A DNA stretch of 63,263 nucleotides. Source: Terriglobia bacterium (GTDB lineage Bacteria; Acidobacteriota; Terriglobia; Bryobacterales; Bryobacteraceae). Position 1 is the first letter of the stretch; each line of letters opens with the position of its first letter. The position numbers and the translations under genes are program-made. The stretch spans positions 1 through 63,263 of the forward strand of contig JAFAWA010000038.1 in NCBI GenBank assembly GCA_019242155.1. Reading direction: 5' to 3'. The notes beneath the pieces are model-generated. The model made no database searches. It saw only the letters and a list, made by a program, of their open reading frames with translations, and was not told the origin of the DNA. Below are positions 1-63,263 of the stretch, piece by piece.

Positions 1-876
1 CTGTTTTCCGTCGGGAGTAAACTCTGGCGTTTCGTTTACCGAAGCGACCTGGTTATAAAACGGCAATTGCCGAACCGGATCCACTGAAAAAATGAATATA
101 CCAGGATTACCGCGCGCGTAGCTAGTGAACGCTATTTTTGCCGCATCGGGAGAAATTGCGGGCTGAATGGAAAGAGAATTGAAATGAGTAAGTTGCCGCT
201 GATTGGAGCCGTCGGGATCCATCATCCATATTTCTTTATCATGGGAATTTCCGGTCCGGTTGGAAACAAAGATAATTTTAGTTCCAAAAAGAGATTGGCC
301 GCCGAAAAGAGCAAGAATATCGGCTGCGAATTCATGGGCTACTTTGCGCGCGCCGGCTTCATCGACCGGTCCTAAATACCGTTTCGCGATGACCTGGGCG
401 TTGGCCGCAGTACCGCGGCTCAGATCGAACAGCCAGCCGTAGAGCACGAATACGTTATTGGTTACGGCAGTGTAGCCGAATGCCAGGTAATTGGCGGAAG
501 CGGGCGGGCCGGACCAGTCCGTGAGCCATAGGCCGCCGCCGCTCTTCGGTACGACGATCTCATTGCGGTTCCGGGCGCGGGGCGTTTCAGCCGCGGGCGG
601 AGGAGGTTCGCGGAAATCGGACGGCTGCTGTGGGATGGTGGTGGGGTACATCGTCTTAGGGACGAGACGAACCACCGGGGCGGCAGCTATGTCGGCGCGA
701 AGGGTATCGTTAAAGACCCCCATTAGCGGCTGGGCCGCGCCGCTCCCGCGAAGATCGGGGACAGCGATCGCAGGCTTATTCGAACCGGTGATCGTCCCGC
801 GAATATCGGGATTTTGCGCCCACAACATCACCAAACAGCCGGATACCGGTGCTAAAAACCAGATGAATTTTCTCAT
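1..876 (-). CDS. tolB: Tol-Pal system beta-propeller protein TolB, N-terminal 292 codons (3' end runs off the window start)
   Basis: Not in the ORF track because it is open at the window edge. My minus-strand translation from the ATG (rc of cat 874-876) gives MRKFIWFLAPVSGCLVMLWAQ (signal peptide), then IIFVSNRTGNSHDKEIWMMDPDGSNQRQLTHFNSLSIQPAISPDAAKIAFTSYARGNPGIFIF, a typical TolB propeller repeat. It abuts the stop of the TonB/TolA-like gene at 877. Confidence 0.8.
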   Translation of the reverse strand, partial: MRKFIWFLAPVSGCLVMLWAQNPDIRGTITGSNKPAIAVPDLRGSGAAQPLMGVFNDTLRADIAAAPVVRLVPKTMYPTTIPQQPSDFREPPPPAAETPRARNRNEIVVPKSGGGLWLTDWSGPPASANYLAFGYTAVTNNVFVLYGWLFDLSRGTAANAQVIAKRYLGPVDEAGARKVAHEFAADILALFGGQSLFGTKIIFVSNRTGNSHDKEIWMMDPDGSNQRQLTHFNSLSIQPAISPDAAKIAFTSYARGNPGIFIFSVDPVRQLPFYNQVASVNETPEFTPDGKQ

Positions 877-1674
877 TCAACGCCTCAATTCAAATACAAA
901 TTCCACGTCCGCCGAACTCCGCGAAAATCCGGAAGGAAGCGCCGGAAACGGCGCGGAATCGAGAATCGCCCGCTGGGCGGACAGATCGAGCGCAGCAATT
1001 CCGCTGCGCTGCTCCACGCGGACCGAGCCCGAAGGCACGGATCCATCGCGCTCGATAGTGAAGGTCAAAATCAGTTGAGGGGCCGACTGTATGCGGGGAT
1101 CAATGTCGGTGGTACGCCAGTTCCGGGCCACTTTGTCGCGCACCAGATTCGCGTACCAGCCGAACTGGAAACCAAACGGAGAATTGTTCCCGATGCCCAC
1201 GCCGCCTGCTCCGGGCAGTGCGTACATGGGCGAGACCAGCGCCTTGTTTTCGCTGTAGAGTTGATTCGGAAGATCCTTTTGGGCCTCCCGGAACTTGTTC
1301 GGTTCCGAAGCAGCCTCGGAAGGCTTTTTGGGCGCGTTACGGCTTTTGAGCGGGATGGAATCCGGTTCAGGCTCTTTGATTGCGGGTTTTGGTTTGGCCT
1401 TGACGGGCGGCTCGGGAACCCGCGACTCGCTATTGCTCGCCACGGGATTGATGGGCCCGCTGCGCGCGGGCAGCGGTATTTTGGAGACGGCGGTGACGGC
1501 CACGGAGCCGAACCTTCCCCCGTTGAAATCGCCGAACTGCGTCTTGGGACGGCCTCCCGCCCAAAAGTTGAACCCCGCCACGGACGCCACAATCAGAAGA
1601 TGAAGGGCAAGCGAACCAAAGAACCATTTCCCAAGCGGATCCGGCCGCTCGAAAATATCGGCATGCGCGCTCAT
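877..1674 (-). CDS. TonB-family energy transducer occupying the TolA position
   Basis: 265-aa ORF. It has an N-terminal TM helix (WFFGSLALHLLIVASVAGF), a Pro/Lys/Glu-rich linker (PEPPVKAKPKPAIKEPEPD) and a TonB_C-like C-terminus (LILTFTIERDGSV..VEQRSGIAALDLSAQRAILDSAPFPALP). It lies between the tolR-like gene and tolB, with a 4-nt overlap with the tolR stop. Confidence 0.75.
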   Translation of the reverse strand: MSAHADIFERPDPLGKWFFGSLALHLLIVASVAGFNFWAGGRPKTQFGDFNGGRFGSVAVTAVSKIPLPARSGPINPVASNSESRVPEPPVKAKPKPAIKEPEPDSIPLKSRNAPKKPSEAASEPNKFREAQKDLPNQLYSENKALVSPMYALPGAGGVGIGNNSPFGFQFGWYANLVRDKVARNWRTTDIDPRIQSAPQLILTFTIERDGSVPSGSVRVEQRSGIAALDLSAQRAILDSAPFPALPSGFSRSSADVEFVFELRR

Positions 1675-2114
1675 CTCCGGCCCTGAGCCCTGGTGTCTTC
1701 GGGCTGTGTCACCACATTGACTTGGAAACCGGCGGCGCCCAAGGTCGCGAGCACCTGAGCGATGGGCTGAAACACCGTGTCCTTATCGGCGCGCACATAG
1801 ACTGCCTTGGCCTTGCTGCCGAAGCGCTTTTGTATAGCAGCGGCCAGCTCGTTGATGTTTATGGGGTCTTTGTCCAGGTAGGTGTCGCCTTCTTTGGTCA
1901 GGTTGATGACCGGCAACTCCTGGGCGGTATCGCGCACTGCTCGAACCTTGGGGACATCGATCTGGATACCGAACTCCATCACATGGGCGGTGAGCATGAA
2001 AATGATCAGCAGCACCAGGACGACATCGACAAAAGGCGTGACGTTAATTTCCGAGAGAGTTCCCGAGGTGCGCCGCCTGGAGCTGAAGCCGCCGCCATTA
2101 GTGGAGAACGCCAT
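1671..2114 (-). CDS. tolR: ExbD/TolR family biopolymer transport protein
   Basis: 147 aa with the ExbD/TolR signature INVTPFVDVVLVLLIIFMLTA followed by a periplasmic domain. It directly abuts the tolQ-like stop (2114/2115). The tolR assignment rests on the downstream tolB. Confidence 0.8.
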   Translation of the reverse strand: MAFSTNGGGFSSRRRTSGTLSEINVTPFVDVVLVLLIIFMLTAHVMEFGIQIDVPKVRAVRDTAQELPVINLTKEGDTYLDKDPININELAAAIQKRFGSKAKAVYVRADKDTVFQPIAQVLATLGAAGFQVNVVTQPEDTRAQGRR

Positions 2115-2801
2115 TCAATCCCCGAAATTGCGCTCGGCCAGGTTCAGAAATTCGAGAGAGAAATCGTCCATTCGAGCGGCGATCTGGCGAATGGATTGGC
2201 CGAGCTGGTTGTAGAAGATGTTCGCCGGAATGGCTGCAAACAGGCCGAAGGCGGTAGCGATCAGCGCCCCGGAAATGCCGGGCGCGACGGTACGCAGGCT
2301 GGTGCTGCCCTCCTGCGCGAGATCTTGAAAGGCCCGGATGATTCCCCAAACCGTGCCGAACAGGCCGATGAAGGGGGTCACCGAGGCGGTAGTCGCGAGC
2401 CATTGCATGTTGCGCTCGAGCTTGGCAAGCTCCTCGCTGACGCCCAACTGTAAGGTGCGCTCGACCGCGGCCCGGTTGGTCACAGCACCTCGTTTTTTTA
2501 CCTGGCGCTCTACCTCTTCGTACCCGAAATCGAAAACACCGACCAGGGGAGATGGTCGAAACTGCTCACTGGCCACCACGGCGCCTTCGAGGCCGTTAGC
2601 CTTGCGAAACGCGCGCAGAAAGCGGGCATTGGTCTGCCGGGCGCTGCGCAGCGCGCTCCATTTGGCGAAGATCACAGTCCAGGAAAAAAGCGAGAAGCAG
2701 ATCAGAATGCCCACGACCGCCCCCTCCAGCGCATCCGTGCGCTGCACCATTTCCAATAAATTTACCTGGAGTAGGAGGGCGAGGGGAGTCTCGAATGTCA
2801 A
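2115..2801 (-). CDS. tolQ: MotA/TolQ/ExbB proton-channel protein
   Basis: 228 aa with three TM segments and the conserved core TVAPGISGALIATAFGLFAAIPANIFYN. It is the first gene of the tolQ-tolR-tonB/tolA-tolB string. Confidence 0.85.
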   Translation of the reverse strand: MTFETPLALLLQVNLLEMVQRTDALEGAVVGILICFSLFSWTVIFAKWSALRSARQTNARFLRAFRKANGLEGAVVASEQFRPSPLVGVFDFGYEEVERQVKKRGAVTNRAAVERTLQLGVSEELAKLERNMQWLATTASVTPFIGLFGTVWGIIRAFQDLAQEGSTSLRTVAPGISGALIATAFGLFAAIPANIFYNQLGQSIRQIAARMDDFSLEFLNLAERNFGD

Positions 2802-2964
2802 TTCGTCTCCTTGTCCAAATCTATCATATAGACGGCGGAGGGCACTCGAAAGACTACGCTAAAACGCGGGTGGTTCCGTACCACAGTTGGGGGCATCTAT
2901 AAACCGCTTTACGCATGCGCCGCGCGACGCCGCCACTGCTTCGGTCCGTTATAATCGCCTCAGA

Positions 2965-4635
2965 ATGCTTCTCGAGTTGGTCGTGGAGAACTACGCGGTC
3001 ATCGAGCGTGCGCGCGTTCGTTTTCATCCGGGGCTGAATCTCCTCACAGGCGAGACCGGCAGCGGTAAATCCATCGTCGTAGATGCATTGGGCCTCCTGT
3101 TGGGCGCGCGTGCCTCGGGAGAAGCGGTGCGAAGCGGCGCGGTACGATCCAGAGTCGCGGGAATCTTCGATGTGCGGGAAGTTGCCGCCGTCCGGCCGCT
3201 GCTCGACCAAGCCGGTATTGAGCCCGATGAGGGCGAGTTACTGGTCGAGCGGGAGGTACTGGCCGAAGGAAAATCGCGCGCATTTATCGGCAGCCGGCCT
3301 GTGGCAGTGTCGCTACTGAGAGAATTGGCGCCATTCCTCGCTGATATTCACGGTCAGCATGACCAGCAACTTCTCTTTCACAGCGACACCCAGCGCGAGA
3401 TGCTCGATGGCTTCGCGCGATGCGAAGAACTGAGAGCCGAAGTCGCAGCGGCATTTGAACGATGGCGGGGCGCGGTGGAAGAACTGGAGGTACTGGAGCG
3501 CTCCGAGCAGGAGAAGATCCGGCTGGCCGACCTGCTGCACTATCAACGCAACGAAATTGAGGCCGCCGATCTCTCGCCCGGCGAAGATGCGGCCCTCGAA
3601 AACGAACGGCGCGTCCTGCTGAATGTGCAGCGCCTTCAGGAATTGGCGGGCGCGGCGTACGCAGCCGCTTACGACAGTCCTGATTCGGCGCTAAGCTTGA
3701 CCCGCACCGCGTCCAAACGCGCGGAAGAGGTGTGCCGGATCGACCCCAATTTAGAACCGGCTCTCTTACAACTGGGAGCCGCAGCAATCGCGCTCGATGA
3801 GGCTTCCTATGCGCTTCGCGACTATTTGGGGCGGCTCGAACCGAATCCCGCCCGCCTGGAGGAGATCGAAGCACGGCTGGCCGCGATGGACCGGTTAAAA
3901 CGCAAGTATGGCCAGTCAGTCGAGGAGATCTTGAGTTTTCTCGAACAGGTCCGCGCACAGATCTCTACCGTAGAGAACGCGGGCGAGCGAGCGCAGGAAC
4001 TGCGGCGTTTGCAGGCGGGCTACGCGGCCGAATACGAGAAGCTGGCCGGGGAACTGCACCATGTGCGAATCGCGGCGGTGCGCAAGCTGCAAAAACGCGT
4101 GGAAGCGGAGTTGGCCCACCTTGCCATGGAGCGCACTGCATTTCGCGTCGAAATCACTGCCGCGAATTGGGCGAGCCACGGAGCCCACGCAATTCAGTTT
4201 CTGGTGTCGGCCAACCCGGGGGAGCCGCCGCGCGCGCTCGAAAAAGTGGCCTCGGGCGGCGAGCTTTCCCGCATCGCGCTGGCACTCAAAACTTGCCTAA
4301 GCGCGCCAAAGACGGACCGGATGCGCACACTGGTATTCGACGAAGTGGATGCGGGCGTGGGCGGTGGTGCGGCAGAAGGGATCGGCCGGCGTCTGAAGCG
4401 GCTGGCGGGAGCCGATCAGGTGCTTTGCGTCACCCACCTACCGCAGATCGCATCCTTTGCCGACCACCACTATGTGGTCAAAAAGCGTCATACCGGCGGG
4501 CGGACTGTGGCCGAGGTGGAAGAACTGGACAACGAAGGCCGCACTCGAGAGATCGGCCGCATGTTATCCGGCCAACAGCTGACTCCGGAAGCGCTCAAAC
4601 ATGCCGAGCAGCTCATTCGGATGAGCTTGAATTAG
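2965..4635 (+). CDS. recN: DNA repair protein RecN
   Basis: The track ORF is 2887-4635, but the conserved RecN N-terminus begins at Met27 (ATG 2965): MLLELVVENYAVIERARVRFHPGLNLLTGETGSGKSI (Walker A). A long coiled-coil middle follows, then SGGELSRIALALK and Walker B LVFDEVDAGVGG. Confidence 0.93.
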   Translation: MLLELVVENYAVIERARVRFHPGLNLLTGETGSGKSIVVDALGLLLGARASGEAVRSGAVRSRVAGIFDVREVAAVRPLLDQAGIEPDEGELLVEREVLAEGKSRAFIGSRPVAVSLLRELAPFLADIHGQHDQQLLFHSDTQREMLDGFARCEELRAEVAAAFERWRGAVEELEVLERSEQEKIRLADLLHYQRNEIEAADLSPGEDAALENERRVLLNVQRLQELAGAAYAAAYDSPDSALSLTRTASKRAEEVCRIDPNLEPALLQLGAAAIALDEASYALRDYLGRLEPNPARLEEIEARLAAMDRLKRKYGQSVEEILSFLEQVRAQISTVENAGERAQELRRLQAGYAAEYEKLAGELHHVRIAAVRKLQKRVEAELAHLAMERTAFRVEITAANWASHGAHAIQFLVSANPGEPPRALEKVASGGELSRIALALKTCLSAPKTDRMRTLVFDEVDAGVGGGAAEGIGRRLKRLAGADQVLCVTHLPQIASFADHHYVVKKRHTGGRTVAEVEELDNEGRTREIGRMLSGQQLTPEALKHAEQLIRMSLN

Positions 4636-4691
4636 CAAAGCGCGTCGGGTGTGATCATTGGGACTCTTCGCCGGCCTGGGCGGCTGCGCGT

Positions 4692-4829
4692 TTAGTCCCA
4701 AGGTGCGGCGATCACGCGGCGGCACTTCGCGCAGTGGTAATGGCCGTGAATGGGCCACGTGGCGCCCCGGTGCATCAATGTGCACCAAAAGTCGCTGATT
4801 CGCGTGAACTGCTTCCTTACTTCACTCAT
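4692..4829 (-). CDS. Candidate 45-aa Cys/His-rich small protein (possible zinc ribbon)
   Basis: Below the track size cut-off. My translation is MSEVRKQFTRISDFWCTLMHRGATWPIHGHYHCAKCRRVIAAPWD. The ATG (rc of cat 4827-4829) is preceded by GGGAG. It lies in the otherwise empty 320-bp recN/gyrB convergent spacer. It has four potential Zn ligand positions (C..H ... C..C). Confidence 0.35.
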   Translation of the reverse strand: MSEVRKQFTRISDFWCTLMHRGATWPIHGHYHCAKCRRVIAAPWD

Positions 4830-4955
4830 ACTCCCTGCCTCTTTACTGGATTAGATGCTGCGAACCAGATTGGAGTTTCGGAACCGCATCGAGCGGGCCT
4901 TCCGAATGTGATACGAGTGAGGTCTGGTTACGGATTTCTCGAGAGACGTGGGGCC

Positions 4956-8593
<3,638 letters not shown>

Positions 8594-8825
8594 CGGCGCT
8601 AACTCCTATTCCTGGAGCCTGTAAAGAACACAATATAAATACCGTGTTTATCAGGCCTGTGCAAACTGTCGAAGTGCACCTAAATTATACTAAATTCAAC
8701 TACTTTTCGCTACGTCAGACTGCGGAGAACCGGTGCGTAAAAACCGGAAAATCGACGCGTCCAGAGCTTTTGCACAGATTTCCTGAGAGGGTTTTAATGG
8801 CCGGCTGTGGAAAGGCCGGAAAACC
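8594..8825. other. Candidate oriC / DnaA-box region in the dnaA-dnaN spacer
   Basis: 232-bp non-coding spacer with AT-rich tracts (aacacaatataaatacc; taaattatactaaattcaactactttt). Degenerate DnaA boxes are ttttgcaca at 8768-8776 (7/9 to TTATCCACA) and tgtggaaag at 8806-8814 (7/9 to TGTGGATAA). No perfect box is present. Confidence 0.35.
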
Positions 8826-10136
8826 TCATTGCAATGAGTCCATTAGGATGTGGAGCAATCTGTTGAGTTCCGGTTCGGTCTTGCGCATCCGCTCAATTTT
8901 TTGGATGGAGTGGATGACGGTCGTGTGGTGTTTGCCGCCGAAGGCGCGCCCGATTTCGGGCAGGGAAGCGTTCGTCAATTCCTTGACGAGATACATGGCT
9001 ACCTGCCGCGGGTAGACCACTTTCTTGGTATTGCTCTTCTCTTTGAGCTGTGCCTGGCGGATCTGAAAGCGTTCGGCCACGGCCTTCTGAATGGCATCAA
9101 TGCTTACGCGCCGCTCCTGCAACTGCACCAGATTGCGGAGCACCTGCTGCGTCATCTGCAGATTGATGGGCACGCTCGTCAATGACGAATACGCCATCAG
9201 TTTAATCAGCGCGCCTTCGAGTTCCCGAACGTTGTGTTTGGTCTTAGAGGCGAGGAAAGAACGGACGTCATCGGGCAGCAGGACCCCTTGCGCTTCGGCC
9301 TTCTTGTCCAGAATAGCCATTTTGGTTTCGAGATCCGGCGGCTGAATATCCGCGATCAGTCCCCATTCAAACCGCGACCGGAGACGTTCCACCAGGCCCG
9401 GGATCTCTTTGGGAGGCGCGTCACTCGAGATCACGATCTGCTTTTGATGATCGTGCAGCTCGTTGAAGGTATGAAAGAACTCTTCCTGCGTGCGCTCTTT
9501 GCTGCCGATAATCTGAATGTCGTCGATCAGCAGAGCGTCGGCTTCGCGGTAGCGATGATGGAAATGGTGCATTCTGTCAGTGCGAATCGAACTGACCATC
9601 TCGTTGACGAAGCGTTCGCTCGAGGTGTAAACCACGCGCATCGTCACGAAATTCTGCATCAACGCGCGGCCGATGGCATGCATCAGGTGAGTCTTGCCCA
9701 TGCCCACTCCGCCATAAATGAACAGCGGGTTATAGCTTCGGGAAGGGGTTGTAGCCACCGAACGCGCGGCGGCATGCGCGAACTGGTTGCAGGAACCCAC
9801 GACGAACGAGTCGAAGGTAAACTTCGGGTTCAATTGACCGGCGGGGGAATCGCTTTCCGGGGCGCTCTCCGGGCTCGACGTGGGCGCGGGTGCGGCGCCG
9901 TCCATCGTGCTCTCATACACCACCCTATGGATCGGTAATCGCAGTTCCCGGATCGCTTCCGCCACCAGAATCTGGTATTCACTCTCGAGCCAGAGCCGCG
10001 TCTCGCGGTCGGGCACGGAAACTACTAAGCTGTTCCCGTCCAGGGCCCGAAACTTTGCCGTCCGAAGCCAATTTTCGTAACTTTCCGCGCTGATTCTGGG
10101 CTGCAGGTAATTGCGAATCTGATCCCAATAGTTCAT
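8826..10136 (-). CDS. dnaA: Chromosomal replication initiator DnaA
   Basis: 436 aa with the AAA+ core LFIYGGVGMGKTHLMHAIG and Walker B ALLIDDIQ. The C-terminal DNA-binding domain reads RQVAMYLVKELTNASLPEIGRAFGGKHHTTVIHSIQKIE. Confidence 0.97.
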   Translation of the reverse strand: MNYWDQIRNYLQPRISAESYENWLRTAKFRALDGNSLVVSVPDRETRLWLESEYQILVAEAIRELRLPIHRVVYESTMDGAAPAPTSSPESAPESDSPAGQLNPKFTFDSFVVGSCNQFAHAAARSVATTPSRSYNPLFIYGGVGMGKTHLMHAIGRALMQNFVTMRVVYTSSERFVNEMVSSIRTDRMHHFHHRYREADALLIDDIQIIGSKERTQEEFFHTFNELHDHQKQIVISSDAPPKEIPGLVERLRSRFEWGLIADIQPPDLETKMAILDKKAEAQGVLLPDDVRSFLASKTKHNVRELEGALIKLMAYSSLTSVPINLQMTQQVLRNLVQLQERRVSIDAIQKAVAERFQIRQAQLKEKSNTKKVVYPRQVAMYLVKELTNASLPEIGRAFGGKHHTTVIHSIQKIERMRKTEPELNRLLHILMDSLQ

Positions 10137-10318
10137 CGTTTAGACACACTACTGGCACCCCCGTTCCCTTACTGGTAGGATCGCGCGGTGCGCAATTTCG
10201 GCGAATAGCAAGCCGGCCGGATTCACCCTCTCGGCCAGCCGGATTGTAGTCTAGCACAGCGGCGCGGTCTTGCCGCAACAATATAAGTGAAACACCTTCA
10301 ATGATTTAACTCAAACGT

Positions 10319-10347
10319 TTGACACCCCGAATGTTTCTGGTACAGAA
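10319..10347 (+). promoter_or_regulatory. Putative sigma70-type promoter for tRNA-Gly (and possibly bfr)
   Basis: A perfect -35 TTGACA (10319-10324) is followed by a 16-nt spacer and tacagaat (a weak -10). It ends about 17 nt before the tRNA 5' end. Confidence 0.3.
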
Positions 10348-10363
10348 TAAAAGTCTCTCTCGG

Positions 10364-10439
10364 GCGGGAGTAACTCAGCTGGTAGAGTGCGACCTTGCCA
10401 AGGTCGATGTCGCGGGTTCGAATCCCGTCTCCCGCTCCA
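10364..10439 (+). tRNA. tRNA-Gly (anticodon GCC), CCA encoded
   Basis: Hand-folded 76-nt cloverleaf. Acceptor stem GCGGGAG/CTCCCGC, D arm ACTC-AGCTGGTA-GAGT, anticodon arm CGACC-TTGCCAA-GGTCG (GCC), variable loop ATGTC, T arm GCGGG-TTCGAAT-CCCGT, discriminator T, then CCA. Confidence 0.93.
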
Positions 10440-10491
10440 AATTCCCGATTCCTCTCCCGGCTCTTTCGGCATCGCTGTTACAATCTCAACA

Positions 10492-10971
10492 ATGCAAGGT
10501 AACCCAACTGTGATCGCCGCGTTAAACGAGGCGTTAAAAGAGGAACTGACCGCAATCAACCAGTATTTCCTGCATGCGGAGATGTGCGAGAACTGGCACT
10601 ACAGTAAGCTCGGTGACTTCATTCGCAAACAGTCGATCGATGAAATGCGGCATGCCGAGTCGCTCATCGAGCGAATCCTGTTTCTAGACGGTACGCCGAA
10701 CCTGACCGAGTTGATGCGTCTGAATGTCGGGCAGAACGTGAAAGAGCAACTGGAGAGTGATTACAAGCTCGAAGTCAGCGCGGTGGGCATGTACAACCGG
10801 CTGATCAGTGTTGCCCGCGACAATCATGACAACGCCTCGCGGGAGCTTCTCGAGAAGCTCTTGAGAGACGAGGAAGAGCACGTAGACTGGCTCGAGGCAC
10901 AGCTACATCAGATTCGAGAGATTGGCTACGAACGCTACCTTTCCCAGCAGATCCGCGACGAAAAAGAATGA
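10492..10971 (+). CDS. bfr: Bacterioferritin
   Basis: The track ORF 10387-10971 overlaps the tRNA, so the real start is ATG 10492: MQGNPTVIAALNEALKEELTAINQYFLHAEM...DEMRHAESLIERILFLDG...EEEHVDWLEAQL. Ferroxidase Glu/His ligands and the heme-ligand Met region are present. Confidence 0.93.
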   Translation: MQGNPTVIAALNEALKEELTAINQYFLHAEMCENWHYSKLGDFIRKQSIDEMRHAESLIERILFLDGTPNLTELMRLNVGQNVKEQLESDYKLEVSAVGMYNRLISVARDNHDNASRELLEKLLRDEEEHVDWLEAQLHQIREIGYERYLSQQIRDEKE

Positions 10972-10972
10972 C

Positions 10973-11944
10973 GTGGTTCCCGTTCTCGAACTGCGAAACC
11001 TGACAAAACAGTATCCCGGTCATTGCGCCGTAGATGGGGTGACGTTCGCACTCGAGGGCGGCAGTTTTTTTTCCCTGCTTGGACCTTCCGGCTGTGGGAA
11101 GACTACGACCTTGCGGCTGATCGGCGGTTTTGAGGAGCCGACCGCTGGGGAAGTTCTTTTGCAAGGCCGTCCGGTGAACGGTCTCAAACCCTATGAACGT
11201 AACGTCAGCACCGTATTTCAAAGCTACGCCCTGTTTCCTCATCTGAGCGCGTGGGAAAACATTGCTTTCGGTCTGAAGCGGCGGAAGATCAAGGCTGCCG
11301 AGATTGCACGCCGCGTCGCTCGGATGCTCGACTTGGTAAGTCTGGCCGGCAAGGAGTCGCGGCGCCCGTCGCAGCTCTCGGGCGGGGAACGCCAGCGAGT
11401 GGCCCTGGCCAGATCGCTCGTTCTCGAGCCCGATGTACTTCTTCTCGATGAGCCCTTGGCTGCTCTCGATCCTAAGCTTCGCCGGCAGATGCGCCTCGAA
11501 TTGAAGGCCATGCAGCGGCGCGTCGGCGTCACGTTCCTGCTCGTTACGCATGATCAGGAAGAGGCGCTTGCGCTCTCGGACCGGCTGGCCGTAATGAATC
11601 GCGGCCGGATCGAACAGATCGGATCCCCCGAAGAGGTCTACCTGAAGCCCACGAGCCGGTTTGCGGCCGGTTTTCTGGGCGAGGTCAATTGGATCGCGGG
11701 CATCGGGGTGCGGCCCGAGTCGACCCGTGTCAGCTATGAGCCGGACCCCGATCCGTCCCGCTCGCGTCCGGCTCAGGTCACTGAGACGGTGTTCCTGGGG
11801 GATTGCGTGCGGGTTCTCACCAAGCTCTCGACCGGCGAAGAGGCTGTGGCCCAGATCCCGTGCCCACAGGTCCGGTTTGCGGCCGGGGAAGCCGTATACG
11901 TTTCCTGGCACGCTACTGCCGAGATGAAGTTACCTGATCTGTAA
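10973..11944 (+). CDS. ABC transporter ATP-binding protein, PotA/FbpC-like with C-terminal TOBE-like domain (no permease adjacent)
   Basis: Walker A LLGPSGCGKTT, Q-loop, signature LSGGERQRVALARSL and Walker B LLLDEPLAALD. The track start (TTG 10922) overlaps bfr by 50 nt. GTG 10973, just after the bfr stop, is the more plausible start. Confidence 0.85.
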   Translation: MVPVLELRNLTKQYPGHCAVDGVTFALEGGSFFSLLGPSGCGKTTTLRLIGGFEEPTAGEVLLQGRPVNGLKPYERNVSTVFQSYALFPHLSAWENIAFGLKRRKIKAAEIARRVARMLDLVSLAGKESRRPSQLSGGERQRVALARSLVLEPDVLLLDEPLAALDPKLRRQMRLELKAMQRRVGVTFLLVTHDQEEALALSDRLAVMNRGRIEQIGSPEEVYLKPTSRFAAGFLGEVNWIAGIGVRPESTRVSYEPDPDPSRSRPAQVTETVFLGDCVRVLTKLSTGEEAVAQIPCPQVRFAAGEAVYVSWHATAEMKLPDL

Positions 11945-11956
11945 AGTCGCTTGTGC

Positions 11957-12469
11957 CTAGAAGGCACCTTCGTCTGCCGAGGGTCCGTAAATCGAAGGCA
12001 CCGCGACGTCATTCAGACGCAAATAGACGCCCAGCTGGGCGCGATGGTGGACCGTGTGGCTCATCACAAAGCTTCGGATCACCGCCACCCGCGGCATGCT
12101 GAGCACAGGCTTTCCTCCCATGAGAAGCGTCCACGTTTTCAAGAGGTGTTCATCGCTCGCGCCTGCCAAAGCAGCTCGTGCTTTGGTAACGTTTTCGTCG
12201 AATTTTTCGAGCAGTTCCTTTTGCGTACTTGCCATTGGCGGCGGCTGGGGCGGGGGTCCACCGGGAGGCGCGAGGTCGAGCGAATCCTTCTCGATAGTCT
12301 CCGACGTCCAGGTCGGCAGCATGGCTAAATGCGTTGACAGTTGAGCAAAGGAGAAAGACTTCGCATGGGGTTTCCAGCTCATTTTGTCGTCGGGAACACG
12401 CTCCAGAGTTTTCCTGGTGTTCGCCATTTCATGATCAAACTCGGGGAGAAGAGTTTCGGTAATGGTCAA
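11957..12469 (-). CDS. DinB-family (four-helix bundle) protein
   Basis: 170 aa. The pattern MTITETLLPEFDHEMANTRKTLERVPDDKMSWKPHAKSFSFAQLSTHLA...FVMSHTVHHRAQLGVYLRL is typical of the DinB/YfiT-like superfamily, including the His triad. Confidence 0.7.
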   Translation of the reverse strand: MTITETLLPEFDHEMANTRKTLERVPDDKMSWKPHAKSFSFAQLSTHLAMLPTWTSETIEKDSLDLAPPGGPPPQPPPMASTQKELLEKFDENVTKARAALAGASDEHLLKTWTLLMGGKPVLSMPRVAVIRSFVMSHTVHHRAQLGVYLRLNDVAVPSIYGPSADEGAF

Positions 12470-12504
12470 GGGAAGCTCCGTTAATAATCACGTCTTGATT
12501 TCGC

Positions 12505-14550
12505 CTACTTCAAAATTTGAAACAGGTTGGAGTAGTCATCGGTCCAAAGCCGGATCTTGCGCGCGGTAGCGATGTCGGAGGAGTGGCCCTGGATGGCTGG
12601 GCTGAACGGACTTTGGGGTGAGCGGATCAGGACCCAGGTGGTGCCGAACAGGTCCTGAGTATCATCGTCTTCCGTCTCGATTATCCGCCCGATCTTTCCT
12701 GTCACGGCGGCCTCGCCCGCGAGCACCGGCTTGAGGTCGAGGTAACGATTTGAAATGTGCACCGCTAAGAATCCATCCGGCTTCAGATGCCGAAAGTAGA
12801 GCTGCATCGCCTCGCGTGTAAGCAGGTGGACTGGGATCGCATCACTCGAAAATGCGTCTACCACCAGCACGTCGAAATTCTCGGGCTGCTCACGCTCGAG
12901 CGACAGCCGGGCGTCTCCCATAGCGATATCGACCTTCGCTTTCGAATCCGGTACGTAGTAAAACTGCGTGCGCGTAATGATGGGAACCAGCGGATTGATT
13001 TCGTAAAAGCGGACGTAATCGCCGGCCCTGCCAAAAGCGGCCATCGTCCCGGTGCCCAGACCGATCACTCCCAGCCGGATCGGGCCTTTGCTCTGGCGGT
13101 CGTGCACGGCGAGCGCGACTCCCGTATCGCCGCCGTAGTAGGTGATCGGAAGGTCCCTTTTGGCGAGGCTGAGGTACTCTTCGCCGTGATTGATCGTGCC
13201 GTGAATTAAGGTTCGTATCGTGCCCTGTGTCGTCTGCGCGCCGGAATCCTTCACCCGCAGACCGCCATAGAAATTCCGGACCATCAGCCTGGCGCCCCGG
13301 TCGGTTTCGCGAAGCTGCATTCCCAGGTACACCGCGAGTGCGATGGCTAGTGCGGCAGCCACCAGCGGCGCGGGCTGGCGCCAGTGGCGGAACCATCTCG
13401 CCTGCGCATCCTGCTTCAGCGCCACGATTACCATGAAGGCCGTTGCCACGAGCCCGAGCGGCAGCTCATAGAAGCCGTTGAACACATGCGGCGCGACCAG
13501 CCCCACCAGCAGACCGCCCATGGCTCCACCTACGGAAACCATTAAATAAAACTGCGTCAGATACCGTGGATGGGGCTTCATCGCGGCCAGTTCCCCGTGG
13601 CAAACCATGCAACTCGTAAAGAGGCCCAGGCTGAAAAGAACGACCAGAATCTTGATGCTGACGTTGCCTTCCAGGTCGCCCCCCATCGCATAAGCCATCG
13701 AGCCCAAGGCGACTGCCAGCAACTGAAGATAAGGATTGCGGCGGTACCACCCGCTGCCCTCAAAGCAGAGAATGAACGTGAGCAGGTAGACGCTCAAGGG
13801 CAGAACCCACAGAAACGGGATGGCCGCAATGTTCTGCGACATGTGGTTCGTGACGGCCAGCAGCAACGTTGACGCGCAGGCGGCCAGGCCCATCCACGTC
13901 AAATATTGCGAGGCGGGGGGCCTTTCGGCTCTTTCGACTTCCTGAGGCGTTTCCAGGATGAAAGAAGTAGTCGACCGCCACGCGGTGAAGGCGCACAACG
14001 CGATAAAGCAGCCGTAGGCGATCGACCACATGGTGGCCTGCTGCCGTGTAGTGAATACGGGCTCGAAAAGAAACGGGTAGCTGATGAGGGCGAACATCGA
14101 ACCGGCGTTCGAAATCGCAAAGAGCCTATAGGGCACCGCGCCTTTGTGGCTGCGCGCATACCAGGCCTGCAGCAGAGGGCCGGTGGTGGATAGGAGAAAG
14201 TAGGGAAGGCCGACTGTGAGCGCCAGAAGCCCCAGGATGCCCCAGATGGGATCGCCGCCTCCCGCCGGCTTCCATTCCGGCTTGGGCAGGATGGGCAGCG
14301 CCGCGAGGCTGAGCAGCAGCAGCCCGATGTGTACTACCGCCTGTACGCGGGGCCGCAGGTGCCTTATGACGGTGTGCGAATAAAGGTAACCGAGCACCAG
14401 CACGGTTTGGAAAAAAAGCATGCACGTGGTCCACACCGCGGCTGAACCGCCGAACCAAGGCAAAATGATTTTGGCGATCACCGGCTGCACCTGGAACAGC
14501 AGAAAAGCGCTCACCAGGATCGTCAGAGCGTAAATAACCATAGTCCTCAC
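12505..14550 (-). CDS. Fused polytopic membrane domain / spermidine synthase-like (class I methyltransferase fold) protein
   Basis: 681 aa. Roughly 400 aa of hydrophobic helices are followed by VIGLGTGTMAAFGRAGDYVRFYEINPLV...FDVLVVDAFSSDAIPVHLLTREAMQLYFRHLKPDGFLAVHISN, the aminopropyltransferase-like fold. Confidence 0.75.
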   Translation of the reverse strand: MRTMVIYALTILVSAFLLFQVQPVIAKIILPWFGGSAAVWTTCMLFFQTVLVLGYLYSHTVIRHLRPRVQAVVHIGLLLLSLAALPILPKPEWKPAGGGDPIWGILGLLALTVGLPYFLLSTTGPLLQAWYARSHKGAVPYRLFAISNAGSMFALISYPFLFEPVFTTRQQATMWSIAYGCFIALCAFTAWRSTTSFILETPQEVERAERPPASQYLTWMGLAACASTLLLAVTNHMSQNIAAIPFLWVLPLSVYLLTFILCFEGSGWYRRNPYLQLLAVALGSMAYAMGGDLEGNVSIKILVVLFSLGLFTSCMVCHGELAAMKPHPRYLTQFYLMVSVGGAMGGLLVGLVAPHVFNGFYELPLGLVATAFMVIVALKQDAQARWFRHWRQPAPLVAAALAIALAVYLGMQLRETDRGARLMVRNFYGGLRVKDSGAQTTQGTIRTLIHGTINHGEEYLSLAKRDLPITYYGGDTGVALAVHDRQSKGPIRLGVIGLGTGTMAAFGRAGDYVRFYEINPLVPIITRTQFYYVPDSKAKVDIAMGDARLSLEREQPENFDVLVVDAFSSDAIPVHLLTREAMQLYFRHLKPDGFLAVHISNRYLDLKPVLAGEAAVTGKIGRIIETEDDDTQDLFGTTWVLIRSPQSPFSPAIQGHSSDIATARKIRLWTDDYSNLFQILK

Positions 14551-14570
14551 CGGCCCCCGGGCCCGAAACT

Positions 14571-15737
14571 CTACTTATAAGCGGCGACTCCCGTCACCTT
14601 CTCGCCGATTACCAGCGCGTGGATGTGATCCGTACCTTCGTAGGTCTTGACGGTTTCGAGGTTACAAAGGTGACGCATGATGGGGAATTCGTCCGTAATT
14701 CCGTTCGCGCCCAGCAGGTCGCGGCTAAGGCGAGCGCAATCGAGAGCCACGGCAACATTATTTCGCTTGAGCATGGAAACGTGCGCGGGCTCGAGTTTTC
14801 CGCCGTCCTTGAGACGCCCGGCATGGAGCGCCAGCAGCTGGGCCTTCGTAATCTCCGTAATCATCCAGGCCAATTTTTCCTGCACCAACTGGTGCGAAGC
14901 GATCGGCCGGTCGTCGAACTGTTTGCGGAGCACGGAATAGGAACGGGCCGTCTCATAGCAATCCATGGCAGCGCCCAGCACACCCCAGCCGATCCCATAC
15001 CGCGCCTGCGAAAGACAACTCAAAGGCGCTTTCAGGCCCTGGGCTCCGGGCAGCATATCACTTTCCCGAACCCTGCAATCGGCTAATGAGAGGCTCGATG
15101 TCACCGATGCCCGCATCGACCACTTGCCGTGAATGTCCGAGGCCGTAAAACCGGGTGTGCCGCGCTCGACCAGAAATCCGCGGATGCCGTCCGGAGTTCT
15201 TGCCCAGACCACCGCCACGTCCGCGAGCGTGCCATTGGTGATCCAGGTCTTCTCGCCGTTAAGAACCCAGCAGGCGCCTTCTCTCTTTGCCGTCGTGCGC
15301 ATAGCGGCGGGGTTTGATCCGAAATCCGGCTCGGTCAATCCAAAACATCCGACCGCATCGCCGCTTTGGAGCTTCGGCAGCCATTGCTCTTTCTGCTCCT
15401 CTGATCCGAAGCTATAGATCGGATACATCACGAGCGCGCCTTGAACCGAAACGAAGCTACGTAACCCGGAGTCGCCGCGTTCCAACTCTTGCATTACAAG
15501 CCCGTACTCGACGTTGCTCATTCCCGCGCATCCGTACCCTTCCAGATTGGCGCCGAGGAAACCCAGGGCCGCCATTTCCGGAATCAGTTCCTGTGGGAAG
15601 CGAGCCTCGCGGTAGCAATCGCGGATGAGGGGCAGCACGCGCTCGTCGGCAAAGCGCCGGGCCGTTTGGCGGACGAGAAGCTCCTCCTCGCGGAACAGTG
15701 AATCCACCGCGAAATAATCCACGCCCCGAAAAGCCAT
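14571..15737 (-). CDS. gcdH: Glutaryl-CoA dehydrogenase-like acyl-CoA dehydrogenase
   Basis: 388 aa. It is collinear with GcdH as I recall it: GCFGLTEPDFGSNP, WITNGTLADVAVVWA, ARYGIGWGVLGAA, LETVKTYEGTDHIHALVIGEKVTGVAAYK. Confidence 0.8.
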   Translation of the reverse strand: MAFRGVDYFAVDSLFREEELLVRQTARRFADERVLPLIRDCYREARFPQELIPEMAALGFLGANLEGYGCAGMSNVEYGLVMQELERGDSGLRSFVSVQGALVMYPIYSFGSEEQKEQWLPKLQSGDAVGCFGLTEPDFGSNPAAMRTTAKREGACWVLNGEKTWITNGTLADVAVVWARTPDGIRGFLVERGTPGFTASDIHGKWSMRASVTSSLSLADCRVRESDMLPGAQGLKAPLSCLSQARYGIGWGVLGAAMDCYETARSYSVLRKQFDDRPIASHQLVQEKLAWMITEITKAQLLALHAGRLKDGGKLEPAHVSMLKRNNVAVALDCARLSRDLLGANGITDEFPIMRHLCNLETVKTYEGTDHIHALVIGEKVTGVAAYK

Positions 15738-15891
15738 TTTGAATATTCTCCTATTTGACCACGAGCGAGGCGGGGGCGATTCCGCATGACGATGGCTGCA
15801 CTTAACGGCGAGCTAAACCAATAGCGCGCAGGATCGCCGCTGGCACTTGCCCTCGGTTCGTGATATACCTACGTAACACGATCCCAAGGAG

Positions 15892-17700
15892 TTGAACATG
15901 CTTCGAAGAGTCGTGCCCTTTGTTCTTCTGCTGGCCGCCGCCGGGTTGGCCGAGACCGGCCGGCCGTCCGCCTGGCAGAACGATCTTACTCCGATTACTG
16001 CCGCAGATTGGAACTCCGAGTTCGCCGCACATCTGCTTGAACGCGCCGGTTTCGGCGGAACGCCGGAAGAGATCTCGGTTCTGGCAAAGATGACGCCCGC
16101 GCAAGCGATCGCGCGTATCGTGCGGTACCAGGGGACCGACGCGAGCGGGTTGCAGCCCTTCGAGCACTCTGGGATTCACGACCCCGGCCTAGAGCCTTTT
16201 CCCCCAAGCCGTCCCGCGGTTACGGATCAGGCTAAGGCTACCGGCGAGGCGCTCGGCATCAAGGTTAAGCCCGAAGGCAATCGCCGCCTGCAGCCGATTG
16301 TCGACAAGTTCTTCTACTGGCTCCGGGCGAGTGTGCTCGAGACCAACCGCGTGGCCTACTGGTGGGCGAATCGCATGCTGACGAGTCCGCGGCCGCTTCA
16401 GGAAAAGATGGCTCTCTTCTGGCACGGGCACTTCGCGGTGAATGAAGCAAAGGTGCGCGATTACCGCAAGCTGCTCGGCATGCTGGACCTCTTCCAAAAA
16501 CAGGGCACCGGGAATTTTCGCGAGCTGATGATCGCGGTGGCGAAAGACCCGGCAATGCTCTCTTTTCTGGACGCCGGCGTCAATGTGAAGGGCGCAGCCA
16601 ATGAGAATTTTGCCCGCGAAATCATGGAGCTGTTCACTATGGGCGTGGGCAACTACACCGAGAAGGACATCCGCGAGGCGGCGCGGGCGTTTACCGGCTG
16701 GAATTTCGTAGATCTGAAATTTGTGGTCAATCAGGACCAGCACGATGACGGGGAAAAGACTTTTCTCGGCAAGGCAGGCCGCTTCGACGGTGTGGACGTC
16801 GTCAACATCATCGTAGACCAGCCGGTTACCGCCGAGTTCATTGCGGGTAAGATCTACCGGTTCTTTGTCCGCGAGGATCTCTCACCTGAGCTTCGCAAGA
16901 AATTGGGTGCGGTCCTCCGTCAATCCAACTATGAGATAGCACCGCTGCTCGAAACTATCTTTTTGTCGCGTGATTTTTATTGCCCGGAGTCGGTCGGAAC
17001 GCAGATCAAAAGTCCTGTGGAGCTTGCCGTTTCTACGTACCACAAGATGGGACTGACGAGCGTGCCGGGAGTGCCGGACTTCAACTCCGTCACAGGCGCG
17101 CTGGGCCAGCAGCTTTTTTCGCCGCCGACGGTGGCGGGTTGGGCCGGAGGCCGCAGTTGGATTACCCCTGGCCTGCTGCTCGAGCGCGGGAACTTCGGGC
17201 GCGACGTGCTATTCCCTGACATCAATTTTCTTCCGCCCGACCGGTACACCCGAAACGGAGAGATTCGCAGCGTTGCCGATCGCCTTCGGGAGGGTTTGGA
17301 CATCACCGCCGCGACCAAGCCAGACAGCAAGAGCGGTGTAATGGCTGAATCCAACATGTTGGCCGACCGCGACGAGGACTTCAATACGCGCTACGGAAGC
17401 TTCCGCGGGTGGCAGATGGCAATTGAACGAGTGAAGGCGATTCCGCGGGACACGGCCCATCTCGACCTTTCGAATATGGTTGTCCGAGCCGACCTTAGAG
17501 ACACCACCCAGGTGATTGACTATCTGGTTCATCGCTTCATGCGCGTTGCCCCGGGGGACGACGCGAGGCAGAAGATGATTGCGTTCCTGAACAAGGAACT
17601 GGGCACCTCGGACATTTCGAGAGCACAGACCTACATGGAAGACTCGCTGCGGCTGGTTCTCCATCTGATTATGAGCCAGCCCGAGTATCAACTCGGCTAG
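15892..17700 (+). CDS. DUF1800 domain-containing protein (secreted)
   Basis: 602 aa with a signal peptide (MNMLRRVVPFVLLLAAAGLA). DUF1800-type motifs LFWHGHFAV and ELFTMGVGNYTEKDIREAARAFTGW are present. It is followed after 12 nt by a DUF1501 gene, the usual pairing. Confidence 0.8.
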   Translation: MNMLRRVVPFVLLLAAAGLAETGRPSAWQNDLTPITAADWNSEFAAHLLERAGFGGTPEEISVLAKMTPAQAIARIVRYQGTDASGLQPFEHSGIHDPGLEPFPPSRPAVTDQAKATGEALGIKVKPEGNRRLQPIVDKFFYWLRASVLETNRVAYWWANRMLTSPRPLQEKMALFWHGHFAVNEAKVRDYRKLLGMLDLFQKQGTGNFRELMIAVAKDPAMLSFLDAGVNVKGAANENFAREIMELFTMGVGNYTEKDIREAARAFTGWNFVDLKFVVNQDQHDDGEKTFLGKAGRFDGVDVVNIIVDQPVTAEFIAGKIYRFFVREDLSPELRKKLGAVLRQSNYEIAPLLETIFLSRDFYCPESVGTQIKSPVELAVSTYHKMGLTSVPGVPDFNSVTGALGQQLFSPPTVAGWAGGRSWITPGLLLERGNFGRDVLFPDINFLPPDRYTRNGEIRSVADRLREGLDITAATKPDSKSGVMAESNMLADRDEDFNTRYGSFRGWQMAIERVKAIPRDTAHLDLSNMVVRADLRDTTQVIDYLVHRFMRVAPGDDARQKMIAFLNKELGTSDISRAQTYMEDSLRLVLHLIMSQPEYQLG

Positions 17701-17712
17701 AGGGGGAGAAGC

Positions 17713-18954
17713 ATGAAGAGACATCCTTCGCTCAGCAAAGTTAACCGGCGGGAGGTGTTGCGAGCCGGTTTGTCAGGAATCAGCGTGGTTGGAGGCACTG
17801 CCCTCCGATTGGGAGTGTTCGGGCGCGCGGCCGAAGCGCTTGCCGCGGACGCAGAATCGAACGGCAAGATCCTCGTCGTGCTGGAACTTTCCGGAGGCAA
17901 CGACGGGTTGAATACGCTCGTGCCGTACGGCGACGATGCCTATTACAAACGCCGGCCCAATATCGGCATTCCGAAAAAAGGACTCCGGACCATTGACGAC
18001 CACTTCGGCTTCAGCCGCGGCATGGTCGGCATGGAGCGGTTATATAAGGATGGCAGGCTGGGGATCATACACGGCTGCGGGTATGAGAATCCCTCGTTTT
18101 CACATTTCACCTCCATGGCATACTGGCAGACCGCGGCACCGAACAGCGGCGAACAGTACGGGTGGGTGGGCCGCCTGGCGGATGCGATGGCTCCGCAAGC
18201 GCCGCCGAACTACCTGGTGAACGTCGGCGCAAACCAGTCTTTGGCTGTTCGCAGCCGGCGCCATGTTCCGGTAGTTTTTGATGATCCCAACAAGTTTTCC
18301 CGGGAATCCTTCGCAGAGGAGCGCGACGTGCTTGCGTCTGCCGGCGCAAGCACTCAGGTAGAGAATCCTTCGCGCCGATTTCTTCTGGACATCGCGCAAA
18401 GCGCCAAGAGCGCGTCCACCTTGGTTCAGGAGGCCTGGGCCAAGTACCGTTCTCCGGTGGATTACGGCGTAGTTGGACTGGACTTGCCGAAGGTCGCCGC
18501 ACTCATCGAAGCCGGCTTCCCCACCCGGCTTTATTACACTTCCTACCGCAACAACGCTTTTGACACGCACGTTTTCCAAAACGACGTGCACCAGCGGCTC
18601 CTGACCTATGCTTCCGATGCGGTGTCCGCGTTTCTGGTGGACTTGAAGCGAATCGGCCGCGCCGACGATGTCGCGGTGATGGTGTTCTCCGAATTTGGCC
18701 GGCGCGTACCCGAAAACGTCAGCCTGGGGACCGACCACGGCGCTGCGAATCTGATGTTCGTCGCCGGGAATAAAGTGAAGGGCGGCCAATACGGCCAAAT
18801 CCCGAGTCTTACAAAGCTGGACGAGGGCGATAATCTGATCCACACCACCGATTTCCGTCGTGTGTACGCGACCATGATCTCGGGATGGCTAGGTTATAGA
18901 GATACGCGGATGTTACTCAACGGCGAGTTCGAGCCGTTTTCTATGTTTGCGTAG
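17713..18954 (+). CDS. DUF1501 domain-containing protein (Tat-exported, sulfatase/alkaline-phosphatase-like fold)
   Basis: 413 aa with a Tat-like N-terminus (NRREVLRAGLSGISVVGG). Motifs GGNDGLNTLVPYGDD, AFDTH and LGTDHGAANLMFVAGNKVKGG are typical of DUF1501. Confidence 0.82.
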   Translation: MKRHPSLSKVNRREVLRAGLSGISVVGGTALRLGVFGRAAEALAADAESNGKILVVLELSGGNDGLNTLVPYGDDAYYKRRPNIGIPKKGLRTIDDHFGFSRGMVGMERLYKDGRLGIIHGCGYENPSFSHFTSMAYWQTAAPNSGEQYGWVGRLADAMAPQAPPNYLVNVGANQSLAVRSRRHVPVVFDDPNKFSRESFAEERDVLASAGASTQVENPSRRFLLDIAQSAKSASTLVQEAWAKYRSPVDYGVVGLDLPKVAALIEAGFPTRLYYTSYRNNAFDTHVFQNDVHQRLLTYASDAVSAFLVDLKRIGRADDVAVMVFSEFGRRVPENVSLGTDHGAANLMFVAGNKVKGGQYGQIPSLTKLDEGDNLIHTTDFRRVYATMISGWLGYRDTRMLLNGEFEPFSMFA

Positions 18955-20446
18955 TCTCAGTTGCCGTACGGTCGTACATTTCCGCCATGGCGCGCAGGCG
19001 TTGGGCGAGATCTACAGTCAGCGCACCCTGCGGACAGCGCCATCGCCAGTTTCCGCCCGCCGTCGCCGGTGTATTCATACGCGCTTCGCTGCCCAGCCCT
19101 AGAATGTCCTGCAACGGCATGAGGACAAGATCGGCAACCGACATCATCAACATCCGAATCATCGCCCAGTTGATGTCGCAACCTTCGGTGGCCAGGTACG
19201 CCCGTGCGCGAGCTTTTTCGTCCTGAATATCTTTCGGTGTCCGCGTGCTGTCTCCGCCCTCACTGCGCCACCAACCGAGTACCGTGTCGTTGTCGTGGGT
19301 GCCGGTGTATGCGGCGAGATTACGAATGTAGTTGTGCGGCTTGAAAGTGCCTGCCTGCGGGTCGCTTCCAAAGGCGAACTGCAGAATGGCCATGCCCGGG
19401 AAGTCGAACTCATCCCGGAGCGCTTCCACTTCGGGCGTGATCACTCCCAGGTTTTCCGCGATAATCGGCAGCTGCCCCAGTTCCGCCCGAAGCAGACGGA
19501 AAAACGGCGCTCCCGGACCTTTCACCCACCGGCCATGCACCGCGGTCTTCTCTCCCGCAGGCACCTCCCAGTAGGCCTCGAAGCCGCGAAAGTGATCCAA
19601 ACGCAGGAGTGAAAACTGCGTGAGCGCTGCGCGGAATCGATCGAGCCACCATGTGAAGCCGTGGGCTGCCATCCGGTCCCAATCGTAAATGGGGTTGCCC
19701 CACAATTGACCCGTGGCACTAAAGTAGTCGGGCGGCACTCCGGATACGACATCGTCGCGAAATAGATCGCGATGCGCCCATACGTCAGCACTATCGCGAG
19801 CGATGTAGATGGGTAGATCGCCCATAAGCCGGATGCCGAGCGTGCGGCAATGCGTCTTGAGGGAGTTCCACTGACGAAAGAATTCGAATTGCAGGAACGT
19901 GTGGTAGGCGATGTCTTCGTCCCGTGGTTTCGCGGAACGCCAGTCCCACCAGGGCGCGTTTCCCTGGCTCTCTTTGAGCGCCATGAACGTGGCGTAGTGG
20001 TCGAGCCAGGGGTGGTCCGCTCGCAAGAAGTTGGAATACTCGACCAGGTAATCGTCTTCGGCGGCATTCTTCGCGCTGCTGCGTTTCTGAAACCGTTCGA
20101 AGGCGCGCCGCAGCAGCTTCGTTTTCCAGGGAATCACCCGTTCGAATTCGACGCGGCGTTCGTCGAACAAGGGCGCCCCGCAGATCTCATCTTTTAGCAG
20201 GAGTCCTTGTTCCGCGAGCGAATCCAGGCTGAGGAGCATGGGATTGCCGGCAAATGCCGAAAGGAGCTGGTAAGGACTCTCGCCGTAGCCGACCGGTCCT
20301 ACAGGCAGAACCTGCCAAACGTGTTGGCCCGCGGCCGCGAGCCAGTCGGCGAAGCGAAATGCTTCCGGACCTAGATCGCCGATCCCATAGCTACCCGGGA
20401 GTGAGGTGACGTGTAAAAGAACGCCGCTGGTTCGTCCGCAGTCCAC
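18941..20446 (-). CDS. malQ: 4-alpha-glucanotransferase (amylomaltase)
   Basis: 501 aa. SGVLLHVTSLPGSYGIGDLG, LMGDLPIYIARDSADVW, LLRLDHFRGF and GTHDNDT are GH77 hallmarks. Its 3' end overlaps the convergent DUF1501 gene by 14 nt. Confidence 0.93.
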   Translation of the reverse strand: MDCGRTSGVLLHVTSLPGSYGIGDLGPEAFRFADWLAAAGQHVWQVLPVGPVGYGESPYQLLSAFAGNPMLLSLDSLAEQGLLLKDEICGAPLFDERRVEFERVIPWKTKLLRRAFERFQKRSSAKNAAEDDYLVEYSNFLRADHPWLDHYATFMALKESQGNAPWWDWRSAKPRDEDIAYHTFLQFEFFRQWNSLKTHCRTLGIRLMGDLPIYIARDSADVWAHRDLFRDDVVSGVPPDYFSATGQLWGNPIYDWDRMAAHGFTWWLDRFRAALTQFSLLRLDHFRGFEAYWEVPAGEKTAVHGRWVKGPGAPFFRLLRAELGQLPIIAENLGVITPEVEALRDEFDFPGMAILQFAFGSDPQAGTFKPHNYIRNLAAYTGTHDNDTVLGWWRSEGGDSTRTPKDIQDEKARARAYLATEGCDINWAMIRMLMMSVADLVLMPLQDILGLGSEARMNTPATAGGNWRWRCPQGALTVDLAQRLRAMAEMYDRTATETTQT

Positions 20447-20499
20447 TTCTCAATTTTGTGAGAATTCGTTTGGCGAACGCACTATATCACTTCCGGAAT

Positions 20500-22470
20500 A
20501 TGCGTGCAGTAGTACTGTTCTTAGCGATTCGTGTGGCGTTCGGCCAGGTGCCGGATCCTGCGTACGAACCACTGGCTCGCGCTTACGAAGCCTTGCGGAC
20601 GCACGATTATGACAATGCGATTGCGTATTTCACCAAAGGCGCAGAGCTTGCACCCGGGCGCGCCTCAGTGCATAAAGATTTAGGGTATACCTACCTGAAA
20701 ATCGGAGAAAACGAGCAGGCCCGCGATCAGTTCGGGGAGGCCATGCGGCTCGAACCGGAAGATGTGCAGGTGGCGATGGAGTACGCCTTCCTTTGCTACG
20801 AAACGAAAGAACAGGCGCAGGCCCGGCGCATCTTCGACCGTATACGAAAGACGGGCAACGAAGTCGCCGAGCGCGCCTTTCACAACATCGATGATCCGCT
20901 CGCGGCCGGTATTGCACGCTGGCAGGAGGCGATCGCGAAAGGCGGCGATAATTTCAGCGCGCATTACGAGCTGGCGACGTTGGCTGAACAGCGTGACGAG
21001 CTGGAGCTTGCCGCCGAACATTACGAGAAGGCATGGCGCATTTTGCCGGACCGCCGCTCGGTGCTGGTGGACCTGGGCCGCGTGTGGAAAGCGCTGAATC
21101 GAGTGGATCGGGCCAATATCGCGCTGCTGGCCGCTTCCCGCGGAGGCGAGCCGCGCGCGGCCGAAATGGCTCGTGAGCTGTTGCCCGACCGGTATCCGTA
21201 TGTGTCGGAGTTTCGAGGAGCGCTGGAACTGGATCCAGGAAATATTGAGCTGCGGCGCGAATTGGCCTACCTGTTTCTACGCATGGAGCACCAGGCCGAC
21301 GCGGAGCAGGAATTCACGGTGATCACCAAGTCTTCGCCGGAGGACCTGCTGTCAGCTACGCAGCTCGGATTCTTGCTGCTGGCGCGAGGTGACGCAAGTG
21401 GCGCCATGCCTCTGTTCGAGCGCGTGCTCGCCGGTCCGGACGAGGACCTGGCGAATCGCGTTCGGGCGGTGCTGCGAATGCCGCAGGTTTTGAAGTCGCG
21501 TCCGGAGAACCCGAAACCGGTGTCGATCGATGCGAAGGTGATGGCTCAGCGAAGCATGAAGGCCGGCTATATGAAGGATGCGCTCAAGTATCTGCAGATC
21601 GCGCATGAGATCGAGCCGGCGGATTTCGACGTAATGCTCCAGATGGGTTGGGCGTACAACATGCTGCACCAGGACGGGGAAGCGGTGCGCTGGTTCGATT
21701 TGGCGCGCCACAGTACGGACGAGAAGATCGCCGGCGAAGCAGGAAAGGCGTGGAAAAATCTCAGGTCCTCTTTGACCCGCTTCGAGACGACGGCCTGGGT
21801 CTACCCGATCTTCTCAACGCGCTGGCACGATGTGTTCGCATATGGCCAAGTCAAGACTGCGTATAAAGCGGGCCGGCGGCTGCGGCCCTACGTGAGTATG
21901 CGGTTCATCGGAGACACGAGAGTGACCATGGGCGGCGTGTCCCCTGAGTACCTTTCCGAAAGTTCGGTGATCGTGGGAGCGGGCATAGCCACCACGCCAT
22001 GGCACGGCGTGACGGGCTGGGCGGAAGCGGGGTCGGCTATGAGTTATGTGACGGGTCATATGCTTCCGGACTATCGGGGCGGTGTTTCGATTGCGCGCAA
22101 TTTTGGAAAGATCCTTGGGGCGGAGAGTCCCGGCCCGTTCGCGGCCTCGAACACAGATGGGGTATTCATCAGCCGCTTCGGAAACGACTTCCTCGTATAT
22201 GAACAGATCCGCATGGGGTACAGCATGGGGCCGCAGGTATTGCGGGCGCAGCTCTACACCAATTTCAACATCACCGTGGATGCGCGGCGGCAGGGGTGGG
22301 CGAACTTCGTAGAGATGGGTCCGGGAATTCGGTTGCACCCGTCATTCATGCCCCCGTCGATGTATTTGCTGGTCGATTCGATGCGTGGATCGTATCTAAT
22401 TCACGGCTCCATGCCGCAACCGCATTTTACGGACTTGAGAACGGGAATCTGGTATGCGTTTACTCGTTAG
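20500..22470 (+). CDS. TPR-repeat protein with C-terminal predicted beta-barrel-like domain
   Basis: The track ORF starts at 20458, but the signal-peptide-like MRAVVLFLAIRVAFGQ begins at ATG 20500. About 400 aa of TPR-like helices (AIAYFTKGAELAP..., LGYTYLKIGENEQA...) come first. About 230 aa of alternating-pattern sequence follow, ending GIWYAFTR. Confidence 0.6.
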   Translation: MRAVVLFLAIRVAFGQVPDPAYEPLARAYEALRTHDYDNAIAYFTKGAELAPGRASVHKDLGYTYLKIGENEQARDQFGEAMRLEPEDVQVAMEYAFLCYETKEQAQARRIFDRIRKTGNEVAERAFHNIDDPLAAGIARWQEAIAKGGDNFSAHYELATLAEQRDELELAAEHYEKAWRILPDRRSVLVDLGRVWKALNRVDRANIALLAASRGGEPRAAEMARELLPDRYPYVSEFRGALELDPGNIELRRELAYLFLRMEHQADAEQEFTVITKSSPEDLLSATQLGFLLLARGDASGAMPLFERVLAGPDEDLANRVRAVLRMPQVLKSRPENPKPVSIDAKVMAQRSMKAGYMKDALKYLQIAHEIEPADFDVMLQMGWAYNMLHQDGEAVRWFDLARHSTDEKIAGEAGKAWKNLRSSLTRFETTAWVYPIFSTRWHDVFAYGQVKTAYKAGRRLRPYVSMRFIGDTRVTMGGVSPEYLSESSVIVGAGIATTPWHGVTGWAEAGSAMSYVTGHMLPDYRGGVSIARNFGKILGAESPGPFAASNTDGVFISRFGNDFLVYEQIRMGYSMGPQVLRAQLYTNFNITVDARRQGWANFVEMGPGIRLHPSFMPPSMYLLVDSMRGSYLIHGSMPQPHFTDLRTGIWYAFTR

Positions 22471-24430
22471 CCTGTTGTTGGCCGGAGCTGCATTAAGAGC
22501 CGCGGAAATGCCGTATTTCAGCGTCCTCGCGGATGATGCCGGAGCGTGGCCGGAGATTCTGTCGTCTATCGGGCTTCAGCAAAAGCCGGCCGGTCTTGCG
22601 CGCGTGTTCGTGGCTCGTTCCGGGTCGCCGGCTTCCAACGAGTGGACCGGCCGCGTCGAGAAAGGCGCGGTGTTGATCGTGGAGGGCGATTCGTCCCTCG
22701 CTGAGATGTTCGGCTTCCGGCGCGGAAAAGACAATGTTCGGGTATCCAGCTTAGTGGATGTGCACCTGCCCAAGCTGCCGATTATCTGGGAAAAGGGCCT
22801 GGAACTCCCAATTTTCGAATTGCCTGAAGGCGCGCGCGTATTCGCACGGGAACGATGGACGGGGGCGCCCATGGTGGCGGGCTTTCGCCGGGGAGCCGGG
22901 GCCGTGTTGTGGCTGGAAGTGCCACCGGGAGAGCACGGCTACGAACGCTTTCCTTACCTCTTGCAGGCTCTCGGGGACCTCGGCCTGGAGCCTCCGTTTC
23001 GCGGAAGCGGGCTCTGGGCGTTTTTTGACTCGGCTTATCGCTCGCGCGTGGACCTCGACTATTTTGTCGCTCGCTGGCGTCGGGCGGGCATCAGTGCGCT
23101 GCATGTAGCTGCCTGGCACTTCTATGAGACCAACCCGGAAGCCGACGCCTACCTGAAGAGATTGATTGAGGCCTGTCACCGCGAGGGCATTCTGGTGTAC
23201 GCATGGCTCGAACTGCCGCATGTGAGCGAGCAGTTCTGGAGTGATCACCCGGAGTGGCGGGAAAAGACCGCGGTGCTTCAAGACGCTCAGTTGGATTGGC
23301 GCAAGTTGATGAATCTGACCAATCGCGACTGTTTTCGCGCCGTCTCTAGCGGGGTCGGGCAACTGCTGGACCGGTTCGACTGGGACGGGGTGAACCTCGC
23401 GGAACTCTATTTCGAATCTTTAGAAGGCATCGGAAACCCGTCGCGCTTTACGCCAATGAACGCGGATGTTCGAAAACTGTTCCAGGCGGAGCATGGATTC
23501 GACCCAATCGAGCTTTTCAGTAGCCGCCGCGATGCGGAATCGCAACGGATGTTCCTCGATTTTCGAAGCGAAATATCCGGCCGGATTCAAGAAGAGTGGC
23601 TCCGCCTTCTGGAGTCAAAGCGACAAGCAAAGCCATTTCTGGATCTGGTTCTGACTCATGTGGATGACCGTTTCGATAAAGGCATGCGCGATGCAATTGG
23701 CGCCGACGCAAGCCGGGTGCTGCCGCTGCTCGACCATCATAGTTTCACGTTTCTGATTGAAGACCCTGCGACCATTTGGAATTTGGGCCCGCAACGATAC
23801 AGTGCGATTCGTGATGCTTACAAACCTTTAACGGCGCACGGAGAGAAATTGGCGATTGACCTGAATATCGTCGACCGGTATCAAAATGTCTACCCAACCA
23901 AACAGCAGACCGGAACCGAGTTGTTCGACCTGGTGCATCAAGCGGCTTCTCACTTCGAGCGGGTGGCGCTCTACTTTGAAAACTCTTTGCTGGCGCCGGA
24001 CTTGAATCTGCTTTCCTCCGCTTCGGCCGCGGTGAGCCGCATAGAACCGTTAGGGCCGAAGACGATCATCGAATCCGCGGGCGGTGTCGGTCTTCCATGG
24101 AAAGGGCCTGCCATGCTTGATGGTCAGATCTGGCCGGCGGCGGACGATGAGACTATCTGGATTCCGGCCGGCGCGCATAGCATCGAAAAAGGTCAGACTT
24201 TCGCCGGCGTGCGGTTGCTCCGCTTGAACGGGGAGCTTCGGGCCGCTCGAGTGGTCGACGCGCATACCATCGAGTTCTCTTACCGGAGCGCAGGCCGGGC
24301 GATTGCAGTTCTGGACCGCGGACCTCGAAAGCTGCAGGTGGATGGTGAAGACGAGCCGATGGTTGCCGCCGGACCTGCCACTCTACTTCTGCCGCGTGGC
24401 CAACACGTAATCACAGTTACTGCCGAGTGA
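22454..24430 (+). CDS. Secreted protein with GHL10/DUF187-like (glycoside-hydrolase-like TIM barrel) central domain
   Basis: 658 aa with signal peptide MRLLVSLLLAGAALRAAE. The centre reads ISALHVAAWHFYE...ACHREGILVYAWLELPHV..HPEWREKT..LDWRKLMNLTNRDCFRAV..LLDRFDWDGVNLAELYFES, which resembles GHL-type TIM barrels. It overlaps the upstream TPR gene by 17 nt. Confidence 0.5.
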   Translation: MRLLVSLLLAGAALRAAEMPYFSVLADDAGAWPEILSSIGLQQKPAGLARVFVARSGSPASNEWTGRVEKGAVLIVEGDSSLAEMFGFRRGKDNVRVSSLVDVHLPKLPIIWEKGLELPIFELPEGARVFARERWTGAPMVAGFRRGAGAVLWLEVPPGEHGYERFPYLLQALGDLGLEPPFRGSGLWAFFDSAYRSRVDLDYFVARWRRAGISALHVAAWHFYETNPEADAYLKRLIEACHREGILVYAWLELPHVSEQFWSDHPEWREKTAVLQDAQLDWRKLMNLTNRDCFRAVSSGVGQLLDRFDWDGVNLAELYFESLEGIGNPSRFTPMNADVRKLFQAEHGFDPIELFSSRRDAESQRMFLDFRSEISGRIQEEWLRLLESKRQAKPFLDLVLTHVDDRFDKGMRDAIGADASRVLPLLDHHSFTFLIEDPATIWNLGPQRYSAIRDAYKPLTAHGEKLAIDLNIVDRYQNVYPTKQQTGTELFDLVHQAASHFERVALYFENSLLAPDLNLLSSASAAVSRIEPLGPKTIIESAGGVGLPWKGPAMLDGQIWPAADDETIWIPAGAHSIEKGQTFAGVRLLRLNGELRAARVVDAHTIEFSYRSAGRAIAVLDRGPRKLQVDGEDEPMVAAGPATLLLPRGQHVITVTAE

Positions 24431-24460
24431 CTTTGCCGCCCGGCTAAGCTAGGATTACGA

Positions 24461-24844
24461 GTGGCGATGACGGATGTGGCCGCACAGCCCGGCTTTCCGG
24501 AGATCCCCGATAAGCTCTACTTCAAGATCGGCGAGGTAAGCGAGATTCTCGGGGTGGAGCCGTATGTGTTGCGGTACTGGCAGACCGAATTCCCCCAACT
24601 GTCCCCGAAAAAGTCCGGTACCGGGCACCGGCTTTACCGCCGCAAGGATGTCGAGCTGCTACTTCGGATTAAAGAGCTTCTTTATGAGAAGCGCTTCACG
24701 ATAGAAGGCGCGCGCCAAACATTGCAGAGTGAGGGGCGAGCCGCTTCTAAGCCCGCAGCTCGGGTCCAGCAATTACTGTTTTCCGACGATCCGTTACCCG
24801 AGATTCGCAGAGAATTGGCAGAAATTCTCGACTTACTCAAATAG
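24461..24844 (+). CDS. MerR-family transcriptional regulator
   Basis: 127 aa with a winged HTH: [67 protein letters not shown]. Confidence 0.85.
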
Positions 24845-25727
24845 CTTCGTCTCCCAGAATCGCTGCGTAAATGCGATTCAGGTCTTCGGACGAATAGTAT
24901 TCAATCTCGATGCGGCCTTTGCGCTTCGCTTTCTCGATGATTCGCACTTTCGTTCCGAGCACGCGCTCCAGTTCTCGAATGGCGGCCTCAACATTTGGGT
25001 CGGCTTCGACCTCATCTACGTGCTTGGTCTTCCGGTCCTCCAGCATCCGTTGCGTGGTACGCTCCATTTGTCTGACGGACCAGCCTTGTGCCACGGCTCG
25101 CTCCGCAACTTCCCGCTGCAGATCCGGCGCGGGGAGAGATAGGAGACATCGGGCGTGTCCGGGCGACAGGCGGCGCTCCGCAACGAGCTGCTGAAGGTCT
25201 TGAGGAAGCTGAAGCAGGCGGACGGAGTTAACGATTGTGCTACGGTCCTTTCCCGTGCGTTGACCCACTTGCTCGGCGTCCATAGCGAGTTCTCGCATCA
25301 TCTTTTCAAAGGCAATGGCTGTCTCGATCGCGTTGAGGTCTTCGCGCTGGATGTTCTCGATCAGCGTGATTTCGAGCAGGCGATCGTCTGGAATTTCGCG
25401 AATCACCGCCGGAACGTGCGAGACACCGGCAAGTCTGGCCGCCCGCCAGCGCCGTTCGCCCGCGACTAGCTGATAACGTTCGCCAGACCTGCGAACCACC
25501 AGAGGCTGAATGATGCCGTTTGCTCGAATCGATTGGGCTAATTCCTCCAGCTTCTCTGGGTGAAATAGACGCCGGGGCTGCAGCGGGTTCGGGTCGATCG
25601 AATCGGCGGGCAATGGAACCGCGGTATTTTGATTTGCATCTGCTGGCGGAGCCGAGGGCGGGCGAGTGGGAAGAAGCGCGCCCAGACCTTTACCGAGCAC
25701 CTTGCGCGGGTTTTCGGCTTTGTTCAT
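24837..25727 (-). CDS. parB: Chromosome partitioning protein ParB/Spo0J
   Basis: 296 aa with [11 protein letters not shown], the ParB box [25 protein letters not shown], and the HTH TQEELAxx-like region [32 protein letters not shown]. Confidence 0.94.
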
Positions 25728-26481
25728 GGTCTAAAATCTCTTTTGCGAGTTTGATATAACTCTCCGCGCCACGGGAGCGCGGATCATAGCCCAGAATCGG
25801 TTTACCGAAGCTGGGCGCCTCCGCGAGCCGGACACTGCGAGGGATGACGGTTTGGAATACCTGTTTACCAAAGAATTCTCGGAGATCCGCCGCGACTTGC
25901 CTAGTGAGGTTGGTCCGGTCATCGAACATGGTCAGAAGAATTCCCTCGAGGCCTAAAGGGTGCCTAAAGGAATCACGAACTCGGTCGATAGTATCCATGA
26001 GCTCGGAGATCCCCTCCAGGGCGAAGAATTCGCACTGTATAGGCACCAAGACCGCATCTGCTGCAACTAGCGCGTTTAGAGTCAGGAGGTCGAGGGCGGG
26101 GGGGCAGTCTATTAGTATGTAGGCGAAACGGTTTCGGACTGTGGCGATCGCGGACTGTAGGCGGAATTCCCGGTTCGGTACGTCCACCAACTCTAGATTG
26201 GCGCCTACTAAGTTCTTGTCCGCTGGGATTATGCTTAGTCCTTCCAGACCAGTGGGGAACATAGCGTTCTCCGCAGGCACCCCGCCTAGTAGCACATGGT
26301 AAAGACTTGGTTTGCCGGGATCTTTGGTTACGCCCAGGCCGCTAGTTGCGTTGCCTTGCGGATCAGAGTCAATCAGGAGGATTTGGAGGTCGCTAGCAGC
26401 TAAAGAAGCTGCGAGGTTAATGGCCGTGGTGGTTTTACCGACCCCGCCCTTTTGATTGCTGACCGCGAGAACCCGCCCCAA
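25690..26481 (-). CDS. parA: Chromosome partitioning ATPase ParA/Soj
   Basis: 263 aa with the deviant Walker A VSNQKGGVGKTTTAINLA, plus ILIDSDPQGNAT and ILIDCPPAL. It has a TTG start and overlaps the parB start region. Confidence 0.94.
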   Translation of the reverse strand: MGRVLAVSNQKGGVGKTTTAINLAASLAASDLQILLIDSDPQGNATSGLGVTKDPGKPSLYHVLLGGVPAENAMFPTGLEGLSIIPADKNLVGANLELVDVPNREFRLQSAIATVRNRFAYILIDCPPALDLLTLNALVAADAVLVPIQCEFFALEGISELMDTIDRVRDSFRHPLGLEGILLTMFDDRTNLTRQVAADLREFFGKQVFQTVIPRSVRLAEAPSFGKPILGYDPRSRGAESYIKLAKEILDHEQSRKPAQGAR

Positions 26482-26585
26482 GGGGTCATACTAACACGGT
26501 GATCGGAAATATGCGCCGCGCCTAGCCAGGCAGTTGCGCCGGAACCGCAGCAAGGCCTCGCTGCTATGGGTGGGGTCTCTATACC

Positions 26586-26601
26586 TGTTTCACGTGAAAC
26601 C
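26586..26601. other. parS centromere-like site 1
   Basis: tgtttcacgtgaaacc matches the canonical parS TGTTTCACGTGAAACA at 15/16 positions. It lies in the rsmG-parA spacer, about 105 bp upstream of the parA start. Confidence 0.85.
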
Positions 26602-26627
26602 CTCTGTCCCACACTATGAGGTATCCG

Positions 26628-27224
26628 TCACGTCGTACCGCTAGTTTCACGTGAAACTCCGAGTCGCAAATATCGCCCTTGACCCGTTGGGAGCTTCAAT
26701 ATTTGCTTCCAAATGAAACCAAGCTCCTCCGGCGGCGCTTCCGCCCCAGTTAGCAGATCGGCACTGTTTGCGATTTTCTTTAGCACCGGAACGAGGTCAC
26801 GATACGCTACCGCGCGCGACACCCCGTGATCAAACCACTCCTGAATTCTCTCTGCTCGCGCCGGCAGCACGATTACGTTCTCCATGTGCCTGGTTGCCTC
26901 GCGCAAGAAAACGGCTTTACGCCGATGTGACTCAACCAGAGTTACGGCGCAATCGGGGCGAAGGACAGCAACCGGAAAGCCTGGGAAGCCGGCGCCGGAA
27001 CCAATATCCACGACCCGTAAAGGCCCTGGCGGTAGGTGCGCGGCCAGAAACAGCGATTCGAAGTAGTGGCGGTCGACCGCTTCCGTAACGGTGTGGAGCG
27101 AGGTTAGGTTTAGCACCGAGTTCCAACGTTTCAGCAGCTCATAATGTGCTTCGAGAGATCGGAACTGCTCCTCGGAAACGCGGACCAGTCCGGCCGTCTT
27201 CTGTTCGAGCAACTCACGAAACAC
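26628..27224 (-). CDS. rsmG: 16S rRNA (guanine527-N7)-methyltransferase RsmG (GidB)
   Basis: 198 aa with [14 protein letters not shown] and the SAM motif [17 protein letters not shown]. It follows mnmG with an 11-nt overlap. Confidence 0.92.
26643..26658. other. parS centromere-like site 2 (inside the rsmG 3' coding end)
   Basis: agtttcacgtgaaact is a perfect 16-bp palindrome matching canonical parS at 14/16 positions. It encodes the ..VSRET.. C-terminus of RsmG and sits 57 bp from site 1. Confidence 0.8.
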
Positions 27225-29019
27225 GAGCCAAGCTCAGGTATACATCGAGAATTGCGATCGCTGCCGGAGTCACCCCGGGAATCCGAGAAGCTTGGCCTAG
27301 ATTTAAGGGCCGAGTCGCTTCCAACTTCTGCTGCACCTCGCGAGACAAACCGGGAATGCCATCATACGAGAAGTCGCCGGGGATGCTCCGGCGTTCTGAA
27401 TCCCTCAGCCGCTCGACCTGCCGCTCCTGCTGGCCTATATACCCGCTGTATTTGATTTCCGTTTCGACGGTCTGCAGCAATCCACGGGCTGGCTCGCCGC
27501 CTAAAACTTCGGACACCCATGGAGCGATGTCCCCAATACGAGATTCTGTCCGCTTCAACAGTTCTCCATACTTGTGGCGGCTTAAAGCGGCCTCGAGCCG
27601 TTTCCGCTGTTCTCGCTTGCGGGAGAAGAGCTCCCACCGGTGACTGTCGACTAGTCCGACCCGTCGGCCTAAGGGAGTCAAGCGCTCGTCGGCATTATCG
27701 ATCCGAAGTCGCAACCGGAACTCGGCCCGGGAGGTGAACATTCGATATGGTTCGTCTGCGCCCTTGGTGATGAGGTCGTCGATTAGGATTCCGATATACC
27801 CTTCACTTCTAGAAATGACGAGCGGCTCACGGCCTGAAAGCCAGTTCGCAGCGTTTATCCCGGCGACTAGTCCTTGGCATGCCGCCTCCTCATACCCGGA
27901 AGTGCCGTTAATCTGTCCAGCGAGATATAATCCGCGCACGGCCTTCACGCGCAGCGTGTACTCGAGTTGCCGCGGATCGATAGCGTCGTACTCAATCGCA
28001 TATCCGGGCCGGATCATCTCCGCCGACCCTAGGCCGGGTACGGATGCCAGCATCGCCGATTGCACATCAATTGGCATGCTTGTGGACATTCCGTTCACAT
28101 ACACTTCATTGGTATCCAGACCCTCAGGCTCTAGAAAAATCTGGTGACGGGGTTTGTCGGGAAACTTGAGAATCTTGTCTTCAATGGAAGGGCAGTACCT
28201 CGGCCCAATACCCTCGATTTGTCCGCTATAGAGGGGTGAGCGTGGGATCGCCTCGCGAAGGATTCGGCGAGTTTCCTCGGTCGTATAACCGATGTGGCAC
28301 TCAATTTGAGAACGCGCGATTGCCTCCGTAAGGAACGAGAACGGCGTCGGCATAGAATCGCCGGGTTGCCGCTCGAACTGGGACCAATCTATGGTTCGGC
28401 CGTCCAGGCGGGGAGGCGTACCGGTCTTCAGGCGCGTCCAGTTCAGTCCGAGTGAGCGCAATTGATGGCCGAGCAACTCCGATGATGCTTCTCCGTTGCG
28501 CCCGCAGCTATATTGCATTTCCCCTACATGGGCCAGCCCGTTCAAGAAAGTTCCGGTCGTGACGATTACCGCGTCTGCCCCCACGAAACGGCCGTCCCGG
28601 AGATGGACTCCGGTAACGCGCCTAGGCGATTCCTCGAGCCCGATTCCGGCTACTTCGGCCTGCTTGATTCTCAGGTTCCGCTCCTGCTCGAGTACCTCAC
28701 GCATTCGCATGCGGTACAGCTTCTTATCCATCTGTGCGCGCGGCGACCAGACGGCGGGTCCGCGGCTGGTGTTCAATAACCGGAACTGGATCCCAACGGA
28801 GTCCGCGATTTCGCCCATCAATCCGCCCAAAGCGTCGATCTCCCGCACCAGGTGGCCTTTCGCGATCCCGCCGATCGCAGGATTGCAGGACATTTGCGCG
28901 ATCAGGTCGAGGTTCATGGTGACCATCGCGGTCTTCAGGCCCATGCGCGCGCAGGCCCTGGCTGCCTCGCAGCCCGCGTGACCAGCTCCAACTACAACGA
29001 TGTCGAAGTTTTCCGGCAT
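27214..29019 (-). CDS. mnmG: tRNA uridine-5-carboxymethylaminomethyl synthesis enzyme MnmG (GidA)
   Basis: 601 aa with the FAD motif [40 protein letters not shown] and [11 protein letters not shown]. Confidence 0.96.
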
Positions 29020-29040
29020 TCGCTATCATTGTAGCGGCCC

Positions 29041-30288
29041 ATGAGAATCCTAGTGGTCGGTAGCGGCGGCCGGGAGCACGCGCTCGCTTGGAAGCTCTCT
29101 CAGTCACCGGGAGTCGAGTTGTTCGCGACCCCCGGCAATCCCGGAATCGCAACCATTGCCCGGATCTATCCCAGCGATTGCTCGCCGCTCCGAGTTGCCG
29201 AGGAGATCGGTGCGGATCTCACTGTGGTAGGCCCAGAGGTTCCTCTGGTTTCGGGAATTGTGGATGAGTTCCGGGCGCGCGGCCTTGCGATCGTCGGGCC
29301 GGTAAAAGAGGCCGCGAAATTAGAGGGCAGCAAGATCTACGCAAAGCACTTTTTCAGTCAGAGTAAAATACCCACGGCCGCTTTCACCGTAGCCCAAGAC
29401 CCGCTGGAAGCCAGCCGCGCACTCGACCGGTTCCGCTTCCCCGTGGTCCTGAAAGCGGACGGTCTCGCCGCCGGCAAAGGTGTCGTGATCGCAGGCGACC
29501 ATCAGGGGGCAAACGCCGCTCTCTCAGTTCTCCAAGGGCCTCTGGTTATTGAAGAATTCCTCGAAGGAGAGGAGGTCAGCTTCATCGCCCTGTGTGACGG
29601 CAAAACTGCCGTGCCGTTCGCGGCAACTCAGGATCACAAAGCGGTCTTCGACGGCGATCGCGGCCCAAACACCGGCGGCATGGGCGCATATTCGGACTCT
29701 AATATTCTCACCGAAAATCAGAGCCGTGAGATCCTGGATCGCGTGATTCTGCCGACAGTCGCAGCGACTGGATTCACAGGATTCTTGTATGCCGGCCTGA
29801 TGATGACTCGAACCGGACCAAAAGTTCTCGAATTCAACGTTCGCCTGGGCGATCCGGAAACCCAAGCGCTCATGCACCGCATGGCCACGGATTTTGCCCC
29901 CGTACTCGTGGCCGCCGCTCACGGGGAACTGAATAACGTGAAGCTCGAATGGCGCGAGGGCCCCAGCGTCTGCGTGGTGCTCGCGTCCAGCGGCTACCCA
30001 GGCGCGTATGAGACTGGGAAACCGATCAGCGGCATCGAAACGGCTGAAGCTGAGGGCGCCATTGTGTTCCAAGCCGGCACGCGGCAGGGTCGACGGGGTC
30101 TCGAAACGGCAGGTGGACGGGTCCTCGGTGTTACGGCCGGCGGTTCGGACCTGCCCGCAGCCCTAGGTCGCGTGTACGCCGCTGTGCGTGCGATCCACTT
30201 TGAAGGTATGCACTACCGGACGGACATCGGAGCGAAGGGGCTTCGCCGGGCGCAGGCATCCACAAGCAGAGGTCGTGGGGAACCGTAG
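29041..30288 (+). CDS. purD: Phosphoribosylamine--glycine ligase
   Basis: 415 aa with MRILVVGSGGREHALAWKL, the ATP-grasp VVLKADGLAAGKGV, and FNVRLGDPETQ. It is divergent from mnmG with only a 21-bp spacer. Confidence 0.95.
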   Translation: MRILVVGSGGREHALAWKLSQSPGVELFATPGNPGIATIARIYPSDCSPLRVAEEIGADLTVVGPEVPLVSGIVDEFRARGLAIVGPVKEAAKLEGSKIYAKHFFSQSKIPTAAFTVAQDPLEASRALDRFRFPVVLKADGLAAGKGVVIAGDHQGANAALSVLQGPLVIEEFLEGEEVSFIALCDGKTAVPFAATQDHKAVFDGDRGPNTGGMGAYSDSNILTENQSREILDRVILPTVAATGFTGFLYAGLMMTRTGPKVLEFNVRLGDPETQALMHRMATDFAPVLVAAAHGELNNVKLEWREGPSVCVVLASSGYPGAYETGKPISGIETAEAEGAIVFQAGTRQGRRGLETAGGRVLGVTAGGSDLPAALGRVYAAVRAIHFEGMHYRTDIGAKGLRRAQASTSRGRGEP

Positions 30289-30338
30289 CGGGAGCATTGG
30301 TCCTGTATCCCGCCGAGTCCCTACATCGCAAAGGTCGT

Positions 30339-30725
30339 CTAAGCCGCAGGCAGACCCAAGAGCTCGTTAATTCGAACCAGCAGAGCCTCGGGCGTAAACG
30401 GTTTCAACAACACGCGGTCAGGAGATTGGCTGCGCAGGCTCACCGCCGCAATGCTTTCCGTGTATCCGGAGATGTAGAGGATCGTTAGCTTGGGTGCAAC
30501 CCGTTCCAGCTCCGCACCCAGGTCCAGTCCGCTCATGCCCGGCATCATCATGTCGATGACTACGAGATCGATGGACGTCCGGTGGTCATGAAAGAGGGCG
30601 AGTGCCGGCTTCGCCTCGCCTGCCTCCAAGACATGGAAGCCGCGGCGCGCAAGGAGTTGGGAGATCGAGTTTCGCAAGGGGGCGTGATCCTCTACGAGTA
30701 GGATCGTTTGCTCTCCTGCGGTCAT
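30339..30725 (-). CDS. Stand-alone response-regulator receiver domain protein (CheY-like)
   Basis: 128 aa with ILLVEDHAPL, the phospho-acceptor context LVVIDMMMPGMSG, and LLKPF. It has no output domain and no kinase gene adjacent. Confidence 0.88.
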   Translation of the reverse strand: MTAGEQTILLVEDHAPLRNSISQLLARRGFHVLEAGEAKPALALFHDHRTSIDLVVIDMMMPGMSGLDLGAELERVAPKLTILYISGYTESIAAVSLRSQSPDRVLLKPFTPEALLVRINELLGLPAA

Positions 30726-30813
30726 CTTTCCTCCCCGGGCAAAGCTTCGCGGCCGTCCCGACTAGGTGGTGACCGGACGGCCGGAAAATTCTCGGAGAGA
30801 TGTCGCCTGAAAT

Positions 30814-32139
30814 TTAGATCTCGAGCTTTCCCGTACTGTCTCCGAAACGCTCCTGCTCGACGCCTAATTTATCCAGCATAGCCAGAAGGAGGTTCGACAT
30901 CGGCGTATGCTCAGGGAATTTCAGATGCCGCCCGCCCTTGAGTTGGCCCGCGGCGCCGCCGGCGAGCAGGACGGGTAGCGGGTCGTGATCGTGCTGATTT
31001 CCATTGCTCATGCCGCTACCGTAGAGAACCATAGAGTGGTCGAGCAAGGTTCCGTCCCCGTCAGGGGTGGCACGCAGCTTCTCGAGGAAGTAAGCGAGCA
31101 TTTGGACGTGATACCGGTTAATCAGCGCAAACTTATCCATGCTGGCCAGCACGTTGGAATGGTGCGAGGCCACATGGAAACCGTCGCGCACACCGCTCGT
31201 CGGATAGACGGCCCCGCTGGTGTCGCGGGCGTACATCATGGTGGCGACCCTCGTGATTCCAGCTTTGAACGCGAGCACTTGCAGATCGAACATGATTTTG
31301 AAATGCTCGTCGAAGGATTCCGGCACTCCGACCGGAGACTCGGGAATCTGCAGGTCGGTTTTGGTCTGCCGTTCGGCTTTTTGGATGCGGCGTTCGATTT
31401 CACGAACGTCATCAAGATATTCGTTTAGGCGGGTGCGGTCAGCCGGGGCAAGATCCTTTTGCAAAGAAGCGATCTGGCCCATTACCGAATCGAGCATGCT
31501 GCGGCTTTCTTGTTTACGCGCGGCGCGGTCCTCATTGGTGCTGCCGTCGCCAAAAAGCTTCTCAAAGACAACTTGAGGATTGTTCTCCATCGGCAACGGG
31601 ACAGTGGACGTCTTCCAAGAGATCGTGTTGGAGTAGGCGCAAGCGTAGCCCGAACCGCAGCTCAACGCTACATCTTCGATGGAAAGCTCGAGAGACGGCA
31701 GCGGCGTATCCTGGCCGATATGTTGCGCCGCGAGTTGATCCACGGTGACGCCGACATGGACGCTCTCTTTTTCCGGGTGCGACCCGCTGAGATAGACCGC
31801 GGCGGAGCGCGCGTGATCGGCGCCCGCATCGGAACCCACACCGCCCGCGAGCGGATGGGCGAGGTTCGAAATTATGTTGATACGTTCGCGGTACTTTTCG
31901 AGCGGAGTGAGAGTCTCGGTGAACTGGAATCCTGTGCCCTCCGCCTCCGGGGTCCACTTATACATCGTTGCGCCGTGCGGGACATAAATGCAGCTGAGAC
32001 GGCTCTTGGCGTTAGCCGCGGTTTTGGCGAGCGGAGTCTGCGCCGGAACCATGGAATCCAGTAGCGGCAGCGATAACGAGACGCCCAAGCCGCGGAGGAG
32101 CGTGCGGCGGGATAGGTGCTTCTTGGAAATGAAGTTCAT
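30814..32139 (-). CDS. DUF1552 domain-containing protein (Tat-like signal)
   Basis: 441 aa starting MNFISKKHLSRRTLLRGLGVSLSLPLL. The family call rests on the overall pattern and on the canonical pairing with an upstream DUF1592-type gene. It shares an ATGA start/stop overlap with that gene. Confidence 0.72.
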   Translation of the reverse strand: MNFISKKHLSRRTLLRGLGVSLSLPLLDSMVPAQTPLAKTAANAKSRLSCIYVPHGATMYKWTPEAEGTGFQFTETLTPLEKYRERINIISNLAHPLAGGVGSDAGADHARSAAVYLSGSHPEKESVHVGVTVDQLAAQHIGQDTPLPSLELSIEDVALSCGSGYACAYSNTISWKTSTVPLPMENNPQVVFEKLFGDGSTNEDRAARKQESRSMLDSVMGQIASLQKDLAPADRTRLNEYLDDVREIERRIQKAERQTKTDLQIPESPVGVPESFDEHFKIMFDLQVLAFKAGITRVATMMYARDTSGAVYPTSGVRDGFHVASHHSNVLASMDKFALINRYHVQMLAYFLEKLRATPDGDGTLLDHSMVLYGSGMSNGNQHDHDPLPVLLAGGAAGQLKGGRHLKFPEHTPMSNLLLAMLDKLGVEQERFGDSTGKLEI

Positions 32140-34436
32140 CTTGGGTCTCTCCTTACCGCCAGCTCACCGGCTGTCACCGGCGATTTTACTCTCATTTGAA
32201 ACGGCGCACTCTTAACTATTCCGAGTATAAGCGATGAGAACCGATTCCCGTTCCGCGCGGCATCGCGCGTAATCGAACGAACCACCGGCATATCGTAATA
32301 CTTCAAGCCCCGGCCCACTCCGTAGATCAGAAGCTTCTCAGTCAACGTGGAGACAAACAGATCCGAGCGGCTGAGTAATGCTTGCCGCAGGCTGGCGGGG
32401 CCGTCCAGCTTCGTGCCGTCCACCATTTCCCCCGATGCGTCAATCGGCGTGCCTCCGTCCGTCGCGCGCCATTTCCCGATCAGGTCGAAATTCTCCATCG
32501 AGAATCCTATGGGGTCCATGATCTTGTGGCATGCCGCGCAGACCGGATTTTGCCGGTGCTCTTCCAGCCTTTCGCGGACGGAAGTTGCCTGTTTGCTGCC
32601 TTCATTCTCTTTGAGCGGCGGCACGTTGGGAGGCGGCAGCGGCGGCGCCGTTCCCATTAGGTTTTCGAGAATCCACTTACCGCGCTGGACCGGCGAGGTC
32701 CGGTTCGCGACCGAAGTCACAAGTAGAATACTTCCCTGACCCAGCAGACCCCGCCGCGCGTCATCTTTGAGCGCGACGCGCCGGAAATTGCTCCCGAATA
32801 CATTACGAATTCCGTAGTGACGCGCCAGAGTCTCGTCCACAAACGTGTAGTCGGCGGTCAGCAGATCGACCACATTGCGGTCTTCCTGGATTACGCTCCC
32901 GAAAAACAGCTCGGTTTCGCGCCGGAACGCCTGGCGGAGATTGTCATTGAACTCCTTCGATTCCGGCTTGGCGTTTCGAAGCTCCCGCAGATACAACCAC
33001 TGATCGGCGAAGTCGGTTACGAGAGATTCGGAGCGGGCGTCCGACAGCATTCTCCGCACCTGATGTTCGAGCACCGCGGGCTCATGCAGTTTGCCTTGAC
33101 TCGCCGCTTCGAGAAGCTCGTCGTCCGGTATGCTGCTCCAGAGAAAAAACGCGAGCCGCGAGGCCAGCTCGAGATCACTGATGCGGTATGGAGTTCCCGC
33201 CGTAACGTTTGAGGGCTCGCGCTCGAACCGAAACACAAATCGCGGATCGAACAGCACACGCGCGAGCGCCTTCTCAACTCCGGAATCGAAGCTGCCCTGG
33301 TTGCGCCCCGACTGATAAAAGCTCAGCAGGAGTTCCAGGTCCGCGTCCGTTACCGGTCGGCGGAAGGCACGCCGCGCTACTGTGGTCAGGATCTGTTTGG
33401 CGCAGGACGTCTCTTCACTTTCCGAGGCCGGCCGGCATACGAAGATGCGCCGCCGGCTGGGAGTGTCTCCCGGCCCTTTAGGATTTAGAGGCCCGGTGAT
33501 AGCAACACTCTGTACGCCGGAGTTGTTGGCGTAGGTGCGCCATAGGTCGTCCGCACCCGGCGGATTTTTGCGAACGAAGGCCACGCCGATGGTTTGCGGG
33601 CCTGCAGGCACGGAAAGGCGAAGGTCCAGAGTTCCCCCGGCTTTGACCAGTTTGATGCGCTCACCGTTCAATGTGACTTCCAGATCCTCATCTTGGAACC
33701 CGGCGGCCCCAAGACCGATGGCGGCGGGCCTGGCACGAATCTTGAAGGAGTATTCGGCGTCGAGCGGGAACGTGTGGCGCACGAGCAAGCCACCGCGGGT
33801 CCCCAACGGCAATCCTTCGATGTGATCGGACTGAGAGAGATCGGAAGCCGCGCGGTAGGTGGTCGTGGCGGGCGTAATTCCCGAATCACCCACGGCAATG
33901 CGGCTGATCTTCTCGGCGGCGGCAATGTATCGCTCGAGCAGCGCCGGAGAAACTGCCAGGGCATCGGCGACGTTATCAAAGCCTTCACTGGAATCATCCG
34001 CGGGTAAGAGGGTAGAGACGTCGACCTCCAGATCCAGCAGATCGCGGATGGAGTTGCCGTACTCGGTTCGGTTCAGCCGGTGCAAGGCCGTAGTCCCCGG
34101 ATTGGGGTGGGCGGCGGAAGCACTGTCGAGCGTCTTTTCGAGTTCGGCGGCGAATGCGTCAAGCGTAGCGCGGTCCGGCCTGCGGGCGCCGCTCGGCGGC
34201 ATCATACCGGCGCGGATCTTGTGGACTACTTTCTCCCAGGTCTCGGGATCGTTACCGGGTCGAGCAGGATCGAGACTGTCCAGAGTCAGTCCGCCGGTTT
34301 TTAGCTTGTCGTTGTGGCATCCGGTGCAATATTGCTTCACCAGCCTTCGCTGCGGAGACGCCGGGGTAGGCGTGTCCGCGGGGGCGGTTGCACAGAAACC
34401 GAATAGAACCGCGGCAGCGGCGAGCCCAAATTTCAT
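32136..34436 (-). CDS. Heme-motif protein of the DUF1587/DUF1592/DUF1595/DUF1588/DUF1585 (planctomycete-type) family
   Basis: The track ORF extends to 34544. The signal peptide MKFGLAAAAVLFGFCATAPA starts at ATG 34436, which overlaps the ankyrin gene stop as ATGA. An N-terminal CTGCHNDKLKTGGLTLDSLD and a C-terminal CAACHKIMDPIGFSMENFDLIGKWR are both present. Confidence 0.78.
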   Translation of the reverse strand: MKFGLAAAAVLFGFCATAPADTPTPASPQRRLVKQYCTGCHNDKLKTGGLTLDSLDPARPGNDPETWEKVVHKIRAGMMPPSGARRPDRATLDAFAAELEKTLDSASAAHPNPGTTALHRLNRTEYGNSIRDLLDLEVDVSTLLPADDSSEGFDNVADALAVSPALLERYIAAAEKISRIAVGDSGITPATTTYRAASDLSQSDHIEGLPLGTRGGLLVRHTFPLDAEYSFKIRARPAAIGLGAAGFQDEDLEVTLNGERIKLVKAGGTLDLRLSVPAGPQTIGVAFVRKNPPGADDLWRTYANNSGVQSVAITGPLNPKGPGDTPSRRRIFVCRPASESEETSCAKQILTTVARRAFRRPVTDADLELLLSFYQSGRNQGSFDSGVEKALARVLFDPRFVFRFEREPSNVTAGTPYRISDLELASRLAFFLWSSIPDDELLEAASQGKLHEPAVLEHQVRRMLSDARSESLVTDFADQWLYLRELRNAKPESKEFNDNLRQAFRRETELFFGSVIQEDRNVVDLLTADYTFVDETLARHYGIRNVFGSNFRRVALKDDARRGLLGQGSILLVTSVANRTSPVQRGKWILENLMGTAPPLPPPNVPPLKENEGSKQATSVRERLEEHRQNPVCAACHKIMDPIGFSMENFDLIGKWRATDGGTPIDASGEMVDGTKLDGPASLRQALLSRSDLFVSTLTEKLLIYGVGRGLKYYDMPVVRSITRDAARNGNRFSSLILGIVKSAPFQMRVKSPVTAGELAVRRDPR

Positions 34437-35983
34437 CGCGCGTTCTCCGCCACCGTCTTCTGACCCATTAATTTCTCGAGCAATGCGATGGTGCTGGGCT
34501 TTCGCTCGGGCGGCACAGTTGCAAGAAATTGGCCCTCGGCCCAACTCATCAAAGGACGCCCCTCTTTGTCCTTCAAATCGAGACGGGCGCCGTGCTGGAA
34601 TAGAAATTCGACGATCTCATTCGATCCGCGATTCACTGCCCCGAAAATAGCGGTCAAGCCCATGGAATTCGCCGTGTTTACATCCGCTCCCTTTTGGAGG
34701 CATAGCTTGACGGCTTCCATGAGGGATTCTTTGGATTCGGTGTAAGTCTGCCCCACGGACCAATTGATGCCGGAGGCAGCCATCAAAGCCGTGCTTCCCG
34801 CATAGGTTGGAATGTTGGGATCGGCGCCGTGGTCGAGCAGCAGCCGCATCACTGTAATATCGCCGGATTGAGCAGCTCGCAAGAAGGGCGTCTGGCCCGT
34901 GAAATCGGCCCAGGAGAGATCGCTGATCGGCATCACCCAACGCCGAATCGGCGGAACCTCTTTTGTCCGCGCGTTTACCTTGGCGCCGTGGTCGAGCAGA
35001 GTCTTGAGAAATGTGAGCGGGGCTTCGCGGTCAACATTGTGCTCATCGGAGTGCCCGTAGGTGAATTCGAGATTGCGAATATCAACCGTCTCCCATAGCG
35101 GCGTCCGTCCCCAGAAATCGGTGGCGTTGACATCGGCGCCATGGTCAACGAGAAATTTCGCCAGTTCCAGATGTTCATTGGCGACGGCAATCAACAGCGG
35201 TGTCACGCCGTCAGCTTCGGCCTGGTTGATATCGGCCTTGCCCGCCACGAGCATTTGCGCGATATCCATCCGGCCGTCACGCGAAGCATACAGCAAGGCG
35301 GTCATTCCGCCGGGCGTGGCCTCGCGGGCACCGCGTTCGGGCCATCCACCGCGAATGATTCCCGCGCCGTGCGAACCGCCTCCGGCGTTGGGAGGCCGCC
35401 AGGCGGGAGTCTTACCGACTCGTGTTCGAACGTTGAGGTCCGCGCCGCGCTCGATCAGCAGCCGCACGAGACCGGGTTGATACTCGCGCACCGCGAACAT
35501 TAACGGAGTCTCCTCGGCCACTTGATCCTTCGCATTGACGGACGCGCCGTGATCGATCAATAGCCGCGCGGCTTCCACATTTCCGGTGTGGATGACTTTC
35601 ATCAACGCGGTGTTGCCGCTGGGATCGGCAGAATCGGCGTTGGCTCCGGCGTCCAGAAGCTTCCGGATCATCGGCACGCTCCCATTAGCGCACGCCAAAG
35701 ATAGCGGTGTGAGCCCGTAGCGGTCCGCGGCCTTAACGTTGGCCCCGGCATGGAGAAGCAGGTCCGCGGTTTCGAGATCATCTACCCGGACGGCCCAGTG
35801 CAGGGCGGTCGTACCGTCCGGCAAGGGCTCGTTGACATCTACTTTCTGCTCCACTAGAGATCGAACGGCCGCCCGATCGCCTTTCTGCGCCGCATCCGCC
35901 AGGCGGGGATCATGCCCGGGCGCAGCAAAAGCCCCCAGAGATCCCACGAACAGAAGCCACCACCCGCCGCCTAACCGTTTCAT
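34433..35983 (-). CDS. Secreted ankyrin-repeat protein
   Basis: 516 aa with a signal peptide (MKRLGGGWWLLFVGSLGAFAAPG). It then carries many ANK repeats (DGTTALHWAVR..DLETADLLLHAGANVKA; GLTPLSLACANGSVPMIRKLLDAGANADS; and others). Confidence 0.88.
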   Translation of the reverse strand: MKRLGGGWWLLFVGSLGAFAAPGHDPRLADAAQKGDRAAVRSLVEQKVDVNEPLPDGTTALHWAVRVDDLETADLLLHAGANVKAADRYGLTPLSLACANGSVPMIRKLLDAGANADSADPSGNTALMKVIHTGNVEAARLLIDHGASVNAKDQVAEETPLMFAVREYQPGLVRLLIERGADLNVRTRVGKTPAWRPPNAGGGSHGAGIIRGGWPERGAREATPGGMTALLYASRDGRMDIAQMLVAGKADINQAEADGVTPLLIAVANEHLELAKFLVDHGADVNATDFWGRTPLWETVDIRNLEFTYGHSDEHNVDREAPLTFLKTLLDHGAKVNARTKEVPPIRRWVMPISDLSWADFTGQTPFLRAAQSGDITVMRLLLDHGADPNIPTYAGSTALMAASGINWSVGQTYTESKESLMEAVKLCLQKGADVNTANSMGLTAIFGAVNRGSNEIVEFLFQHGARLDLKDKEGRPLMSWAEGQFLATVPPERKPSTIALLEKLMGQKTVAENAR

Positions 35984-35996
35984 AAAATCTCCTTTG

Positions 35997-36848
35997 TTAT
36001 GCGCCTGCGATCAGTTCCACGGTGAATCCATTGGGGTCCCGGAACCGGACCGTGTGCTCCTCGGAAGGCACGACCTCCACCCCGAGCTTCTTCAACCGGT
36101 CGGTTGCCTCTCGCCGGTTGAATCCGGCAACCCGGACACTGAATCGGTCCACGCACGGCATTCGCCCCGCGCCTGCCGGCTCCAATCCCAGTTTGGTCCC
36201 CGCCGCTTGAAACCATACGCGCGCCGGCTTGGCCACGCGAGAGGTTTCCATGCCGAAAAATTTCCGATAGTAACCGACCGACTTCTCCAGATCCGATACG
36301 GCCAGCACGAGGTGGTCAAAACCAATCGCCTGAACCGCCGGCGGTTCTTGAGAGATTCGGGTGTTGGGGATGATGGTCTTGGCCAGTCCTCCGGGCGCAC
36401 CCAGCAGCTGCAGGCGCAGACCATCCGGGTCCGGTATCATACCCACGGGCCCGATAGGCAGGCCGGCCTGCTCGAGAGCAGCTCGCATCTCGGCGGGCTT
36501 GTAGTCCGTGACAAGCGCGCAGAAGTGATCAATGCGCGGCATGGTGTTCGTAGCATTGGTATTGATTCCACCGAACGCAAGGTAGCTTATACCCATTCGG
36601 GCGTAAAATCTGGGAGGTGGATCCTTCTCCTGAAACAATTGGGGATCGAAGATCCGGCCATAAAACTTGGCCGAGGCCTCTTGATCGGGCACAGTCATCC
36701 CGAGATGCTCGAGCCCGCTGGTGCGCAATGGGAGAGGTGATCCTTGCGCCCGAAGTTCCGAACGAACCCACGCGCCAGCCGTAAGTGCCCCAAATGAGCG
36801 TAGTACCCCGCGCCGGCTCCAGCCGTTACCGATCCTAGCCAATTTCAC
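35997..36848 (-). CDS. Tat-signal VOC (glyoxalase/bleomycin-resistance/dioxygenase) family protein, two VOC modules
   Basis: 283 aa with the twin-arginine-like SRRGVLRSFGALTAGAWV. Two repeats of the VOC pattern are present (LEHLGMTVPDQEASAKFYGRIF... and FDHLVLAVSDLEKSVGYYRKFFGME...). Confidence 0.75.
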   Translation of the reverse strand: MKLARIGNGWSRRGVLRSFGALTAGAWVRSELRAQGSPLPLRTSGLEHLGMTVPDQEASAKFYGRIFDPQLFQEKDPPPRFYARMGISYLAFGGINTNATNTMPRIDHFCALVTDYKPAEMRAALEQAGLPIGPVGMIPDPDGLRLQLLGAPGGLAKTIIPNTRISQEPPAVQAIGFDHLVLAVSDLEKSVGYYRKFFGMETSRVAKPARVWFQAAGTKLGLEPAGAGRMPCVDRFSVRVAGFNRREATDRLKKLGVEVVPSEEHTVRFRDPNGFTVELIAGA

Positions 36849-36998
36849 CTCCTCGCGGAGGTACTTTATCAGAAATAGAAGCCGGGCTGAATCCCCCTGC
36901 CTGGCGTAACTGGCGCTCGTCAGGCTTTGCAGCGGCGCTAATACAGGCGCCCAGAAGGCTTTTGCCTGCGCGGGCGGTTATTGCGGGACCTAGCGGGC

Positions 36999-38306
36999 TT
37001 ATTGAAAGACACGCTCGAAGATGCGGTCGATGTTCCGAAGCTGGCGATCGAGCGAGAAGGCTTCCGCAATCTGCGCCGGTGTGAGAACGCCGCGAATCTC
37101 GGGATCGGCTTCGATGGCCGCGCGAAAGTCGCCATCGTTTTCCCAGGCGCGCATGGCATGGCCCTGCACGATCCGATAGGCCTGCTCGCGTAACATCCCG
37201 GCAGCGGCAAGGTCTAGGAGTAACTGCCCCGAAAACACCAGCCCGCGGGTCATTTCCAGGTTGCGCCGCATGCGTTCCGGATAGACGAGCAGTTTATCCA
37301 CGAGTTGGGTAGTGCGGGCAAGCAGGTAGTCCGTGAGAATCGTGGAATCCGGTAGAATTACGCGCTCGACCGAGGAATGCGAGATGTCGCGCTCGTGCCA
37401 CAAGGCGACGTCTTCAAAAGCCGCCTGAGCGTTGGCGCGGACCACGCGCGCGAGGCCGCAGATCTGCTCGGAGGTGACCGGATTACGCTTGTGGGGCATG
37501 GCGGAGCTGCCCTTTTGCCCTGGCGAGAAATACTCTTCGGCCTCGCGCACCTCTGTGCGCTGGAGATGGCGAACTTCGAGGGCAATGCGCTCGCAGAGCG
37601 CCGTTACCAGCGCAAGCACGGCGACGAAATTGGCGTGGCGGTCGCGCGGAATCACCTGAGTGGTCGCGGGCGCCGGGTTCAGATGCAGCTTTTCTAGAAT
37701 GCGCGCTTCGACCTCAGGCCCGATATGGGCGTAGGTGCCTACCGCGCCGGATGTCTTGCCCACGCGCAGCTCCGCCGCGGCCGCATGCAGGCGTGCGAGA
37801 TTGCGGCCGGCCTCATCGTACCAGATGGCCAGTTTCAGCCCGAAGGTTATCGGCTCGGCGTGTACTCCGTGTGTGCGGCCGATCTGCAGCGTGTGTTGGA
37901 ATTCACGGGCACGGCGGCCGAGCACGGCGCGCATATCTTCGAGATCGCCCAGCAGAATGGCGCTCGCCTGCTGGAGCTGCAGGGCCTGGGCGGTATCCAC
38001 GATGTCGTTAGAAGTGAGGCCGTAGTGCAGCCACCTTGAGGCCTCGGCGTGCCCGGCCCGGGCCATAGTCTCGGCCACGGCCGTGGTAAATGCGATGACA
38101 TCGTGTTTAACTTCGTTCTCGATCTCGAAGATGCGCGGCACCTCAAAACCGGCATGCCGGCGCAGAAGGCGAGCGGCTTCGGCGGGGACTTCGCCCAACT
38201 CGGCGAGCGCTTCCGATGCCGCGAGTTCCACTTCGAGCCACTGCTCAAACCTGTTCTGGTCGCTCCAGATCCGGCCCATTTCGGGGCGGGTGTATCGAGG
38301 AATCAT
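36999..38306 (-). CDS. purB: Adenylosuccinate lyase
   Basis: 435 aa with MIPRYTRPEMGRIWSDQNRFEQWLEVE and the signature GSSAMPHKRNP. Confidence 0.96.
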   Translation of the reverse strand: MIPRYTRPEMGRIWSDQNRFEQWLEVELAASEALAELGEVPAEAARLLRRHAGFEVPRIFEIENEVKHDVIAFTTAVAETMARAGHAEASRWLHYGLTSNDIVDTAQALQLQQASAILLGDLEDMRAVLGRRAREFQHTLQIGRTHGVHAEPITFGLKLAIWYDEAGRNLARLHAAAAELRVGKTSGAVGTYAHIGPEVEARILEKLHLNPAPATTQVIPRDRHANFVAVLALVTALCERIALEVRHLQRTEVREAEEYFSPGQKGSSAMPHKRNPVTSEQICGLARVVRANAQAAFEDVALWHERDISHSSVERVILPDSTILTDYLLARTTQLVDKLLVYPERMRRNLEMTRGLVFSGQLLLDLAAAGMLREQAYRIVQGHAMRAWENDGDFRAAIEADPEIRGVLTPAQIAEAFSLDRQLRNIDRIFERVFQ

Positions 38307-38313
38307 GAATTGG

Positions 38314-39090
38314 TCAGAATCGGAAAACTTCCGAAGGGCTATTTTGCTGAAGAATGGTCAGACACGGCGCGAGGCCGCGCGCTTCGAGTGCCTGGGCGGC
38401 GAACATACGCGCGATTTCCGGATGATTATTCTGCTCGCTGATGTGTCCGAGCATCAGATGGGATACGCTCGGCGGAAGGTCCTGTTCAATGTATTCCGAC
38501 ATGACAAGATTCGAGAGATGGCCGACACGGCTCATGACACGCTGCTTGACCGACCACGGATATGGACCGACCTTCAACATGTCTAAATCGTGATTTGCTT
38601 CGAGCACGAGAAGGTCTGTGCGGCGCAGGTGGTAGCGGACGGATACAGGCAGATAGCCCAGGTCAACGGCAACGCCAATGCGAACGCCGTGAGTTTCAAA
38701 ACAGAAGCCCACGGGATCGGCTGCATCGTGCGGAACGCTGAAGCTGTTGACTTCGATATCGCCGATTTCAAACGTTGCGCCCGCCTGAAATGTCTGGAGC
38801 TGCGGCACGGCCTCTCCCCAGTCAATGAGTGGAGCAGTGAGGCGAGTCAGGTAGATTTGGGCCCGGCACTTCTTATTCCGTGCGAGTACCGGAAGACCGG
38901 CGACGTGGTCGGAATGCTCGTGAGTAATGAGAATTGCGTCGAGCCGTTCAATCTCCTCCCCGATACAAGCCAAGCGGCGGCCGATCTCTCTCAAGCTCAA
39001 ACCGGCGTCGAGAAGAATGCGGGTGTTTTCCGTCGCAAGTAGCGCGGCGTTTCCCGCACTACCACTGGCTAATACACAAAAGGATACGAT
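38314..39090 (-). CDS. MBL-fold metallo-hydrolase; probable non-canonical ATC start
   Basis: The track ORF (TTG 39000) starts inside the fold, with HEHSDHVAGL just downstream. The same open frame upstream encodes the conserved first strand IVSFCVLASGSAGNAALLATENTRILLDAG. It has no ATG, GTG or TTG back to the in-frame TGA. AAGGAG sits 5 nt before ATC (39090). Confidence 0.7.
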   Translation of the reverse strand: MVSFCVLASGSAGNAALLATENTRILLDAGLSLREIGRRLACIGEEIERLDAILITHEHSDHVAGLPVLARNKKCRAQIYLTRLTAPLIDWGEAVPQLQTFQAGATFEIGDIEVNSFSVPHDAADPVGFCFETHGVRIGVAVDLGYLPVSVRYHLRRTDLLVLEANHDLDMLKVGPYPWSVKQRVMSRVGHLSNLVMSEYIEQDLPPSVSHLMLGHISEQNNHPEIARMFAAQALEARGLAPCLTILQQNSPSEVFRF

Positions 39091-39211
39091 AAGGGCTCCT
39101 TTGACACTCCAGCATACACCGGACCCGGTTCTTCAAGAGCTTCAGTATGGGGCTTTGACCTCCTTGTTTCCAGACCCAAAGGTGGAGCCGAAGTACCAGC
39201 ACTGCCTTCGT

Positions 39212-39224
39212 GCGGTCACCGGCG
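39212..39224. promoter_or_regulatory. GGTCAC-motif copy (13-mer GCGGTCACCGGCG, identical to 45778-45790)
   Basis: It lies in the TBDR/MBL spacer, and the following ...CTAAT.C is also shared with the 45.8-kb copy. Confidence 0.4.
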
Positions 39225-39246
39225 AACCTAATCCATCCCGCCTAGT

Positions 39247-41679
39247 TTAGAAAGAAAACCCCACTCCTCCGAGCGCGGTTACCCCAGAAGCCCGGTATCC
39301 TTCCGGATAATACGTTTTGTTGAAAAGATTGTCGACCTTTCCGTATACTCGAACGGCCCGGCTTTCTTTAGTCCAGAACTGATAGCTGCCGACGAAATCG
39401 GCTTTGGTCCAACCGGGAATCAGATATGCCTGGTTGTAACCGATGTAGGCGTTCAGCGAACTCGAGTACTTGTACATATCAAAAGTGGTCGTCAACCGCT
39501 TGCCCCATTGTTTGATGATGACGAGCGAAGCACTGTGCCGAGGCACATCGAATATCTGCCAGTAGCCGGGGACAGTGCTGTCCTGATCCGTTTCGGCTCG
39601 CGTGTAGGTGTACGACCCCGTGATCGTCATTCCCGCCATAGGCCGGGCTTCGCCGCTGAATTCCGCGCCCCGCGAGATCCCGCCGGCCCCGTTGATGTAC
39701 CCTGAGGTGCGGCCGTACGGATCGGTGACCGGCAGGATGTTCAGAAACTCGGTGACCTGTACGATACGCGTGTAGAAGAAGGTTCCCGACAACCGAATCC
39801 GGTTTCTAAAGAAATACTGATCCACACCGCCGTCGACGGAGTTGTATCGATCCGGCGCCAGGCGGGGATCTCCGTACGGGGTGAAGACCACCAACTTCGG
39901 ATTCGCGGGGTCGTTATAAAATCCCGCTCCAAAGCGCTCGTAGAGCCCCGGAGCCCGATATGAGTTGCCCACATGAGCGCGCAACTTGGTGCTGGTCTTG
40001 GCAAGAGTGTATGCCACTGATGTGTCGCCCGTCAGCGGCCGCGGCGCCTGCAGCGGCGAATTCACGTATGGATTTGCGGTTCCGGCGTATTCGAAATCAG
40101 GAGTTTTGATCTGGAAGGACTGTGCACGCCCGGAGAACGAAATCTGCAGGCGCTGATTCAACAGCGATAGGCGTGCTGCGAAATATCCGGCGTTCGAATT
40201 CTGCTGCGCATGCGTCGACTCTATGATGAGCTGGGGCGTGGGCAGATTATTGTCCTGGTGATCCGTATAGAACTCACGCTCGAACTCGTAGCCGCCGGAA
40301 AGCGAGAACCAGTGCGTGAAATCCGCTGTTGCGCGCAGGTCAAAGTTATCGATGTTCCCGGCATATTTACCATAATTCGTCGCCAGCGGCTGATAACCGA
40401 CTCCGCCCGGACCGTTTGTGTAAATCCGGTCGGTGCTCGTTTTGTTGTAGATCGCCTGCCAGTTGAATTTCGATGAAACCACGTCTTTGAACGTCACAGC
40501 TCCAGCCAGGAAATGGGACGCGCGCCGGTCGTCCGGATCCCACACATTCGGGACGAATGTGGCGTTCCCGAAGTTGGGTGATCCGCCCAAGGCAAACGCA
40601 TTGGCCTGCGCCACCGTTGCAGGGATGGCGGGGATCGGACCACTCGCCGGCAGGTTCGCCGGATTGATAACCGAGTTTGTCGGGCTATTCCCAAACATCA
40701 GGAAGTCGTCGGTTCCCCAGAAGCGCCCGGTAACGCTCATGCGCGGCGTCAGATTGTAGCGAAGTTGCCCCTGGACACCGGAATTCCTCCAGGGACTGTG
40801 TCCGTCGACACCTTCCATCACGTTTATGGTGACCAGGCCGACGCTGTACTGCAGCCGGTCTTGGAGCGCGCCGCCTCCGAGGCTTGCGCGTCCGCGGTAC
40901 ATGCCGAGGCTGCCGCCCTCCAACTGAATCTGCCCGTGGAATGGACCGCCTCCTTCCTTGGTCACCAGATTGATCGTGCCGCCGACGGCGTTCGTCCCAT
41001 AGAGCGACGAGCCGGAGCCTCGCAGAACCTCCACATGATCCACGTTGACCACCGTCATTGATTCGATGAACGAGCTGATGTCGCCCTGAGGATTGGCGGA
41101 ATCGCGAAGACGAATTCCGTCCACCAGGACCGCCGTGGCGTCAGCCCGGAGACCGCGGGAACTAATCGTGGTCCACTGCCCGGGGCCGCCCAAGTTTTGA
41201 ATGGTCACTCCCGGAGTGGTGGTCAACATATCCGAGATATTGTTGACGTTTCGATTCTCGATTTCCGCTGCGGAGACCACCGTAATGGGCTTGGACACTT
41301 CGTCCAGCATCTGCGCGCCCCCTTCGGCTGTCACGATCACCTGTTGGTTCACACCGGCGAGTTCTAAGGAAACGTCCAGATCTTTACTACTGCTCTTTTG
41401 GATTGTTACGCCCGTGGTCTGGGTGCGGAATCCATCCTTTTGGACCTGCAGTAGAAAGCTGCCCGGCGGGACCCCGACAAACTGATACTGTCCCGAGTCG
41501 GGAGTAACCGTGCGCGAAAATGCGGTTGAGTCCTGCTGGAAGATCTGCACGGTCGCGCCGCTCACCGCATTTCCTTGCGGATCGACGATCCTGCCCCGCA
41601 GTGCGGTTTCGCTTTGCGCGTATAAACCAGAACCCGCGAATACGGTTGTAAATAGCGCAGCTAGTCTGAACGACGTCAT
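39247..41679 (-). CDS. TonB-dependent receptor with N-terminal carboxypeptidase-regulatory-like domain
   Basis: The track ORF extends to 41919, but the signal peptide MTSFRLAALFTTVFAGSGLYAQ starts at ATG 41679. The CarboxypepD_reg-like region is LRGRIVDPQGNAVSGATVQIF and the plug is ITVVSAAEIENR..GVTIQNLGG. A long barrel ends in GGVGFSF with a terminal Phe. Confidence 0.9.
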   Translation of the reverse strand: MTSFRLAALFTTVFAGSGLYAQSETALRGRIVDPQGNAVSGATVQIFQQDSTAFSRTVTPDSGQYQFVGVPPGSFLLQVQKDGFRTQTTGVTIQKSSSKDLDVSLELAGVNQQVIVTAEGGAQMLDEVSKPITVVSAAEIENRNVNNISDMLTTTPGVTIQNLGGPGQWTTISSRGLRADATAVLVDGIRLRDSANPQGDISSFIESMTVVNVDHVEVLRGSGSSLYGTNAVGGTINLVTKEGGGPFHGQIQLEGGSLGMYRGRASLGGGALQDRLQYSVGLVTINVMEGVDGHSPWRNSGVQGQLRYNLTPRMSVTGRFWGTDDFLMFGNSPTNSVINPANLPASGPIPAIPATVAQANAFALGGSPNFGNATFVPNVWDPDDRRASHFLAGAVTFKDVVSSKFNWQAIYNKTSTDRIYTNGPGGVGYQPLATNYGKYAGNIDNFDLRATADFTHWFSLSGGYEFEREFYTDHQDNNLPTPQLIIESTHAQQNSNAGYFAARLSLLNQRLQISFSGRAQSFQIKTPDFEYAGTANPYVNSPLQAPRPLTGDTSVAYTLAKTSTKLRAHVGNSYRAPGLYERFGAGFYNDPANPKLVVFTPYGDPRLAPDRYNSVDGGVDQYFFRNRIRLSGTFFYTRIVQVTEFLNILPVTDPYGRTSGYINGAGGISRGAEFSGEARPMAGMTITGSYTYTRAETDQDSTVPGYWQIFDVPRHSASLVIIKQWGKRLTTTFDMYKYSSSLNAYIGYNQAYLIPGWTKADFVGSYQFWTKESRAVRVYGKVDNLFNKTYYPEGYRASGVTALGGVGFSF

Positions 41680-41765
41680 GAATATTTCCTTTCCGATTGG
41701 GCCATGATTCGATAGCGCAAGACGGGGACAGGCCGACATCGGCTGCCCGTGTGCGTTAGCGGCAG

Positions 41766-42950
41766 CTATGCCGCATCGTGCAACTGGCCGGTGGAGTGTC
41801 CGAGCCGCGGCTCGCGCCGCATCCTGGCGAGTTTCCTCGCAAGCACGCGATTCCACCACATGAGAAATCCGGTGATTGCGAGCAGCGCAGGGACAATGCC
41901 CATGAGCACCCAGAGACACTTCATCACCAGCCCGAAGTTTCCGAAGTGCAACGCATTAAGCCACACCAGGAAGCTCTCCCCAGCCCTGCGCCTCGTTGCT
42001 AATTGCAGCTTCACGATCTCTCCCGTGATGGGATCAACGTCGACGTTGCTGACGGAGGGGTAATCGCGAATGCCACCGCTCATCAGGGCCACTCGAAGCG
42101 CTCGACGCGGCTCATTTGGAATACTGACGTATTCCAGCCAAGAGCCGGGCACGGCTCTCGAGGCAGTGTCCAGAAGCCGGCTTAGCGGTAAGGGCTGTGC
42201 GCCCGGGTGCAATGGAATGGCGGCGGTTTCGGTCGGCCGCACCGTCGAGACGATCGAGACCAAAGCTTTGGTCTGTTTCGGCCACACGAAATACGCGCCG
42301 CTCGCCGAAAACATCAGCGTGAATAGGAGCGTAAAGAATCCTACGGTGCTGTGGAGGTCGTAGTTGACCCGCTTCCAACTCGCCGACCATCGGATGCTCA
42401 CGGCGCGCATCCAATATTTTTGGCCAGGCCACCACACCACCATGCCGGTCAGGCACAACAGTAAGAGCGCCAGTCCACCCGCGCCGTTTACAATTCTTCC
42501 GGTGGGTCCTGAAAGAAGGTTGATGTGCAGGTCGTCGAGCCACGCGAGAAAATCCTGGTTCAACTCCGGGCCGCGCTTGCCTACAATCGCTCCGGTAAAA
42601 GGATTGACGAAGACGGAACCGCGCTTACCATCGGATTGAATAGAAGCGCGGAAGGTGGATTGGGCGCTATAGGGAAGGCCCAACCCTGTTACCGTGGCGT
42701 TCGGGTAAGCGGCTATGACCGACTCCACAACCTTCTCAGCCGGAATATGGGGACCGCTGCCCGCAACGGTCAGGAGATCTTTAACCTGCCAGTCGCGGAT
42801 TTCCGGAGCAAATACCAGCAAGCTTCCGGTAAGCCCGACCACCACGGCATAGACCGCTGCCGCCAACCCTGCGTAGAGGTGGATCTGAAACAGCCACTCG
42901 CGTGCGGCGAAGGAGCGCGGCTTTTCGTAGATGCGTCGCACAACATTCAT
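41766..42950 (-). CDS. PepSY-associated TM-helix protein (PiuB/FoxB-like membrane protein)
   Basis: REWLFQIHLYAGLAAAVYAVVVGLTGSLLVF, DDLHINLLSG and LNALHFGNFGLVMKCLWVLMGIVPALLAITGFLMWW. The start is either ATG 42950 (MNVVRRIYEK) or the track start 42983. Confidence 0.85.
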   Translation of the reverse strand: MNVVRRIYEKPRSFAAREWLFQIHLYAGLAAAVYAVVVGLTGSLLVFAPEIRDWQVKDLLTVAGSGPHIPAEKVVESVIAAYPNATVTGLGLPYSAQSTFRASIQSDGKRGSVFVNPFTGAIVGKRGPELNQDFLAWLDDLHINLLSGPTGRIVNGAGGLALLLLCLTGMVVWWPGQKYWMRAVSIRWSASWKRVNYDLHSTVGFFTLLFTLMFSASGAYFVWPKQTKALVSIVSTVRPTETAAIPLHPGAQPLPLSRLLDTASRAVPGSWLEYVSIPNEPRRALRVALMSGGIRDYPSVSNVDVDPITGEIVKLQLATRRRAGESFLVWLNALHFGNFGLVMKCLWVLMGIVPALLAITGFLMWWNRVLARKLARMRREPRLGHSTGQLHDAA

Positions 42951-43007
42951 CAATGATGAACCCTCTCCCGAAATCTCAACCATGACCGGCCTCAGAGCAA
43001 TGATTTT

Positions 43008-44198
43008 CTAGCTCCGGGAGATCAACTGGAACTGCTCGACCTTCTCGCCGAGAATTTTTTGCGAATCGACCTCGAGCCACTGTTCGAGGACGTTCGCGTA
43101 GATCCCGCGGAAGTCGATCTTCGCGGGTAGTCCGCCGTCATTGGCGTTGGCGATATCCGGAAGGTCGCCGTGAATGCCCGCGCGGACCTTTCCACCCATG
43201 GCGAATACCAGGCCGGCATCGCCATGATCTGTGCCGCCCTCGCGATTCTCGCCCACCTGCCGTCCGAAATCGGAAAACGTCAATAACTGCACGCGCGAAA
43301 GCCGCCCGGCGGCCTTGAGATGCTCGGCGAAGGAACGCATTCCGCTTGCGAACTCGGAATACAGGACCTTGTGGATGTTTCGCTCGTCGCTATGTGTGTC
43401 AAAGGAGTACGGAGTATCGAAGGAGCCGAGGGTCACATAATACAAGCGCGTGGGAGCGCCGCTTTCAATCATGTTGCCGGCCCACCGTAGCGATTCTCCA
43501 AAAACTGTATTGGGATAGCTGAACCGCGACCCGGTTCCCTTACTCGCCTTGGCAAGTTGCCGTCCCATTTCGGCTAACTCGTTCTCCACCATCCGCAGAT
43601 GATCGAGCTTCGCGGCCGCAGGTGTTGCCGCGGGCGCCTTGGATTCCATTTGCATCAGTACCTTCGGATTGGCGATGGAACAGCTGCGGCCGCTACGGGA
43701 AGAAAGCGTCCGGTTCAGCATGTCCCCGAACTCGATGCCGGCTAATGCCCCGGCCTCCGCGGTCTGATCGAGGTACCGCCCGAGCCAGCCCTCGGCGGGG
43801 GCCTGCTCAGCGGTGCTGCCGGTCTCGAAAATCTCCGGCCCGCGGGTATGAGAGCGCGAAGAATTCGGATATCCGACATTGAGGATCGCGCTACCGTAAC
43901 CCTGATCGATCAGCCACTGGAAATCCGCGAGAGCCGGGTTCAATCCGAGGTCGCGGCCCTGAAGCGGAAGCGTCTCCTTCGAAGAGATCGCGATCGTGGG
44001 CCGTCCTTTGTAGTAGTGATCGTCGCGGATCGGAACGACCGCATTCAGCCCGTCGTTTCCTCCCCGCATCCTAACGATGATTAAAATATTGCCTTCATAA
44101 GACCCGTCGACGGCGAGCGCACTCTGCTGAAAAAACAGCGGAATCGCAGGCGTGAGCGCGCCCCATTGCAGAAAGCGGCGTCGATTGAAGCTGGACAT
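43008..44198 (-). CDS. DUF1501 domain-containing protein (Tat signal), second copy
   Basis: 396 aa with MSSFNRRRFLQWGAL, GGNDGLNAVVPIRDD, SFDTH and GGTDHGDAGLVFAMGGKVRAG. Confidence 0.82.
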   Translation of the reverse strand: MSSFNRRRFLQWGALTPAIPLFFQQSALAVDGSYEGNILIIVRMRGGNDGLNAVVPIRDDHYYKGRPTIAISSKETLPLQGRDLGLNPALADFQWLIDQGYGSAILNVGYPNSSRSHTRGPEIFETGSTAEQAPAEGWLGRYLDQTAEAGALAGIEFGDMLNRTLSSRSGRSCSIANPKVLMQMESKAPAATPAAAKLDHLRMVENELAEMGRQLAKASKGTGSRFSYPNTVFGESLRWAGNMIESGAPTRLYYVTLGSFDTPYSFDTHSDERNIHKVLYSEFASGMRSFAEHLKAAGRLSRVQLLTFSDFGRQVGENREGGTDHGDAGLVFAMGGKVRAGIHGDLPDIANANDGGLPAKIDFRGIYANVLEQWLEVDSQKILGEKVEQFQLISRS

Positions 44199-44227
44199 GT
44201 ATCTTCTCCTGATTCGAACGTTACCTG

Positions 44228-45709
44228 CTAGGCCAACTGATACTCGGGGGTCGCCAGAACCCGGCGCACCATCTCCTGGCTGCGTTTTGCCGGCGGAACT
44301 GCCTTCACGCTCCGTTCCAAAACCGCGGTATCGATGCCCGGGGCCGGATCGAGCCGTCTGAGGATGCTGGGCAACGGCCTATCGAGCGGTTTCGAGACCA
44401 CCGCGGGAGCGGTTGATGGAACCGGCGTCTCCGGAAGTAGACCCCAGGACGTATCTCCGCCGCACAGGGCAGCTCCCAACTGGTATCGCGCCGCCAGCCT
44501 TTCCGGCGGATTGGTCCACTCTTCCTGGCCGGGCCATCCCTCGCCCCCAAAGTTGGGTGCATCGAGCAGCGTCTGTCCGGAAGCGGTCATCCAGGTGTCG
44601 ATCGCAGCAAAGGGCGGATTCGATATTCCCAACTGGCGGCAAACGCCCACCACGAGATGCACCGGACTCTTGACCAGATTCCAGCGGGACGCGGGCGACC
44701 AGAACTCCTGACTCATCACTAAGTCGGCCAGCAGCGCCTCCACCGATCCTTTGGTGGTGTGATACGTCTCGGTCATCTGACCCGCAAGCCGCCCATCCGG
44801 ATCCTCGACGCCGAAATGCCGAATCATGAGCTTGCTGAAACGCCGGGCGGTGAGATCGTGCATTGCGAGGAATCGCACGGCATCGCGTGCTCCAAAATTG
44901 CGCGTGGTCCCGAGAATCGTCTTTGGGCCGTCGTCGAAGAACTCGGGATGAAACACAGGATTCAACCCCATCCGTCGATTAGAAGTAAACGCCTGGGGGT
45001 CGATCGGCTTGGGAGGCTGGACGCCTTCGGACGCCTCCAGCACCCAGCCCGTCAACGCGCGCGCGAGCGCCATTGTGTCCTCTCGTGAGTAATTTCCGGG
45101 CCCGATCGTCCAGTTATCGAACACTCGCGTGGCCGAAAACTCGGGCGGTTTCTCCTTCTTGGCCTCCTCGTAACTTTCCTGCATAATCATGCCGGGGTCG
45201 AGCACCATGGCTTCGACCATGTCCGGGATCGTGCCGAAAACGGCTTTTCGCAATAGTGCGTTGTATCCGTAGAGGGCCTGCGGGCCATCAATCACACGGC
45301 CGGATCCGCCGAAAACTCCGTGGAAGAAGAGGACCAGATTCTCCCGCAGAGGGGCCGTTCCGTTAATCATTTCCTGTAGCCACCACTCGCGCAGCACGGC
45401 CGCGTCGCGGCGGTTCGACTGACTGACCGCGTTTCGCATGGCCGCAATTTGGCTATTGGTCGTATCGGTAAACCGTAACGCTCTGTTGGTCCAGGTCCCT
45501 CGCGCGACGGCGGGCGTTTCCGGCAGGGCAGCCTCCCTGGACGCAGCCACCAGCGACCGGAAGGCGGCCGGAAGCGGTTTTCCTTCGATGGCTCGTTGCT
45601 GAGAGGGAGTGGCGGCGAAAGTGAGCCGACGCAGCAAATGACACGCGTCGGAGCTACCGCGGAGCACAATAGAAGACGGCGAATGGCTCATGTGGCCGAA
45701 TGCTAGCAT
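44228..45709 (-). CDS. DUF1800 domain-containing protein, second copy
   Basis: 493 aa with LLRRLTFAATP, LFFHGVFGG and GPGNYSREDTMALARALTGW. It is followed after 29 nt by DUF1501. An alternative start is ATG 45691. Confidence 0.78.
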   Translation of the reverse strand: MLAFGHMSHSPSSIVLRGSSDACHLLRRLTFAATPSQQRAIEGKPLPAAFRSLVAASREAALPETPAVARGTWTNRALRFTDTTNSQIAAMRNAVSQSNRRDAAVLREWWLQEMINGTAPLRENLVLFFHGVFGGSGRVIDGPQALYGYNALLRKAVFGTIPDMVEAMVLDPGMIMQESYEEAKKEKPPEFSATRVFDNWTIGPGNYSREDTMALARALTGWVLEASEGVQPPKPIDPQAFTSNRRMGLNPVFHPEFFDDGPKTILGTTRNFGARDAVRFLAMHDLTARRFSKLMIRHFGVEDPDGRLAGQMTETYHTTKGSVEALLADLVMSQEFWSPASRWNLVKSPVHLVVGVCRQLGISNPPFAAIDTWMTASGQTLLDAPNFGGEGWPGQEEWTNPPERLAARYQLGAALCGGDTSWGLLPETPVPSTAPAVVSKPLDRPLPSILRRLDPAPGIDTAVLERSVKAVPPAKRSQEMVRRVLATPEYQLA

Positions 45710-45737
45710 GGCCCCAAAAGAAGCAATCCGGCGGCGC

Positions 45738-45790
45738 GGTCAATCGCCGGTCACTAACCGCCGATTCGTGGTCACGCGCGGTCACCGGCG
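45738..45790. promoter_or_regulatory. Phased array of GGTCAC-type hexamers upstream of DUF1800
   Basis: Copies are GGTCAA at 45738, GGTCACTAACCG at 45749-45760, GGTCAC at 45770 and GGTCAC at 45780 (within GCGGTCACCGGCG, 45778-45790). The spacings are 11, 21 and 10 bp. The array fills most of the 96-bp spacer. Confidence 0.5.
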
Positions 45791-45805
45791 TACTAATGCG
45801 TCCGC

Positions 45806-47425
45806 CTACGGCGCTGTGCGGCGGGCTTGCGCCATGGTCATGGTGGCCGCGGGAGTCATGGCGTCGTAATAAGCGTTGAAACGGCGGGGCTCCGGCGCGT
45901 TATAGGACTTCAGATTATTGGCCCAGCGGTAGCCAATCGGCTGATACAGCAGCTCAACGTCTACGGTGAACGGACCCGCGGCATCGCCGAGCGGGACGGA
46001 ATATCGGACGCGGTCGCCGGCATCGGTGAAATTCGGATCGCTTGCGGCCTCACCGATTACGGCGATCTCGGGGCCGGCGGTGCGCTTGTCAAAGCCATGC
46101 GGCAGCAGCCGGTTATCTTTGATGTACCGTACCGCGGTAAGCAGGCCGGTGGTCACTCGACCAGTGGGGTCGGCCATGACCGATTCGTAGATCTGAACCT
46201 GATCGCTCGTGCGGATCTCGCGGTAATGGGGCTCGAAACGGCGCGGATCGGCATCATTATCGTTGCCCTGGATCGATCCGTCGGGATTGAGCGCGCCCGA
46301 TTCGAAGATGATCTTCTGGTTACGGTCGCGGACGGCCAGGTGCAGCCAGGTCCTGCGGGACGGATACGCGCTGGGCAGTTTGTGACCACCGAGGTTTTCG
46401 ACAAAAACATCGGCTTCGAGCCGCCCGCCCGCGACCGCGGCCTTTTCGATCGACAGCTTCACGCCCTGCGCTTGCAGATACCGTATGGTGTAGTCGGCCT
46501 GACCCGATAGCTCTTCGGGCAGCGCGCTTACCCTCAGCTCGTCACGAAAGCGGTTCAGCATCCGAAGCATGAAAAAGTTGGAAGCCACGAAGACGTGGCG
46601 CGCCACGTTCTCCCGGGGCTTGCCGAGCACGCGGGCGATGGGAACGTTCTCTTCGACCGCCGGCATGTGGCAGCTCTGACAGCTCTTCTGATCCTTATAA
46701 CTGCTGTGCAGCCACTCCTCGAAGGGCACCTGTTCCGGCAGTTCGCCGATCACGGCGTCCCCGGCACCGAGGGCCTCGGTATATAGGGTGTGGCAGGTGG
46801 CGCAAAGCTCGGATTTACGGATATGGTCATTCTTCGTCGGGTGGTAGCCTTCCGAAGAGCTTCGCATGATGCGGGTCTGGCCCTTCTCGATATCAAAGGG
46901 TCCGTACTCGGGGCGGTTGTCGGCGGCGTCGGGCGGGTCGATGACGAAGCCTCCGTTGAAGCTCTCGCGAGTGCCCAGCTTCTGTTCTCCGATCTGATGG
47001 CACACCGAGCAAGAGACCCCATCCTCGGCTTTGGCGCCGTTTTTTGGGTCGGCCTCGAAGGGTAAATGCGAGAAGACTTGGCCCTTCGCTCCGCGGAGCT
47101 TGGCCTCATAGCGAACGATGGGCATGTGGCATACGGCGCATTCGTCTTCGATATCGGCTTTGCGGTTGGGATGATCGATGGTCTCGCGCCGCACACTCGC
47201 CTGCCAGTAGGGATCGCGGGAGGAGTTGGCCATGATACTGGCGCGCCAATTGAATCCGATGGAGATGTCTTCGCCGGATGGAGTTTGGAGGCCGTTGTGG
47301 CACACCATGCAGCGATCGGAAGTTTGAAACCGCGGCTGCAACTCCTTCCGCCGCGCGCCGGCGGCAGTTCTTAGAACGGTAAACAGCAGCAGAGCTGTGA
47401 GAGCGGCCGAAACCCTCCGGGTCAT
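45806..47425 (-). CDS. Secreted pentaheme c-type cytochrome with heme-free C-terminal domain
   Basis: 539 aa with signal peptide MTRRVSAALTALLLFTVLRTAAG. It has five CxxCH motifs: CMVCH, CAVCH, CSVCH, CATCH and CQSCH. About 250 aa at the C-terminus carry no heme motif. Its start abuts the stop of the upstream cytochrome-barrel gene (TAAATG). Confidence 0.88.
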   Translation of the reverse strand: MTRRVSAALTALLLFTVLRTAAGARRKELQPRFQTSDRCMVCHNGLQTPSGEDISIGFNWRASIMANSSRDPYWQASVRRETIDHPNRKADIEDECAVCHMPIVRYEAKLRGAKGQVFSHLPFEADPKNGAKAEDGVSCSVCHQIGEQKLGTRESFNGGFVIDPPDAADNRPEYGPFDIEKGQTRIMRSSSEGYHPTKNDHIRKSELCATCHTLYTEALGAGDAVIGELPEQVPFEEWLHSSYKDQKSCQSCHMPAVEENVPIARVLGKPRENVARHVFVASNFFMLRMLNRFRDELRVSALPEELSGQADYTIRYLQAQGVKLSIEKAAVAGGRLEADVFVENLGGHKLPSAYPSRRTWLHLAVRDRNQKIIFESGALNPDGSIQGNDNDADPRRFEPHYREIRTSDQVQIYESVMADPTGRVTTGLLTAVRYIKDNRLLPHGFDKRTAGPEIAVIGEAASDPNFTDAGDRVRYSVPLGDAAGPFTVDVELLYQPIGYRWANNLKSYNAPEPRRFNAYYDAMTPAATMTMAQARRTAP

Positions 47426-48559
47426 TTACCAGCCTTCCTTCAGACTGCCGTCAAACCAGTCCCAGAGTACATAGAAGACTGCCTGGACGGGACGGCCCTG
47501 GGTGTTGGTTACGGGGACGTCGATGCCGAAGTCTGCCCGGACGTGCTGCCGCCTGCTCAAGGTCACCTGGAACTCGGGAAGGATATCGTAACCGGTCTTA
47601 GCGCCGGTGAGAAGGTCGCGCCGGGCCAGGATTTCCAGCATAGGGGTCCACATGCGGCCATCCCCCTGGCCCTGCCGCAGGCCCTTCCCCAGAGACTCCC
47701 GCCAAAACAGAGATTGAGGGGCGGTGCGGGTATTGGCAGACAGGTTTGCGCCCACTTCGCCCTGGAAGAAAAAGTTGTAGGGTAATAGCTGCCCATAGGC
47801 GGCGAAGGTCTCGAACGTGGTCACACCCGCGCCCGTGCCTCTCCTCGGACTGCCTGTGGGCGCTATTACGGTGCCGTCGATGCTGAAAATCGAGCCGGTG
47901 CGGTTATTGAGCCCGAGCACCCGCAGCCAGCCCAGCCCGATGTCTCCAATCCCACCCAGCCAGCGCCCGGTGCTGTGTGTGAACGCGACCGGGACGGTCG
48001 CATCGATCTCGTTTTTGACGCCCACGCGATGCTCGTACTCGATTTCGTTGTTCACTCCCGGCGCGCCGTGGGCATTGAGCGTCGTAGTGCTGATGACCTC
48101 GTCTTCGGGGAATGCCTTGTCCACCATCAGGGGCCTTGGCAGATTTAGTTCGCCTCGCGGCCATTCGGGCTCGCGGCAGAGAGTTCGCAAGTAGCCGATC
48201 ACGAGGTCGATCTGCTCGGAAGTGAGTGCCTCGCTGAAAGACGGCATTATCGGGGAGAAGCCGCGCCCGGGGCCGCCGCGGCGGATCGTGGCTTTCCAGT
48301 CGGCATCGAGTTCCGGCGTGGTTCCGGAGCAATCGGAGAAATCGGGGAACGTAGCGGGTTTTTTGAAGACCAGCGTCGTATCCGGCTGTCCCTTGCCGTC
48401 CGGCCCATGGCAAGCGACGCAGGCCGCCAGATAGATACTCTTACCCGAGCCGAGATCCAGTTCGCCGGTCTGGCTGTTCTGCGGGAGAAGCACGGCGGGG
48501 TAAGTGAGCAGAAGCAGAACCGCAATTACGAGCGGCGGAAGTCCCAGCGGTGTTTTCAC
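47426..48559 (-). CDS. Monoheme class-I cytochrome c domain fused to a predicted outer-membrane beta-barrel domain (Cyc2-like architecture)
   Basis: The track ORF extends to 48706. GTG 48559 gives a signal-peptide-like start (V)KTPLGLPPLVIAVLLLLTYPAVLLPQ. The cytochrome region is GKSIYLAACVACHGPDGKG...IMPSFSEALT. About 230 aa of alternating hydrophobic pattern follow, ending ...VLWDWFDGSLKEGW with a terminal aromatic residue as in OMPs. Confidence 0.7.
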   Translation of the reverse strand: MKTPLGLPPLVIAVLLLLTYPAVLLPQNSQTGELDLGSGKSIYLAACVACHGPDGKGQPDTTLVFKKPATFPDFSDCSGTTPELDADWKATIRRGGPGRGFSPIMPSFSEALTSEQIDLVIGYLRTLCREPEWPRGELNLPRPLMVDKAFPEDEVISTTTLNAHGAPGVNNEIEYEHRVGVKNEIDATVPVAFTHSTGRWLGGIGDIGLGWLRVLGLNNRTGSIFSIDGTVIAPTGSPRRGTGAGVTTFETFAAYGQLLPYNFFFQGEVGANLSANTRTAPQSLFWRESLGKGLRQGQGDGRMWTPMLEILARRDLLTGAKTGYDILPEFQVTLSRRQHVRADFGIDVPVTNTQGRPVQAVFYVLWDWFDGSLKEGW

Positions 48560-48700
48560 TGAGTCAAGAAAAGAACGGTGGGCCGTCCTTTCCGAGGGCC
48601 TGGAGTTGAGGGAAGTATGATTGGGGTCGTAGACCAATTCCAATGATATATTTTCTGAGGCAAAGCTGAAGCCGGCAGTTCTCGCCACCCAACGCCTGGC

Positions 48701-48737
48701 GGTCACAGTTAGTCAGTAACCGGATGTAACGAGTCAC
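48701..48737. promoter_or_regulatory. Phased GGTCAC-type hexamers upstream of the cytochrome operon
   Basis: Copies are GGTCAC at 48701, AGTCAGTAACCG at 48711-48722 and AGTCAC at 48732, with spacings of 10 and 21 bp. The middle element matches the 12-mer at 45749 and 60685 in 10/12 positions. Confidence 0.45.
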
Positions 48738-48927
48738 GGGAGCTTTTTGCAGTAACTTACAGGATTCGGTGGCGGAACAGAGGGACGGACGTTCCGAAGG
48801 AAAGGGTCGCTTGCGTACACCGGGCGCCTGCCAAACCGCGTCTCGGTGTTAGCTTAGGCATGTCGGCGTTGCGCAATTCGGCCGGGGGTCTTGTCTCAAA
48901 TCGGTCGCGTATTGAGGGAACTTACAC

Positions 48928-50094
48928 ATGCAACTCAAATCGATACTGCTTCTTCTGCCTGTGGCATTGGCTGCCTCGGGGCAAGCACTTAAAGTGGAGA
49001 TGCTCGCCAATCCATCGGGCGCGGAGAGTCTTCAAGCGCATTGGGGCACCGCTTCCGATGAGAGCCCCCTGTTAAGCTGGCTTGAAAAATCGAAGGACGG
49101 CTCGCTTTCGCTGCGCTATGCGGTTCGGCGGGGCGCTCAGTGGTCTGAGCCGCGCGTGATTGTTGCCAATCGCCAGTTCTTCCGCCAACCCGCCGAAGCA
49201 CCGTCCGTGATCTCCTTCCGCAACGGCTCGTTACTGGCGGAATGGGTCGAGGTGCCTCCGGGATCGGGAGAGGCTGAAAATCTATATGTCTCGAGCTCCA
49301 AGGATGGAACGCAATGGACGGCTCCGGTAATGGCCCATCGGGACAGGAGTCCCGTTCAGCATGCGTTGGCCTCCTTTACGGCGAGCGGCGACAATGAAGG
49401 GTCCGTTGTTTGGTTGGAAGCCTTGAAAGGCGAAGATGCGCCGTCCGCGCTGAAAAGGACTCTCGTCAATGGTGACGGCGCAGTGGTCAAAGAGGAGACT
49501 CTGGACTCCGACGTTTGCACCTGCTGCCCGACGAGTATAGTGAAGACCGCGAAGGGGCTGCTGGTCGCCTACCGTGACCATACCTCGAAGGATATTCGTG
49601 ATATCGCGGTCGTTCGTCTGGAAAACGGCCGCTGGCTGCCTTCGCGAATCGTGAACCCGGATAATTGGGAGATCAATGCATGCCCGGTGAACGGACCGGC
49701 GGCGGCGGCCAACAACAATCGTGTGGCGATCGCATGGTACACGGAAGCGCAAGACAGCCCGCGCACGCTGCTTGCCTTTTCCAGCGATGGCGGGGCGAGT
49801 TTCTCGAAGCCGATCAAGATCAGCACCGGCAACTCCTTCGGCCATACTTCAGTGACACTCGCTGATAATGGCGATGCGATGGTTTCGTGGCTCGAAGAGG
49901 GCTCTGGGGACCGCGTGCGGCTGCTCGCGCGTCAGGTGACGAATGCGGGTGTTGCCGGCCCGGTGGTCGAGGTCGCACAGGACGCGCAGAGGAGTATCGG
50001 ATACCCCAGATTGCTGCAGGTGCGCAACGAAACCTGGATTGCTTGGGGCAATTCGGGCAGCACCAAGATCCACACCGCCCGAATAGTGAAGTAG
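48928..50094 (+). CDS. Secreted BNR-repeat (sialidase-like beta-propeller) protein
   Basis: 388 aa with signal peptide MQLKSILLLLPVALAASG. BNR/Asp-box motifs are SSSKDGTQWT and FSSDGGASFS. Confidence 0.75.
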   Translation: MQLKSILLLLPVALAASGQALKVEMLANPSGAESLQAHWGTASDESPLLSWLEKSKDGSLSLRYAVRRGAQWSEPRVIVANRQFFRQPAEAPSVISFRNGSLLAEWVEVPPGSGEAENLYVSSSKDGTQWTAPVMAHRDRSPVQHALASFTASGDNEGSVVWLEALKGEDAPSALKRTLVNGDGAVVKEETLDSDVCTCCPTSIVKTAKGLLVAYRDHTSKDIRDIAVVRLENGRWLPSRIVNPDNWEINACPVNGPAAAANNNRVAIAWYTEAQDSPRTLLAFSSDGGASFSKPIKISTGNSFGHTSVTLADNGDAMVSWLEEGSGDRVRLLARQVTNAGVAGPVVEVAQDAQRSIGYPRLLQVRNETWIAWGNSGSTKIHTARIVK

Positions 50095-50187
50095 GGCGCC
50101 CCGATCGGCATACACCGCGCGCTTTCCATAGTGAGCCGCAGCGGTTAAAGAGACATTTCAGTGCGATCTGCACCTGCCGCGGCGCGC

Positions 50188-50214
50188 GTGACCGTGCGTA
50201 ACCCGGGAGTGACC
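50188..50214. promoter_or_regulatory. GTGACC-GTAACC-GTGACC phased triplet upstream of the PepSY gene
   Basis: Copies are GTGACC at 50188, GTAACC at 50198 and GTGACC at 50209, with spacings of 10 and 11 bp. They sit in the 278-bp spacer and are the reverse complement of the GGTCAC arrays. Confidence 0.4.
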
Positions 50215-50372
50215 GCCGTCCGGTTTCCGCCGGAGGAGGCTCGTGATACGCTTCCACATGCGAGCCGCCCCCCTAATCCCCGAGCGAGCCGGAGTGAAGA
50301 TCCCCACTCATCACTCCGGCATAGCTCGGGCGGCGGCTGGCACAGCCTGATGGGGGTTCAATCATTCGTCCC

Positions 50373-51905
50373 ATGCTAATCCTGATCAGGAAGATGGCCA
50401 TCGTGTGCCACCGCTGGACGGGGGTGGTGTTCTGTCTGTTGTTCGCCTGGTGGTTTGTGTCGGGGATCTTCATGATGTATTGGGATTTTCCGGGCATCAG
50501 CGAAGCGGATCGCCTCGCGCGATCTGAGGCCGTCGACGCCTCCCGCATCAGGGTATCGCCCTCCGCGGCCTACGCTACATTGAAGCAGGAACGCCCTCCG
50601 TCGACCGCGCAGCTCGTGATGTTCGCGGGCCGGCCGGCCTATCGCTTTTCAGGGGAGGGTGGCCGGCGGGGCGCGCAAACGCTCGTCTATGCGGACGATG
50701 GGACACGGCAGGAGCAGTGCGCCGACGCGCTCGCCCTGAGGGTTGCGGCAGCTTGGACAGGCCAACCGCAAACGCTGGCCCGAGTGCAGGAAATGACTGA
50801 CGTGGATCAGTGGACGATCCAAGGCCAGCTCCGAACTCTTCGACCGCTTATCAAATACTCCTGGCCGGACGGAGAGCAGGCATACGTCTCCAAGCGGACC
50901 TGCGCGGTGGTTCAATATACGACGCGCAGCTCCAGAACCTTCGCACATTTAGGCGCCATTCCTCACTGGCTCTATTACACTCCTTTGCAAAAAAACGGCC
51001 TGTTGTGGACCCGGATCGTGATCTGGTCCTCGGGGCTTGCGACGCTCGCGGCGCTGCTGGGGCTCATTGTAGGCATCTCCCTGTACTCGCCTTCGAAACG
51101 CTATTGGGTTTTTGGGGAGCCGACCGGCATTCCTTACAAGGGCCAGAAACGCCTGCATATGATTTTCGGTCTCTTTTTCGGAATGGTTGCCTGCACTTGG
51201 GCTTTCAGCGGAATGCTGTCCATGGACCCGTTCCCAGCGACCACGGCAGGGGAGACCGGCGGCCGAAGCGCCGGGAACCGTATGCTGGCGGCGCTCCACT
51301 CGGGGCGGCTGCAGATGGGCGCGTTCGACGCGAAACCGCCGCGCGAGGCTTTGGCCGAAGTCGCTTCTCAGCTTCGCGTCAAGCAGTTGGATTTCACCTG
51401 GTTTGTTGGCGATCCCGTGTACCTTGCCAGTGAAGATCCGCGGCACACCCGGATTATCCCGGTTAACGGCCCGGCGGCGGAGCATTTCGATAGCGCCCGC
51501 ATCATCCAGATTCTCAAATTGGCCAGCCAACCGGCCGGCTTGGCTGAAGCTCGCGTTCTTAACGAATATGACGCCTATTATGAGGACAGGCTCGGCGAAA
51601 AGCCTTTGCCGGTGATTCTGGCGCGTCTCAATGACAAACAACAGACGCGATATTACATCGATCCTCGAACGGCACGAGTGGTCGGCAGCTACAATTCCCG
51701 CCTATGGATGACCCGCTGGCTTTACCACGGCTTACACTCGCTGGACTTTCCGCTCTTATACAAACATCGCCCGGCTTGGGATGTGGTAGTGCTTTCGCTG
51801 CTGCTCGGCGGTACTGCGCTCTGCGTGACTTCGGTCATCCTCGCGTGGCAGCTCATGCGTAGGAAATTGGCGCCTCCTTCGCAGCGGAGCCGTGCCGCCT
51901 CATAG
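50373..51905 (+). CDS. PepSY-associated TM-helix protein (second copy)
   Basis: 510 aa with MAIVCHRWTGVVFCLLFAWWFVSGIFMMY, AHLGAIPHWLYY, LAALHSGRL and WLYHGLHSLDFP..VVVLSLLLGGTALCVTSVILAW. Confidence 0.83.
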   Translation: MLILIRKMAIVCHRWTGVVFCLLFAWWFVSGIFMMYWDFPGISEADRLARSEAVDASRIRVSPSAAYATLKQERPPSTAQLVMFAGRPAYRFSGEGGRRGAQTLVYADDGTRQEQCADALALRVAAAWTGQPQTLARVQEMTDVDQWTIQGQLRTLRPLIKYSWPDGEQAYVSKRTCAVVQYTTRSSRTFAHLGAIPHWLYYTPLQKNGLLWTRIVIWSSGLATLAALLGLIVGISLYSPSKRYWVFGEPTGIPYKGQKRLHMIFGLFFGMVACTWAFSGMLSMDPFPATTAGETGGRSAGNRMLAALHSGRLQMGAFDAKPPREALAEVASQLRVKQLDFTWFVGDPVYLASEDPRHTRIIPVNGPAAEHFDSARIIQILKLASQPAGLAEARVLNEYDAYYEDRLGEKPLPVILARLNDKQQTRYYIDPRTARVVGSYNSRLWMTRWLYHGLHSLDFPLLYKHRPAWDVVVLSLLLGGTALCVTSVILAWQLMRRKLAPPSQRSRAAS

Positions 51906-51952
51906 TTGCTTCTGGCGCCTCGCCGGCGGTGCGCAGTTGCGAGCGGCGTTCA

Positions 51953-52540
51953 TTACTTGCACCGGTCTGCCAGATTGGGCTTTTCCCGCCATTTGTTATG
52001 ACAATTCGAGCACGCGTTGGTCATCGTATCGGCCGCGGTCAGGATATTGTCCTGATTCTTGGATTGCGCGGCTTTATAGACGGCCATTCCCGCGTCGCGA
52101 AGCTCTTGAACGAACTTTGGCCAATCGGGGTTGTTCAACGGAACGGGCAGTCCGTTGGAGCATTTCCGGCCGGGGAGCATGAGCACGTTGGCAACTTCGG
52201 CGAGCGCCAGTCCGCTGTTTTCGACGGCTGTCCATTTGCCATAGGCACTCGCCAGTAGATTGACTGTGGTTCCCGAATCCTTGTCTTGCGGCACGTCCGC
52301 CGGATTCACATTCTGAGCCGCAAAAATTACGTTTGAGGACGGAAATAGGGTGCCCCGCATTAGCTGCGCGAGATTCGCCTCCACCCGGGCGCCCGGTATG
52401 GGGGAACCCGCGGCGGATCCGGTAGGACGGCTTTTAGCCGGTGCTTGTGCCTGAGAGAGTGCCGGGAAGGGAACCGCAATCACCATTCCGGCAAGAATCA
52501 TAAGACTGCTTCGGGAATTCCGTAAATTCAAGGTTTTCAT
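51953..52540 (-). CDS. Class II (cytochrome c'/c556-like) c-type cytochrome
   Basis: The track ORF extends to 52612, but the signal peptide MKTLNLRNSRSSLMILAGMVIAVPFPALSQAQA starts at ATG 52540. A single CxxCH lies near the extreme C-terminus (ACSNCHNKWREKPNLADRCK), the class-II topology. The preceding sequence is helix-rich. Confidence 0.65.
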   Translation of the reverse strand: MKTLNLRNSRSSLMILAGMVIAVPFPALSQAQAPAKSRPTGSAAGSPIPGARVEANLAQLMRGTLFPSSNVIFAAQNVNPADVPQDKDSGTTVNLLASAYGKWTAVENSGLALAEVANVLMLPGRKCSNGLPVPLNNPDWPKFVQELRDAGMAVYKAAQSKNQDNILTAADTMTNACSNCHNKWREKPNLADRCK

Positions 52541-52559
52541 ATATCGGCTCCGGGAGAAT

Positions 52560-52964
52560 TCATGGTTGGGGACCACCGTCAAGGCTCGTGCCGGCGAACA
52601 CCTTGCGGCCATTTGCGAGCAAGACCGATCGGGCGGACGCCACTTTGGCGCCGTCGCGCGCTGGATAGCCTACTACGGTTACGCGGTCGCCGGCTTTGAG
52701 CGAGTGACGATCCCAACCCAACCTCGTCAACGAATTGGGTCCCGCGATCTCGAAAGCCCAGTTTGCAGTGCGCCCAGCCTTTTCTGTAACAGTGGCATAA
52801 AAATACACGTGGGGATTAGTCCAGTCGACCTTGGTGACGACGCCCTCAAAGGTAGTGGATTGCTTCGCGTCGAACTCCGCGGAGAATGCATGGTGGGCCG
52901 AAAGGCGCGGCACATCGAACGCGTAACTGACACATAATGTAAATCCGATCAAGATGGCCCGCAT
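52560..52964 (-). CDS. Small secreted His-His protein (resembles what I recall as DUF6152), paralog A
   Basis: Starts at ATG 52964 (MRAILIGFTLCVSYAF..RLSA|HHAFSAEFDAKQS..). Conserved with paralog B: AHHxFSxEFDA, KVxWxxPH, VASAR, ANGK and DGGP. It lies 19 nt upstream of the cytochrome c' gene. Confidence 0.65.
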   Translation of the reverse strand: MRAILIGFTLCVSYAFDVPRLSAHHAFSAEFDAKQSTTFEGVVTKVDWTNPHVYFYATVTEKAGRTANWAFEIAGPNSLTRLGWDRHSLKAGDRVTVVGYPARDGAKVASARSVLLANGRKVFAGTSLDGGPQP

Positions 52965-53132
52965 GAAAGTGCAGAGCGCCCGGCGCTTACCGACCGGTTG
53001 TAGCACAGGTTTAGCTCAGCGATGGCCAATGGGCAGGACACGGCGGTCTGTGACCTGGTTGGCAGCGTTTAAGGACGGGCGATCTGCCGGCGCGAGCGCC
53101 TGAGCTAGGCCGTTTCACAACATACTGAGAGC

Positions 53133-53149
53133 ATTTGTCTTCGACAAAT
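53133..53149. promoter_or_regulatory. Perfect 7-3-7 palindrome ATTTGTC-TTC-GACAAAT (candidate operator)
   Basis: Read directly from the sequence, in the 347-bp divergent spacer between the two His-His paralogs. Confidence 0.4.
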
Positions 53150-53157
53150 TAGAAAAG

Positions 53158-53175
53158 GTCACAATACGCTGTGAC
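53158..53175. promoter_or_regulatory. Inverted repeat GTCACA-N6-TGTGAC containing the GGTCAC motif
   Basis: The sequence is aGGTCACAatacgcTGTGACtt. It is adjacent to the first palindrome, and a further CCAGGTCACA copy lies on the other strand at 53049-53058. Confidence 0.4.
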
Positions 53176-53311
53176 TTGCCCGTATCCCAAGCGAGCGCGG
53201 TGACAGACGCGCGCGATCGCTATTTTCTTAACCAGTGGGAGCTCTGAACAGCATGCAGGATCAGGAGTCTGGGTGCCTGTTTGCTTGAGTTCGCCCCAGG
53301 AGGTTTCTACG

Positions 53312-53710
53312 ATGAGGGTAAAAAGAATAGCAGCCCTGTCTGCTCTTTCGATTGGAGGTTTCCAGTTATGGGCACATCATCAATTCTCGTCCGAATTCGA
53401 TGCGAACAAGTCCATGACCTTAACAGGAACGGTTTCGAAAGTCGAATGGGTCAAACCGCATGCCTACATTTACCTGAACGCCAAGAATGAAAGCGGGAAA
53501 GTGGAGCAATGGAAGCTGGAGACGGCTAGTCCCGACTATTTGAAACAACATGGCATAACCCCTTCCAATTTCAAGAAGGGCGAATTCGTGACGGTGCATG
53601 CGTATGGTGCGACTAATGAGCCTCATGTTGCTTCTGCGCGAATGGTGACTGCCAACGGCAAAGATATAGAGGTTGCAGACCCTAAGGAAGACGGCGGCCC
53701 CGAGAAGTAA
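53312..53710 (+). CDS. Small secreted His-His protein (DUF6152-like), paralog B
   Basis: AGGAGG lies 8 nt before ATG 53312. The sequence is MRVKRIAALSALSIGGFQLWA|HHQFSSEFDANKS...KVEWVKPH...VASARMVTANGK...DGGPEK. By eye it is about 40% identical to paralog A. Confidence 0.7.
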   Translation: MRVKRIAALSALSIGGFQLWAHHQFSSEFDANKSMTLTGTVSKVEWVKPHAYIYLNAKNESGKVEQWKLETASPDYLKQHGITPSNFKKGEFVTVHAYGATNEPHVASARMVTANGKDIEVADPKEDGGPEK

Positions 53711-53720
53711 CGGCAAAAGC

Positions 53721-54653
53721 TCAATGTGAACCAGCCATTCTTGTTCTGCGATTCCACCACAGGATAAGTCCGGTTATGGCTAAGAATGCAGTAAAAAGAC
53801 TCGCCGAGGCCCAGAGAATGCGCATAGCCATCGACGGAAATTGGCCAACGTGAAACGTGTAAGACAGGCGAGCGAGTGGTGACGGTACCCGAAGCTGGAG
53901 GGTAGTTTCGGTAATCAGCACAGCGGCGGTGACTGCGAATATGAAAACGAGCGGGAAGGTCCAAAAGCCGACGGCGCTATGGAACTCCCAATGGAATCGC
54001 CTCAACTGTAAATGACGGCGAATTCGCAGGTGCCGCCGCCATCGGCTGACGCCAGGCCACCAGATCACGATCCCAGTAGAGGCTAACGAAGCAAGCAGAG
54101 CAGCTCCCAAACCATTTACCCGGCGCCCGCTCGCCCCCGAACATAAGTTCGTGTGGAGATCCTTCACGGAATTTAACAGGCGCACCGGGAAAGGTCTCGC
54201 GGTACCCAAGTCTTCTCCTGTGAATGGATCGAAGAGACGCTCGGTCTGGTTGCGTCCGTGAGTCAACCAGATTTCGACCGGAAGATTGCTCCGCTCCCAA
54301 ATCCAAGTCACCGAGGAGCCCGGATGCGCCTTAAGGGCTGCCTCCTTCAGCTGTGCGCGGGTCAGATGCTTAGCACGAACCTCAATATGAGGGTGCGGCG
54401 TTAACCCCCGGTAAAGCTCCGCGTAAAATACCAAGACACATCCGGTAAGGCTCATCATCACGACGTACAGTCCGGCTCCGACTCCTATCCAACTGTGGAT
54501 GCGAAATAGAAACTGCCGGGCAGACAAGCGCTGCGGATGCCCAACCCAGGTTCGCCACGTGGAGGAGAGCGCCGGAACTACCGAAAACAGCTGCAGTTTG
54601 CGCCATCGGATTAGAAGCCCACACGGTCCCCCCGTTGCCGGCATGAACGACAT
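53721..54653 (-). CDS. PepSY-associated TM-helix protein (third copy), last gene of the czc operon
   Basis: 310 aa with FLFRIHSWIGVGAGLYVVMMSLTGCVLVF, VKDLHTNLCSG and GLGAALLASLASTGIVIWWPG. It starts 6 nt after the czcA stop. Confidence 0.8.
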   Translation of the reverse strand: MSFMPATGGPCGLLIRWRKLQLFSVVPALSSTWRTWVGHPQRLSARQFLFRIHSWIGVGAGLYVVMMSLTGCVLVFYAELYRGLTPHPHIEVRAKHLTRAQLKEAALKAHPGSSVTWIWERSNLPVEIWLTHGRNQTERLFDPFTGEDLGTARPFPVRLLNSVKDLHTNLCSGASGRRVNGLGAALLASLASTGIVIWWPGVSRWRRHLRIRRHLQLRRFHWEFHSAVGFWTFPLVFIFAVTAAVLITETTLQLRVPSPLARLSYTFHVGQFPSMAMRILWASASLFTAFLAITGLILWWNRRTRMAGSH

Positions 54654-54659
54654 TATAAG

Positions 54660-57600
54660 TTACGAATTTACTCTCAGGCCGCGCTTCCGCGGCGTCGTCC
54701 ACTCATACAATACGGGCAAAAGAAAGAGCGTCAGCATGGTGGAACTGACCAGGCCGCCAATCACCACGCTCGCGAGCGGCCGCTGCACTTCGGCGCCGGT
54801 GGAGCTCGAAATCGCCATGGGAACAAATCCGAAACTGGCGACGAAAGCGGTCATGAGCACAGGCCGCAATCTGCGGCGCGCTCCCAGGCGTACGGCTTGG
54901 CCGGAAGAGTGCCCGGCATTTTGCATTTGATTGATGGAACTGACCAGCACCACTCCGTTGAGCATCGCGACTCCGAATAGCGCAATGAACCCAATTGAGG
55001 CCGAAAGATTGAGATTCAATCCGCGAAGCCAAAGAGCGGCAATCCCGCCCACCAGAGCAAACGGTATGTTTCCTACTACGAGCAAAGCGTCGCGGGCGCT
55101 CGAAAAGGTTAGATACAAAAGCACGAAGATCAGCGCGATCGCAACAGGTACGATCAGCATTAGCCGGTGAGCCGCTCGCTCCTGGTTTTCAAACTGACCG
55201 CCATACTCTATGAAGTACCCCGTCGGCAGGGTGATGCCGCGCTCGATGCGCGACCGGACTTCCGCGACAAAACCACCCAAGTCGCGCCCGCGCACATTGG
55301 ACATGACGACGATACGCCGCTGACCGGACTCCCGGTTGATCAGCTCCGGCCCGCGTTTTACCTCGACCCGCGCCACGGCGCTTAAAGCGACCTGTTCGCC
55401 GCCCCGCGCACGCAGCATAATCCGGCGCATCGCGTCAGGATCGGTCCGGTAGCGCTGTGGGAGACGCAGAGCCACGGTATAGCGTTTCTGGCCGTCGATG
55501 ATTTCGGAGATTACATCGCCCGAACCACCGCTGGAAACCGCCTGTTCCACATCCGTGATGTTCAGGCCGTACCGGGCGAGAGCGGAGCGATCCACCGCAA
55601 CCGACAACTCCGCCACTCCGGAGGTGATCTCCATCTGGGCGTCCGCCGCGCCGCGAACCGCCGAAACGGTCCGTAATAGCTGCTGCCCAATGGTGTCGAG
55701 CGTACGGAAGTCATCACCGAAAATTTTAATCGCCAGGTCCGCCTTGACTCCCGAAATCGTTTCGTCAATGCGCATGGCCATGGGTTGCGTGAAACTATGC
55801 GCGACGCCTGGGATCGTATCGAGCTCCTTATCGAGCGCCGCAATCAGTCTTTCCTTACTATGGAACCTGGTCCAAGTCTCCATCGAGCGCAGCAGAAGGT
55901 AGGTGTCTCCTTCGTTGATTCCCATGGCCTCGGTTGCAAAATCCGGACGGCCGATTTTGATCACCACATCCGCAATTTCCGGAAACTTCCGGAGCCGCTG
56001 CTCGATGACTTTACTGATGGCCACGGACTCGGTTAGTGAGACTCCGGGCAATTTGCGCGTCTCCACCAGAATCGATCCTTCATCGAGGCGCGGCATGAAT
56101 TCCGTTCCGATGAAGTACAACGATCCGAGCGCCGCGGCCAACACCAGTACGGCAGCAGACACGACAAGGATGCGGTGCCGAATTGCCTGGTCCAAAACCC
56201 GGGTATAGCCGTTGGTCAGCGAGGTCATCCACCGTGGCTCGCGCGAGGACTCATGTTCAACTCCTTTTCGGAACGCGGCCGAGGTCAGCAGCGGCACCAT
56301 GGTCAGCGCGAGAACAAGCGATCCGGCGAGCGCAGTGCATACCGTAATCGCCATGGGGCGGAACATCCGGCCCTCCATTCCCTGCAAAAACAGAATCGGC
56401 AGATAGACCGCAATGATGATGATTACGGCGAAGACCATGGGGCGTGCGACTTCGTGTGCCGCGTGACGAATGGATTCCAGGGGCAATCGCCGGCCGCGGT
56501 CTTCTTGCAGACGATGCACGGAATTTTCCATCATGACAACGGCGCCGTCCACGATCATTCCAAAGTCGATCGCCCCGAGGCTCATCAAATTCGCGCTGAT
56601 GCCGAACAGACGCATTCCGAGGAAGCTGATCAGCATGGAAAACGGAATAATCGCCGCCGTAATGAGGGCGGCCCGGAGATTGCCAAGGAACAGCAGCAAT
56701 ACGATCGTGACCAGAATGAAGCCTTCAAACAGATTTTTCTCCACTGTATGGATCGTGCCGTCGATTACGAACGACTGGTCGTAAAAGGGAGTAATCCTCA
56801 CCCCGGGCGGTAAGCGGAGATTGCGAATTCTCTCCTTTACACGCTCGATCAGCTTCTTCCCGTTTTCCCCTTTGAGCATGATCACCATGCCGGAGACGGT
56901 TTCGCCGTTGCGCAGTGTCGCTCCTTCTGGCGGGGCAGAGCCGATGCGAACTTGAGCAACGTCTCGCAGCAGCAGCGGTACGCCGTTTTTCGCACTGAGC
57001 ACGATGCGGCCCAGGTCTTCAGCCGTTACTGCCCGGCCGGAGCCCAACAAAGTGTACTGCTCGGCAGCGTGCTCAATGAAACCTCCTCCGAAATTGGTGT
57101 TATTCTCCTGAACGCGTGTTTCTATTTCGTGGAGAGTCAGTCCGTATTGATCAAGCAGCGCTGGATCGACAAGAATCTGGTACTGCTTCGTTTGGCCGCC
57201 CCAGGCATTGATCTCGCTCACTCCCGGAATTGTGCGCAACTGTGGTTTGATCACCCACTCGTGAAGGTCCTTCAGTTCCATCGGACCCATGGGGCCTGAT
57301 AGTGTGTACTGGTAAAGCTCCCCAAACGCGGTAGCAGGCAGGCCGAGAGCAGGCCGAATTCCGCGAGGCAAACTGGAAGAGACTTGCTGCAACCGCTCAG
57401 CGACAAGCTGCCTTGCAAAGTACATGCCCACGGAGTCATCGAAGACGATAGTGACCAGAGACAGACCGAGCTTTGAAAGGGATCGGACCTCCTCTTTATT
57501 GGGCAAGCCGAGCATCGCCCGTTCGATCGGATAGGTCACGAGCTGTTCCACCTCGGCCGGCGGCAGCGACGGAGCATCCGTCACCACCACAACCTGATTG

Positions 57601-57731
57601 TTGGTGAGGTCCGGGAAGGCTTCCACGGGAATGGTATAGAGGGCGTAGCCACCCGCGCCCAGCAGAGCCAAGATGCCAAGGAGCACGAGCCAGCGATAGG
57701 CCAAGGTCAAATCAATTATCCGGTTCAGCAC
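54660..57731 (-). CDS. czcA: CusA/CzcA-family heavy-metal efflux RND transporter
   Basis: 1023 aa beginning MLNRIIDLTLAYRWLVLLGILALLGAGGYALYTIPVEAFPDLTNNQVVVVT, with 12-TM RND architecture throughout. Confidence 0.93.
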   Translation of the reverse strand: MLNRIIDLTLAYRWLVLLGILALLGAGGYALYTIPVEAFPDLTNNQVVVVTDAPSLPPAEVEQLVTYPIERAMLGLPNKEEVRSLSKLGLSLVTIVFDDSVGMYFARQLVAERLQQVSSSLPRGIRPALGLPATAFGELYQYTLSGPMGPMELKDLHEWVIKPQLRTIPGVSEINAWGGQTKQYQILVDPALLDQYGLTLHEIETRVQENNTNFGGGFIEHAAEQYTLLGSGRAVTAEDLGRIVLSAKNGVPLLLRDVAQVRIGSAPPEGATLRNGETVSGMVIMLKGENGKKLIERVKERIRNLRLPPGVRITPFYDQSFVIDGTIHTVEKNLFEGFILVTIVLLLFLGNLRAALITAAIIPFSMLISFLGMRLFGISANLMSLGAIDFGMIVDGAVVMMENSVHRLQEDRGRRLPLESIRHAAHEVARPMVFAVIIIIAVYLPILFLQGMEGRMFRPMAITVCTALAGSLVLALTMVPLLTSAAFRKGVEHESSREPRWMTSLTNGYTRVLDQAIRHRILVVSAAVLVLAAALGSLYFIGTEFMPRLDEGSILVETRKLPGVSLTESVAISKVIEQRLRKFPEIADVVIKIGRPDFATEAMGINEGDTYLLLRSMETWTRFHSKERLIAALDKELDTIPGVAHSFTQPMAMRIDETISGVKADLAIKIFGDDFRTLDTIGQQLLRTVSAVRGAADAQMEITSGVAELSVAVDRSALARYGLNITDVEQAVSSGGSGDVISEIIDGQKRYTVALRLPQRYRTDPDAMRRIMLRARGGEQVALSAVARVEVKRGPELINRESGQRRIVVMSNVRGRDLGGFVAEVRSRIERGITLPTGYFIEYGGQFENQERAAHRLMLIVPVAIALIFVLLYLTFSSARDALLVVGNIPFALVGGIAALWLRGLNLNLSASIGFIALFGVAMLNGVVLVSSINQMQNAGHSSGQAVRLGARRRLRPVLMTAFVASFGFVPMAISSSTGAEVQRPLASVVIGGLVSSTMLTLFLLPVLYEWTTPRKRGLRVNS

Positions 57732-57736
57732 TGTGC

Positions 57737-58939
57737 TTACTCGCTTTCCAGACTGGATCGCAGCAACTGCGACTTGAGAATGAAACTGCCGCGAATCACC
57801 AGCCTCTCGCCAGAGCGGACGCCTTCGAAGACGGGAGTGCTGCCGTCGGCGGTTTCGCCAATGCGAACCGGCCGAACCGCGAAGCGCCCCGGCGCAACCT
57901 GGGCGAAAACTACGTCCTGACCGTTGATTTGCTGGACGGCATCGGACGCAACCAAAATCACTTGCCTGCCTCTGCCTACGGGAATTTGCGCATCGGCGAG
58001 CATCTCGGGCCTTAAGCGGCCGCCCGCATTCGCCAATTCGATACGCACCTCTATGACGCGCGTAGCAGGATCGAATTCCTGGCCGAGATTCGTAATTCTG
58101 CCGGAGAAGCGGGTGCCTTCCAAGCCCGGCAAAGTTACCGAGGCCTGCTGACCCATGCGGAGTTTGCCCAGATCTTCCTGGTGCACGGCCGCCAGCATCC
58201 AGACCTTTGAAAGGTCGCCGATAACGAAGGTGACGTCTGTGAGCGCGATCGCCTTACCAGGCGTAATGCTCTTCTCGATGACGTAACCGTCTCCCGAAGC
58301 GATGATCGGCACATCGTCTTCGGTTTCATCCTGCCGGTCGGCGGGTGGGTCAGCCGGAACGCGGAGGTCGTCCTCGAGCAAGTCTTTTCCCCTGTCCACT
58401 TCTATTTCCGCCTTGCGCACAGCCCCCTGAGCCATGGTCAGATCCTGCTGCGCCAATTCCACCTGTTGAACGGAACCGGCCTTCAGTTCGAGCAGCCTCT
58501 GCGCCCGATCGAGGTTCCGTTGTGCCTGAGCCGCAGCGGCTTTGGCACGATCCAACTCGGCGAGAGTCGCCCGGTACTGCGCGCGCGAATCGCGCACCTC
58601 ATCGGCGTGGTAGCGGGCCAGAATCTGGCCTTGATGAACATAGTCGCCCAGGCGCGTATAAACATGAGTGACGAGGCCTGGCGTGCGGATCCCGACCCGC
58701 CACGTACGATCATCTGCGAGCGCGATCTTACCTTTCACCCGCAGCAGCTCCGGCTGGCTGGAAAGCGCCGCGGTTTGCGTCTCGATATTCGCCGCGCCCA
58801 GTTGCTCCGGTGAGAGGACGACCTCCGCTTTATCTGCTCTAGCCTCCTTGGAGCCGGCCGAAACCTCGCCCGAAGGCATCGCCCGATTGCAGGCGGCCAA
58901 AGCGAAACACGCCAACAGCAAACAGCAATTCCTGTTCAT
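57737..58939 (-). CDS. czcB: Efflux RND periplasmic adaptor (CzcB/CusB-like), lipoprotein signal
   Basis: The track ORF extends to 59008. MNRNCCLLLACFALAAC (lipobox) starts at ATG 58939, which overlaps the czcC stop as ATGA. It has a coiled-coil hairpin and beta-barrel MFP pattern. Confidence 0.88.
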   Translation of the reverse strand: MNRNCCLLLACFALAACNRAMPSGEVSAGSKEARADKAEVVLSPEQLGAANIETQTAALSSQPELLRVKGKIALADDRTWRVGIRTPGLVTHVYTRLGDYVHQGQILARYHADEVRDSRAQYRATLAELDRAKAAAAQAQRNLDRAQRLLELKAGSVQQVELAQQDLTMAQGAVRKAEIEVDRGKDLLEDDLRVPADPPADRQDETEDDVPIIASGDGYVIEKSITPGKAIALTDVTFVIGDLSKVWMLAAVHQEDLGKLRMGQQASVTLPGLEGTRFSGRITNLGQEFDPATRVIEVRIELANAGGRLRPEMLADAQIPVGRGRQVILVASDAVQQINGQDVVFAQVAPGRFAVRPVRIGETADGSTPVFEGVRSGERLVIRGSFILKSQLLRSSLESE

Positions 58940-60177
58940 TGAATAACTCCTTCGGCGGCCTCGAGGCGGGCGATGCTCTGGCGGTAGTCCACCATGCCTC
59001 GCGTCCAAGCCAGTTCCGCATCCAGGCGCGATCGTTCTGCATCGAGCAGGCGAAGCAGGTCCGTCCCGCCCTCCGTATATGCCGCCGCGGCAATGGAGGC
59101 GATCTCGGCCGCGTGCTCGCGAAGAGGGCCGAGCGCATTACGCAACTCGGTGCGGCGCGATTCATATTCCTCGAGCGCAGTTTGATATTCCGCTCGAATC
59201 TCGGTTTCGGTTGCGGCCAGAATCTGCTCCTGCCGGCGCACTTGCGCCTCCGCTGCGCTCCGGTTTCCCTGATTCTTGTCGGTCGTAGGCAGCGTGATGC
59301 GCACGGAGACAATCGCCGTGTTCACTCCCGTGGGCGTGTCCGGCAACTGGGTACGTTTATAGCCGTACGTGACGTTTAAATCGGGGCGGGCTAATACGTC
59401 CTGAAGTCTCGCATTGGCTTTCGCCTCTTCGAGAGCGGCCCTTGCGACCTTCACTTCCATTCGGCGGTTGAGCGCTTCTTCCATGCCGAGGGGCGCAATC
59501 GCGATTTCGGAAGCCAACGGTTCGGTGAGGATCAGTTCGGAGAAGCCGGCGTCGCCCATCTGCTTCAGGAGATCGAGGCGAAACCGGTTCGCATCGATGG
59601 CCGCCAGATCCGCAGAGATCTGGACACGCTCCCCTTCTAAACGCACACGCAAAAAATCCTGTTCGGCGATTGCTCCTGCCCTGAGTTGCGCCGAATGGTA
59701 TTGGACGATGCGCTGAAAATTCTCCGCACTGGTCTTTAGCGCATCGCGAATGTGCTGCGCGCCGAGCGCTGCCCAGTACGCATTTTTCACCTGCGCGGCC
59801 ACCTCCCACCGCGCCAGCTCATACTCCGCCTGTGCGCGATTGACCCCCTCGCCCGCAAGGGCGATTCTCTGCCGCCGTTTCCCCAGTAGATCGAGCGGTT
59901 GATTGATCATGGCCAGAGTATCGACATCGCGTGTATATGTCTGACCTGGCCGCAGGTTCTCGTTCTGAAATTGAAATTCCGGGTTCGGGAAGAGCGCGGC
60001 CTGCCTTTTCAATGCCGTTGCGGCAGAAACCAGCTCCCGTTGAGCCTTCAGAGAAGCGCGTAATTGAAGCGCCTGTTCCATCGCCTCGCGAAGGCTGAGT
60101 TGCCGTTGCGCCCGGCACGGCGCTGCTCCTACTAAGGCGAACGCGAGGGCTGCCCAAATAAAAATTCCTCTCCTCAT
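58936..60177 (-). CDS. czcC: TolC-family outer-membrane efflux protein (CzcC-like)
   Basis: The likely start is ATG 60177 (MRRGIFIWAALAFALVGAAPCRAQ). It shows the two-repeat OEP pattern with long helices. Confidence 0.85.
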   Translation of the reverse strand: MRRGIFIWAALAFALVGAAPCRAQRQLSLREAMEQALQLRASLKAQRELVSAATALKRQAALFPNPEFQFQNENLRPGQTYTRDVDTLAMINQPLDLLGKRRQRIALAGEGVNRAQAEYELARWEVAAQVKNAYWAALGAQHIRDALKTSAENFQRIVQYHSAQLRAGAIAEQDFLRVRLEGERVQISADLAAIDANRFRLDLLKQMGDAGFSELILTEPLASEIAIAPLGMEEALNRRMEVKVARAALEEAKANARLQDVLARPDLNVTYGYKRTQLPDTPTGVNTAIVSVRITLPTTDKNQGNRSAAEAQVRRQEQILAATETEIRAEYQTALEEYESRRTELRNALGPLREHAAEIASIAAAAYTEGGTDLLRLLDAERSRLDAELAWTRGMVDYRQSIARLEAAEGVIQ

Positions 60178-60259
60178 AAACTCCTTTGAATGCAGGAATA
60201 ACCGTCGTAGCGCCGGCAGGCGCAAAGTCCGGACACACAAATGTCAGTGCTGGGGAGAG

Positions 60260-60637
60260 TTAGGCGGGCGGAGCTCTTGGAACAATCTGGTCAGCGCACG
60301 GCGGGTCGTGACCGCACTCCTCCACGACGGCGACGGGTTCGAAAGTCGGCGAGGGAATGGGCAGGATGGCCGGTGCGCGGGATGGAACAAAGGGCGCGAT
60401 TCCAGCGGTCAATACCAGGGTAAAAGCATCCACCTGCCAGACCGCCCGATGGTCGTCGTCATCATCGAAGTGACGGCCGCCGTGCCCGGTTTGCGGGATG
60501 GGTCCGCCGTAGAAATGCGCGTGGACTAACCCGGCGTGGTCGTGATCGCCGTCTCCCGTGTGAACGTGTTGGAACGGCGCCAGGGCAAAAGCCGTAAGCA
60601 GTCCGAGACACGTTTGCAGCGCGGCGAAACGACGCAT
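60260..60637 (-). CDS. Secreted His/Asp-rich small protein, first gene of the czc operon
   Basis: 125 aa with signal peptide MRRFAALQTCLGLLTAFALA. The next stretch is PFQHVHTGDGDHDHAGLVHAHFYGGPIPQTGHGGRHFDDDDDH, with 10 His in about 45 aa. A Pro-rich tail contains CGHDPPC. Confidence 0.6.
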   Translation of the reverse strand: MRRFAALQTCLGLLTAFALAPFQHVHTGDGDHDHAGLVHAHFYGGPIPQTGHGGRHFDDDDDHRAVWQVDAFTLVLTAGIAPFVPSRAPAILPIPSPTFEPVAVVEECGHDPPCADQIVPRAPPA

Positions 60638-60671
60638 TCCTTGTAGAGTCTACACCAAAAGGACGTGTTTC

Positions 60672-60705
60672 CCAGGTCACCGCAGGTCACTAACCGTCAT
60701 TGACC
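60672..60705. promoter_or_regulatory. GGTCAC direct repeats plus shared 12-mer upstream of the czc operon
   Basis: The sequence is CCAGGTCACcgCAGGTCACTAACCGtcatTGACC. GGTCAC occurs at 60675 and 60685 (10-bp spacing). GGTCACTAACCG at 60685-60696 is identical to 45749-45760. The array lies 38-68 bp upstream of the His-rich ORF start. Confidence 0.5.
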
Positions 60706-60729
60706 TACGGCCCGTATTGTTGCGCGGTG

Positions 60730-61782
<1,053 letters not shown>

Positions 61783-61907
61783 TTACGCGCGACAGCTACG
61801 AAACGTTGGTGATGTAATTTCGATTGTGTGAAAAGCAGGGAGGGTGTAAGTCTGGTTTGGCCTCACAAGCTAAAACCGATAAACCTTAGAAAAGGAGCTT
61901 ACACCCC

Positions 61908-63095
61908 ATGGCGAAAGTAGCACCGATCAGCGAACAGTTTCAACATTTCCTAACCGATCTCAAAGAAAGCTTCTGGGGAGATCTGTATGGCAAGACGAAG
62001 TTGGCATGGAAACAATTTTTCGATGGCGAATCGATGCGTGAGTGAGACCGGTTTTGCGGGGCGGGTTGGCACGAGCGAGCGCCCCAGAAAACCCGGGAGT
62101 ACCGCAATGGTTTCTATGAACGCGATTATGTGACGCGATTTGGAACGATCCGTCTGCGGATCGCGCGCAGCCGCGGCAAAGCGTTTCTGCCGAAGGGATT
62201 GAAAAAGTTCCAGCGGCGTGCCGAGGATGTGGCGTTGCTGATTCGCGAAGCCTTTCTGCGGGGAATCAGCACACGGCAAGTGGGTCGGGTAGTGGCCACG
62301 CTCACCGGAGAGCCGGTGAGCGCGCAAACGGTTTCCAAACTAACCCGGGATCTGGATGGGGCAGTGCGCCAGTTCCATCAGGCAAGGCTAAAGGACGAGT
62401 GGGTATACCTGTTTTTGGATGGGGTCAGCTTACGCATGCGGCGGCCCGGTAGCCGGAAACGTGTGCACATGCTGGTAGCCTATGGCATCCGAAAGGACGG
62501 AAGCCGGCAGTTACTGGCGTTTTTGCGCAGCTCCGGAGAAAGCCAGCAAGCTTGGGAGGGACTATTGAATGACTTGTATCGACGCGGTTTGGAGGGGGAG
62601 AAACTGGCGTTGATTGTTACTGATGGCTGTCCCGGACTGGCGGCCGCGATTGCCACGGTCTACCCGCGGGTATTGCATCAGCGCTGTTGGGTCCACAAGA
62701 TGCGGAATATTTTGGAAAAGGTTCGGAAACGGGATTATGAGGCGGTCCGGGAGGATGCCCAAGCTATCTATCGGGCCCAGAGTCGGGGGCAAGCCCGCCA
62801 GGCATATACGCGTTATTGCAGAAATTGGCAGAAGCTCTATCCGGCCGTGGTGTGGCGGTTGGAAAAGGATCTCCCCGACCTATTATCTTTCTATAGTTTT
62901 CCTCGGCATCTGTGGCGGAAACTCCGGACTACTAATGTCATTGAACGGTGTTTTGTGGAGGTGCGCCGACGCACACGACCGATGGTTTGTTTTGTGAATG
63001 TGGAAAGCGTGGACCGGATTATCTATTCGATCTTCCACCGGTTCAATTTGGAATGGAAAAATCGCATCCTCCCGGTTTTTACACAAGCGGCTTGA
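61908..63095 (+). pseudogene. IS256-family (mutator-type) transposase with one in-frame TGA at 62043-62045
   Basis: ATG 61908 follows AAGGAG and gives MAKVAPISEQFQHFLTDLKESFWGDLYGKTKLAWKQFFDGESMRE*. The same frame continues DRFCGAGWHERAPQKTREYRNGFYERDYVTRFGTIRLRIARSRGKAF...DG..GL..A...V..QRC.VHK.RN. The total is 395 codons, which is full IS256 length. Confidence 0.8.
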
Positions 63096-63125
63096 CATCA
63101 CCCAGCACAGCAGACCCCTGTGGCA

Positions 63126-63173
63126 GCAAAATAGAAATGTCACCTTTGGGCAAAGTAGAAATGTCACCTTGAC
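63126..63173. repeat. Two tandem 24-bp repeats GCAAA(A/G)TAGAAATGTCACCTT
   Basis: gcaaaatagaaatgtcacctt at 63126-63146 and gcaaagtagaaatgtcacctt at 63150-63170 match at 20/21 positions. They lie between the IS256 transposase stop and the next ORF. Confidence 0.8.
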
Positions 63174-63212
63174 AGCCCCAAGCTTTGGGGATGCAGGAAG
63201 GACAACTACTAA

Positions 63213-63263
63213 TGAGCCAAACCGATAGGGATCGGCTGGTGACGCTGCGCAAAGCCCACGAAC
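63213..63263 (+). CDS. 5' fragment of an ORF (MSQTDRDRLVTLRKAHE...), possibly an HTH-type transposase N-terminus; runs off the window
   Basis: The ATG at 63213 is preceded by ggaagga. The pattern M..e.dRl.vl.k resembles N-termini of IS481/ISNCY-type transposases from memory. With only 17 codons visible, this is weak. Confidence 0.25.

Follow-up and report, generated by a model that had tools for sequence, protein, structure and literature searches.

The window analyzed here, a 63,263-nt stretch of DNA, contains a 9.5-kb run of six minus-strand open reading frames (ORFs) at positions 39247 to 48927. The run opens with a cytochrome c-barrel gene (47426..48559, 377 amino acids [aa]), for which the ORF list gives a longest frame of 47426-48706 and for which we use the start near 48559, matching the 377-aa length of the database call and of every homologue. 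It is followed by a gene for a pentaheme cytochrome (45806..47425, 539 aa, five CXXCH motifs), and we refer to these two genes as module A. The remaining four genes, module B, encode a DUF1800 protein (44228..45691, longest ORF 44228-45709; Pfam, 2.9e-63), a DUF1501 protein with a Tat signal (43008..44198; Pfam, 5e-24), a FoxB-like inner-membrane PepSY_TM protein (41766..42983, likely start 42950; Pfam PepSY_TM, 5.5e-64, and PepSY, 1.3e-9), and a TonB-dependent receptor (39247..41679, longest ORF 39247-41919; Pfam CarboxypepD_reg, 2e-18, and Plug, 4e-23). Gaps in gene order are 0, 96, 29, 24-57, and 86 bp, the second becoming 114 bp when measured from the likely DUF1800 start at 45691, which was placed by comparison with a related locus, L084. 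The ORFs and Pfam domains bear out the original prediction of six co-directional genes in this place, including their order, domains, and spacing. We think it probable, on balance, that the run places side by side two units that are each conserved independently of the other.

Conservation of the two gene sets

Module A was sampled through 84 pentaheme-anchored loci (1.46 Mb, distinct species or contigs), including the closest relatives at 76-80% identity. DUF1800 and DUF1501 were found in none of these 84 loci, PepSY_TM in one, and generic TonB-receptor matches in 14. The cytochrome pair was likewise absent from all 13 loci anchored on DUF1800 orthologues. Modules A and B are conserved independently of each other.

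Within module B, PepSY_TM genes were present in 12 of only 13 orthologue loci and in none of 7 distantly related DUF1800/DUF1501 pairs, controls that are few and from other phyla (Fisher p = 1e-4). The 13 loci are mutually ≤68% identical, PepSY_TM is usually the immediate neighbor, and a TonB-dependent receptor accompanies it wherever there is enough flank (10/10). Several gene orders occur: L084 (64% identity) has the same order, DUF1800-DUF1501-PepSY_TM-receptor, without the cytochromes, and other arrangements are seen in L086, L100, L101, L111, and L088-L095. The exception, L098, is without PepSY_TM and receptor and is rich in insertion sequences. DUF1800/DUF1501 is coupled to PepSY_TM in a clade-specific manner.

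The original prediction had treated all six genes as one system and had proposed co-occurrence of the six families as a check; the composition is not conserved across the 84 and 13 loci, and the prediction itself had named such a lack of a conserved neighborhood as evidence against the six-gene set. What survives is its association of DUF1800/DUF1501 with a PepSY_TM/TonB reductive uptake module; what does not is the placement of the cytochromes in the same system.

The cytochrome-barrel and pentaheme pair

The two genes of module A are separated by zero bp, so that the pair abuts translationally, and the cytochrome-barrel gene lies immediately upstream of the pentaheme gene in 80 of 83 loci, the misses being contig edges. 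With at least 8000 homologues of the pentaheme cytochrome at 55-80% identity, module A is an autonomous, very widespread, and uncharacterized gene pair of the Acidobacteriota. The gene 1 product has a signal peptide, a class I cytochrome c domain (Pfam Cytochrom_C, 6e-9) with a single CXXCH motif (CVACH at residue 47), and a C-terminal 12-strand barrel ending in EGW. The barrel had been a guess and is now supported by an AlphaFold2 model, in which residues 150-370 fold into 12-13 antiparallel strands with pLDDT values of 80-90, and by Foldseek searches, in which the best PDB fold matches were FapF (4e-8) and a COG4313 channel (3e-5), followed by NanC and PcoB, all of them 12-strand outer-membrane barrels. 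The pentaheme cytochrome is secreted, with its five CXXCH motifs within residues 39-253 and a conserved C-terminal domain of ~280 aa that is distant kin of the Ig-like domain of cytochrome c552. A profile search with its family returned PDB 5ze8 (E=3.7e-4), and a weak Pfam match to MtrC domain II/IV was just at the cut-off (3.4e-7).

Like Cyc2 of iron oxidizers, gene 1 fuses an N-terminal single c-type heme motif to an outer-membrane barrel. Cyc2 carries a short heme segment inside a 16-strand porin; by contrast, gene 1 has a full class I domain of ~100 residues, a barrel of 12-13 strands of the FapF/COG4313 kind, and a constant pentaheme partner. The latter resembles c552 of Thermochromatium tepidum (PDB 5ze8) in having five CXXCH motifs followed by a nonheme domain, a very distant likeness in which only ~48 residues align with confidence; unlike c552, it is 100 residues longer and obligatorily paired with the cytochrome-barrel gene. 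A barrel encoded beside a multiheme cytochrome is also found in Mtr/Pcc conduits and in EET1/EET2 of Acidobacteriota, but these use large porins and cytochromes with 8-13 hemes (EET1/EET2: bioRxiv 10.64898/2026.05.27.727921), whereas the barrel of module A is 12-stranded with its own monoheme domain and its partner has five hemes. Module A would act as an electron-transfer unit from periplasm to outer membrane, pairing a monoheme class I cytochrome c that is tethered to a 12-strand outer-membrane barrel with a secreted pentaheme cytochrome that has an Ig-like C-terminal domain.

The receptor, PepSY_TM, and DUF1501/DUF1800 genes

TonB-dependent receptors are partnered with PepSY_TM ferric-siderophore reductases in FoxA/FoxB of Pseudomonas aeruginosa (bioRxiv 10.1101/2021.01.28.428567) and HiuABC of Caulobacter crescentus (PMC12424826). 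As in these systems, the receptor gene of module B adjoins one for a four-helix PepSY_TM protein that is a FoxB homologue (PDB 7abw, 1.7e-16). This protein shares with FoxB a periplasmic PepSY domain and histidines in heme-ligand motifs: His35, His153, and His211 align with FoxB histidines, and His346 lies in the equivalent fourth motif. Unlike both systems, module B is without DUF3649, DUF3325, or a HiuC-type small membrane partner, its receptor has an N-terminal CarboxypepD_reg domain, and the conserved set includes the DUF1800/DUF1501 pair. The receptor does not match the Pfam TonB barrel model; full-length orthologues occur in the same module of L084 (50% identity) and L086 (40%).

The DUF1800 protein is all-alpha (AlphaFold2 pLDDT 90, pTM 0.90) and has no match among PDB folds (best E=2); its N terminus has no hydrophobic stretch and no signal peptide. 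DUF1501 has the twin-arginine motif NRRRFLQ in its N-terminal part, in which both arginines are invariant among 14 aligned relatives, as are D49, S114, H117, D267, H269, H276, and H325. Profile searches with DUF1501 returned no solved relative by sequence; by its Pfam clan, it would belong to the alkaline-phosphatase superfamily. DUF1501, with its invariant Asp/Ser/His set, would be exported by Tat and may have a catalytic role; DUF1800, which has no signal of its own, probably crosses the membrane by hitch-hiking on it. We found no description in the literature of a DUF1800/DUF1501 pair as part of a receptor and PepSY_TM module, and we read module B as the known reductive metal-uptake type with TonB receptor and FoxB-like protein, joined by a new Tat-exported DUF1501/DUF1800 accessory.

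TGACC elements, metal-related surroundings, and alternative readings

The 39-61 kb region is rich in metal-related genes, and the window carries three PepSY_TM genes in all, as well as another DUF1800/DUF1501 pair that has no PepSY_TM or receptor neighbors. The second PepSY_TM gene (50373-51905, plus strand) is of a type also found near DUF1800/DUF1501 in L092, L094, and L100. The third ends an efflux operon (53721-60637, minus strand) that is headed by a His-rich 125-aa ORF and continues with an outer-membrane factor, a CzcB-like adaptor, a CusA/CzcA pump (TIGR00914, 1134 bits, cut-off 701), and the PepSY_TM protein itself (Pfam, 3.5e-39).

The intergenic stretch that separates the pentaheme gene from DUF1800 holds phased TGACC repeats (45739..45785, minus strand), reading GTGACC-N4-GTGACC and then GGTTAGTGACC-N6-TGACC, and after them an extended -10-like TGCTAGCAT (45708-45700). 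In L084, DUF1800 is likewise preceded by phased arrays of this kind and by an identical ATGCTAGCAT, so this promoter-like and operator-like sequence is conserved where the cytochromes are absent. In this genome only, the element also precedes other genes: as GGTTACTGACTAACTGTGACC (48701..48721, minus strand) ~140 bp ahead of the cytochrome-barrel gene, agreeing with the efflux-operon site at 15/17 specified positions; as GTGACCGTGCGTAACC (50188..50203, plus strand) upstream of the second PepSY_TM gene; and as three phased copies, ATGACG-GTTA-GTGACC-TGCG-GTGACC (60675..60705, minus strand), ~40 bp upstream of the His-rich ORF. GGTTANTGAC, the phased TGACC element, was matched 3 times where 0.17 matches were expected; each match is intergenic and oriented like its gene. 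The cytochrome pairs of the closest relatives and of 71 other loci have no such element in front of them. These repeats hint that one regulator may serve both modules in this genome alone, a weak link of the cytochromes to the remaining genes; with a copy of the element ahead of each, the modules may cooperate in this organism. The pentaheme-DUF1800 intergenic hairpin is weak (z = -1.5), with no convincing terminator found there, and read-through transcription from the pentaheme gene into DUF1800 may therefore occur.

An alternative to which we give a minority but real chance is that module B serves copper, its receptor importing Cu(II) or a Cu chelate, PepSY_TM reducing it, and DUF1501/DUF1800 acting as a periplasmic copper-handling accessory. 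The efflux operon 12 kb away shares the TGACC element, and the L084 module adjoins CusF, CusB, an outer-membrane factor, YtkA, and an RND pump. L084 also has Fur, however, and neighbors of iron type recur elsewhere, with DUF3649 and DUF3325 in L101 and CobN-like, ExbB, and DUF2149 genes, presumably a Hmu-like set, in L100 and L111. Literature precedents exist for the copper reading (PMC8610252, PMC13038864, PMC12914433): OprC/PA3789 of P. aeruginosa (PMC8610252) and CrtA/CrpH of Bordetella pertussis (PMC13038864) are copper-linked receptor and PepSY_TM pairs, for which Cu reduction is proposed. Module B follows the same two-gene logic, here with an efflux operon nearby and a cis-element shared with it. 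Its receptor, though, has no cysteine, no CxxxM, and no HxM motif and therefore lacks an OprC-type CxxxM-HxM site, and its relatives of known structure do not include OprC.

We regard as improbable a single redox-coupled metal-acquisition system of all six genes, in which the outer-membrane cytochromes exchange electrons with a substrate on which DUF1800/DUF1501, PepSY_TM, and the receptor act. Such a system would fit the shared direction, the gaps of 0-114 bp, the lack of a strong terminator, the enrichment of the element ahead of the cytochrome pair as well as of DUF1800, and the metal-related genes around it, but none of the other loci (0/84 and 0/13), among them relatives at 76-80% and 64% identity, has the two sets side by side, the cytochrome pair is without the element in the 71 other loci and the closest relatives, and DUF1800 keeps its own promoter-like sequence in cytochrome-free L084. 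Incidental adjacency of abundant receptors and PepSY_TM genes to an unrelated DUF1800/DUF1501 function, such as ester-linked nutrient scavenging, is quite unlikely: the additional PepSY_TM genes and DUF1800/DUF1501 pair of the window, the receptor matches near 14/84 unrelated loci, and L098 would suit it, but PepSY_TM occurs near 1/84 same-phylum control loci against 12/13 orthologue loci, mostly as immediate neighbor despite rearranged orders and low identity, and L098 is the locus rich in insertion sequences.

Taking the run as two juxtaposed units, the receptor of module B would import an oxidized metal complex, most likely an Fe(III) chelate, with Cu(II) the main alternative, and the diheme PepSY_TM protein would reduce it at the periplasmic face; both this reductase role and the metal, iron or copper, are inferred. 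Once in the periplasm, the DUF1501/DUF1800 pair would work on the complex that the receptor imports, or on the ligand of that complex. For DUF1800 and DUF1501, which are proteins of unknown function, module B provides a first testable context.

Composition and conservation of the six-gene run

The original prediction placed six consecutive genes on the minus strand of the window, and ORF listing, translation, and Pfam and NCBIfam searches bore this out, with all six ORFs lying within 39247-48706 and the predicted gaps of 0, 96, 29, 24 to 57, and 86 bp in agreement with the untrimmed ORFs. The first gene encodes a class I cytochrome c domain (Cytochrom_C, 6e-9) with ~250 unassigned C-terminal residues (47426-48706), and the second encodes a 539-aa protein with five CXXCH by motif count (45806-47425). 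These are followed, likewise on the minus strand, by genes encoding DUF1800 (44228-45709; Pfam, 2.9e-63), DUF1501 with an NRRRFLQ twin-arginine motif (43008-44198; Pfam, 5e-24), a PepSY_TM plus PepSY protein (41766-42983; Pfam, 5.5e-64 and 1.3e-9), and a CarboxypepD_reg plus Plug receptor (39247-41919; Pfam, 2e-18 and 4e-23). As in all homologues, the called length of the window's cytochrome-barrel product is 377 aa, so its gene starts at ~48559. The most likely starts of the DUF1800 and receptor genes are 45691 and 41679 (MTSFRLAALF…), respectively, and alignment with the orthologue at L084, the nearest locus to the DUF1800-to-receptor part of the run (module B), puts the PepSY_TM start most likely at 42950.

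Among loci of other genomes and metagenomes carrying relatives of these genes (designated L001 to L111), the six families were never found together, neither in 84 cytochrome-anchored nor in 13 DUF1800-anchored loci, contrary to the composition proposed for a single system. In tblastn searches with the six window proteins, the cytochrome-barrel gene was recovered in 80 of 83 pentaheme-anchored loci, the three misses lying at the ends of contigs; neither DUF1800 nor DUF1501 was found (0/83 for each), PepSY_TM was found in 1/83, and weak receptor matches in 9/83. A wider tblastn panel (E ≤ 1e-3; 84 cytochrome-anchored loci, 1.46 Mb), its queries extended by eight further DUF1800/DUF1501 sequences plus several for PepSY_TM and the receptor, detected DUF1800 and DUF1501 in no locus, PepSY_TM in one, and receptor matches in 14. 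In five contigs of pentaheme relatives (65 to 76% identity), a ~380-aa Cytochrom_C protein lies directly upstream, often with a 4-bp overlap, and the genes flanking the pair differ and are unrelated between those loci. The closest cytochrome-barrel relative (L104; 76%) has the same arrangement, with its partner adjacent and unrelated flanks. Taxa represented by cytochrome-anchored loci are mainly Bryobacterales, Terriglobales, and Vicinamibacterales, and some of these loci are MAGs labelled Gammaproteobacteria, Methylomirabilota, or Dormibacterota. Because the partner is constant and DUF1800/DUF1501 and PepSY_TM occur in 0/84 and 1/84 loci, respectively, we conclude that the cytochrome pair is an autonomous two-gene module. 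Conversely, none of the 13 DUF1800-anchored module B loci contains the cytochrome pair. The run is two modules rather than one system. What survives of the earlier interpretation is the tie, by gene neighbourhood, between DUF1800/DUF1501 and reductive TonB-dependent uptake; the view of all six genes as one redox-coupled metal-acquisition system is not supported.

The DUF1800/DUF1501 module

Orthologues of the window DUF1800 form a small group of ~80 clusters at 36 to 64% identity. At L084 (Bryobacteraceae, 64%), DUF1800, DUF1501, PepSY_TM, and a CarboxypepD_reg receptor follow in the window's order without cytochromes, flanked upstream by Fur and another receptor and downstream by CusF, CusB, OEP, YtkA, and an RND pump. 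Other orders are receptor and PepSY_TM divergently upstream of DUF1800-DUF1501-receptor (L086, 51%), receptor-PepSY_TM-DUF1800-DUF1501 (L100, 48%), receptor-DUF3649-PepSY_TM-DUF3325 followed by DUF1800-DUF1501 (L101, Gammaproteobacteria, 38%), and ExbB-DUF2149-CobN-like-PepSY_TM-DinB-receptor-DUF1800-DUF1501 (L111, 50%). A metagenome scan with a single DUF1800 protein found no relatives, and a rescan with a DUF1800 alignment found only 11 loci, mostly short; in metagenome loci L088 to L095 (38 to 48% for L088 to L092 and L094), PepSY_TM adjoins the pair wherever a flank exists. The sole exception is the insertion-sequence-rich L098 (51%).

PepSY_TM was thus present in 12 of 13 distinct orthologue loci (mutual DUF1800 identity ≤ 68%) versus 0 of 7 controls (Fisher exact p = 1e-4), which were the window's second pair (15892-18954) and six distant DUF1800/DUF1501 pairs, 25 to 29% identical, from Paraburkholderia, Burkholderia, Novosphingobium, Ralstonia, Chondrinema, and Rhizobium. 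The control plasmid records were mostly unannotated, so their neighbours were typed by tblastn; two of the seven controls had a receptor within 9 kb. The window receptor has full-length orthologues in the two nearest loci, L084 (50%) and L086 (40%), which fits a shared module, as does the absence of the cytochrome pair from all of the orthologue loci. At the level of gene neighbourhood, the link between DUF1800/DUF1501 and reductive TonB-dependent uptake is real.

The PepSY_TM protein covers the full PF03929 profile at 217 bits (cut-off, 28.8), with a periplasmic PepSY domain (PF03413, 1.3e-9) at residues 264 to 325. FoxB (7abw, 1.7e-16) is the one solved relative. His35, His153, and His211 of the window protein, predicted ligands of two b haems on the transmembrane helices, align to FoxB histidines; His346 lies in an equivalent fourth motif, LHxG, before the last helix. 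FoxB reduces ferric siderophores and carries two haems (bioRxiv 10.1101/2021.01.28.428567), HiuB acts like FoxB (PMC12424826), and for copper, PA3789 (PMC8610252) and CrpH (PMC13038864) have been proposed as counterparts. The receptor plug (PF07715, 3.8e-23) aligns to Cir, BtuB, and FhuA; solved receptors are matched over the plug only, and Pfam barrel models gave no match at E ≤ 0.01. After the plug come ~560 residues ending in GFSF, a pattern shared by the L084 and L086 orthologues. Receptors for ionic copper of the OprC/NosA type have a CxxxM-HxM site; the window receptor lacks the OprC copper site, since its 810 residues contain neither a cysteine nor a CxxxM or HxM motif, and OprC is absent among its solved relatives.

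DUF1501 matches PF07394 at 85.6 bits (cut-off, 27), and its Pfam TAT_signal match reaches only 0.25. In an alignment of 14 relatives, the divergent second copy among them, RR, D49, S114, H117, D267, H269, H276, and H325 are invariant, and D49, S114, H117, D267, H269, and H325 would fit a metal site like that of the alkaline-phosphatase/sulfatase superfamily, the clan to which DUF1501 putatively belongs. Sequence and profile searches of DUF1501 against solved structures returned no relative. DUF1800 covers the full PF08811 profile (215 bits), has no signal peptide, and is predicted to be all-alpha (pLDDT 90, pTM 0.90). Compared with 350,542 PDB chains, its model matched none by fold (best E = 2), and a sequence search against solved structures gave nothing usable (best E = 0.5); Pfam at E ≤ 10 added nothing for either protein. 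Most invariant positions of DUF1800 are Trp, Gly, or Arg, and they include no cluster of His or Cys. Since the signal-less DUF1800 always pairs with a Tat-signal DUF1501, the simplest reading is that the two would be exported together as a complex.

Several neighbouring genes deserve mention. A secreted protein of ~141 to 144 aa with a TIGR03067 domain adjoins the pair in L089, L091, L092, L094, L098, L100, and L101 (e.g., L100 12744-13169) and is absent from the window and L084. L084 carries secreted, weakly DUF4198-like proteins after its receptors (16455-17141 and 6737-7420), whose mature N-terminus would start His-Phe. The 228-aa gene following the window receptor (38314-39000) was considered as the counterpart of the 228-aa DUF4198-like gene of L084 and rejected as unrelated; it encodes an MBL-fold protein. 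The window also encodes a 510-aa PepSY_TM paralogue (50373-51905, plus strand), separated from module B by the cytochrome pair and a BNR-repeat gene (48928-50094); relatives of this paralogue (33 to 46% identity) occur close to DUF1800/DUF1501 in L092, L094, and L100. The window's second, divergent DUF1800/DUF1501 pair (15892-18954, plus strand) has no receptor or PepSY_TM neighbour, and a related PSCyt/PSD (DUF1585/1587/1588/1592/1595) plus DUF1552 (HXXSHH) pair at 30814-34544 (minus strand) brings to three the window's cassettes of a large partner with a small exported protein.

The cytochrome pair

The guess that the first gene ends in a barrel was supported by an AlphaFold2 model from a 25-homologue alignment, with 12 to 13 antiparallel strands at residues 150 to 370 (pLDDT 80 to 90). 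Foldseek against the PDB placed 12-strand outer-membrane barrels at the top, FapF (4e-8) and a COG4313 channel (3e-5), with further matches to NanC and PcoB. The cytochrome domain, with its single CXXCH at residue 47, was poorly modelled, as expected without haem. The pentaheme protein has a signal peptide, five CXXCH in its first 253 residues, and a conserved C-terminal domain whose family profile matches the Ig-like domain of T. tepidum cytochrome c552 (E = 3.7e-4). Its family is very large and tightly conserved, with at least 8000 database clusters (64 to 80% identity among the matches listed) and at least 524 confirmed stretches in one-genome-per-species GTDB contigs, mostly Acidobacteriota. 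Fusion and pentaheme genes are strictly conserved as a stand-alone pair (window 45806-48559; L001 to L083 and L104), and no third cytochrome gene was found in any of the 84 loci surveyed for neighbours.

We considered known redox systems for the pair. Identity of the pentaheme protein with NrfA, Hao, or Mtr was rejected, as it scored above none of those families' Pfam/NCBIfam cut-offs and only weakly matched generic multihaem models. In Mtr/Pcc conduits, a large porin encloses a periplasmic cytochrome of the deca- or octahaem type and a further cytochrome sits at the surface, whereas in module A, the cytochrome pair, the barrel has 12 strands and its partner five haems; the pair also fails to match Mtr-like clusters recently reported in Acidobacteriota. 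In Cyc2, one N-terminal haem motif is likewise fused to an outer-membrane barrel. However, Cyc2 has a 16-strand porin-type barrel and a short haem segment, in contrast to the 12 to 13 strands and full class I cytochrome domain here, so the likeness is limited to the cytochrome-barrel fusion. A literature search found the pair nowhere described. With hundreds of species carrying it in their genomes and thousands of its proteins in soil metagenomes, this apparently undescribed pair is a candidate outer-membrane redox device of dominant soil bacteria.

A TGACC element, the metal, and a possible regulon

The gap between the pentaheme stop and DUF1800 contains GGTGACC-GCGC-GTGACC…GGTTAGTGACC-GGCGAT-TGACC and, downstream of this array and 8 nt ahead of the ATG at 45691, ATGCTAGCAT. 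In L084, an identical ATGCTAGCAT stands 7 nt ahead of the called DUF1800 start, with phased TGACC/GGTCA copies upstream. Because the first ATG of this palindrome is out of frame with DUF1800 in L084, we read the palindrome as a putative extended -10-like element (TGnTAGCAT) and place the DUF1800 start at the ATG that follows it; so read, it would give module B its own putative promoter. No intrinsic terminator was found in a scan between the pentaheme and DUF1800 genes, where the hairpin was no better than shuffles (z = -1.5).

GTGACC-N4-GTGACC, with one mismatch allowed, occurs four times in the window (0.21 expected): upstream of DUF1800, upstream of the PepSY_TM gene at 50373 (50188-50203), upstream of a His-rich 125-aa ORF heading an efflux operon (60675-60690), and inside dnaN. 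GGTTANTGAC occurs three times versus 0.17 expected, a statistic inflated by the pattern having been picked after the sites were seen; all three are intergenic and gene-oriented, upstream of DUF1800, the cytochrome-barrel gene (48712-48721), and the efflux operon, and the latter two sites agree at 15/17 specified positions. Phased TGACC direct repeats with a 10- to 11-bp period precede four units, namely DUF1800-to-receptor (45739-45785), the cytochrome pair (48701-48721), the PepSY_TM gene (50188-50203), and the CusA/CzcA operon (60675-60705). This period points to an operator of the response-regulator type; a search of the window for a regulator gene found none. Upstream of other cytochrome pairs the element was found in 0/71 loci (400 nt each), a scan of which we rely on the zero count alone, and it is absent in L104, L001, and L003. 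The element hints at lineage-specific co-regulation, not a conserved system.

The heavy-metal efflux operon (53721-60637, minus strand) comprises the secreted His-rich 125-aa ORF and genes for an outer-membrane factor, a CzcB-like adaptor, a pump of the CusA/CzcA type (TIGR00914, 1134 bits), and a PepSY_TM protein, with just 6 bp separating the last two. We know of no description of a FoxB-like reductase within an efflux operon, and this make-up is unusual. The window also holds replication-origin-type genes (recF-like, gyrB, dnaN, dnaA, then parB, parA, and gidA/mnmG) and, at its right end, a Mutator-family transposase (together 2887-10136, 24837-29019, and 62130-63095); the origin-type genes place the window on the chromosome, probably near the origin.

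As to the metal, copper-type neighbours of module B are Cus-type efflux genes (window and L084), and the cis-element is common to module B and the efflux operon. Iron-type neighbours are Fur (L084) and DUF3649 and DUF3325 (L101), along with CobN-like, ExbB, and DUF2149 (L100 and L111), which we take to be an Hmu-like haem-uptake set. Iron is somewhat favoured over copper. The CobN-like chelatase, DUF2149, and ExbB/MotA genes adjoin module B at independent loci (L100 504-6109; L111 422-5372), an arrangement that resembles Hmu-type haem uptake and dechelation clusters.

The papers found on DUF1800 or DUF1501 gave no function and no link to metal uptake, and those on PepSY_TM did not describe a conserved DUF1800/DUF1501 pair in such modules. 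Receptor plus PepSY_TM modules are already known; the conserved inclusion of DUF1800/DUF1501 appears to be new. A joint reading, which we put forward tentatively and consider rather unlikely as a whole, is that one DUF1800/DUF1501 clade serves FoxB-type PepSY_TM reductases as a dedicated partner in the periplasm, joined here with the outer-membrane-tethered cytochrome pair and the CusA/CzcA pump in one redox-linked metal-homeostasis regulon under a phased TGACC operator. DUF1800/DUF1501 are among the commonest unassigned protein pairs of Acidobacteriota, Planctomycetota, and Verrucomicrobiota, and DUF1800 has a confidently predicted fold without a solved relative. A clade reproducibly found beside a FoxB-like reductase and a receptor gives them a concrete, testable metal-uptake context. 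If true, the joint reading would add a new component class to TonB-dependent metal acquisition and would, for the first time, give a function to two very large families that have none assigned.

Follow-up and report, generated by a model that had tools for sequence, protein, structure and literature searches.

The window, by which we mean the whole 63,263-nucleotide stretch of DNA analysed here, comes from an uncultured soil acidobacterium and carries, in its intergenic spacers, short arrays of the hexamer GTGACC (GGTCAC on the opposite strand). The genes that these arrays face comprise pairs of a TonB receptor and a PepSY_TM protein, DUF6152, a His-rich protein with a divalent-type czcCBA, and cytochromes (Table 1); a search of ten proteins of this island against NCBIfam gave no useful names. 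The original prediction had listed copies of the motif at seven places, and all of them could be read from the sequence at the positions and spacings given, with hexamers starting at 45738, 45749, 45770 and 45780 (spacings of 11, 21 and 10 bp), at 48701, 48711 and 48732 (10 and 21 bp), at 50188, 50198 and 50209 (10 and 11 bp), and further copies at 60675 and 60685, at 53050, and at 53157-53176. Likewise, the 12-mer GGTCACTAACCG, said to be common to the DUF1800-side and czc-side spacers, occurs exactly twice (45749 and 60685), as does the 13-mer GCGGTCACCGGCG within the window (39212 and 45778). Five of the seven places were kept. The copy at 39212 is real and part of the shared 13-mer, but it is a lone half-site without a phased partner, 212 nt upstream of a metallo-beta-lactamase-fold gene, and probably lies outside the system; the copy at 30769, within the loop of a terminator-like hairpin, is probably a chance occurrence.

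Table 1. Hexamer arrays, putative target operons and neighbouring features of the window
Feature	Position	Strand	Composition and context
Lone GTGACC	30769..30774	+	Loop of inverted repeat CGGCCGTCC...GGACGGCCG, after DUF1552 gene
Lone half-site	39212..39224	-	13-mer common to site A (CGCCGGTGACCGC on minus strand)
Putative site A target operon	39247..45709	-	DUF1800 44228-45709, DUF1501 43008-44198, PepSY_TM 41766-42983, TonB-dependent receptor 39247-41919 (Pfam)
-10-like TAGCAT	45700..45705	-	32 nt past last half-site of site A; putative role
Site A	45738..45790	-	GTGACC 45785-45780, GTGACC 45775-45770, CGGTTA-GTGACC 45760-45749, TTGACC 45743-45738; spacings on minus strand 10, 21, 11 bp; faces DUF1800-DUF1501-PepSY_TM-TonB receptor operon
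Putative site B target operon	45806..48706	-	Cytochrome c (47426 to ~48560), multihaem cytochrome (45806-47425) (Pfam)
Site B	48701..48737	-	GTGACT, +21 bp CGGTTA-CTGACT, +10 bp GTGACC
Site D	50188..50214	+	GTGACC, +10 bp GTAACC, +11 bp GTGACC; faces PepSY_TM (50373-51905)
Conserved TGATACGCT	50244..50252	+	Extended-(-10)-like; putative promoter function
Structured 5' leader of PepSY_TM gene	50253..50372	+	Conserved; three nested helices; downstream of operator
Lone GTGACC	53050..53055	+	In divergent DUF6152/DUF6152 spacer shared with site E; membership uncertain
Site E	53157..53176	+	GGTCAC-N8-GTGACT, inverted plus direct copy; direct copy faces DUF6152 (53273-53710)
Putative site C target operon	53721..60637	-	His/Asp-rich 125-aa gene 60260-60637, CzcC 58936-60240, CzcB 57737-59008, CzcA 54660-57731 (TM4 motif DFGMIVDGAVVMMEN), PepSY_TM 53721-54653
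-10-like TAGACT	60647..60652	-	Within conserved TTTTGGTG-TAGACT-CTACAAGGA-ATG
Site C	60675..60705	-	GGTCAA inverted (60705-60700), N3, CGGTTA-GTGACC (60696-60685), N4, GTGACC (60680-60675)

Enrichment and phasing of the hexamer in spacers

Exact copies of GGTCAC/GTGACC number 37 in the window, compared with 25.9 +/- 4.6 in shuffled sequences, and 12 of the 37 fall in the spacers, even though these make up only 4.4 kb (7%) of the window. When all 2080 hexamers were compared in an unbiased way, GGTCAC/GTGACC ranked first in spacer enrichment (binomial p=3.1e-6; about 6e-3 after Bonferroni correction). The figure of more than 14 spacer copies in the original prediction is reached only by counting one-mismatch variants. 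The spacer copies are confined to 30-61 kb, and the 2.3 kb of spacer sequence ahead of this stretch contains none. Larger units stand out further from the background: the composite GGTCAM-N4/5-RGTCASTAACCG occurs three times, against none in 100 shuffles, and six phased pairs (gap of 4-5 nt), all of them in spacers, were counted where 200 Markov simulations gave 0.66 +/- 0.81.

The helical phasing read into these distances was borne out in a sample of 175 kb, made up of the window and nine close loci, in which same-strand spacings peak at 10-11 bp (23 pairs), 21-22 bp (8 pairs) and 31-33 bp (5 pairs), with a further peak at 42 bp; 764 kb of distant loci contain no same-strand pair at 10-11 bp. 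In each array, two to four (G/T)T(G/A)ACC hexamers share one helix face and recur every 10-11 bp or at a multiple of this distance, and the central copy is often lengthened to CGGTTA-GTGACC. The head-to-tail arrangement at 10-11 bp is the dominant pattern, and some arrays have in addition one inverted copy 8-10 bp upstream; inverted and direct copies occur together at sites C and E, at positions 8614-8655 of the related locus L139, and in GGTCACTGACC of loci L149 and L150.

Under closer inspection, the arrays are also oriented. Among the 27 phased pairs of the close loci and the one of locus L142, every pair located in a spacer faces the adjacent downstream gene, including in seven spacers between co-directional genes, and the only two pairs outside spacers (L138 8824 and L142 2238) are intragenic. 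Where pairs stand back to back, at L139 8614-8655, each faces its own gene. Within the window, site C faces the His-rich 125-aa gene and czcCBA, and site B, which separates the divergently transcribed cytochrome c/multihaem operon (-) and BNR_2 gene (+), faces the cytochrome operon; cytochrome c homology begins near ORF residue 76, placing the true start roughly 140 nt downstream of site B.

The distance from the last half-site to a -10-like box takes the values 22, 31-33, 43 or 65 nt, all of which are equal modulo ~10.5. By manual count, it is 31-33 nt at five PepSY_TM promoters; the TACGCT hexamer of TGATACGCT starts 32 nt past the last half-site of site D, and 31-33 nt past it in four relatives. 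At site A, the TAGCAT box precedes the second ATG of the DUF1800 ORF (45691) by 8 nt, and at site C, TAGACT lies 22 nt after the array and 9 nt before the ATG, from which we infer a near-leaderless mRNA. A sigma-70 promoter scan detected nothing at the array sites, and the target promoters, on a partly manual reading, have no good sigma-70 -35 box. The orientation toward the gene and the constant phase with conserved -10-like blocks are direct observations; that these blocks serve as -10 boxes is our inference, as is the activator reading that rests on it.

Arrays at orthologous promoters

Footprinting of orthologous promoters showed that the arrays recur in close relatives, namely in nine Bryobacteraceae-type contigs whose proteins share 64-82% identity with those of the window. 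Between orthologous promoters only the hexamers and the -10-like block are invariant, and the intervening sequence varies. The site C composite also stands upstream of the orthologue of the His-rich gene in L144, L138 and L141, and the His-rich/czc operon head is found in L139, L141 and L142 as well. Site D has an orthologue, cluster 2 (TTGACC-N5-GTrACC), in L139, L145, L146 and L148, where the hexamers are the invariant columns, and TGATACGCT is unchanged at all five PepSY_TM loci. The DUF6152 genes of L145 and L146 are preceded by GGTCAC-N8-GTGACC-N5-GTGACC, in the layout of site E. In L150, which has the identical gene order DUF1800-DUF1501-PepSY_TM-TonB receptor, the DUF1800 promoter carries phased CTGACC, CTGACC and TTGACC with spacings of 21 and 22, and the ATGCTAGCAT block is kept 31 nt past the last half-site. 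Locus L149 has GGTCACTGACCGGTCAC in the divergent ACAD/BNR_2 spacer, and in the relatives no more than 3-14 nt separate cluster 1 from a conserved TAAGTTATTTTTTTTCAG block.

Beyond these close relatives the motif is missing. As a negative control, we used 764 kb from 80 distant metagenome loci that encode orthologues of the multihaem cytochrome (59-74% identity). The cytochrome c/multihaem gene pair is kept in 79 metagenome loci and synteny with DUF1800 is lost; neither the 12-mer nor GTGACC-N4/5-GTGACC occurs in any of the 80, and phased pairs number 4 in the 764 kb, as against 27 in 111 kb of close loci. The motif is also missing at the orthologous promoter of L142 (63% identity). Presence at orthologous promoters, on which the original prediction had staked its regulatory reading, thus holds for close relatives and not for more distant ones. 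Since the arrays are missing from the 764 kb of more distant relatives, we call the motif lineage specific; its absence there reflects lineage-specific turnover rather than a refutation. A scan of 185,579 species genomes for the strict composite returned 56 single matches in scattered phyla and no genome with more than one, and did not return the window's own three copies; three of these matches, in Acidobacteriota (L026, L030 and L034), fall inside unrelated ORFs or at their ends. Because scattered single matches of this kind represent chance background, no genome-wide count is taken from that scan.

Predicted operators and candidate regulators

Taken together, we consider it likely, with a probability of about 0.72, that each hexamer is a half-site within an operator array, and that the arrays serve a single sequence-specific transcription factor whose gene lies in another part of the genome. 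The predicted factor would co-ordinate probable metal-acquisition, metal-efflux and cytochrome operons. It may bind head-to-tail as a dimer or higher oligomer, most likely activating promoters without a good -35 element and possibly repressing where an array is close to the TonB receptor promoter of relatives. The original prediction had proposed a DNA-binding regulator with no cognate gene in the vicinity, and both halves of that statement stand: the phasing supports binding sites, and the window contains no plausible regulator gene. None of the 49 window ORFs scanned encodes a Trans_reg_C regulator, nor do the gene tables of the nine related loci list one, and no array, whether in the window or across the ~111 kb of related loci, has a regulator gene next to it. 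A stand-alone receiver domain is encoded at 30339-30725.

As to the family of the factor, the array layout and the fit to the GlnR box point tentatively, at somewhat short of even odds, to a winged-helix response regulator of the OmpR/PhoB type; most of the remaining probability falls on a NarL-type or other oligomerising factor. The arrays repeat a half-site of 6-7 bp in direct orientation, at a centre-to-centre distance of 10-11 bp, which is the layout by which OmpR/PhoB arrays are recognised. GlnR, an OmpR-type regulator of actinomycetes, binds the box GTnAC-n6-GTnAC with an 11-bp period, often in four tandem copies (PMC3087709). GTGAC(C)-n5/6-GTGAC literally fits this box, and here, too, two to four copies stand upstream of the core promoter. 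The present arrays differ in that they occur in another phylum (Bryobacteraceae-like Acidobacteriota), face genes for metal transport and cytochromes instead of nitrogen assimilation, conserve C at the sixth position and often a following G, and show an occasional inverted copy and the CGGTTA extension. Sites of AfsQ1, MtrA and PhoP (the PHO box) are related to GlnR boxes. In class II activation of the PhoB/OmpR type, pho boxes substitute for the -35 element; similarly, the direct repeats described here lie on one helix face, abutting or upstream of promoters without a good -35, and the proximal half-site of site C would, given the putative promoter, fall at about -40 to -35. Orthologous arrays, however, lie one, two or four turns further upstream, closer to class I. 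Operators of the DtxR/IdeR, Fur/Zur and CRP types differ in half-site geometry and were rejected; the Fur-family gene of L150 has a different palindrome, TTGCGAC-N5-GTCGCAA. Our literature search for GTGACC as a direct-repeat binding site of a response regulator found no match.

For OmpR-family sites, inverted copies and a near-palindrome such as GGTCA-C-T(A/G)ACC are unusual, and the co-occurrence of inverted and direct copies at sites C and E and in L139, L149 and L150 would suit operators of a factor outside the OmpR/PhoB family. Such a factor, which we regard as unlikely, could be of the NarL/FixJ type, whose members use heptamers in variable orientation and spacing, a LexA-like or MerR-like (BldC-type) protein forming multimers on direct repeats, or the 127-aa MerR-family protein encoded at 24461-24844, the window's sole gene for a classical DNA-binding regulator. 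Direct repeats are also used by alphaproteobacterial LexA (GTTC-N7-GTTC) and by Streptomyces BldC. Against this stands the dominance of the head-to-tail pattern at 10-11 bp. The MerR-family gene, moreover, is 21 kb away beside parB, its own upstream spacer is devoid of the motif, and its product lacks Cys altogether and has no metal site built from Cys or His; classical MerR operators, unlike the arrays, are palindromes placed within the 19-20 bp that separate -35 from -10.

Since the arrays always face along the direction of transcription, and site D is followed by a structured leader, the hexamers might instead act in RNA, as GUGACC elements of 5' untranslated regions that are bound by a protein or take part in a leader structure. 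We consider this very improbable: a 10.5-nt period reaching 21, 32 and 42 nt belongs to the DNA helix rather than to RNA; the arrays are upstream of, and in phase with, the conserved -10-like blocks; divergent back-to-back pairs would need two overlapping antisense leaders; and sites A, B and D carry no folding signal. A shade less probable still is that the hexamers are -35-type promoter elements recognised by an ECF or other alternative sigma factor. ECF factors often control genes for TonB receptors and metals, the targets lack good sigma-70 -35 boxes, and the TTGACC variants do look like a -35 hexamer; yet a single promoter needs one -35 rather than two to four phased copies, the copy nearest to the -10-like box is 22-65 nt away in steps of whole turns instead of a fixed 16-18 nt, and a direct reading of the sequences found no conserved CGTC-type partner at a fixed distance.

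The REP-like repeat family raised as the alternative in the original prediction fails, and we give negligible weight to a REP/MITE-like or purely compositional origin without a regulatory role. Like REP/BIME elements, the motif is short, GC-rich, intergenic and recurrent, different spacers share the 12-mer and the 13-mer, and an IS256-type transposase flanks the region; but there is no palindromic hairpin unit (fold z = -1.1, -0.1 and +0.8 at sites A, B and D) and no conservation of a whole element, the hexamers alone being kept while flanks and spacers vary between copies and orthologues, Tandem Repeats Finder makes no call on the arrays, the spacers of the first 30 kb are empty, the scan of the species collection (which did not return the window's copies) gave no genome with repeated strict composites, and the arrays keep orthologous, promoter-proximal positions beside functionally coherent neighbours, in fixed orientation and phase. 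Composition as such is excluded by the shuffles and Markov simulations.

Probable metal-related targets and the PepSY_TM leader

The predicted operators represent a solid yet ordinary kind of regulatory element, and for that reason they are valuable for annotation and as a starting point for experiments, not as a new principle. To our knowledge, next to nothing is known of how Acidobacteriota, a phylum among the most abundant in soil, regulate transcription. Most target genes carry DUF labels only, and the conserved operator would link into one co-regulated unit DUF1800/DUF1501, DUF6152 (with DUF6644 in relatives), the TonB receptor with PepSY_TM, the His-rich protein with czcCBA, and the cytochrome pair. 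It thereby offers a testable hypothesis for several uncharacterised families, in which metal acquisition or homeostasis is tied to respiration, and the arrays provide a defined DNA bait to retrieve the regulator. Relatives add HupE/UreJ, DUF6644 and COX1/COX3 to the targets. The targets probably share a transition-metal theme, possibly copper, and the set suggests that the signal could be a transition metal, perhaps copper supply for haem-copper oxidases. A literature search gave no match for DUF6152 or DUF6644, and what it gave on DUF1800/DUF1501 was irrelevant.

A comparable pairing exists in the copper-starvation operon cruR-crtA-crpH of Bordetella pertussis, which encodes the TonB-dependent transporter CrtA and the PepSY_TM protein CrpH (PMC12914433, PMC13038864, PMC9426467) and is headed by the conserved upstream ORF CruR, which carries CXXC and, at its C terminus, RAPP (PMC9426467). 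The likeness, drawn at the level of families rather than orthology to CrtA or CrpH, extends from the TonB receptor/PepSY_TM pair to haem-copper oxidase or cytochrome genes close by (COX1/COX3 in L145; a COX operon beside the P0108 homologue) and to a control element in the leader. Control in Bordetella, in contrast, is post-transcriptional via the DUF2946 upstream ORF, whereas it appears to be transcriptional here, via the arrays, and no DUF2946 gene is present.

The leader of the PepSY_TM gene downstream of site D may add a second layer of control. It is tempting to speculate that the arrays belong to a Bryobacteraceae-specific regulon for acquisition of a transition metal (perhaps copper) and support of respiratory oxidases, in which an oligomerising regulator acts over variable whole-turn distances from near-leaderless promoters and a candidate metal or ligand riboswitch forms a second layer on the CrpH-like PepSY_TM gene, although this proposal as a whole must be considered a long shot. 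A known-riboswitch identity for the segment after site D was rejected, as no Rfam family matches: the window, L138, L139 and L141 gave no hits at gathering thresholds, and in E-value mode only two chance microRNA matches (E>2). A search with nhmmer found no further copies of the leader among the sequences searched. We also rejected a CruR-type DUF2946 upstream ORF, given that the short ORF starting at a conserved ATG in the leader differs in both its frame and its length among the window, L139 and L145 and, translated by eye, contains no CXXC. Within the nested helices, an alignment of five sequences shows compensatory change in only 2 of 33 pairs.

Anatomy and enrichment of the GTGACC arrays

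All copies and spacings listed in the original prediction, which had proposed phased GGTCAC/GTGACC sites for a DNA-binding regulator, are present in the window, although the copy at 30769, in the loop of a terminator-like inverted repeat, is partnerless, and that at 39212 is a lone half-site. Read in the direction of the downstream gene, the layouts of the spacer arrays (sites A to E in the table) define the repeat unit, which is therefore (G/T)T(G/A)ACC, mostly followed by G and repeated head-to-tail on one helix face, with one inverted copy upstream at some sites. The 12-mer that had been singled out combines the central half-site with its CGGTTA extension, and is an imperfect palindrome (GGTCA-C-TAACC) in the window and a perfect one (GGTCACTGACC) in two contigs of related loci, L149 and L150.

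Features of the arrays, their surroundings and the associated conserved blocks (L numbers are contigs of related loci)
Feature	Location	Strand	Layout, sequence or distance	Downstream gene
Site A	window 45790-45738	minus	GTGACC, +10 GTGACC, +21 CGGTTA-GTGACC, +11 TTGACC	DUF1800 operon
Site B	window 48737-48701	minus	GTGACT, +21 CGGTTA-CTGACT, +10 GTGACC	cytochrome c/multihaem operon
Site C	window 60705-60675	minus	GGTCAA (inverted), N3, CGGTTA-GTGACC, +10 GTGACC	His-rich gene + czcCBA
Site D	window 50188-50214	plus	GTGACC, +10 GTAACC, +11 GTGACC	PepSY_TM
Site E	window 53157-53176	plus	GGTCAC, N8, GTGACT	DUF6152
DUF1800-DUF1501-PepSY_TM-TonB receptor	39-61 kb region	minus
Cytochrome c + multihaem cytochrome	39-61 kb region	minus
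BNR_2	39-61 kb region	plus
PepSY_TM	39-61 kb region	plus
Cytochrome c'-like protein + two DUF6152 genes	39-61 kb region
125-aa protein, then czcC, czcB, czcA, another PepSY_TM	39-61 kb region	minus
Malate dehydrogenase + IS256-type transposase	listed with 39-61 kb region
-10-like block	125-aa gene		TTTTGGTG-TAGACT-N9-ATG
-10-like block	DUF1800		ATGC-TAGCAT-N7/8-ATG
-10-like block	PepSY_TM		TGATACGCT (extended -10 type)
Gap, last half-site to -10-like hexamer	window site C		22 nt
Same gap	window site A		32 nt
Same gap	L138		33 nt
Same gap	L141		43 nt
Same gap	L144		65 nt
Same gap	L150		31 nt
Same gap	five PepSY_TM promoters		31-33 nt (manual count)
TAAGTTATTTTTTTTCAG block	L139 2209-2226; L145 7478-7495; L146 3675-3692; L148 5400-5417 (approximate, estimated)
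PepSY_TM leader	window 50253-50372; L139 2367-2475; L145 7655-7764; L146 3872-3977; L148 5587-5689	plus (window)

GGTCAC/GTGACC occurs 37 times in the window, against 25.9 +/- 4.6 in shuffles, and 12 of these copies fall in spacers (4.4 kb). It ranks first for spacer enrichment among all 2080 strand-merged hexamers (p=3.1e-6), and CGGTCAC is the top-ranked heptamer. The composite GGTCAM-N4/5-RGTCASTAACCG is found three times versus never in 100 shuffles, and all six half-site pairs 4-5 nt apart lie in spacers; order-2 Markov simulations give an expectation of 0.66 +/- 0.81 such pairs for the window. The spacer (15738-15891) upstream of a second DUF1800-DUF1501 pair (15892-18954, plus) contains no GTGACC half-site, so the motif is tied to one particular operon and not to the protein family as such.

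Recurrence of the arrays in related loci

A genome collection scanned for the strict composite yielded only single, scattered matches, with no genome carrying more than one, and the window's own three copies were not among them. The motif was not found in 80 metagenome loci in which the cytochrome pair is present, with multihaem cytochrome orthologues at 59-74% identity; these distant loci form our 764-kb control set. Closer relatives, reached via the 125-aa protein, the 510-aa PepSY_TM and DUF1800, carry the motif on nine contigs. The tenth, L142, is without it: the promoter of its 125-aa orthologue (63% identity; 9820-9900) has a different repeat, GGTTAG GGTTAG ATTAG ... TCTAACC, and no GTGACC arrays, so the operator apparently turns over within the family.

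Footprinting of orthologous promoters in the close relatives reveals the same arrays at the 125-aa, PepSY_TM, DUF6152 and DUF1800 genes. The site C composite recurs upstream of the 125-aa orthologue in L144, L138 and L141 as GGTCAm-N3/4-CGGTT(A/C)GTGACm-N5-GTrACC. Upstream of the PepSY_TM orthologue in L139, L145, L146 and L148, TTGACC-N5-GTrACC occupies the position of site D, and a second array of 3-4 repeats lies ~160 nt further upstream, adjoining a divergent TonB receptor gene; the invariant columns of these alignments are the hexamers and a downstream block, with variable sequence in between. DUF6152 is preceded in L145 and L146 by GGTCAC-N8-GTGACC-N5-GTGACC, the layout of site E, and the divergent DUF6644/DUF6152 spacer of L139 holds two back-to-back pairs, each directed at its own gene, and includes the exact 12-mer of the original prediction (GGTCACTAACCG). 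The four-gene DUF1800 operon is the same in L150, a Bryobacteraceae MAG, where CTGACC, +21 CTGACC, +22 TTGACC and an inverted pair lie upstream.

Altogether, phased pairs number 27 in 111 kb of close loci versus 4 in 764 kb of distant loci. The proposed helical phasing holds in an unbiased histogram of same-strand pairs, with 23 at 10-11 bp, 8 at 21-22, 5 at 31-33 and 2 at 42, and almost nothing at other spacings; the distant set has no same-strand pairs at 10-11 bp. The motif is real, and its interpretation as phased sites for a DNA-binding regulator is supported. Judged from sequence, we read the arrays as a lineage-specific example of a well-known element type, phased operator arrays; what makes them valuable is the access they give to regulation and DUF function in Acidobacteriota. 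The alternative of a REP-like repeat family fails, since only the hexamers are conserved and no whole element, and since at sites A, B and D the hairpin potential does not rise above that of shuffled sequence; it is only their single inverted copy that lets sites C and E fold. A simple tandem repeat is rejected because Tandem Repeats Finder makes no call at the arrays.

Putative promoters and the PepSY_TM leader

Downstream of every well-conserved site lies a second conserved block, -10-like in appearance, from which we infer the -10 and promoter assignments used here. No good -35 was found at the array promoters by a sigma-70 promoter scan or by direct reading. The gaps between array and -10-like hexamer are all equal modulo one helical turn, so the arrays would precede the presumed start and keep helical register with it, the arrangement expected of an activator touching RNA polymerase from one DNA face. 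An RNA-level element is at odds with the DNA-helical periodicity and the position upstream of -10-like blocks, and a sigma-factor -35 element with 2-4 copies at variable whole-turn distances.

On the minus strand of the window, two -10-like boxes stand just 8-9 nt 5' of start codons (TAGACT-N9-ATG, 60638-60660; TAGCAT-N8-ATG, 45691-45709); leaderless or near-leaderless mRNAs are suggested for the 125-aa/czc and DUF1800 operons. In relatives, a conserved TAAGTTATTTTTTTTCAG block follows the TonB-receptor-proximal array after 3-14 nt; it may serve the divergent gene as its -10 (TAACTT), act as a bend or UP element, or bind a second factor. Were TAACTT, on the complement of this block, the receptor -10, transcription would start upstream of the receptor-proximal array, which would then repress. 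In the window, GTAACTTAC (48752-48760) adjoins site B and may be compared with this block.

In five loci, the TGATACGCT box is separated from the PepSY_TM start by a conserved leader of ~110 nt, whose predicted fold has three nested helices (CCCGAGC/GCTCGGG, which is invariant, plus outer and inner stems), with just 2 of 33 pairs compensatory among the five sequences. The leader matches no Rfam family, and the short ORF that opens at its conserved ATG does not keep a constant frame. We consider it a candidate new cis-regulatory RNA.

Signal, candidate regulator and genomic setting

The czcA product carries the TM4 motif DFGMIVDGAVVMMENS, which we take to be of the divalent-cation HME type (DFG...DGA...EN). 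The first gene of its operon (60260-60637, minus) encodes a 125-aa secreted His/Asp-rich protein (HVHTGDGDHDHAGLVHAH...RHFDDDDDH) with no Pfam or NCBIfam match, from a family of ~95 members, the few with a named source being Bryobacteraceae; it may act in the periplasm as a metal-binding or CzcI-like component. Both DUF6152 proteins (52560-53006, minus; 53273-53710, plus) have AHH(A/Q)FS(A/S)EFDA directly past the predicted signal peptide, so that the mature protein would begin with His-His, like the L145 homologue; this suggests a metal site. A cytochrome c'-like protein of ~200 aa regularly accompanies the DUF6152 genes. Further island genes in relatives are HupE/UreJ_2, four tandem DUF6644 genes and COX1/COX3. 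In Bordetella pertussis, haem-copper oxidases receive copper through pairs of a TonB-dependent transporter and a PepSY_TM protein, which respond to copper starvation (PMC12914433, PMC13038864) and are under the control of an upstream ORF (PMC9426467). In contrast, no such ORF is present at the window arrays, where control appears to be transcriptional. The target genes and the Bordetella parallel thus make a transition-metal signal likely; for copper in particular this is no more than a reasonable guess.

As originally noted, no candidate regulator lies near any array. The only regulator-type genes in the window encode a stand-alone receiver domain (30339-30725) and a 127-aa MerR-family protein (24461-24844, plus); the latter, the sole classical transcription-factor gene, adjoins parB, encodes no Cys or His ligands, has no GTGACC motif upstream and is 21 kb away. 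Related loci contain no regulator genes except a Fur-family gene in L150, preceded (3356-3614) by two palindromes, TTGCGAC-N5-GTCGCAA, that differ from the GTGACC motif and look like an autoregulated metalloregulator box; this gene adjoins a TonB receptor and cobalamin-synthesis genes. For the OmpR-type regulator GlnR, ChIP yielded the consensus GTnAC-n6-GTnAC, also found as four tandem copies (PMC3087709). The window layout fits this consensus, which leads us to favour a winged-helix response regulator, at slightly below even odds (about 0.45). The layout resembles the AfsQ1, MtrA and PhoP boxes as well. Given the inverted copies, a NarL-type or some other oligomerising factor could also be the regulator.

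The window (59% G+C) includes the chromosomal origin region (dnaA, dnaN, gyrB, parAB, gidAB) and gene content typical of Acidobacteriota (TonB receptors with a CarboxypepD_reg domain, DUF1800/DUF1501 pairs, PSD/DUF1552 proteins), and its protein homologues are from Bryobacteraceae or Bryobacterales wherever the source names them. The motif-bearing islands appear to be often rearranged. An IS256/Mutator-family transposase fragment (62130-63095, plus) lies at the region edge directly past malate dehydrogenase, and PepSY_TM gene remnants are present in L139 and L150. Elsewhere in the window, a ferritin-like ORF (10387-10971) has its mechanical start (10387) inside a tRNA gene (10364-10436, plus; 72 bits), so the true ferritin start must be further downstream.

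Follow-up and report, generated by a model that had tools for sequence, protein, structure and literature searches.

To our knowledge, fused cytochrome-porins are so far represented only by Cyc2/Cyt572, the main marker of microbial Fe(II) oxidation. Cyc2 proteins combine a short heme segment, in which an AxPxFAR[Q/K][T/Y] motif lies five amino acids upstream of CXXCH and PxL lies four amino acids downstream, with a 16-strand barrel like that of OprO/OprP, and in the published model the heme lies at the periplasmic opening while Fe2+ moves into the pore (PMC8406198). Another set of barrels, the COG4313 channels, have about 14 residues before strand 1 that fold into the lumen from the periplasm; their likely cargo is amphipathic or hydrophobic, and hydrophilic solutes would pass through them poorly (PMC4493636). 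We analysed a stretch of 63,263 nucleotides from a Terriglobia bacterium of the Acidobacteriota (contig JAFAWA010000038.1), referred to here as the window. It contains a gene, which we call gene A, predicted to encode a class-I cytochrome c fused to a 12-strand barrel of the COG4313 type. A second gene that we call gene B, predicted to encode a secreted pentaheme cytochrome, is located directly downstream. The features considered here are as follows.

47426..48559, minus strand: gene A, cytochrome c / 12-strand barrel fusion of 377 aa (P0001), stop codon counted in
48560..48706, minus strand: upstream extension of the longest open reading frame, probably untranslated, with no counterpart in 44 aligned relatives
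48479..48559, minus strand: signal-peptide-like N-terminus, aa 1 to about 27 (MKTPLGLPPLVIAVLLLLTYPAVLLPQ), read from the sequence
48173..48463, minus strand: class-I cytochrome c domain, aa 33-129, above the cut-offs of PF00034 and PF13442
48407-48421, minus strand: CVACH, aa 47-51 of the 377-aa form, read from the sequence
48245-48247, minus strand: codon of Met105 (in IMPSF), invariant in 44 relatives
48101..48172, minus strand: 24-aa linker before strand 1, aa 130-153 (EPEWPRGELNLPRPLMVDKAFPEDE), a proposed lumen plug on the basis of conservation, pLDDT and analogy with COG4313
47459..48100, minus strand: predicted 12-stranded transmembrane beta-barrel of COG4313 / Phenol_MetA_deg type, aa 154-367, from AlphaFold2, Foldseek, PF13557 in relatives and couplings
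47429..47458, minus strand: C-terminal tail after the last strand, aa 368-377 (WFDGSLKEGW), with the conserved pattern WDWFDG...GW(K/R)
45806..47425, minus strand: gene B, secreted pentaheme cytochrome of 539 aa, with five CXXCH and an ATG that adjoins the gene A stop

Gene A and the spread of the fusion

The longest open reading frame at this locus, counted from its first GTG, spans 47426..48706 on the minus strand and is 426 codons long, and an earlier note on this DNA had taken 48706 as the start. This is 147 bases too far upstream according to both the homologues and the database gene call, which begin at the GTG at 48559 ('MKTPLG...') and give a protein of 377 aa. Thus, the true start is probably 48559 and the first 49 codons of the longer frame are probably untranslated. 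The N-terminus of the 377-aa form resembles a signal peptide, with a hydrophobic helix at aa 9-18 in the AlphaFold2 model and an 'A-Q' type end of the signal-like segment in relatives.

Residues 39-127 of the gene A protein matched Pfam Cytochrom_C (PF00034) with 37.5-37.8 bits (cut-off 21.3) and Cytochrome_CBB3 (PF13442) with 34.9 bits (cut-off 27). Alignment with 44 relatives showed that C47, C50, H51 and M105 are invariant, and each of 119 full-length relatives contains exactly one CXXCH. The class-I heme module that had been proposed from CVACH and the methionine of IMPSF is therefore confirmed by the Pfam scores and the invariant ligand residues, and His/Met axial ligation is predicted from the conserved sequence. 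The invariant residues Cys77 and Cys128 may form a disulfide.

We found 3,633 relatives of the gene A protein, nearly all of them full length and with the same fusion. At least 592 species-level genomes, mostly of Acidobacteriota, carry it as one continuous open reading frame, and metagenomes add thousands of such proteins, for the most part from Acidobacteriota that dominate soil and peat. The module is also present in at least one organism in culture, Acidobacteriaceae bacterium KBS 96. An exhaustive search with the barrel alone returned 599 clusters, and ten entries that appeared to be barrel-only were inspected. None was a credible barrel-only form; each was a shortened or frameshifted call whose first residue lies within the cytochrome domain, in the shortened ones at the MPAFG motif. 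We therefore rejected a separate family of stand-alone barrel genes. Among the same inspected entries we saw no soluble version of the cytochrome domain accompanied by a separate barrel. The cytochrome-barrel fusion is thus constant and obligatory in this family, in agreement with the earlier suggestion of a real fusion as opposed to two genes split by a frameshift. It had also been suggested that the fusion was undescribed, and we found no description of a cytochrome c / COG4313-type barrel fusion in the searchable literature.

The barrel and the linker that precedes it

AlphaFold2, run with the 44-sequence alignment, modelled gene A with a mean pLDDT of 84.4, a pTM of 0.78 and 12 strands between aa 154 and 367. 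Conserved polar positions alternate with hydrophobic ones in several of these strands. A coupling analysis recovered the hairpin registers of neighbouring strands as well as closure of the barrel between strand 1 and strand 12; the analysis is shallow, with an effective depth of approximately 204 for 345 columns, and roughly half of its strongest pairs within the barrel are not explained by adjacent strands. The lumen face is the most conserved part of the barrel and includes E176, E309 and H339, which are invariant across relatives of 29-53% identity. Together with the fold matches below, these results bear out the proposal that the C-terminal part of the protein is a beta-barrel of the outer-membrane type.

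The best Foldseek match to the gene A model was FapF (E 3e-10, TM 0.65 on target), and the COG4313 channel Pput2725 (4rl8_C) was matched with E 5.4e-7, a probability of 1.00 and a TM on target of 0.54. Foldseek also lists the autotransporter beta-domains EspP, Hbp and BrkA at E 4e-6 or worse. The top matches were 12-strand barrels, and OprO/OprP were not among the top 50. The barrel region of the gene A protein itself (approximately 250 aa) was unmatched in Pfam and NCBIfam, including when the isolated C-terminal 248 aa were searched against Pfam at E values up to 10, and sequence and profile searches of the PDB with the barrel gave chance-level matches alone, such as ribosomal S5 at E 0.8. 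By contrast, the C-terminal domains of eight of 22 diverse relatives matched PF13557 (Phenol_MetA_deg). A clear homologue (P0481), which is 42% identical to the gene A protein over its full length (E 5e-102), scored 46.1 bits against a cut-off of 22, and six further relatives scored 25.9-31.4 bits. The barrel of gene A is thus too diverged to match the PF13557 HMM itself, and the earlier guess of a Phenol_MetA_deg-type barrel proved right since relatives exceed the Pfam threshold.

The linker between the two domains is the best conserved stretch of the whole gene A protein, both in the 44-sequence alignment and among diverse relatives, and P134, N139, K148, P151 and E154 do not vary even among the 22 relatives with identities of 29-53%. 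It was modelled with a pLDDT of 90-94 and without regular secondary structure, and aa 127-153 contain no helix longer than three residues. Eight of 11 linker-barrel couplings fall in the periplasmic half, on lumen-facing residues near the strand ends, a weak enrichment (p ~0.1). By analogy with the COG4313 channels, we suggest with weak to moderate confidence that the linker plugs the periplasmic half of the barrel lumen.

The protein ends in ...DGSLKEGW, as had been claimed in the earlier note. The terminal aromatic residue on which that note had based insertion by BAM is not a family-wide trait; W is the final residue in 38 of 119 relatives, and the other 81 end in WK or WR. This argument is further weakened by the model, which places the last 10 residues past the final strand.

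Couplings between the cytochrome domain and the barrel concentrate on the rim that bears the chain termini (8 of 9 in the top 100 couplings, p 0.016; 36 of 51 in the top 300, p 0.0012), and residue 69 of the cytochrome domain is coupled with residue 372 in the C-terminal tail. We consider with moderate confidence that the heme domain would be periplasmic and positioned at the barrel rim.

We compared gene A with the hallmarks of Cyc2. The regular expression P.FAR[QK][TY] was found in none of 120 close relatives and none of 150 cluster representatives (0/270). The sequence upstream of CVACH in gene A is GSGKSIYLAA, which lacks the Cyc2 motif, and the sequence that follows CVACH, GPDGKGQPD, lacks PxL four amino acids downstream of the heme motif. 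With 12 strands against 16 and the signature motif absent from all 270 relatives, we rejected the possibility that gene A is a Cyc2 homologue. The contrast drawn previously, a larger heme domain and a smaller barrel than in Cyc2, is borne out by the class-I domain of approximately 95 aa and the strand count.

A pentaheme cytochrome gene downstream of gene A

The stop codon of gene A directly adjoins the start codon of gene B (TGG TAA ATG, 47423-47431 on the minus strand), and gene B encodes five CXXCH, both as previously described. We examined this arrangement in 82 loci and found gene B directly downstream of gene A in 80 of the 80 loci that were not cut off. Even two frameshifted distant homologues read through from A into B. 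Thus, the pairing of A and B is obligatory in this clade. In a more distant clade the fusion occurs but the pentaheme gene is lacking, indicating that the fusion protein can do its core task without B.

The gene B protein has an N-terminal domain with five hemes followed by a C-terminal Ig-like beta-sandwich. Members of the gene B family are 65-80% identical, with approximately 130 invariant positions in 40 sequences, and 119 of 120 homologues contain five CXXCH. The top Foldseek match, and the only one below 1e-3, was 5ZE8, the c552 of Thermochromatium tepidum (E 6.2e-10), which was also matched at the profile level (E 4.1e-4). The Foldseek TM is low (0.30-0.41) because the heme domain of gene B was poorly modelled (pLDDT 55); only the C-terminal domain and the match to 5ZE8 can be relied on. 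A weak match to the NCBIfam model ExtKL covers a GHxxPT..P.R-type motif. Gene B resembles c552 and MccSep/ExtKL in having five CXXCH followed by an Ig-like domain with this type of motif, and it is about 100 aa longer than these proteins. In the ext cluster, the MccSep gene adjoins an outer-membrane barrel gene, extI.

MccSep requires five CXXCH, a catalytic Sec/Cys325 and the heme-ligating Cys239 (bioRxiv 10.1101/2025.11.18.688581). Exactly 10 cysteines are present in 59 of 120 gene B homologues, including the protein from the window, and hence no additional cysteine is conserved. We therefore rejected the identification of gene B with MccSep/ExtKL, the polysulfide reductase of Geobacter, since it has no counterpart of Sec/Cys325 or Cys239.

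Clustering of the open reading frames from the 80 loci revealed no conserved neighbour beyond gene B; the next most frequent family, of the TonB-dependent receptor type, occurred in nine of the 80. The neighbourhood in the window contains a TonB-dependent receptor gene and three PepSY_TM genes, an arrangement that is not conserved in the 80 other loci, and a DUF1800/DUF1501 pair downstream in the window was rejected as a set of functional partners on the same grounds. Palindrome and k-mer enrichment analyses of 76-77 upstream regions gave no convincing regulatory motif, and nothing of use came from scanning 45500-49000 for promoters, terminators and Rfam families. Neither these upstream regions nor the neighbours in the 80 loci provided a clue to the substrate. 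A flavocytochrome c sulfide dehydrogenase pair adjoins the module in one locus (L088) and in none of the other loci fetched. We treat a link to sulfide as a lead and nothing further because the pair is restricted to this locus.

Proposed function and comparison with known systems

We propose a mechanism in which A and B together form a redox channel at the outer membrane, and we give this mechanism as a whole about even chances of being correct. The barrel of gene A would reside in the outer membrane with a His/Met monoheme cytochrome c docked on its periplasmic rim, and the 24-residue linker would be folded into the periplasmic half of the lumen, like the N-terminal segment of Pput2725 and the plug of FapF. 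Since the heme would be periplasmic and a 12-strand, probably plugged barrel cannot hold the heme domain, the gene A protein alone could not wire electrons across the membrane, and a substrate would therefore have to diffuse in. A small diffusible redox-active solute would enter the narrow, polar, conserved channel and exchange electrons with the heme at its periplasmic mouth, following the logic proposed for Cyc2. A sulfur species or an amphipathic compound of the quinone or phenol type could be this solute, as could Fe2+, which is disfavoured by the low permeability to hydrophilic solutes attributed to COG4313 channels. Protein B, with its five hemes and its translational coupling to A, would link the heme fixed at the outer membrane to the remaining periplasmic electron-transfer chain or, alternatively, would itself act on the imported substrate. 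The passage of a substrate, the direction of electron flow and the identity of the substrate, like the heme position and the plug, are the parts of this proposal that we infer.

A broader and more tentative extension, which we regard as rather doubtful, is that soil Acidobacteriota independently invented a second fused cytochrome-porin that serves as an outer-membrane redox gate with a dedicated pentaheme relay. A diffusible redox species from outside the cell, perhaps Fe2+, humic-type quinones or hydroquinones, or hydrophobic sulfur or polysulfide, would gain or lose electrons where the channel that imports it opens into the periplasm.

The lumen could also be completely closed; the barrel would then be a mere anchor that keeps a periplasmic cytochrome c attached to the outer membrane from inside, with nothing passing through. 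The tethered cytochrome could then organise, together with the pentaheme protein, a complex for redox or enzymatic work in the periplasm, and the pentaheme protein could be a periplasmic reductase or oxidase of the c552/MccSep structural class. The exceptional conservation of the plug-like linker fits such a role, as do the strong conservation of B, which resembles that of an enzyme, and the presence of a true enzyme, MccSep, among the structural relatives of B. We nonetheless consider this unlikely since a mere anchor would not need the invariant lumen-facing residues E176, E309 and H339, a lipoprotein anchor would be far cheaper than a 12-strand barrel, and no inspected entry had a soluble cytochrome domain with a separate barrel.

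Gene A could also be a Cyc2-type Fe(II) oxidase by function, without homology: the heme would take electrons from dissolved Fe2+ that has entered the barrel, and B would stand in for Cyc1, the periplasmic protein encoded next to cyc2. Both systems have a signal peptide, one heme and a barrel in this order, followed by a gene for a periplasmic cytochrome, the invariant residues of the lumen are acidic or His, and the window has the TonB-dependent receptor and PepSY_TM genes nearby. The Cyc2 model likewise has a periplasmic heme and Fe2+ entering the pore (PMC8406198), and the hosts, Bryobacterales, Terriglobales and Acidoferrales, are acid-soil organisms proposed to be iron cyclers (PMC7980381). 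However, the Cyc2 motif and strand number are lacking, this barrel family is tied to amphipathic substrates (PMC4493636), the gene neighbourhood of the window is not shared by the 80 other loci, and Fe(III) made in the periplasm would precipitate at near-neutral pH. On balance, an Fe(II) oxidase appears quite improbable. We also know of no iron oxidation in the host organisms.

The order of signal peptide, N-terminal domain, linker and C-terminal 12-strand barrel is that of a type Va autotransporter, and the barrel could in principle export the cytochrome domain to the surface, giving an extracellular monoheme cytochrome. The beta-domains of EspP, Hbp and BrkA are among the fold matches, and COG4313 itself resembles post-cleavage autotransporters (PMC4493636). 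These matches are weaker than those to FapF and COG4313, no long alpha-helix is predicted in the linker, and the cytochrome-barrel couplings lie on the rim of the chain termini and not on the opposite rim, with heme-domain residue 69 coupled to the C-terminal tail. Cytochromes c receive their heme and fold in the periplasm, and the folded holoprotein is ill suited to export through a pore of 12 strands. We consider such display very improbable. Finally, an artefact of annotation or assembly, in which a cytochrome gene and a barrel gene were joined by frameshift or misassembly, has a negligible chance of explaining gene A: the database entries that look barrel-only start inside the cytochrome domain or are frameshifted, both domains lie in one unbroken reading frame in over 3,600 relatives and in at least 592 genomes, and the segment across the junction is the best conserved.

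If a second, non-homologous fused cytochrome-porin exists, then this design evolved more than once. Should the redox-gate reading be true, an overlooked path for extracellular redox cycling would exist in hundreds of abundant soil species, and the Cyc2, Mtr and Pcc marker sets would miss it, as far as this could be tested. The module would be a concrete, testable candidate for the unexplained redox capacities of poorly cultured soil Acidobacteriota, and its presence in the cultured isolate KBS 96 makes genetics and biochemistry feasible. Among COG4313-type channels it would also be the first to carry its own redox cofactor, which bears on what such channels transport.

The channels of the COG4313 / Phenol_MetA_deg group (Pput2725, PDB 4RL8; TcpY; SphA) share with gene A the 12 strands and the 4RL8 fold. 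Known members are stand-alone barrels of approximately 250-300 aa that have amphipathic organic substrates and are without a redox cofactor; in gene A, a whole cytochrome c precedes the barrel in place of about 14 residues. Gene A also resembles FapF (PDB 5O65/5O67/5O68), which has the order periplasmic N-terminal domain, plug and 12-strand barrel (PMC5557850). In FapF itself the periplasmic domain is a coiled coil, the gene is part of the fap operon, and the cargo consists of amyloid subunits exported in the unfolded state. We rejected a FapF-type amyloid exporter since no fap genes are nearby, the N-terminal domain is a cytochrome c and the sole conserved neighbour is the pentaheme gene; the gene B protein, as a folded multiheme protein, could not be exported through a pore of the FapF kind.

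The adjoining genes for an outer-membrane barrel and a multiheme cytochrome are reminiscent of MtrAB-C, PioAB/MtoAB and Geobacter Pcc. The barrels of those systems have 20-26 strands around a membrane-spanning deca- or octaheme wire, whereas gene A has 12 strands with the heme outside the barrel and a partner with five hemes and an Ig-like domain, and we rejected a porin-cytochrome conduit of the MtrAB/Pcc type. A system for extracellular electron transfer in peatland Acidobacteriota, described in a preprint, is likewise different; its clusters combine 8-13-heme cytochromes with Mtr-like porins, and the text mentions no fusion (10.64898/2026.05.27.727921).

The closest likeness in layout is to Cyc2/Cyt572 of Acidithiobacillus, Zetaproteobacteria, Gallionellaceae and Leptospirillum, which have a signal peptide, one N-terminal heme, a C-terminal barrel and a similar length. 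A periplasmic cytochrome gene comes next in both cases, and in both the heme is expected to be periplasmic, so that the substrate must enter the pore. Unlike Cyc2, gene A has a full class-I cytochrome c (PF00034), 12 strands rather than 16 and a conserved, plug-like linker. The gene A fusion is independent in origin from Cyc2.

Domains of the gene A protein

Gene A, which encodes the cytochrome-barrel fusion, lies on the minus strand beside the pentaheme cytochrome gene, gene B:

47426..48706, minus strand: longest ORF of gene A, 426 aa from a GTG
48407-48421, minus strand: CVACH heme motif of gene A, aa 47-51
45806..47425, minus strand: gene B, ORF of 539 aa with five CXXCH motifs

The earlier note took the 426-aa ORF at 47426-48706 as the protein. 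In 44 aligned relatives, as in the database gene call, the protein starts with 'MKTPLG', at the GTG at 48559; the product is therefore most likely the 377-aa form (P0001), and residues are numbered accordingly throughout. The N-terminus contains a signal-peptide-like segment. The cytochrome c module read from CVACHG and IMPSF was borne out: aa 38-127 match Pfam Cytochrom_C and Cytochrome_CBB3 above curated cut-offs, and Met105 lies within RGFSxIMPxF, a motif invariant among the 44 aligned relatives. Two further cysteines invariant in this alignment, C77 and C128, may form a disulfide. The gene A stop is directly against the gene B ATG (TGG TAA ATG), the abutment with a pentaheme cytochrome already described.

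The last 248 aa of gene A had no match in Pfam or NCBIfam, and sequence searches of the PDB found nothing for them. An AlphaFold2 model built from the 44-sequence alignment (mean pLDDT 84.4, pTM 0.78) showed a helical cytochrome domain and 12 strands from aa 154 to 367. Using Foldseek against the PDB, we found that the best match was FapF (E 3e-10, TM 0.65 on the target), followed by the COG4313 channel Pput2725 (4RL8, E 5e-7); the further matches (NanC, KdgM, autotransporter beta-domains and PcoB) are all 12-strand barrels. Hydrophobic and polar residues alternate in several strands, and the conserved face is the polar one. Mean-field direct-coupling analysis of a 334-sequence alignment (effective depth about 204) provided a check partly independent of the model. 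The strongest coupled pairs match hairpin registers between adjacent strands, and couplings between strands 1 and 12 (A163-A360, H164-V358) indicate barrel closure; precision was moderate, with 25 of the 51 top barrel-barrel pairs consistent with neighbouring strands or closure. The model, the fold matches and the closure couplings agree with the beta-barrel proposed for the C-terminal part.

The likeness to the Phenol_MetA_deg family that the earlier note suggested also held among relatives. PF13557 was matched by 8 of 22 diverse C-terminal domains that are 29-53% identical to the window protein (best E 1.7e-5). Among relatives, P0481 reached 46.1 bits, where the gathering score is 22, and six others 26-31 bits; P0481 shares 42% identity with the window protein along the full length (E 5e-102) and is part of the same two-gene A-B module. 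Because these diverse relatives match the profile, we place the gene A barrel in the COG4313 / Phenol_MetA_deg superfamily, as a diverged member.

In the solved COG4313 member, about 14 residues ahead of strand 1 fold from the periplasm into the lumen and almost close it; its presumed substrates are amphipathic (PMC4493636). The best-conserved stretch of gene A is the linker of 24 residues ahead of strand 1 (WPRGELNLPRxxxTEKAFPEDE), and P134, N139, K148, P151 and E154 are invariant in 22 of 22 diverse relatives. In the model the linker has pLDDT 90-94 and no regular secondary structure. Its residues 140-150 couple with lumen-facing positions in several strands, slightly above their periplasmic ends (for example R142/L144-D343, P141-D367, M145-L327 and F150-R336), with a weak side preference (8 of 11, p about 0.1). 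The linker is likely to be a lumen plug.

Spread of the fusion and its genomic partners

A word-indexed search with gene A returned 3,633 relatives, mostly full length and 55-75% identical; the database gives them no name beyond 'c-type cytochrome' or 'mono/diheme cytochrome c family protein'. Exactly one CXXCH was present in 119 of 119 full-length relatives. An exhaustive HMMER query of 1.84 billion representatives with the barrel only gave 599 clusters. None of the ten apparent barrel-only matches that we inspected was a stand-alone barrel; each is either a frameshifted call or one whose start falls within the cytochrome domain, in most cases at the MPAFG motif. The cytochrome-barrel fusion is real, constant and widespread, and not two genes split by an unnoticed frameshift, the alternative that the earlier note had raised. 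Its phylogenetic distribution covers at least 592 genomes (one per species), nearly all from Acidobacteriota (Bryobacterales, Terriglobales, Acidoferrales) and including the isolate Acidobacteriaceae bacterium KBS 96.

The adjoining pentaheme gene is kept as well: gene B was directly downstream of gene A in 80 of 82 loci, and the contig end was reached in the other two. It is strongly conserved (64-80% identity among the 120 matches listed). Clustering of flanking ORFs revealed no second conserved neighbour, the next family (TonB-dependent receptor type) occurring in 9 loci only. Two proteins of 704-735 aa, P0289 and P0334, are frameshifted read-throughs from the fusion protein into pentaheme-like sequence (SIGxxWRASMMAN...); they are faulty gene calls, yet useful synteny evidence in distant lineages.

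The gene B model was poor for the heme domain and good for a C-terminal beta-sandwich. Only one fold match was significant, 5ZE8 (E 6e-10), which is Thermochromatium tepidum pentaheme cytochrome c552; this likeness is supported by a profile match of its GGHKLPTAYPSRR-type motif (E 4e-4). The same region weakly matched NCBIfam ExtKL, which is MccSep, a periplasmic polysulfide reductase needing the heme ligand Cys239 as well as Sec325 (bioRxiv 10.1101/2025.11.18.688581). Because half of the gene B family, including the window protein, has no cysteine beyond the heme motifs, gene B is not MccSep; it may be a relay or an enzyme.

Partial, weak matches of gene B included TIGR03507, the OmcA/MtrC decaheme model (E 0.0016), and the MtrC/MtrF domain PF22113 (30.4 bits, cut-off 30). 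Metagenome surveys in which hits to these models count as Acidobacteriia 'Fe(III) reduction genes' (e.g. PMC7980381) might be including the abundant gene B family. Antisense to gene B is a 227-aa ORF (45827-46510, plus strand). At another locus (L003, 7059-8732, minus strand) a 557-aa antisense ORF crosses the whole pentaheme gene and falls in an ORF cluster present in 71 of 80 clustered loci. These antisense ORFs probably just reflect GC-rich codon usage.

Around the A-B module the window contains:

39247-41919: TonB-dependent receptor (Plug + CarboxypepD_reg)
41766-42983, 50373-51905 and 53721-54653: three PepSY_TM proteins
43008-45709, minus strand: DUF1800 / DUF1501 gene pair, 96 bases past the gene B stop
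51953-52612: 219-aa ORF with a C-terminal CXXCH and a weak cytochrome c' match (E 3.7e-4, below cut-off)
52560-53006: DUF6152 protein

The module sits amid iron-uptake-type genes (39247-44198, 50373-54653), surroundings that the clustered flanks of other A-B loci do not keep. The DUF1800 / DUF1501 pair was not found flanking the module in other genomes; the P0049 contig also has a DUF6152 gene close to the module. At one locus (L088, 3064-8797) the module divergently adjoins a flavocytochrome c sulfide dehydrogenase pair (FCSD flavoprotein and a 136-aa cytochrome c), found in no other fetched locus.

A distant relative, P0367 (about 30% identity, RRGH replacing RRQH), used as query returned 128 relatives, several with precomputed PF13557 matches; those named are from Binatia or Vicinamibacterales. 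Gene B was not present in the examined contexts of this clade. Since these contexts keep the fusion without gene B, the fusion is the core unit and gene B a clade-specific partner. A cytochrome P450 gene is upstream of the distant fusion at L083 (5832-8074), its stop overlapping the fusion start, and on the P0436 contig a cluster 2.4 kb from the fusion combines a P450 with thiolase, SDR and DUF1329 genes. YceI genes are nearby at L083 and L084, and at L085/L086 the pentaheme gene's place, just downstream, is taken by a gene for a small Haem_bd (PF14376) protein (8158-8646). The P450 and lipid contexts fit the COG4313 tradition of amphipathic substrates, and the P450 and YceI neighbours suggest a connection with hydrophobic compounds, through their uptake or oxidation.

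Predicted arrangement and comparison with Cyc2

We hold with considerable confidence that an outer-membrane 12-strand barrel of COG4313 type carries a covalent periplasmic monoheme cytochrome c and is obligatorily paired, in this clade, with a c552-like pentaheme cytochrome. More tentatively, a small solute would reach the gene A heme through the channel and gene B would then relay electrons or process that solute, a step we regard as possible but short of probable. The chief alternative is a closed barrel that serves as an anchor. Structure and functional step taken together, we judge the full statement to be evenly balanced between right and wrong.

Among the 100 strongest couplings, 8 of the 9 that join the cytochrome domain to the barrel fall on the rim that bears the chain termini (p 0.016); among the 300 strongest the count is 36 of 51 (p 0.0012). 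A69-S372, W88-V181 and K56-K292 are couplings of this kind. As a rule in outer-membrane proteins this rim is the periplasmic one, and heme attachment takes place in the periplasm. FapF shares the layout of periplasmic domain, plug and barrel, and the gene A linker lacks a long helix. We therefore favour a periplasmic heme domain docked below the barrel; autotransporter-style surface display is argued against by these couplings, by the site of heme attachment, by the shared FapF layout and by the linker.

Three kinds of substrate are suggested: Fe2+ by analogy with Cyc2, the acidic lumen and host ecology; amphipathic quinones or phenolics by the barrel family and P450 contexts; and sulfur species by the structural relatives of gene B and the single L088 locus.

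Literature searches on electron transfer in Acidobacteriota, on COG4313 and FapF and on fused cytochrome-porins gave only Cyc2/Cyt572 or unrelated systems, in line with the suggestion that the fusion is undescribed. The domain combination is present in precomputed Pfam annotations, and no source names it beyond 'cytochrome c'. It is a fused cytochrome-porin of considerable ecological reach whose function is only predicted.

According to Keffer et al., Cyc2 has a signal peptide, one CXXCH with AxPxFAR[Q/K][T/Y] 5 aa upstream and a PxL motif downstream, and a 16-strand OprO/OprP-like barrel, and is modelled with the heme at the periplasmic mouth and Fe2+ entering the pore (PMC8406198). The upstream motif was found in 0 of 270 gene A relatives. 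Unlike Cyc2, gene A has a 12-strand barrel of another family and a heme domain with a complete class-I fold. For these reasons gene A falls outside the Cyc2 family, the independence that the earlier note had envisaged. By analogy, gene A could work like Cyc2, with a heme placed where a narrow barrel opens to the periplasm and the gene for a periplasmic cytochrome adjacent.
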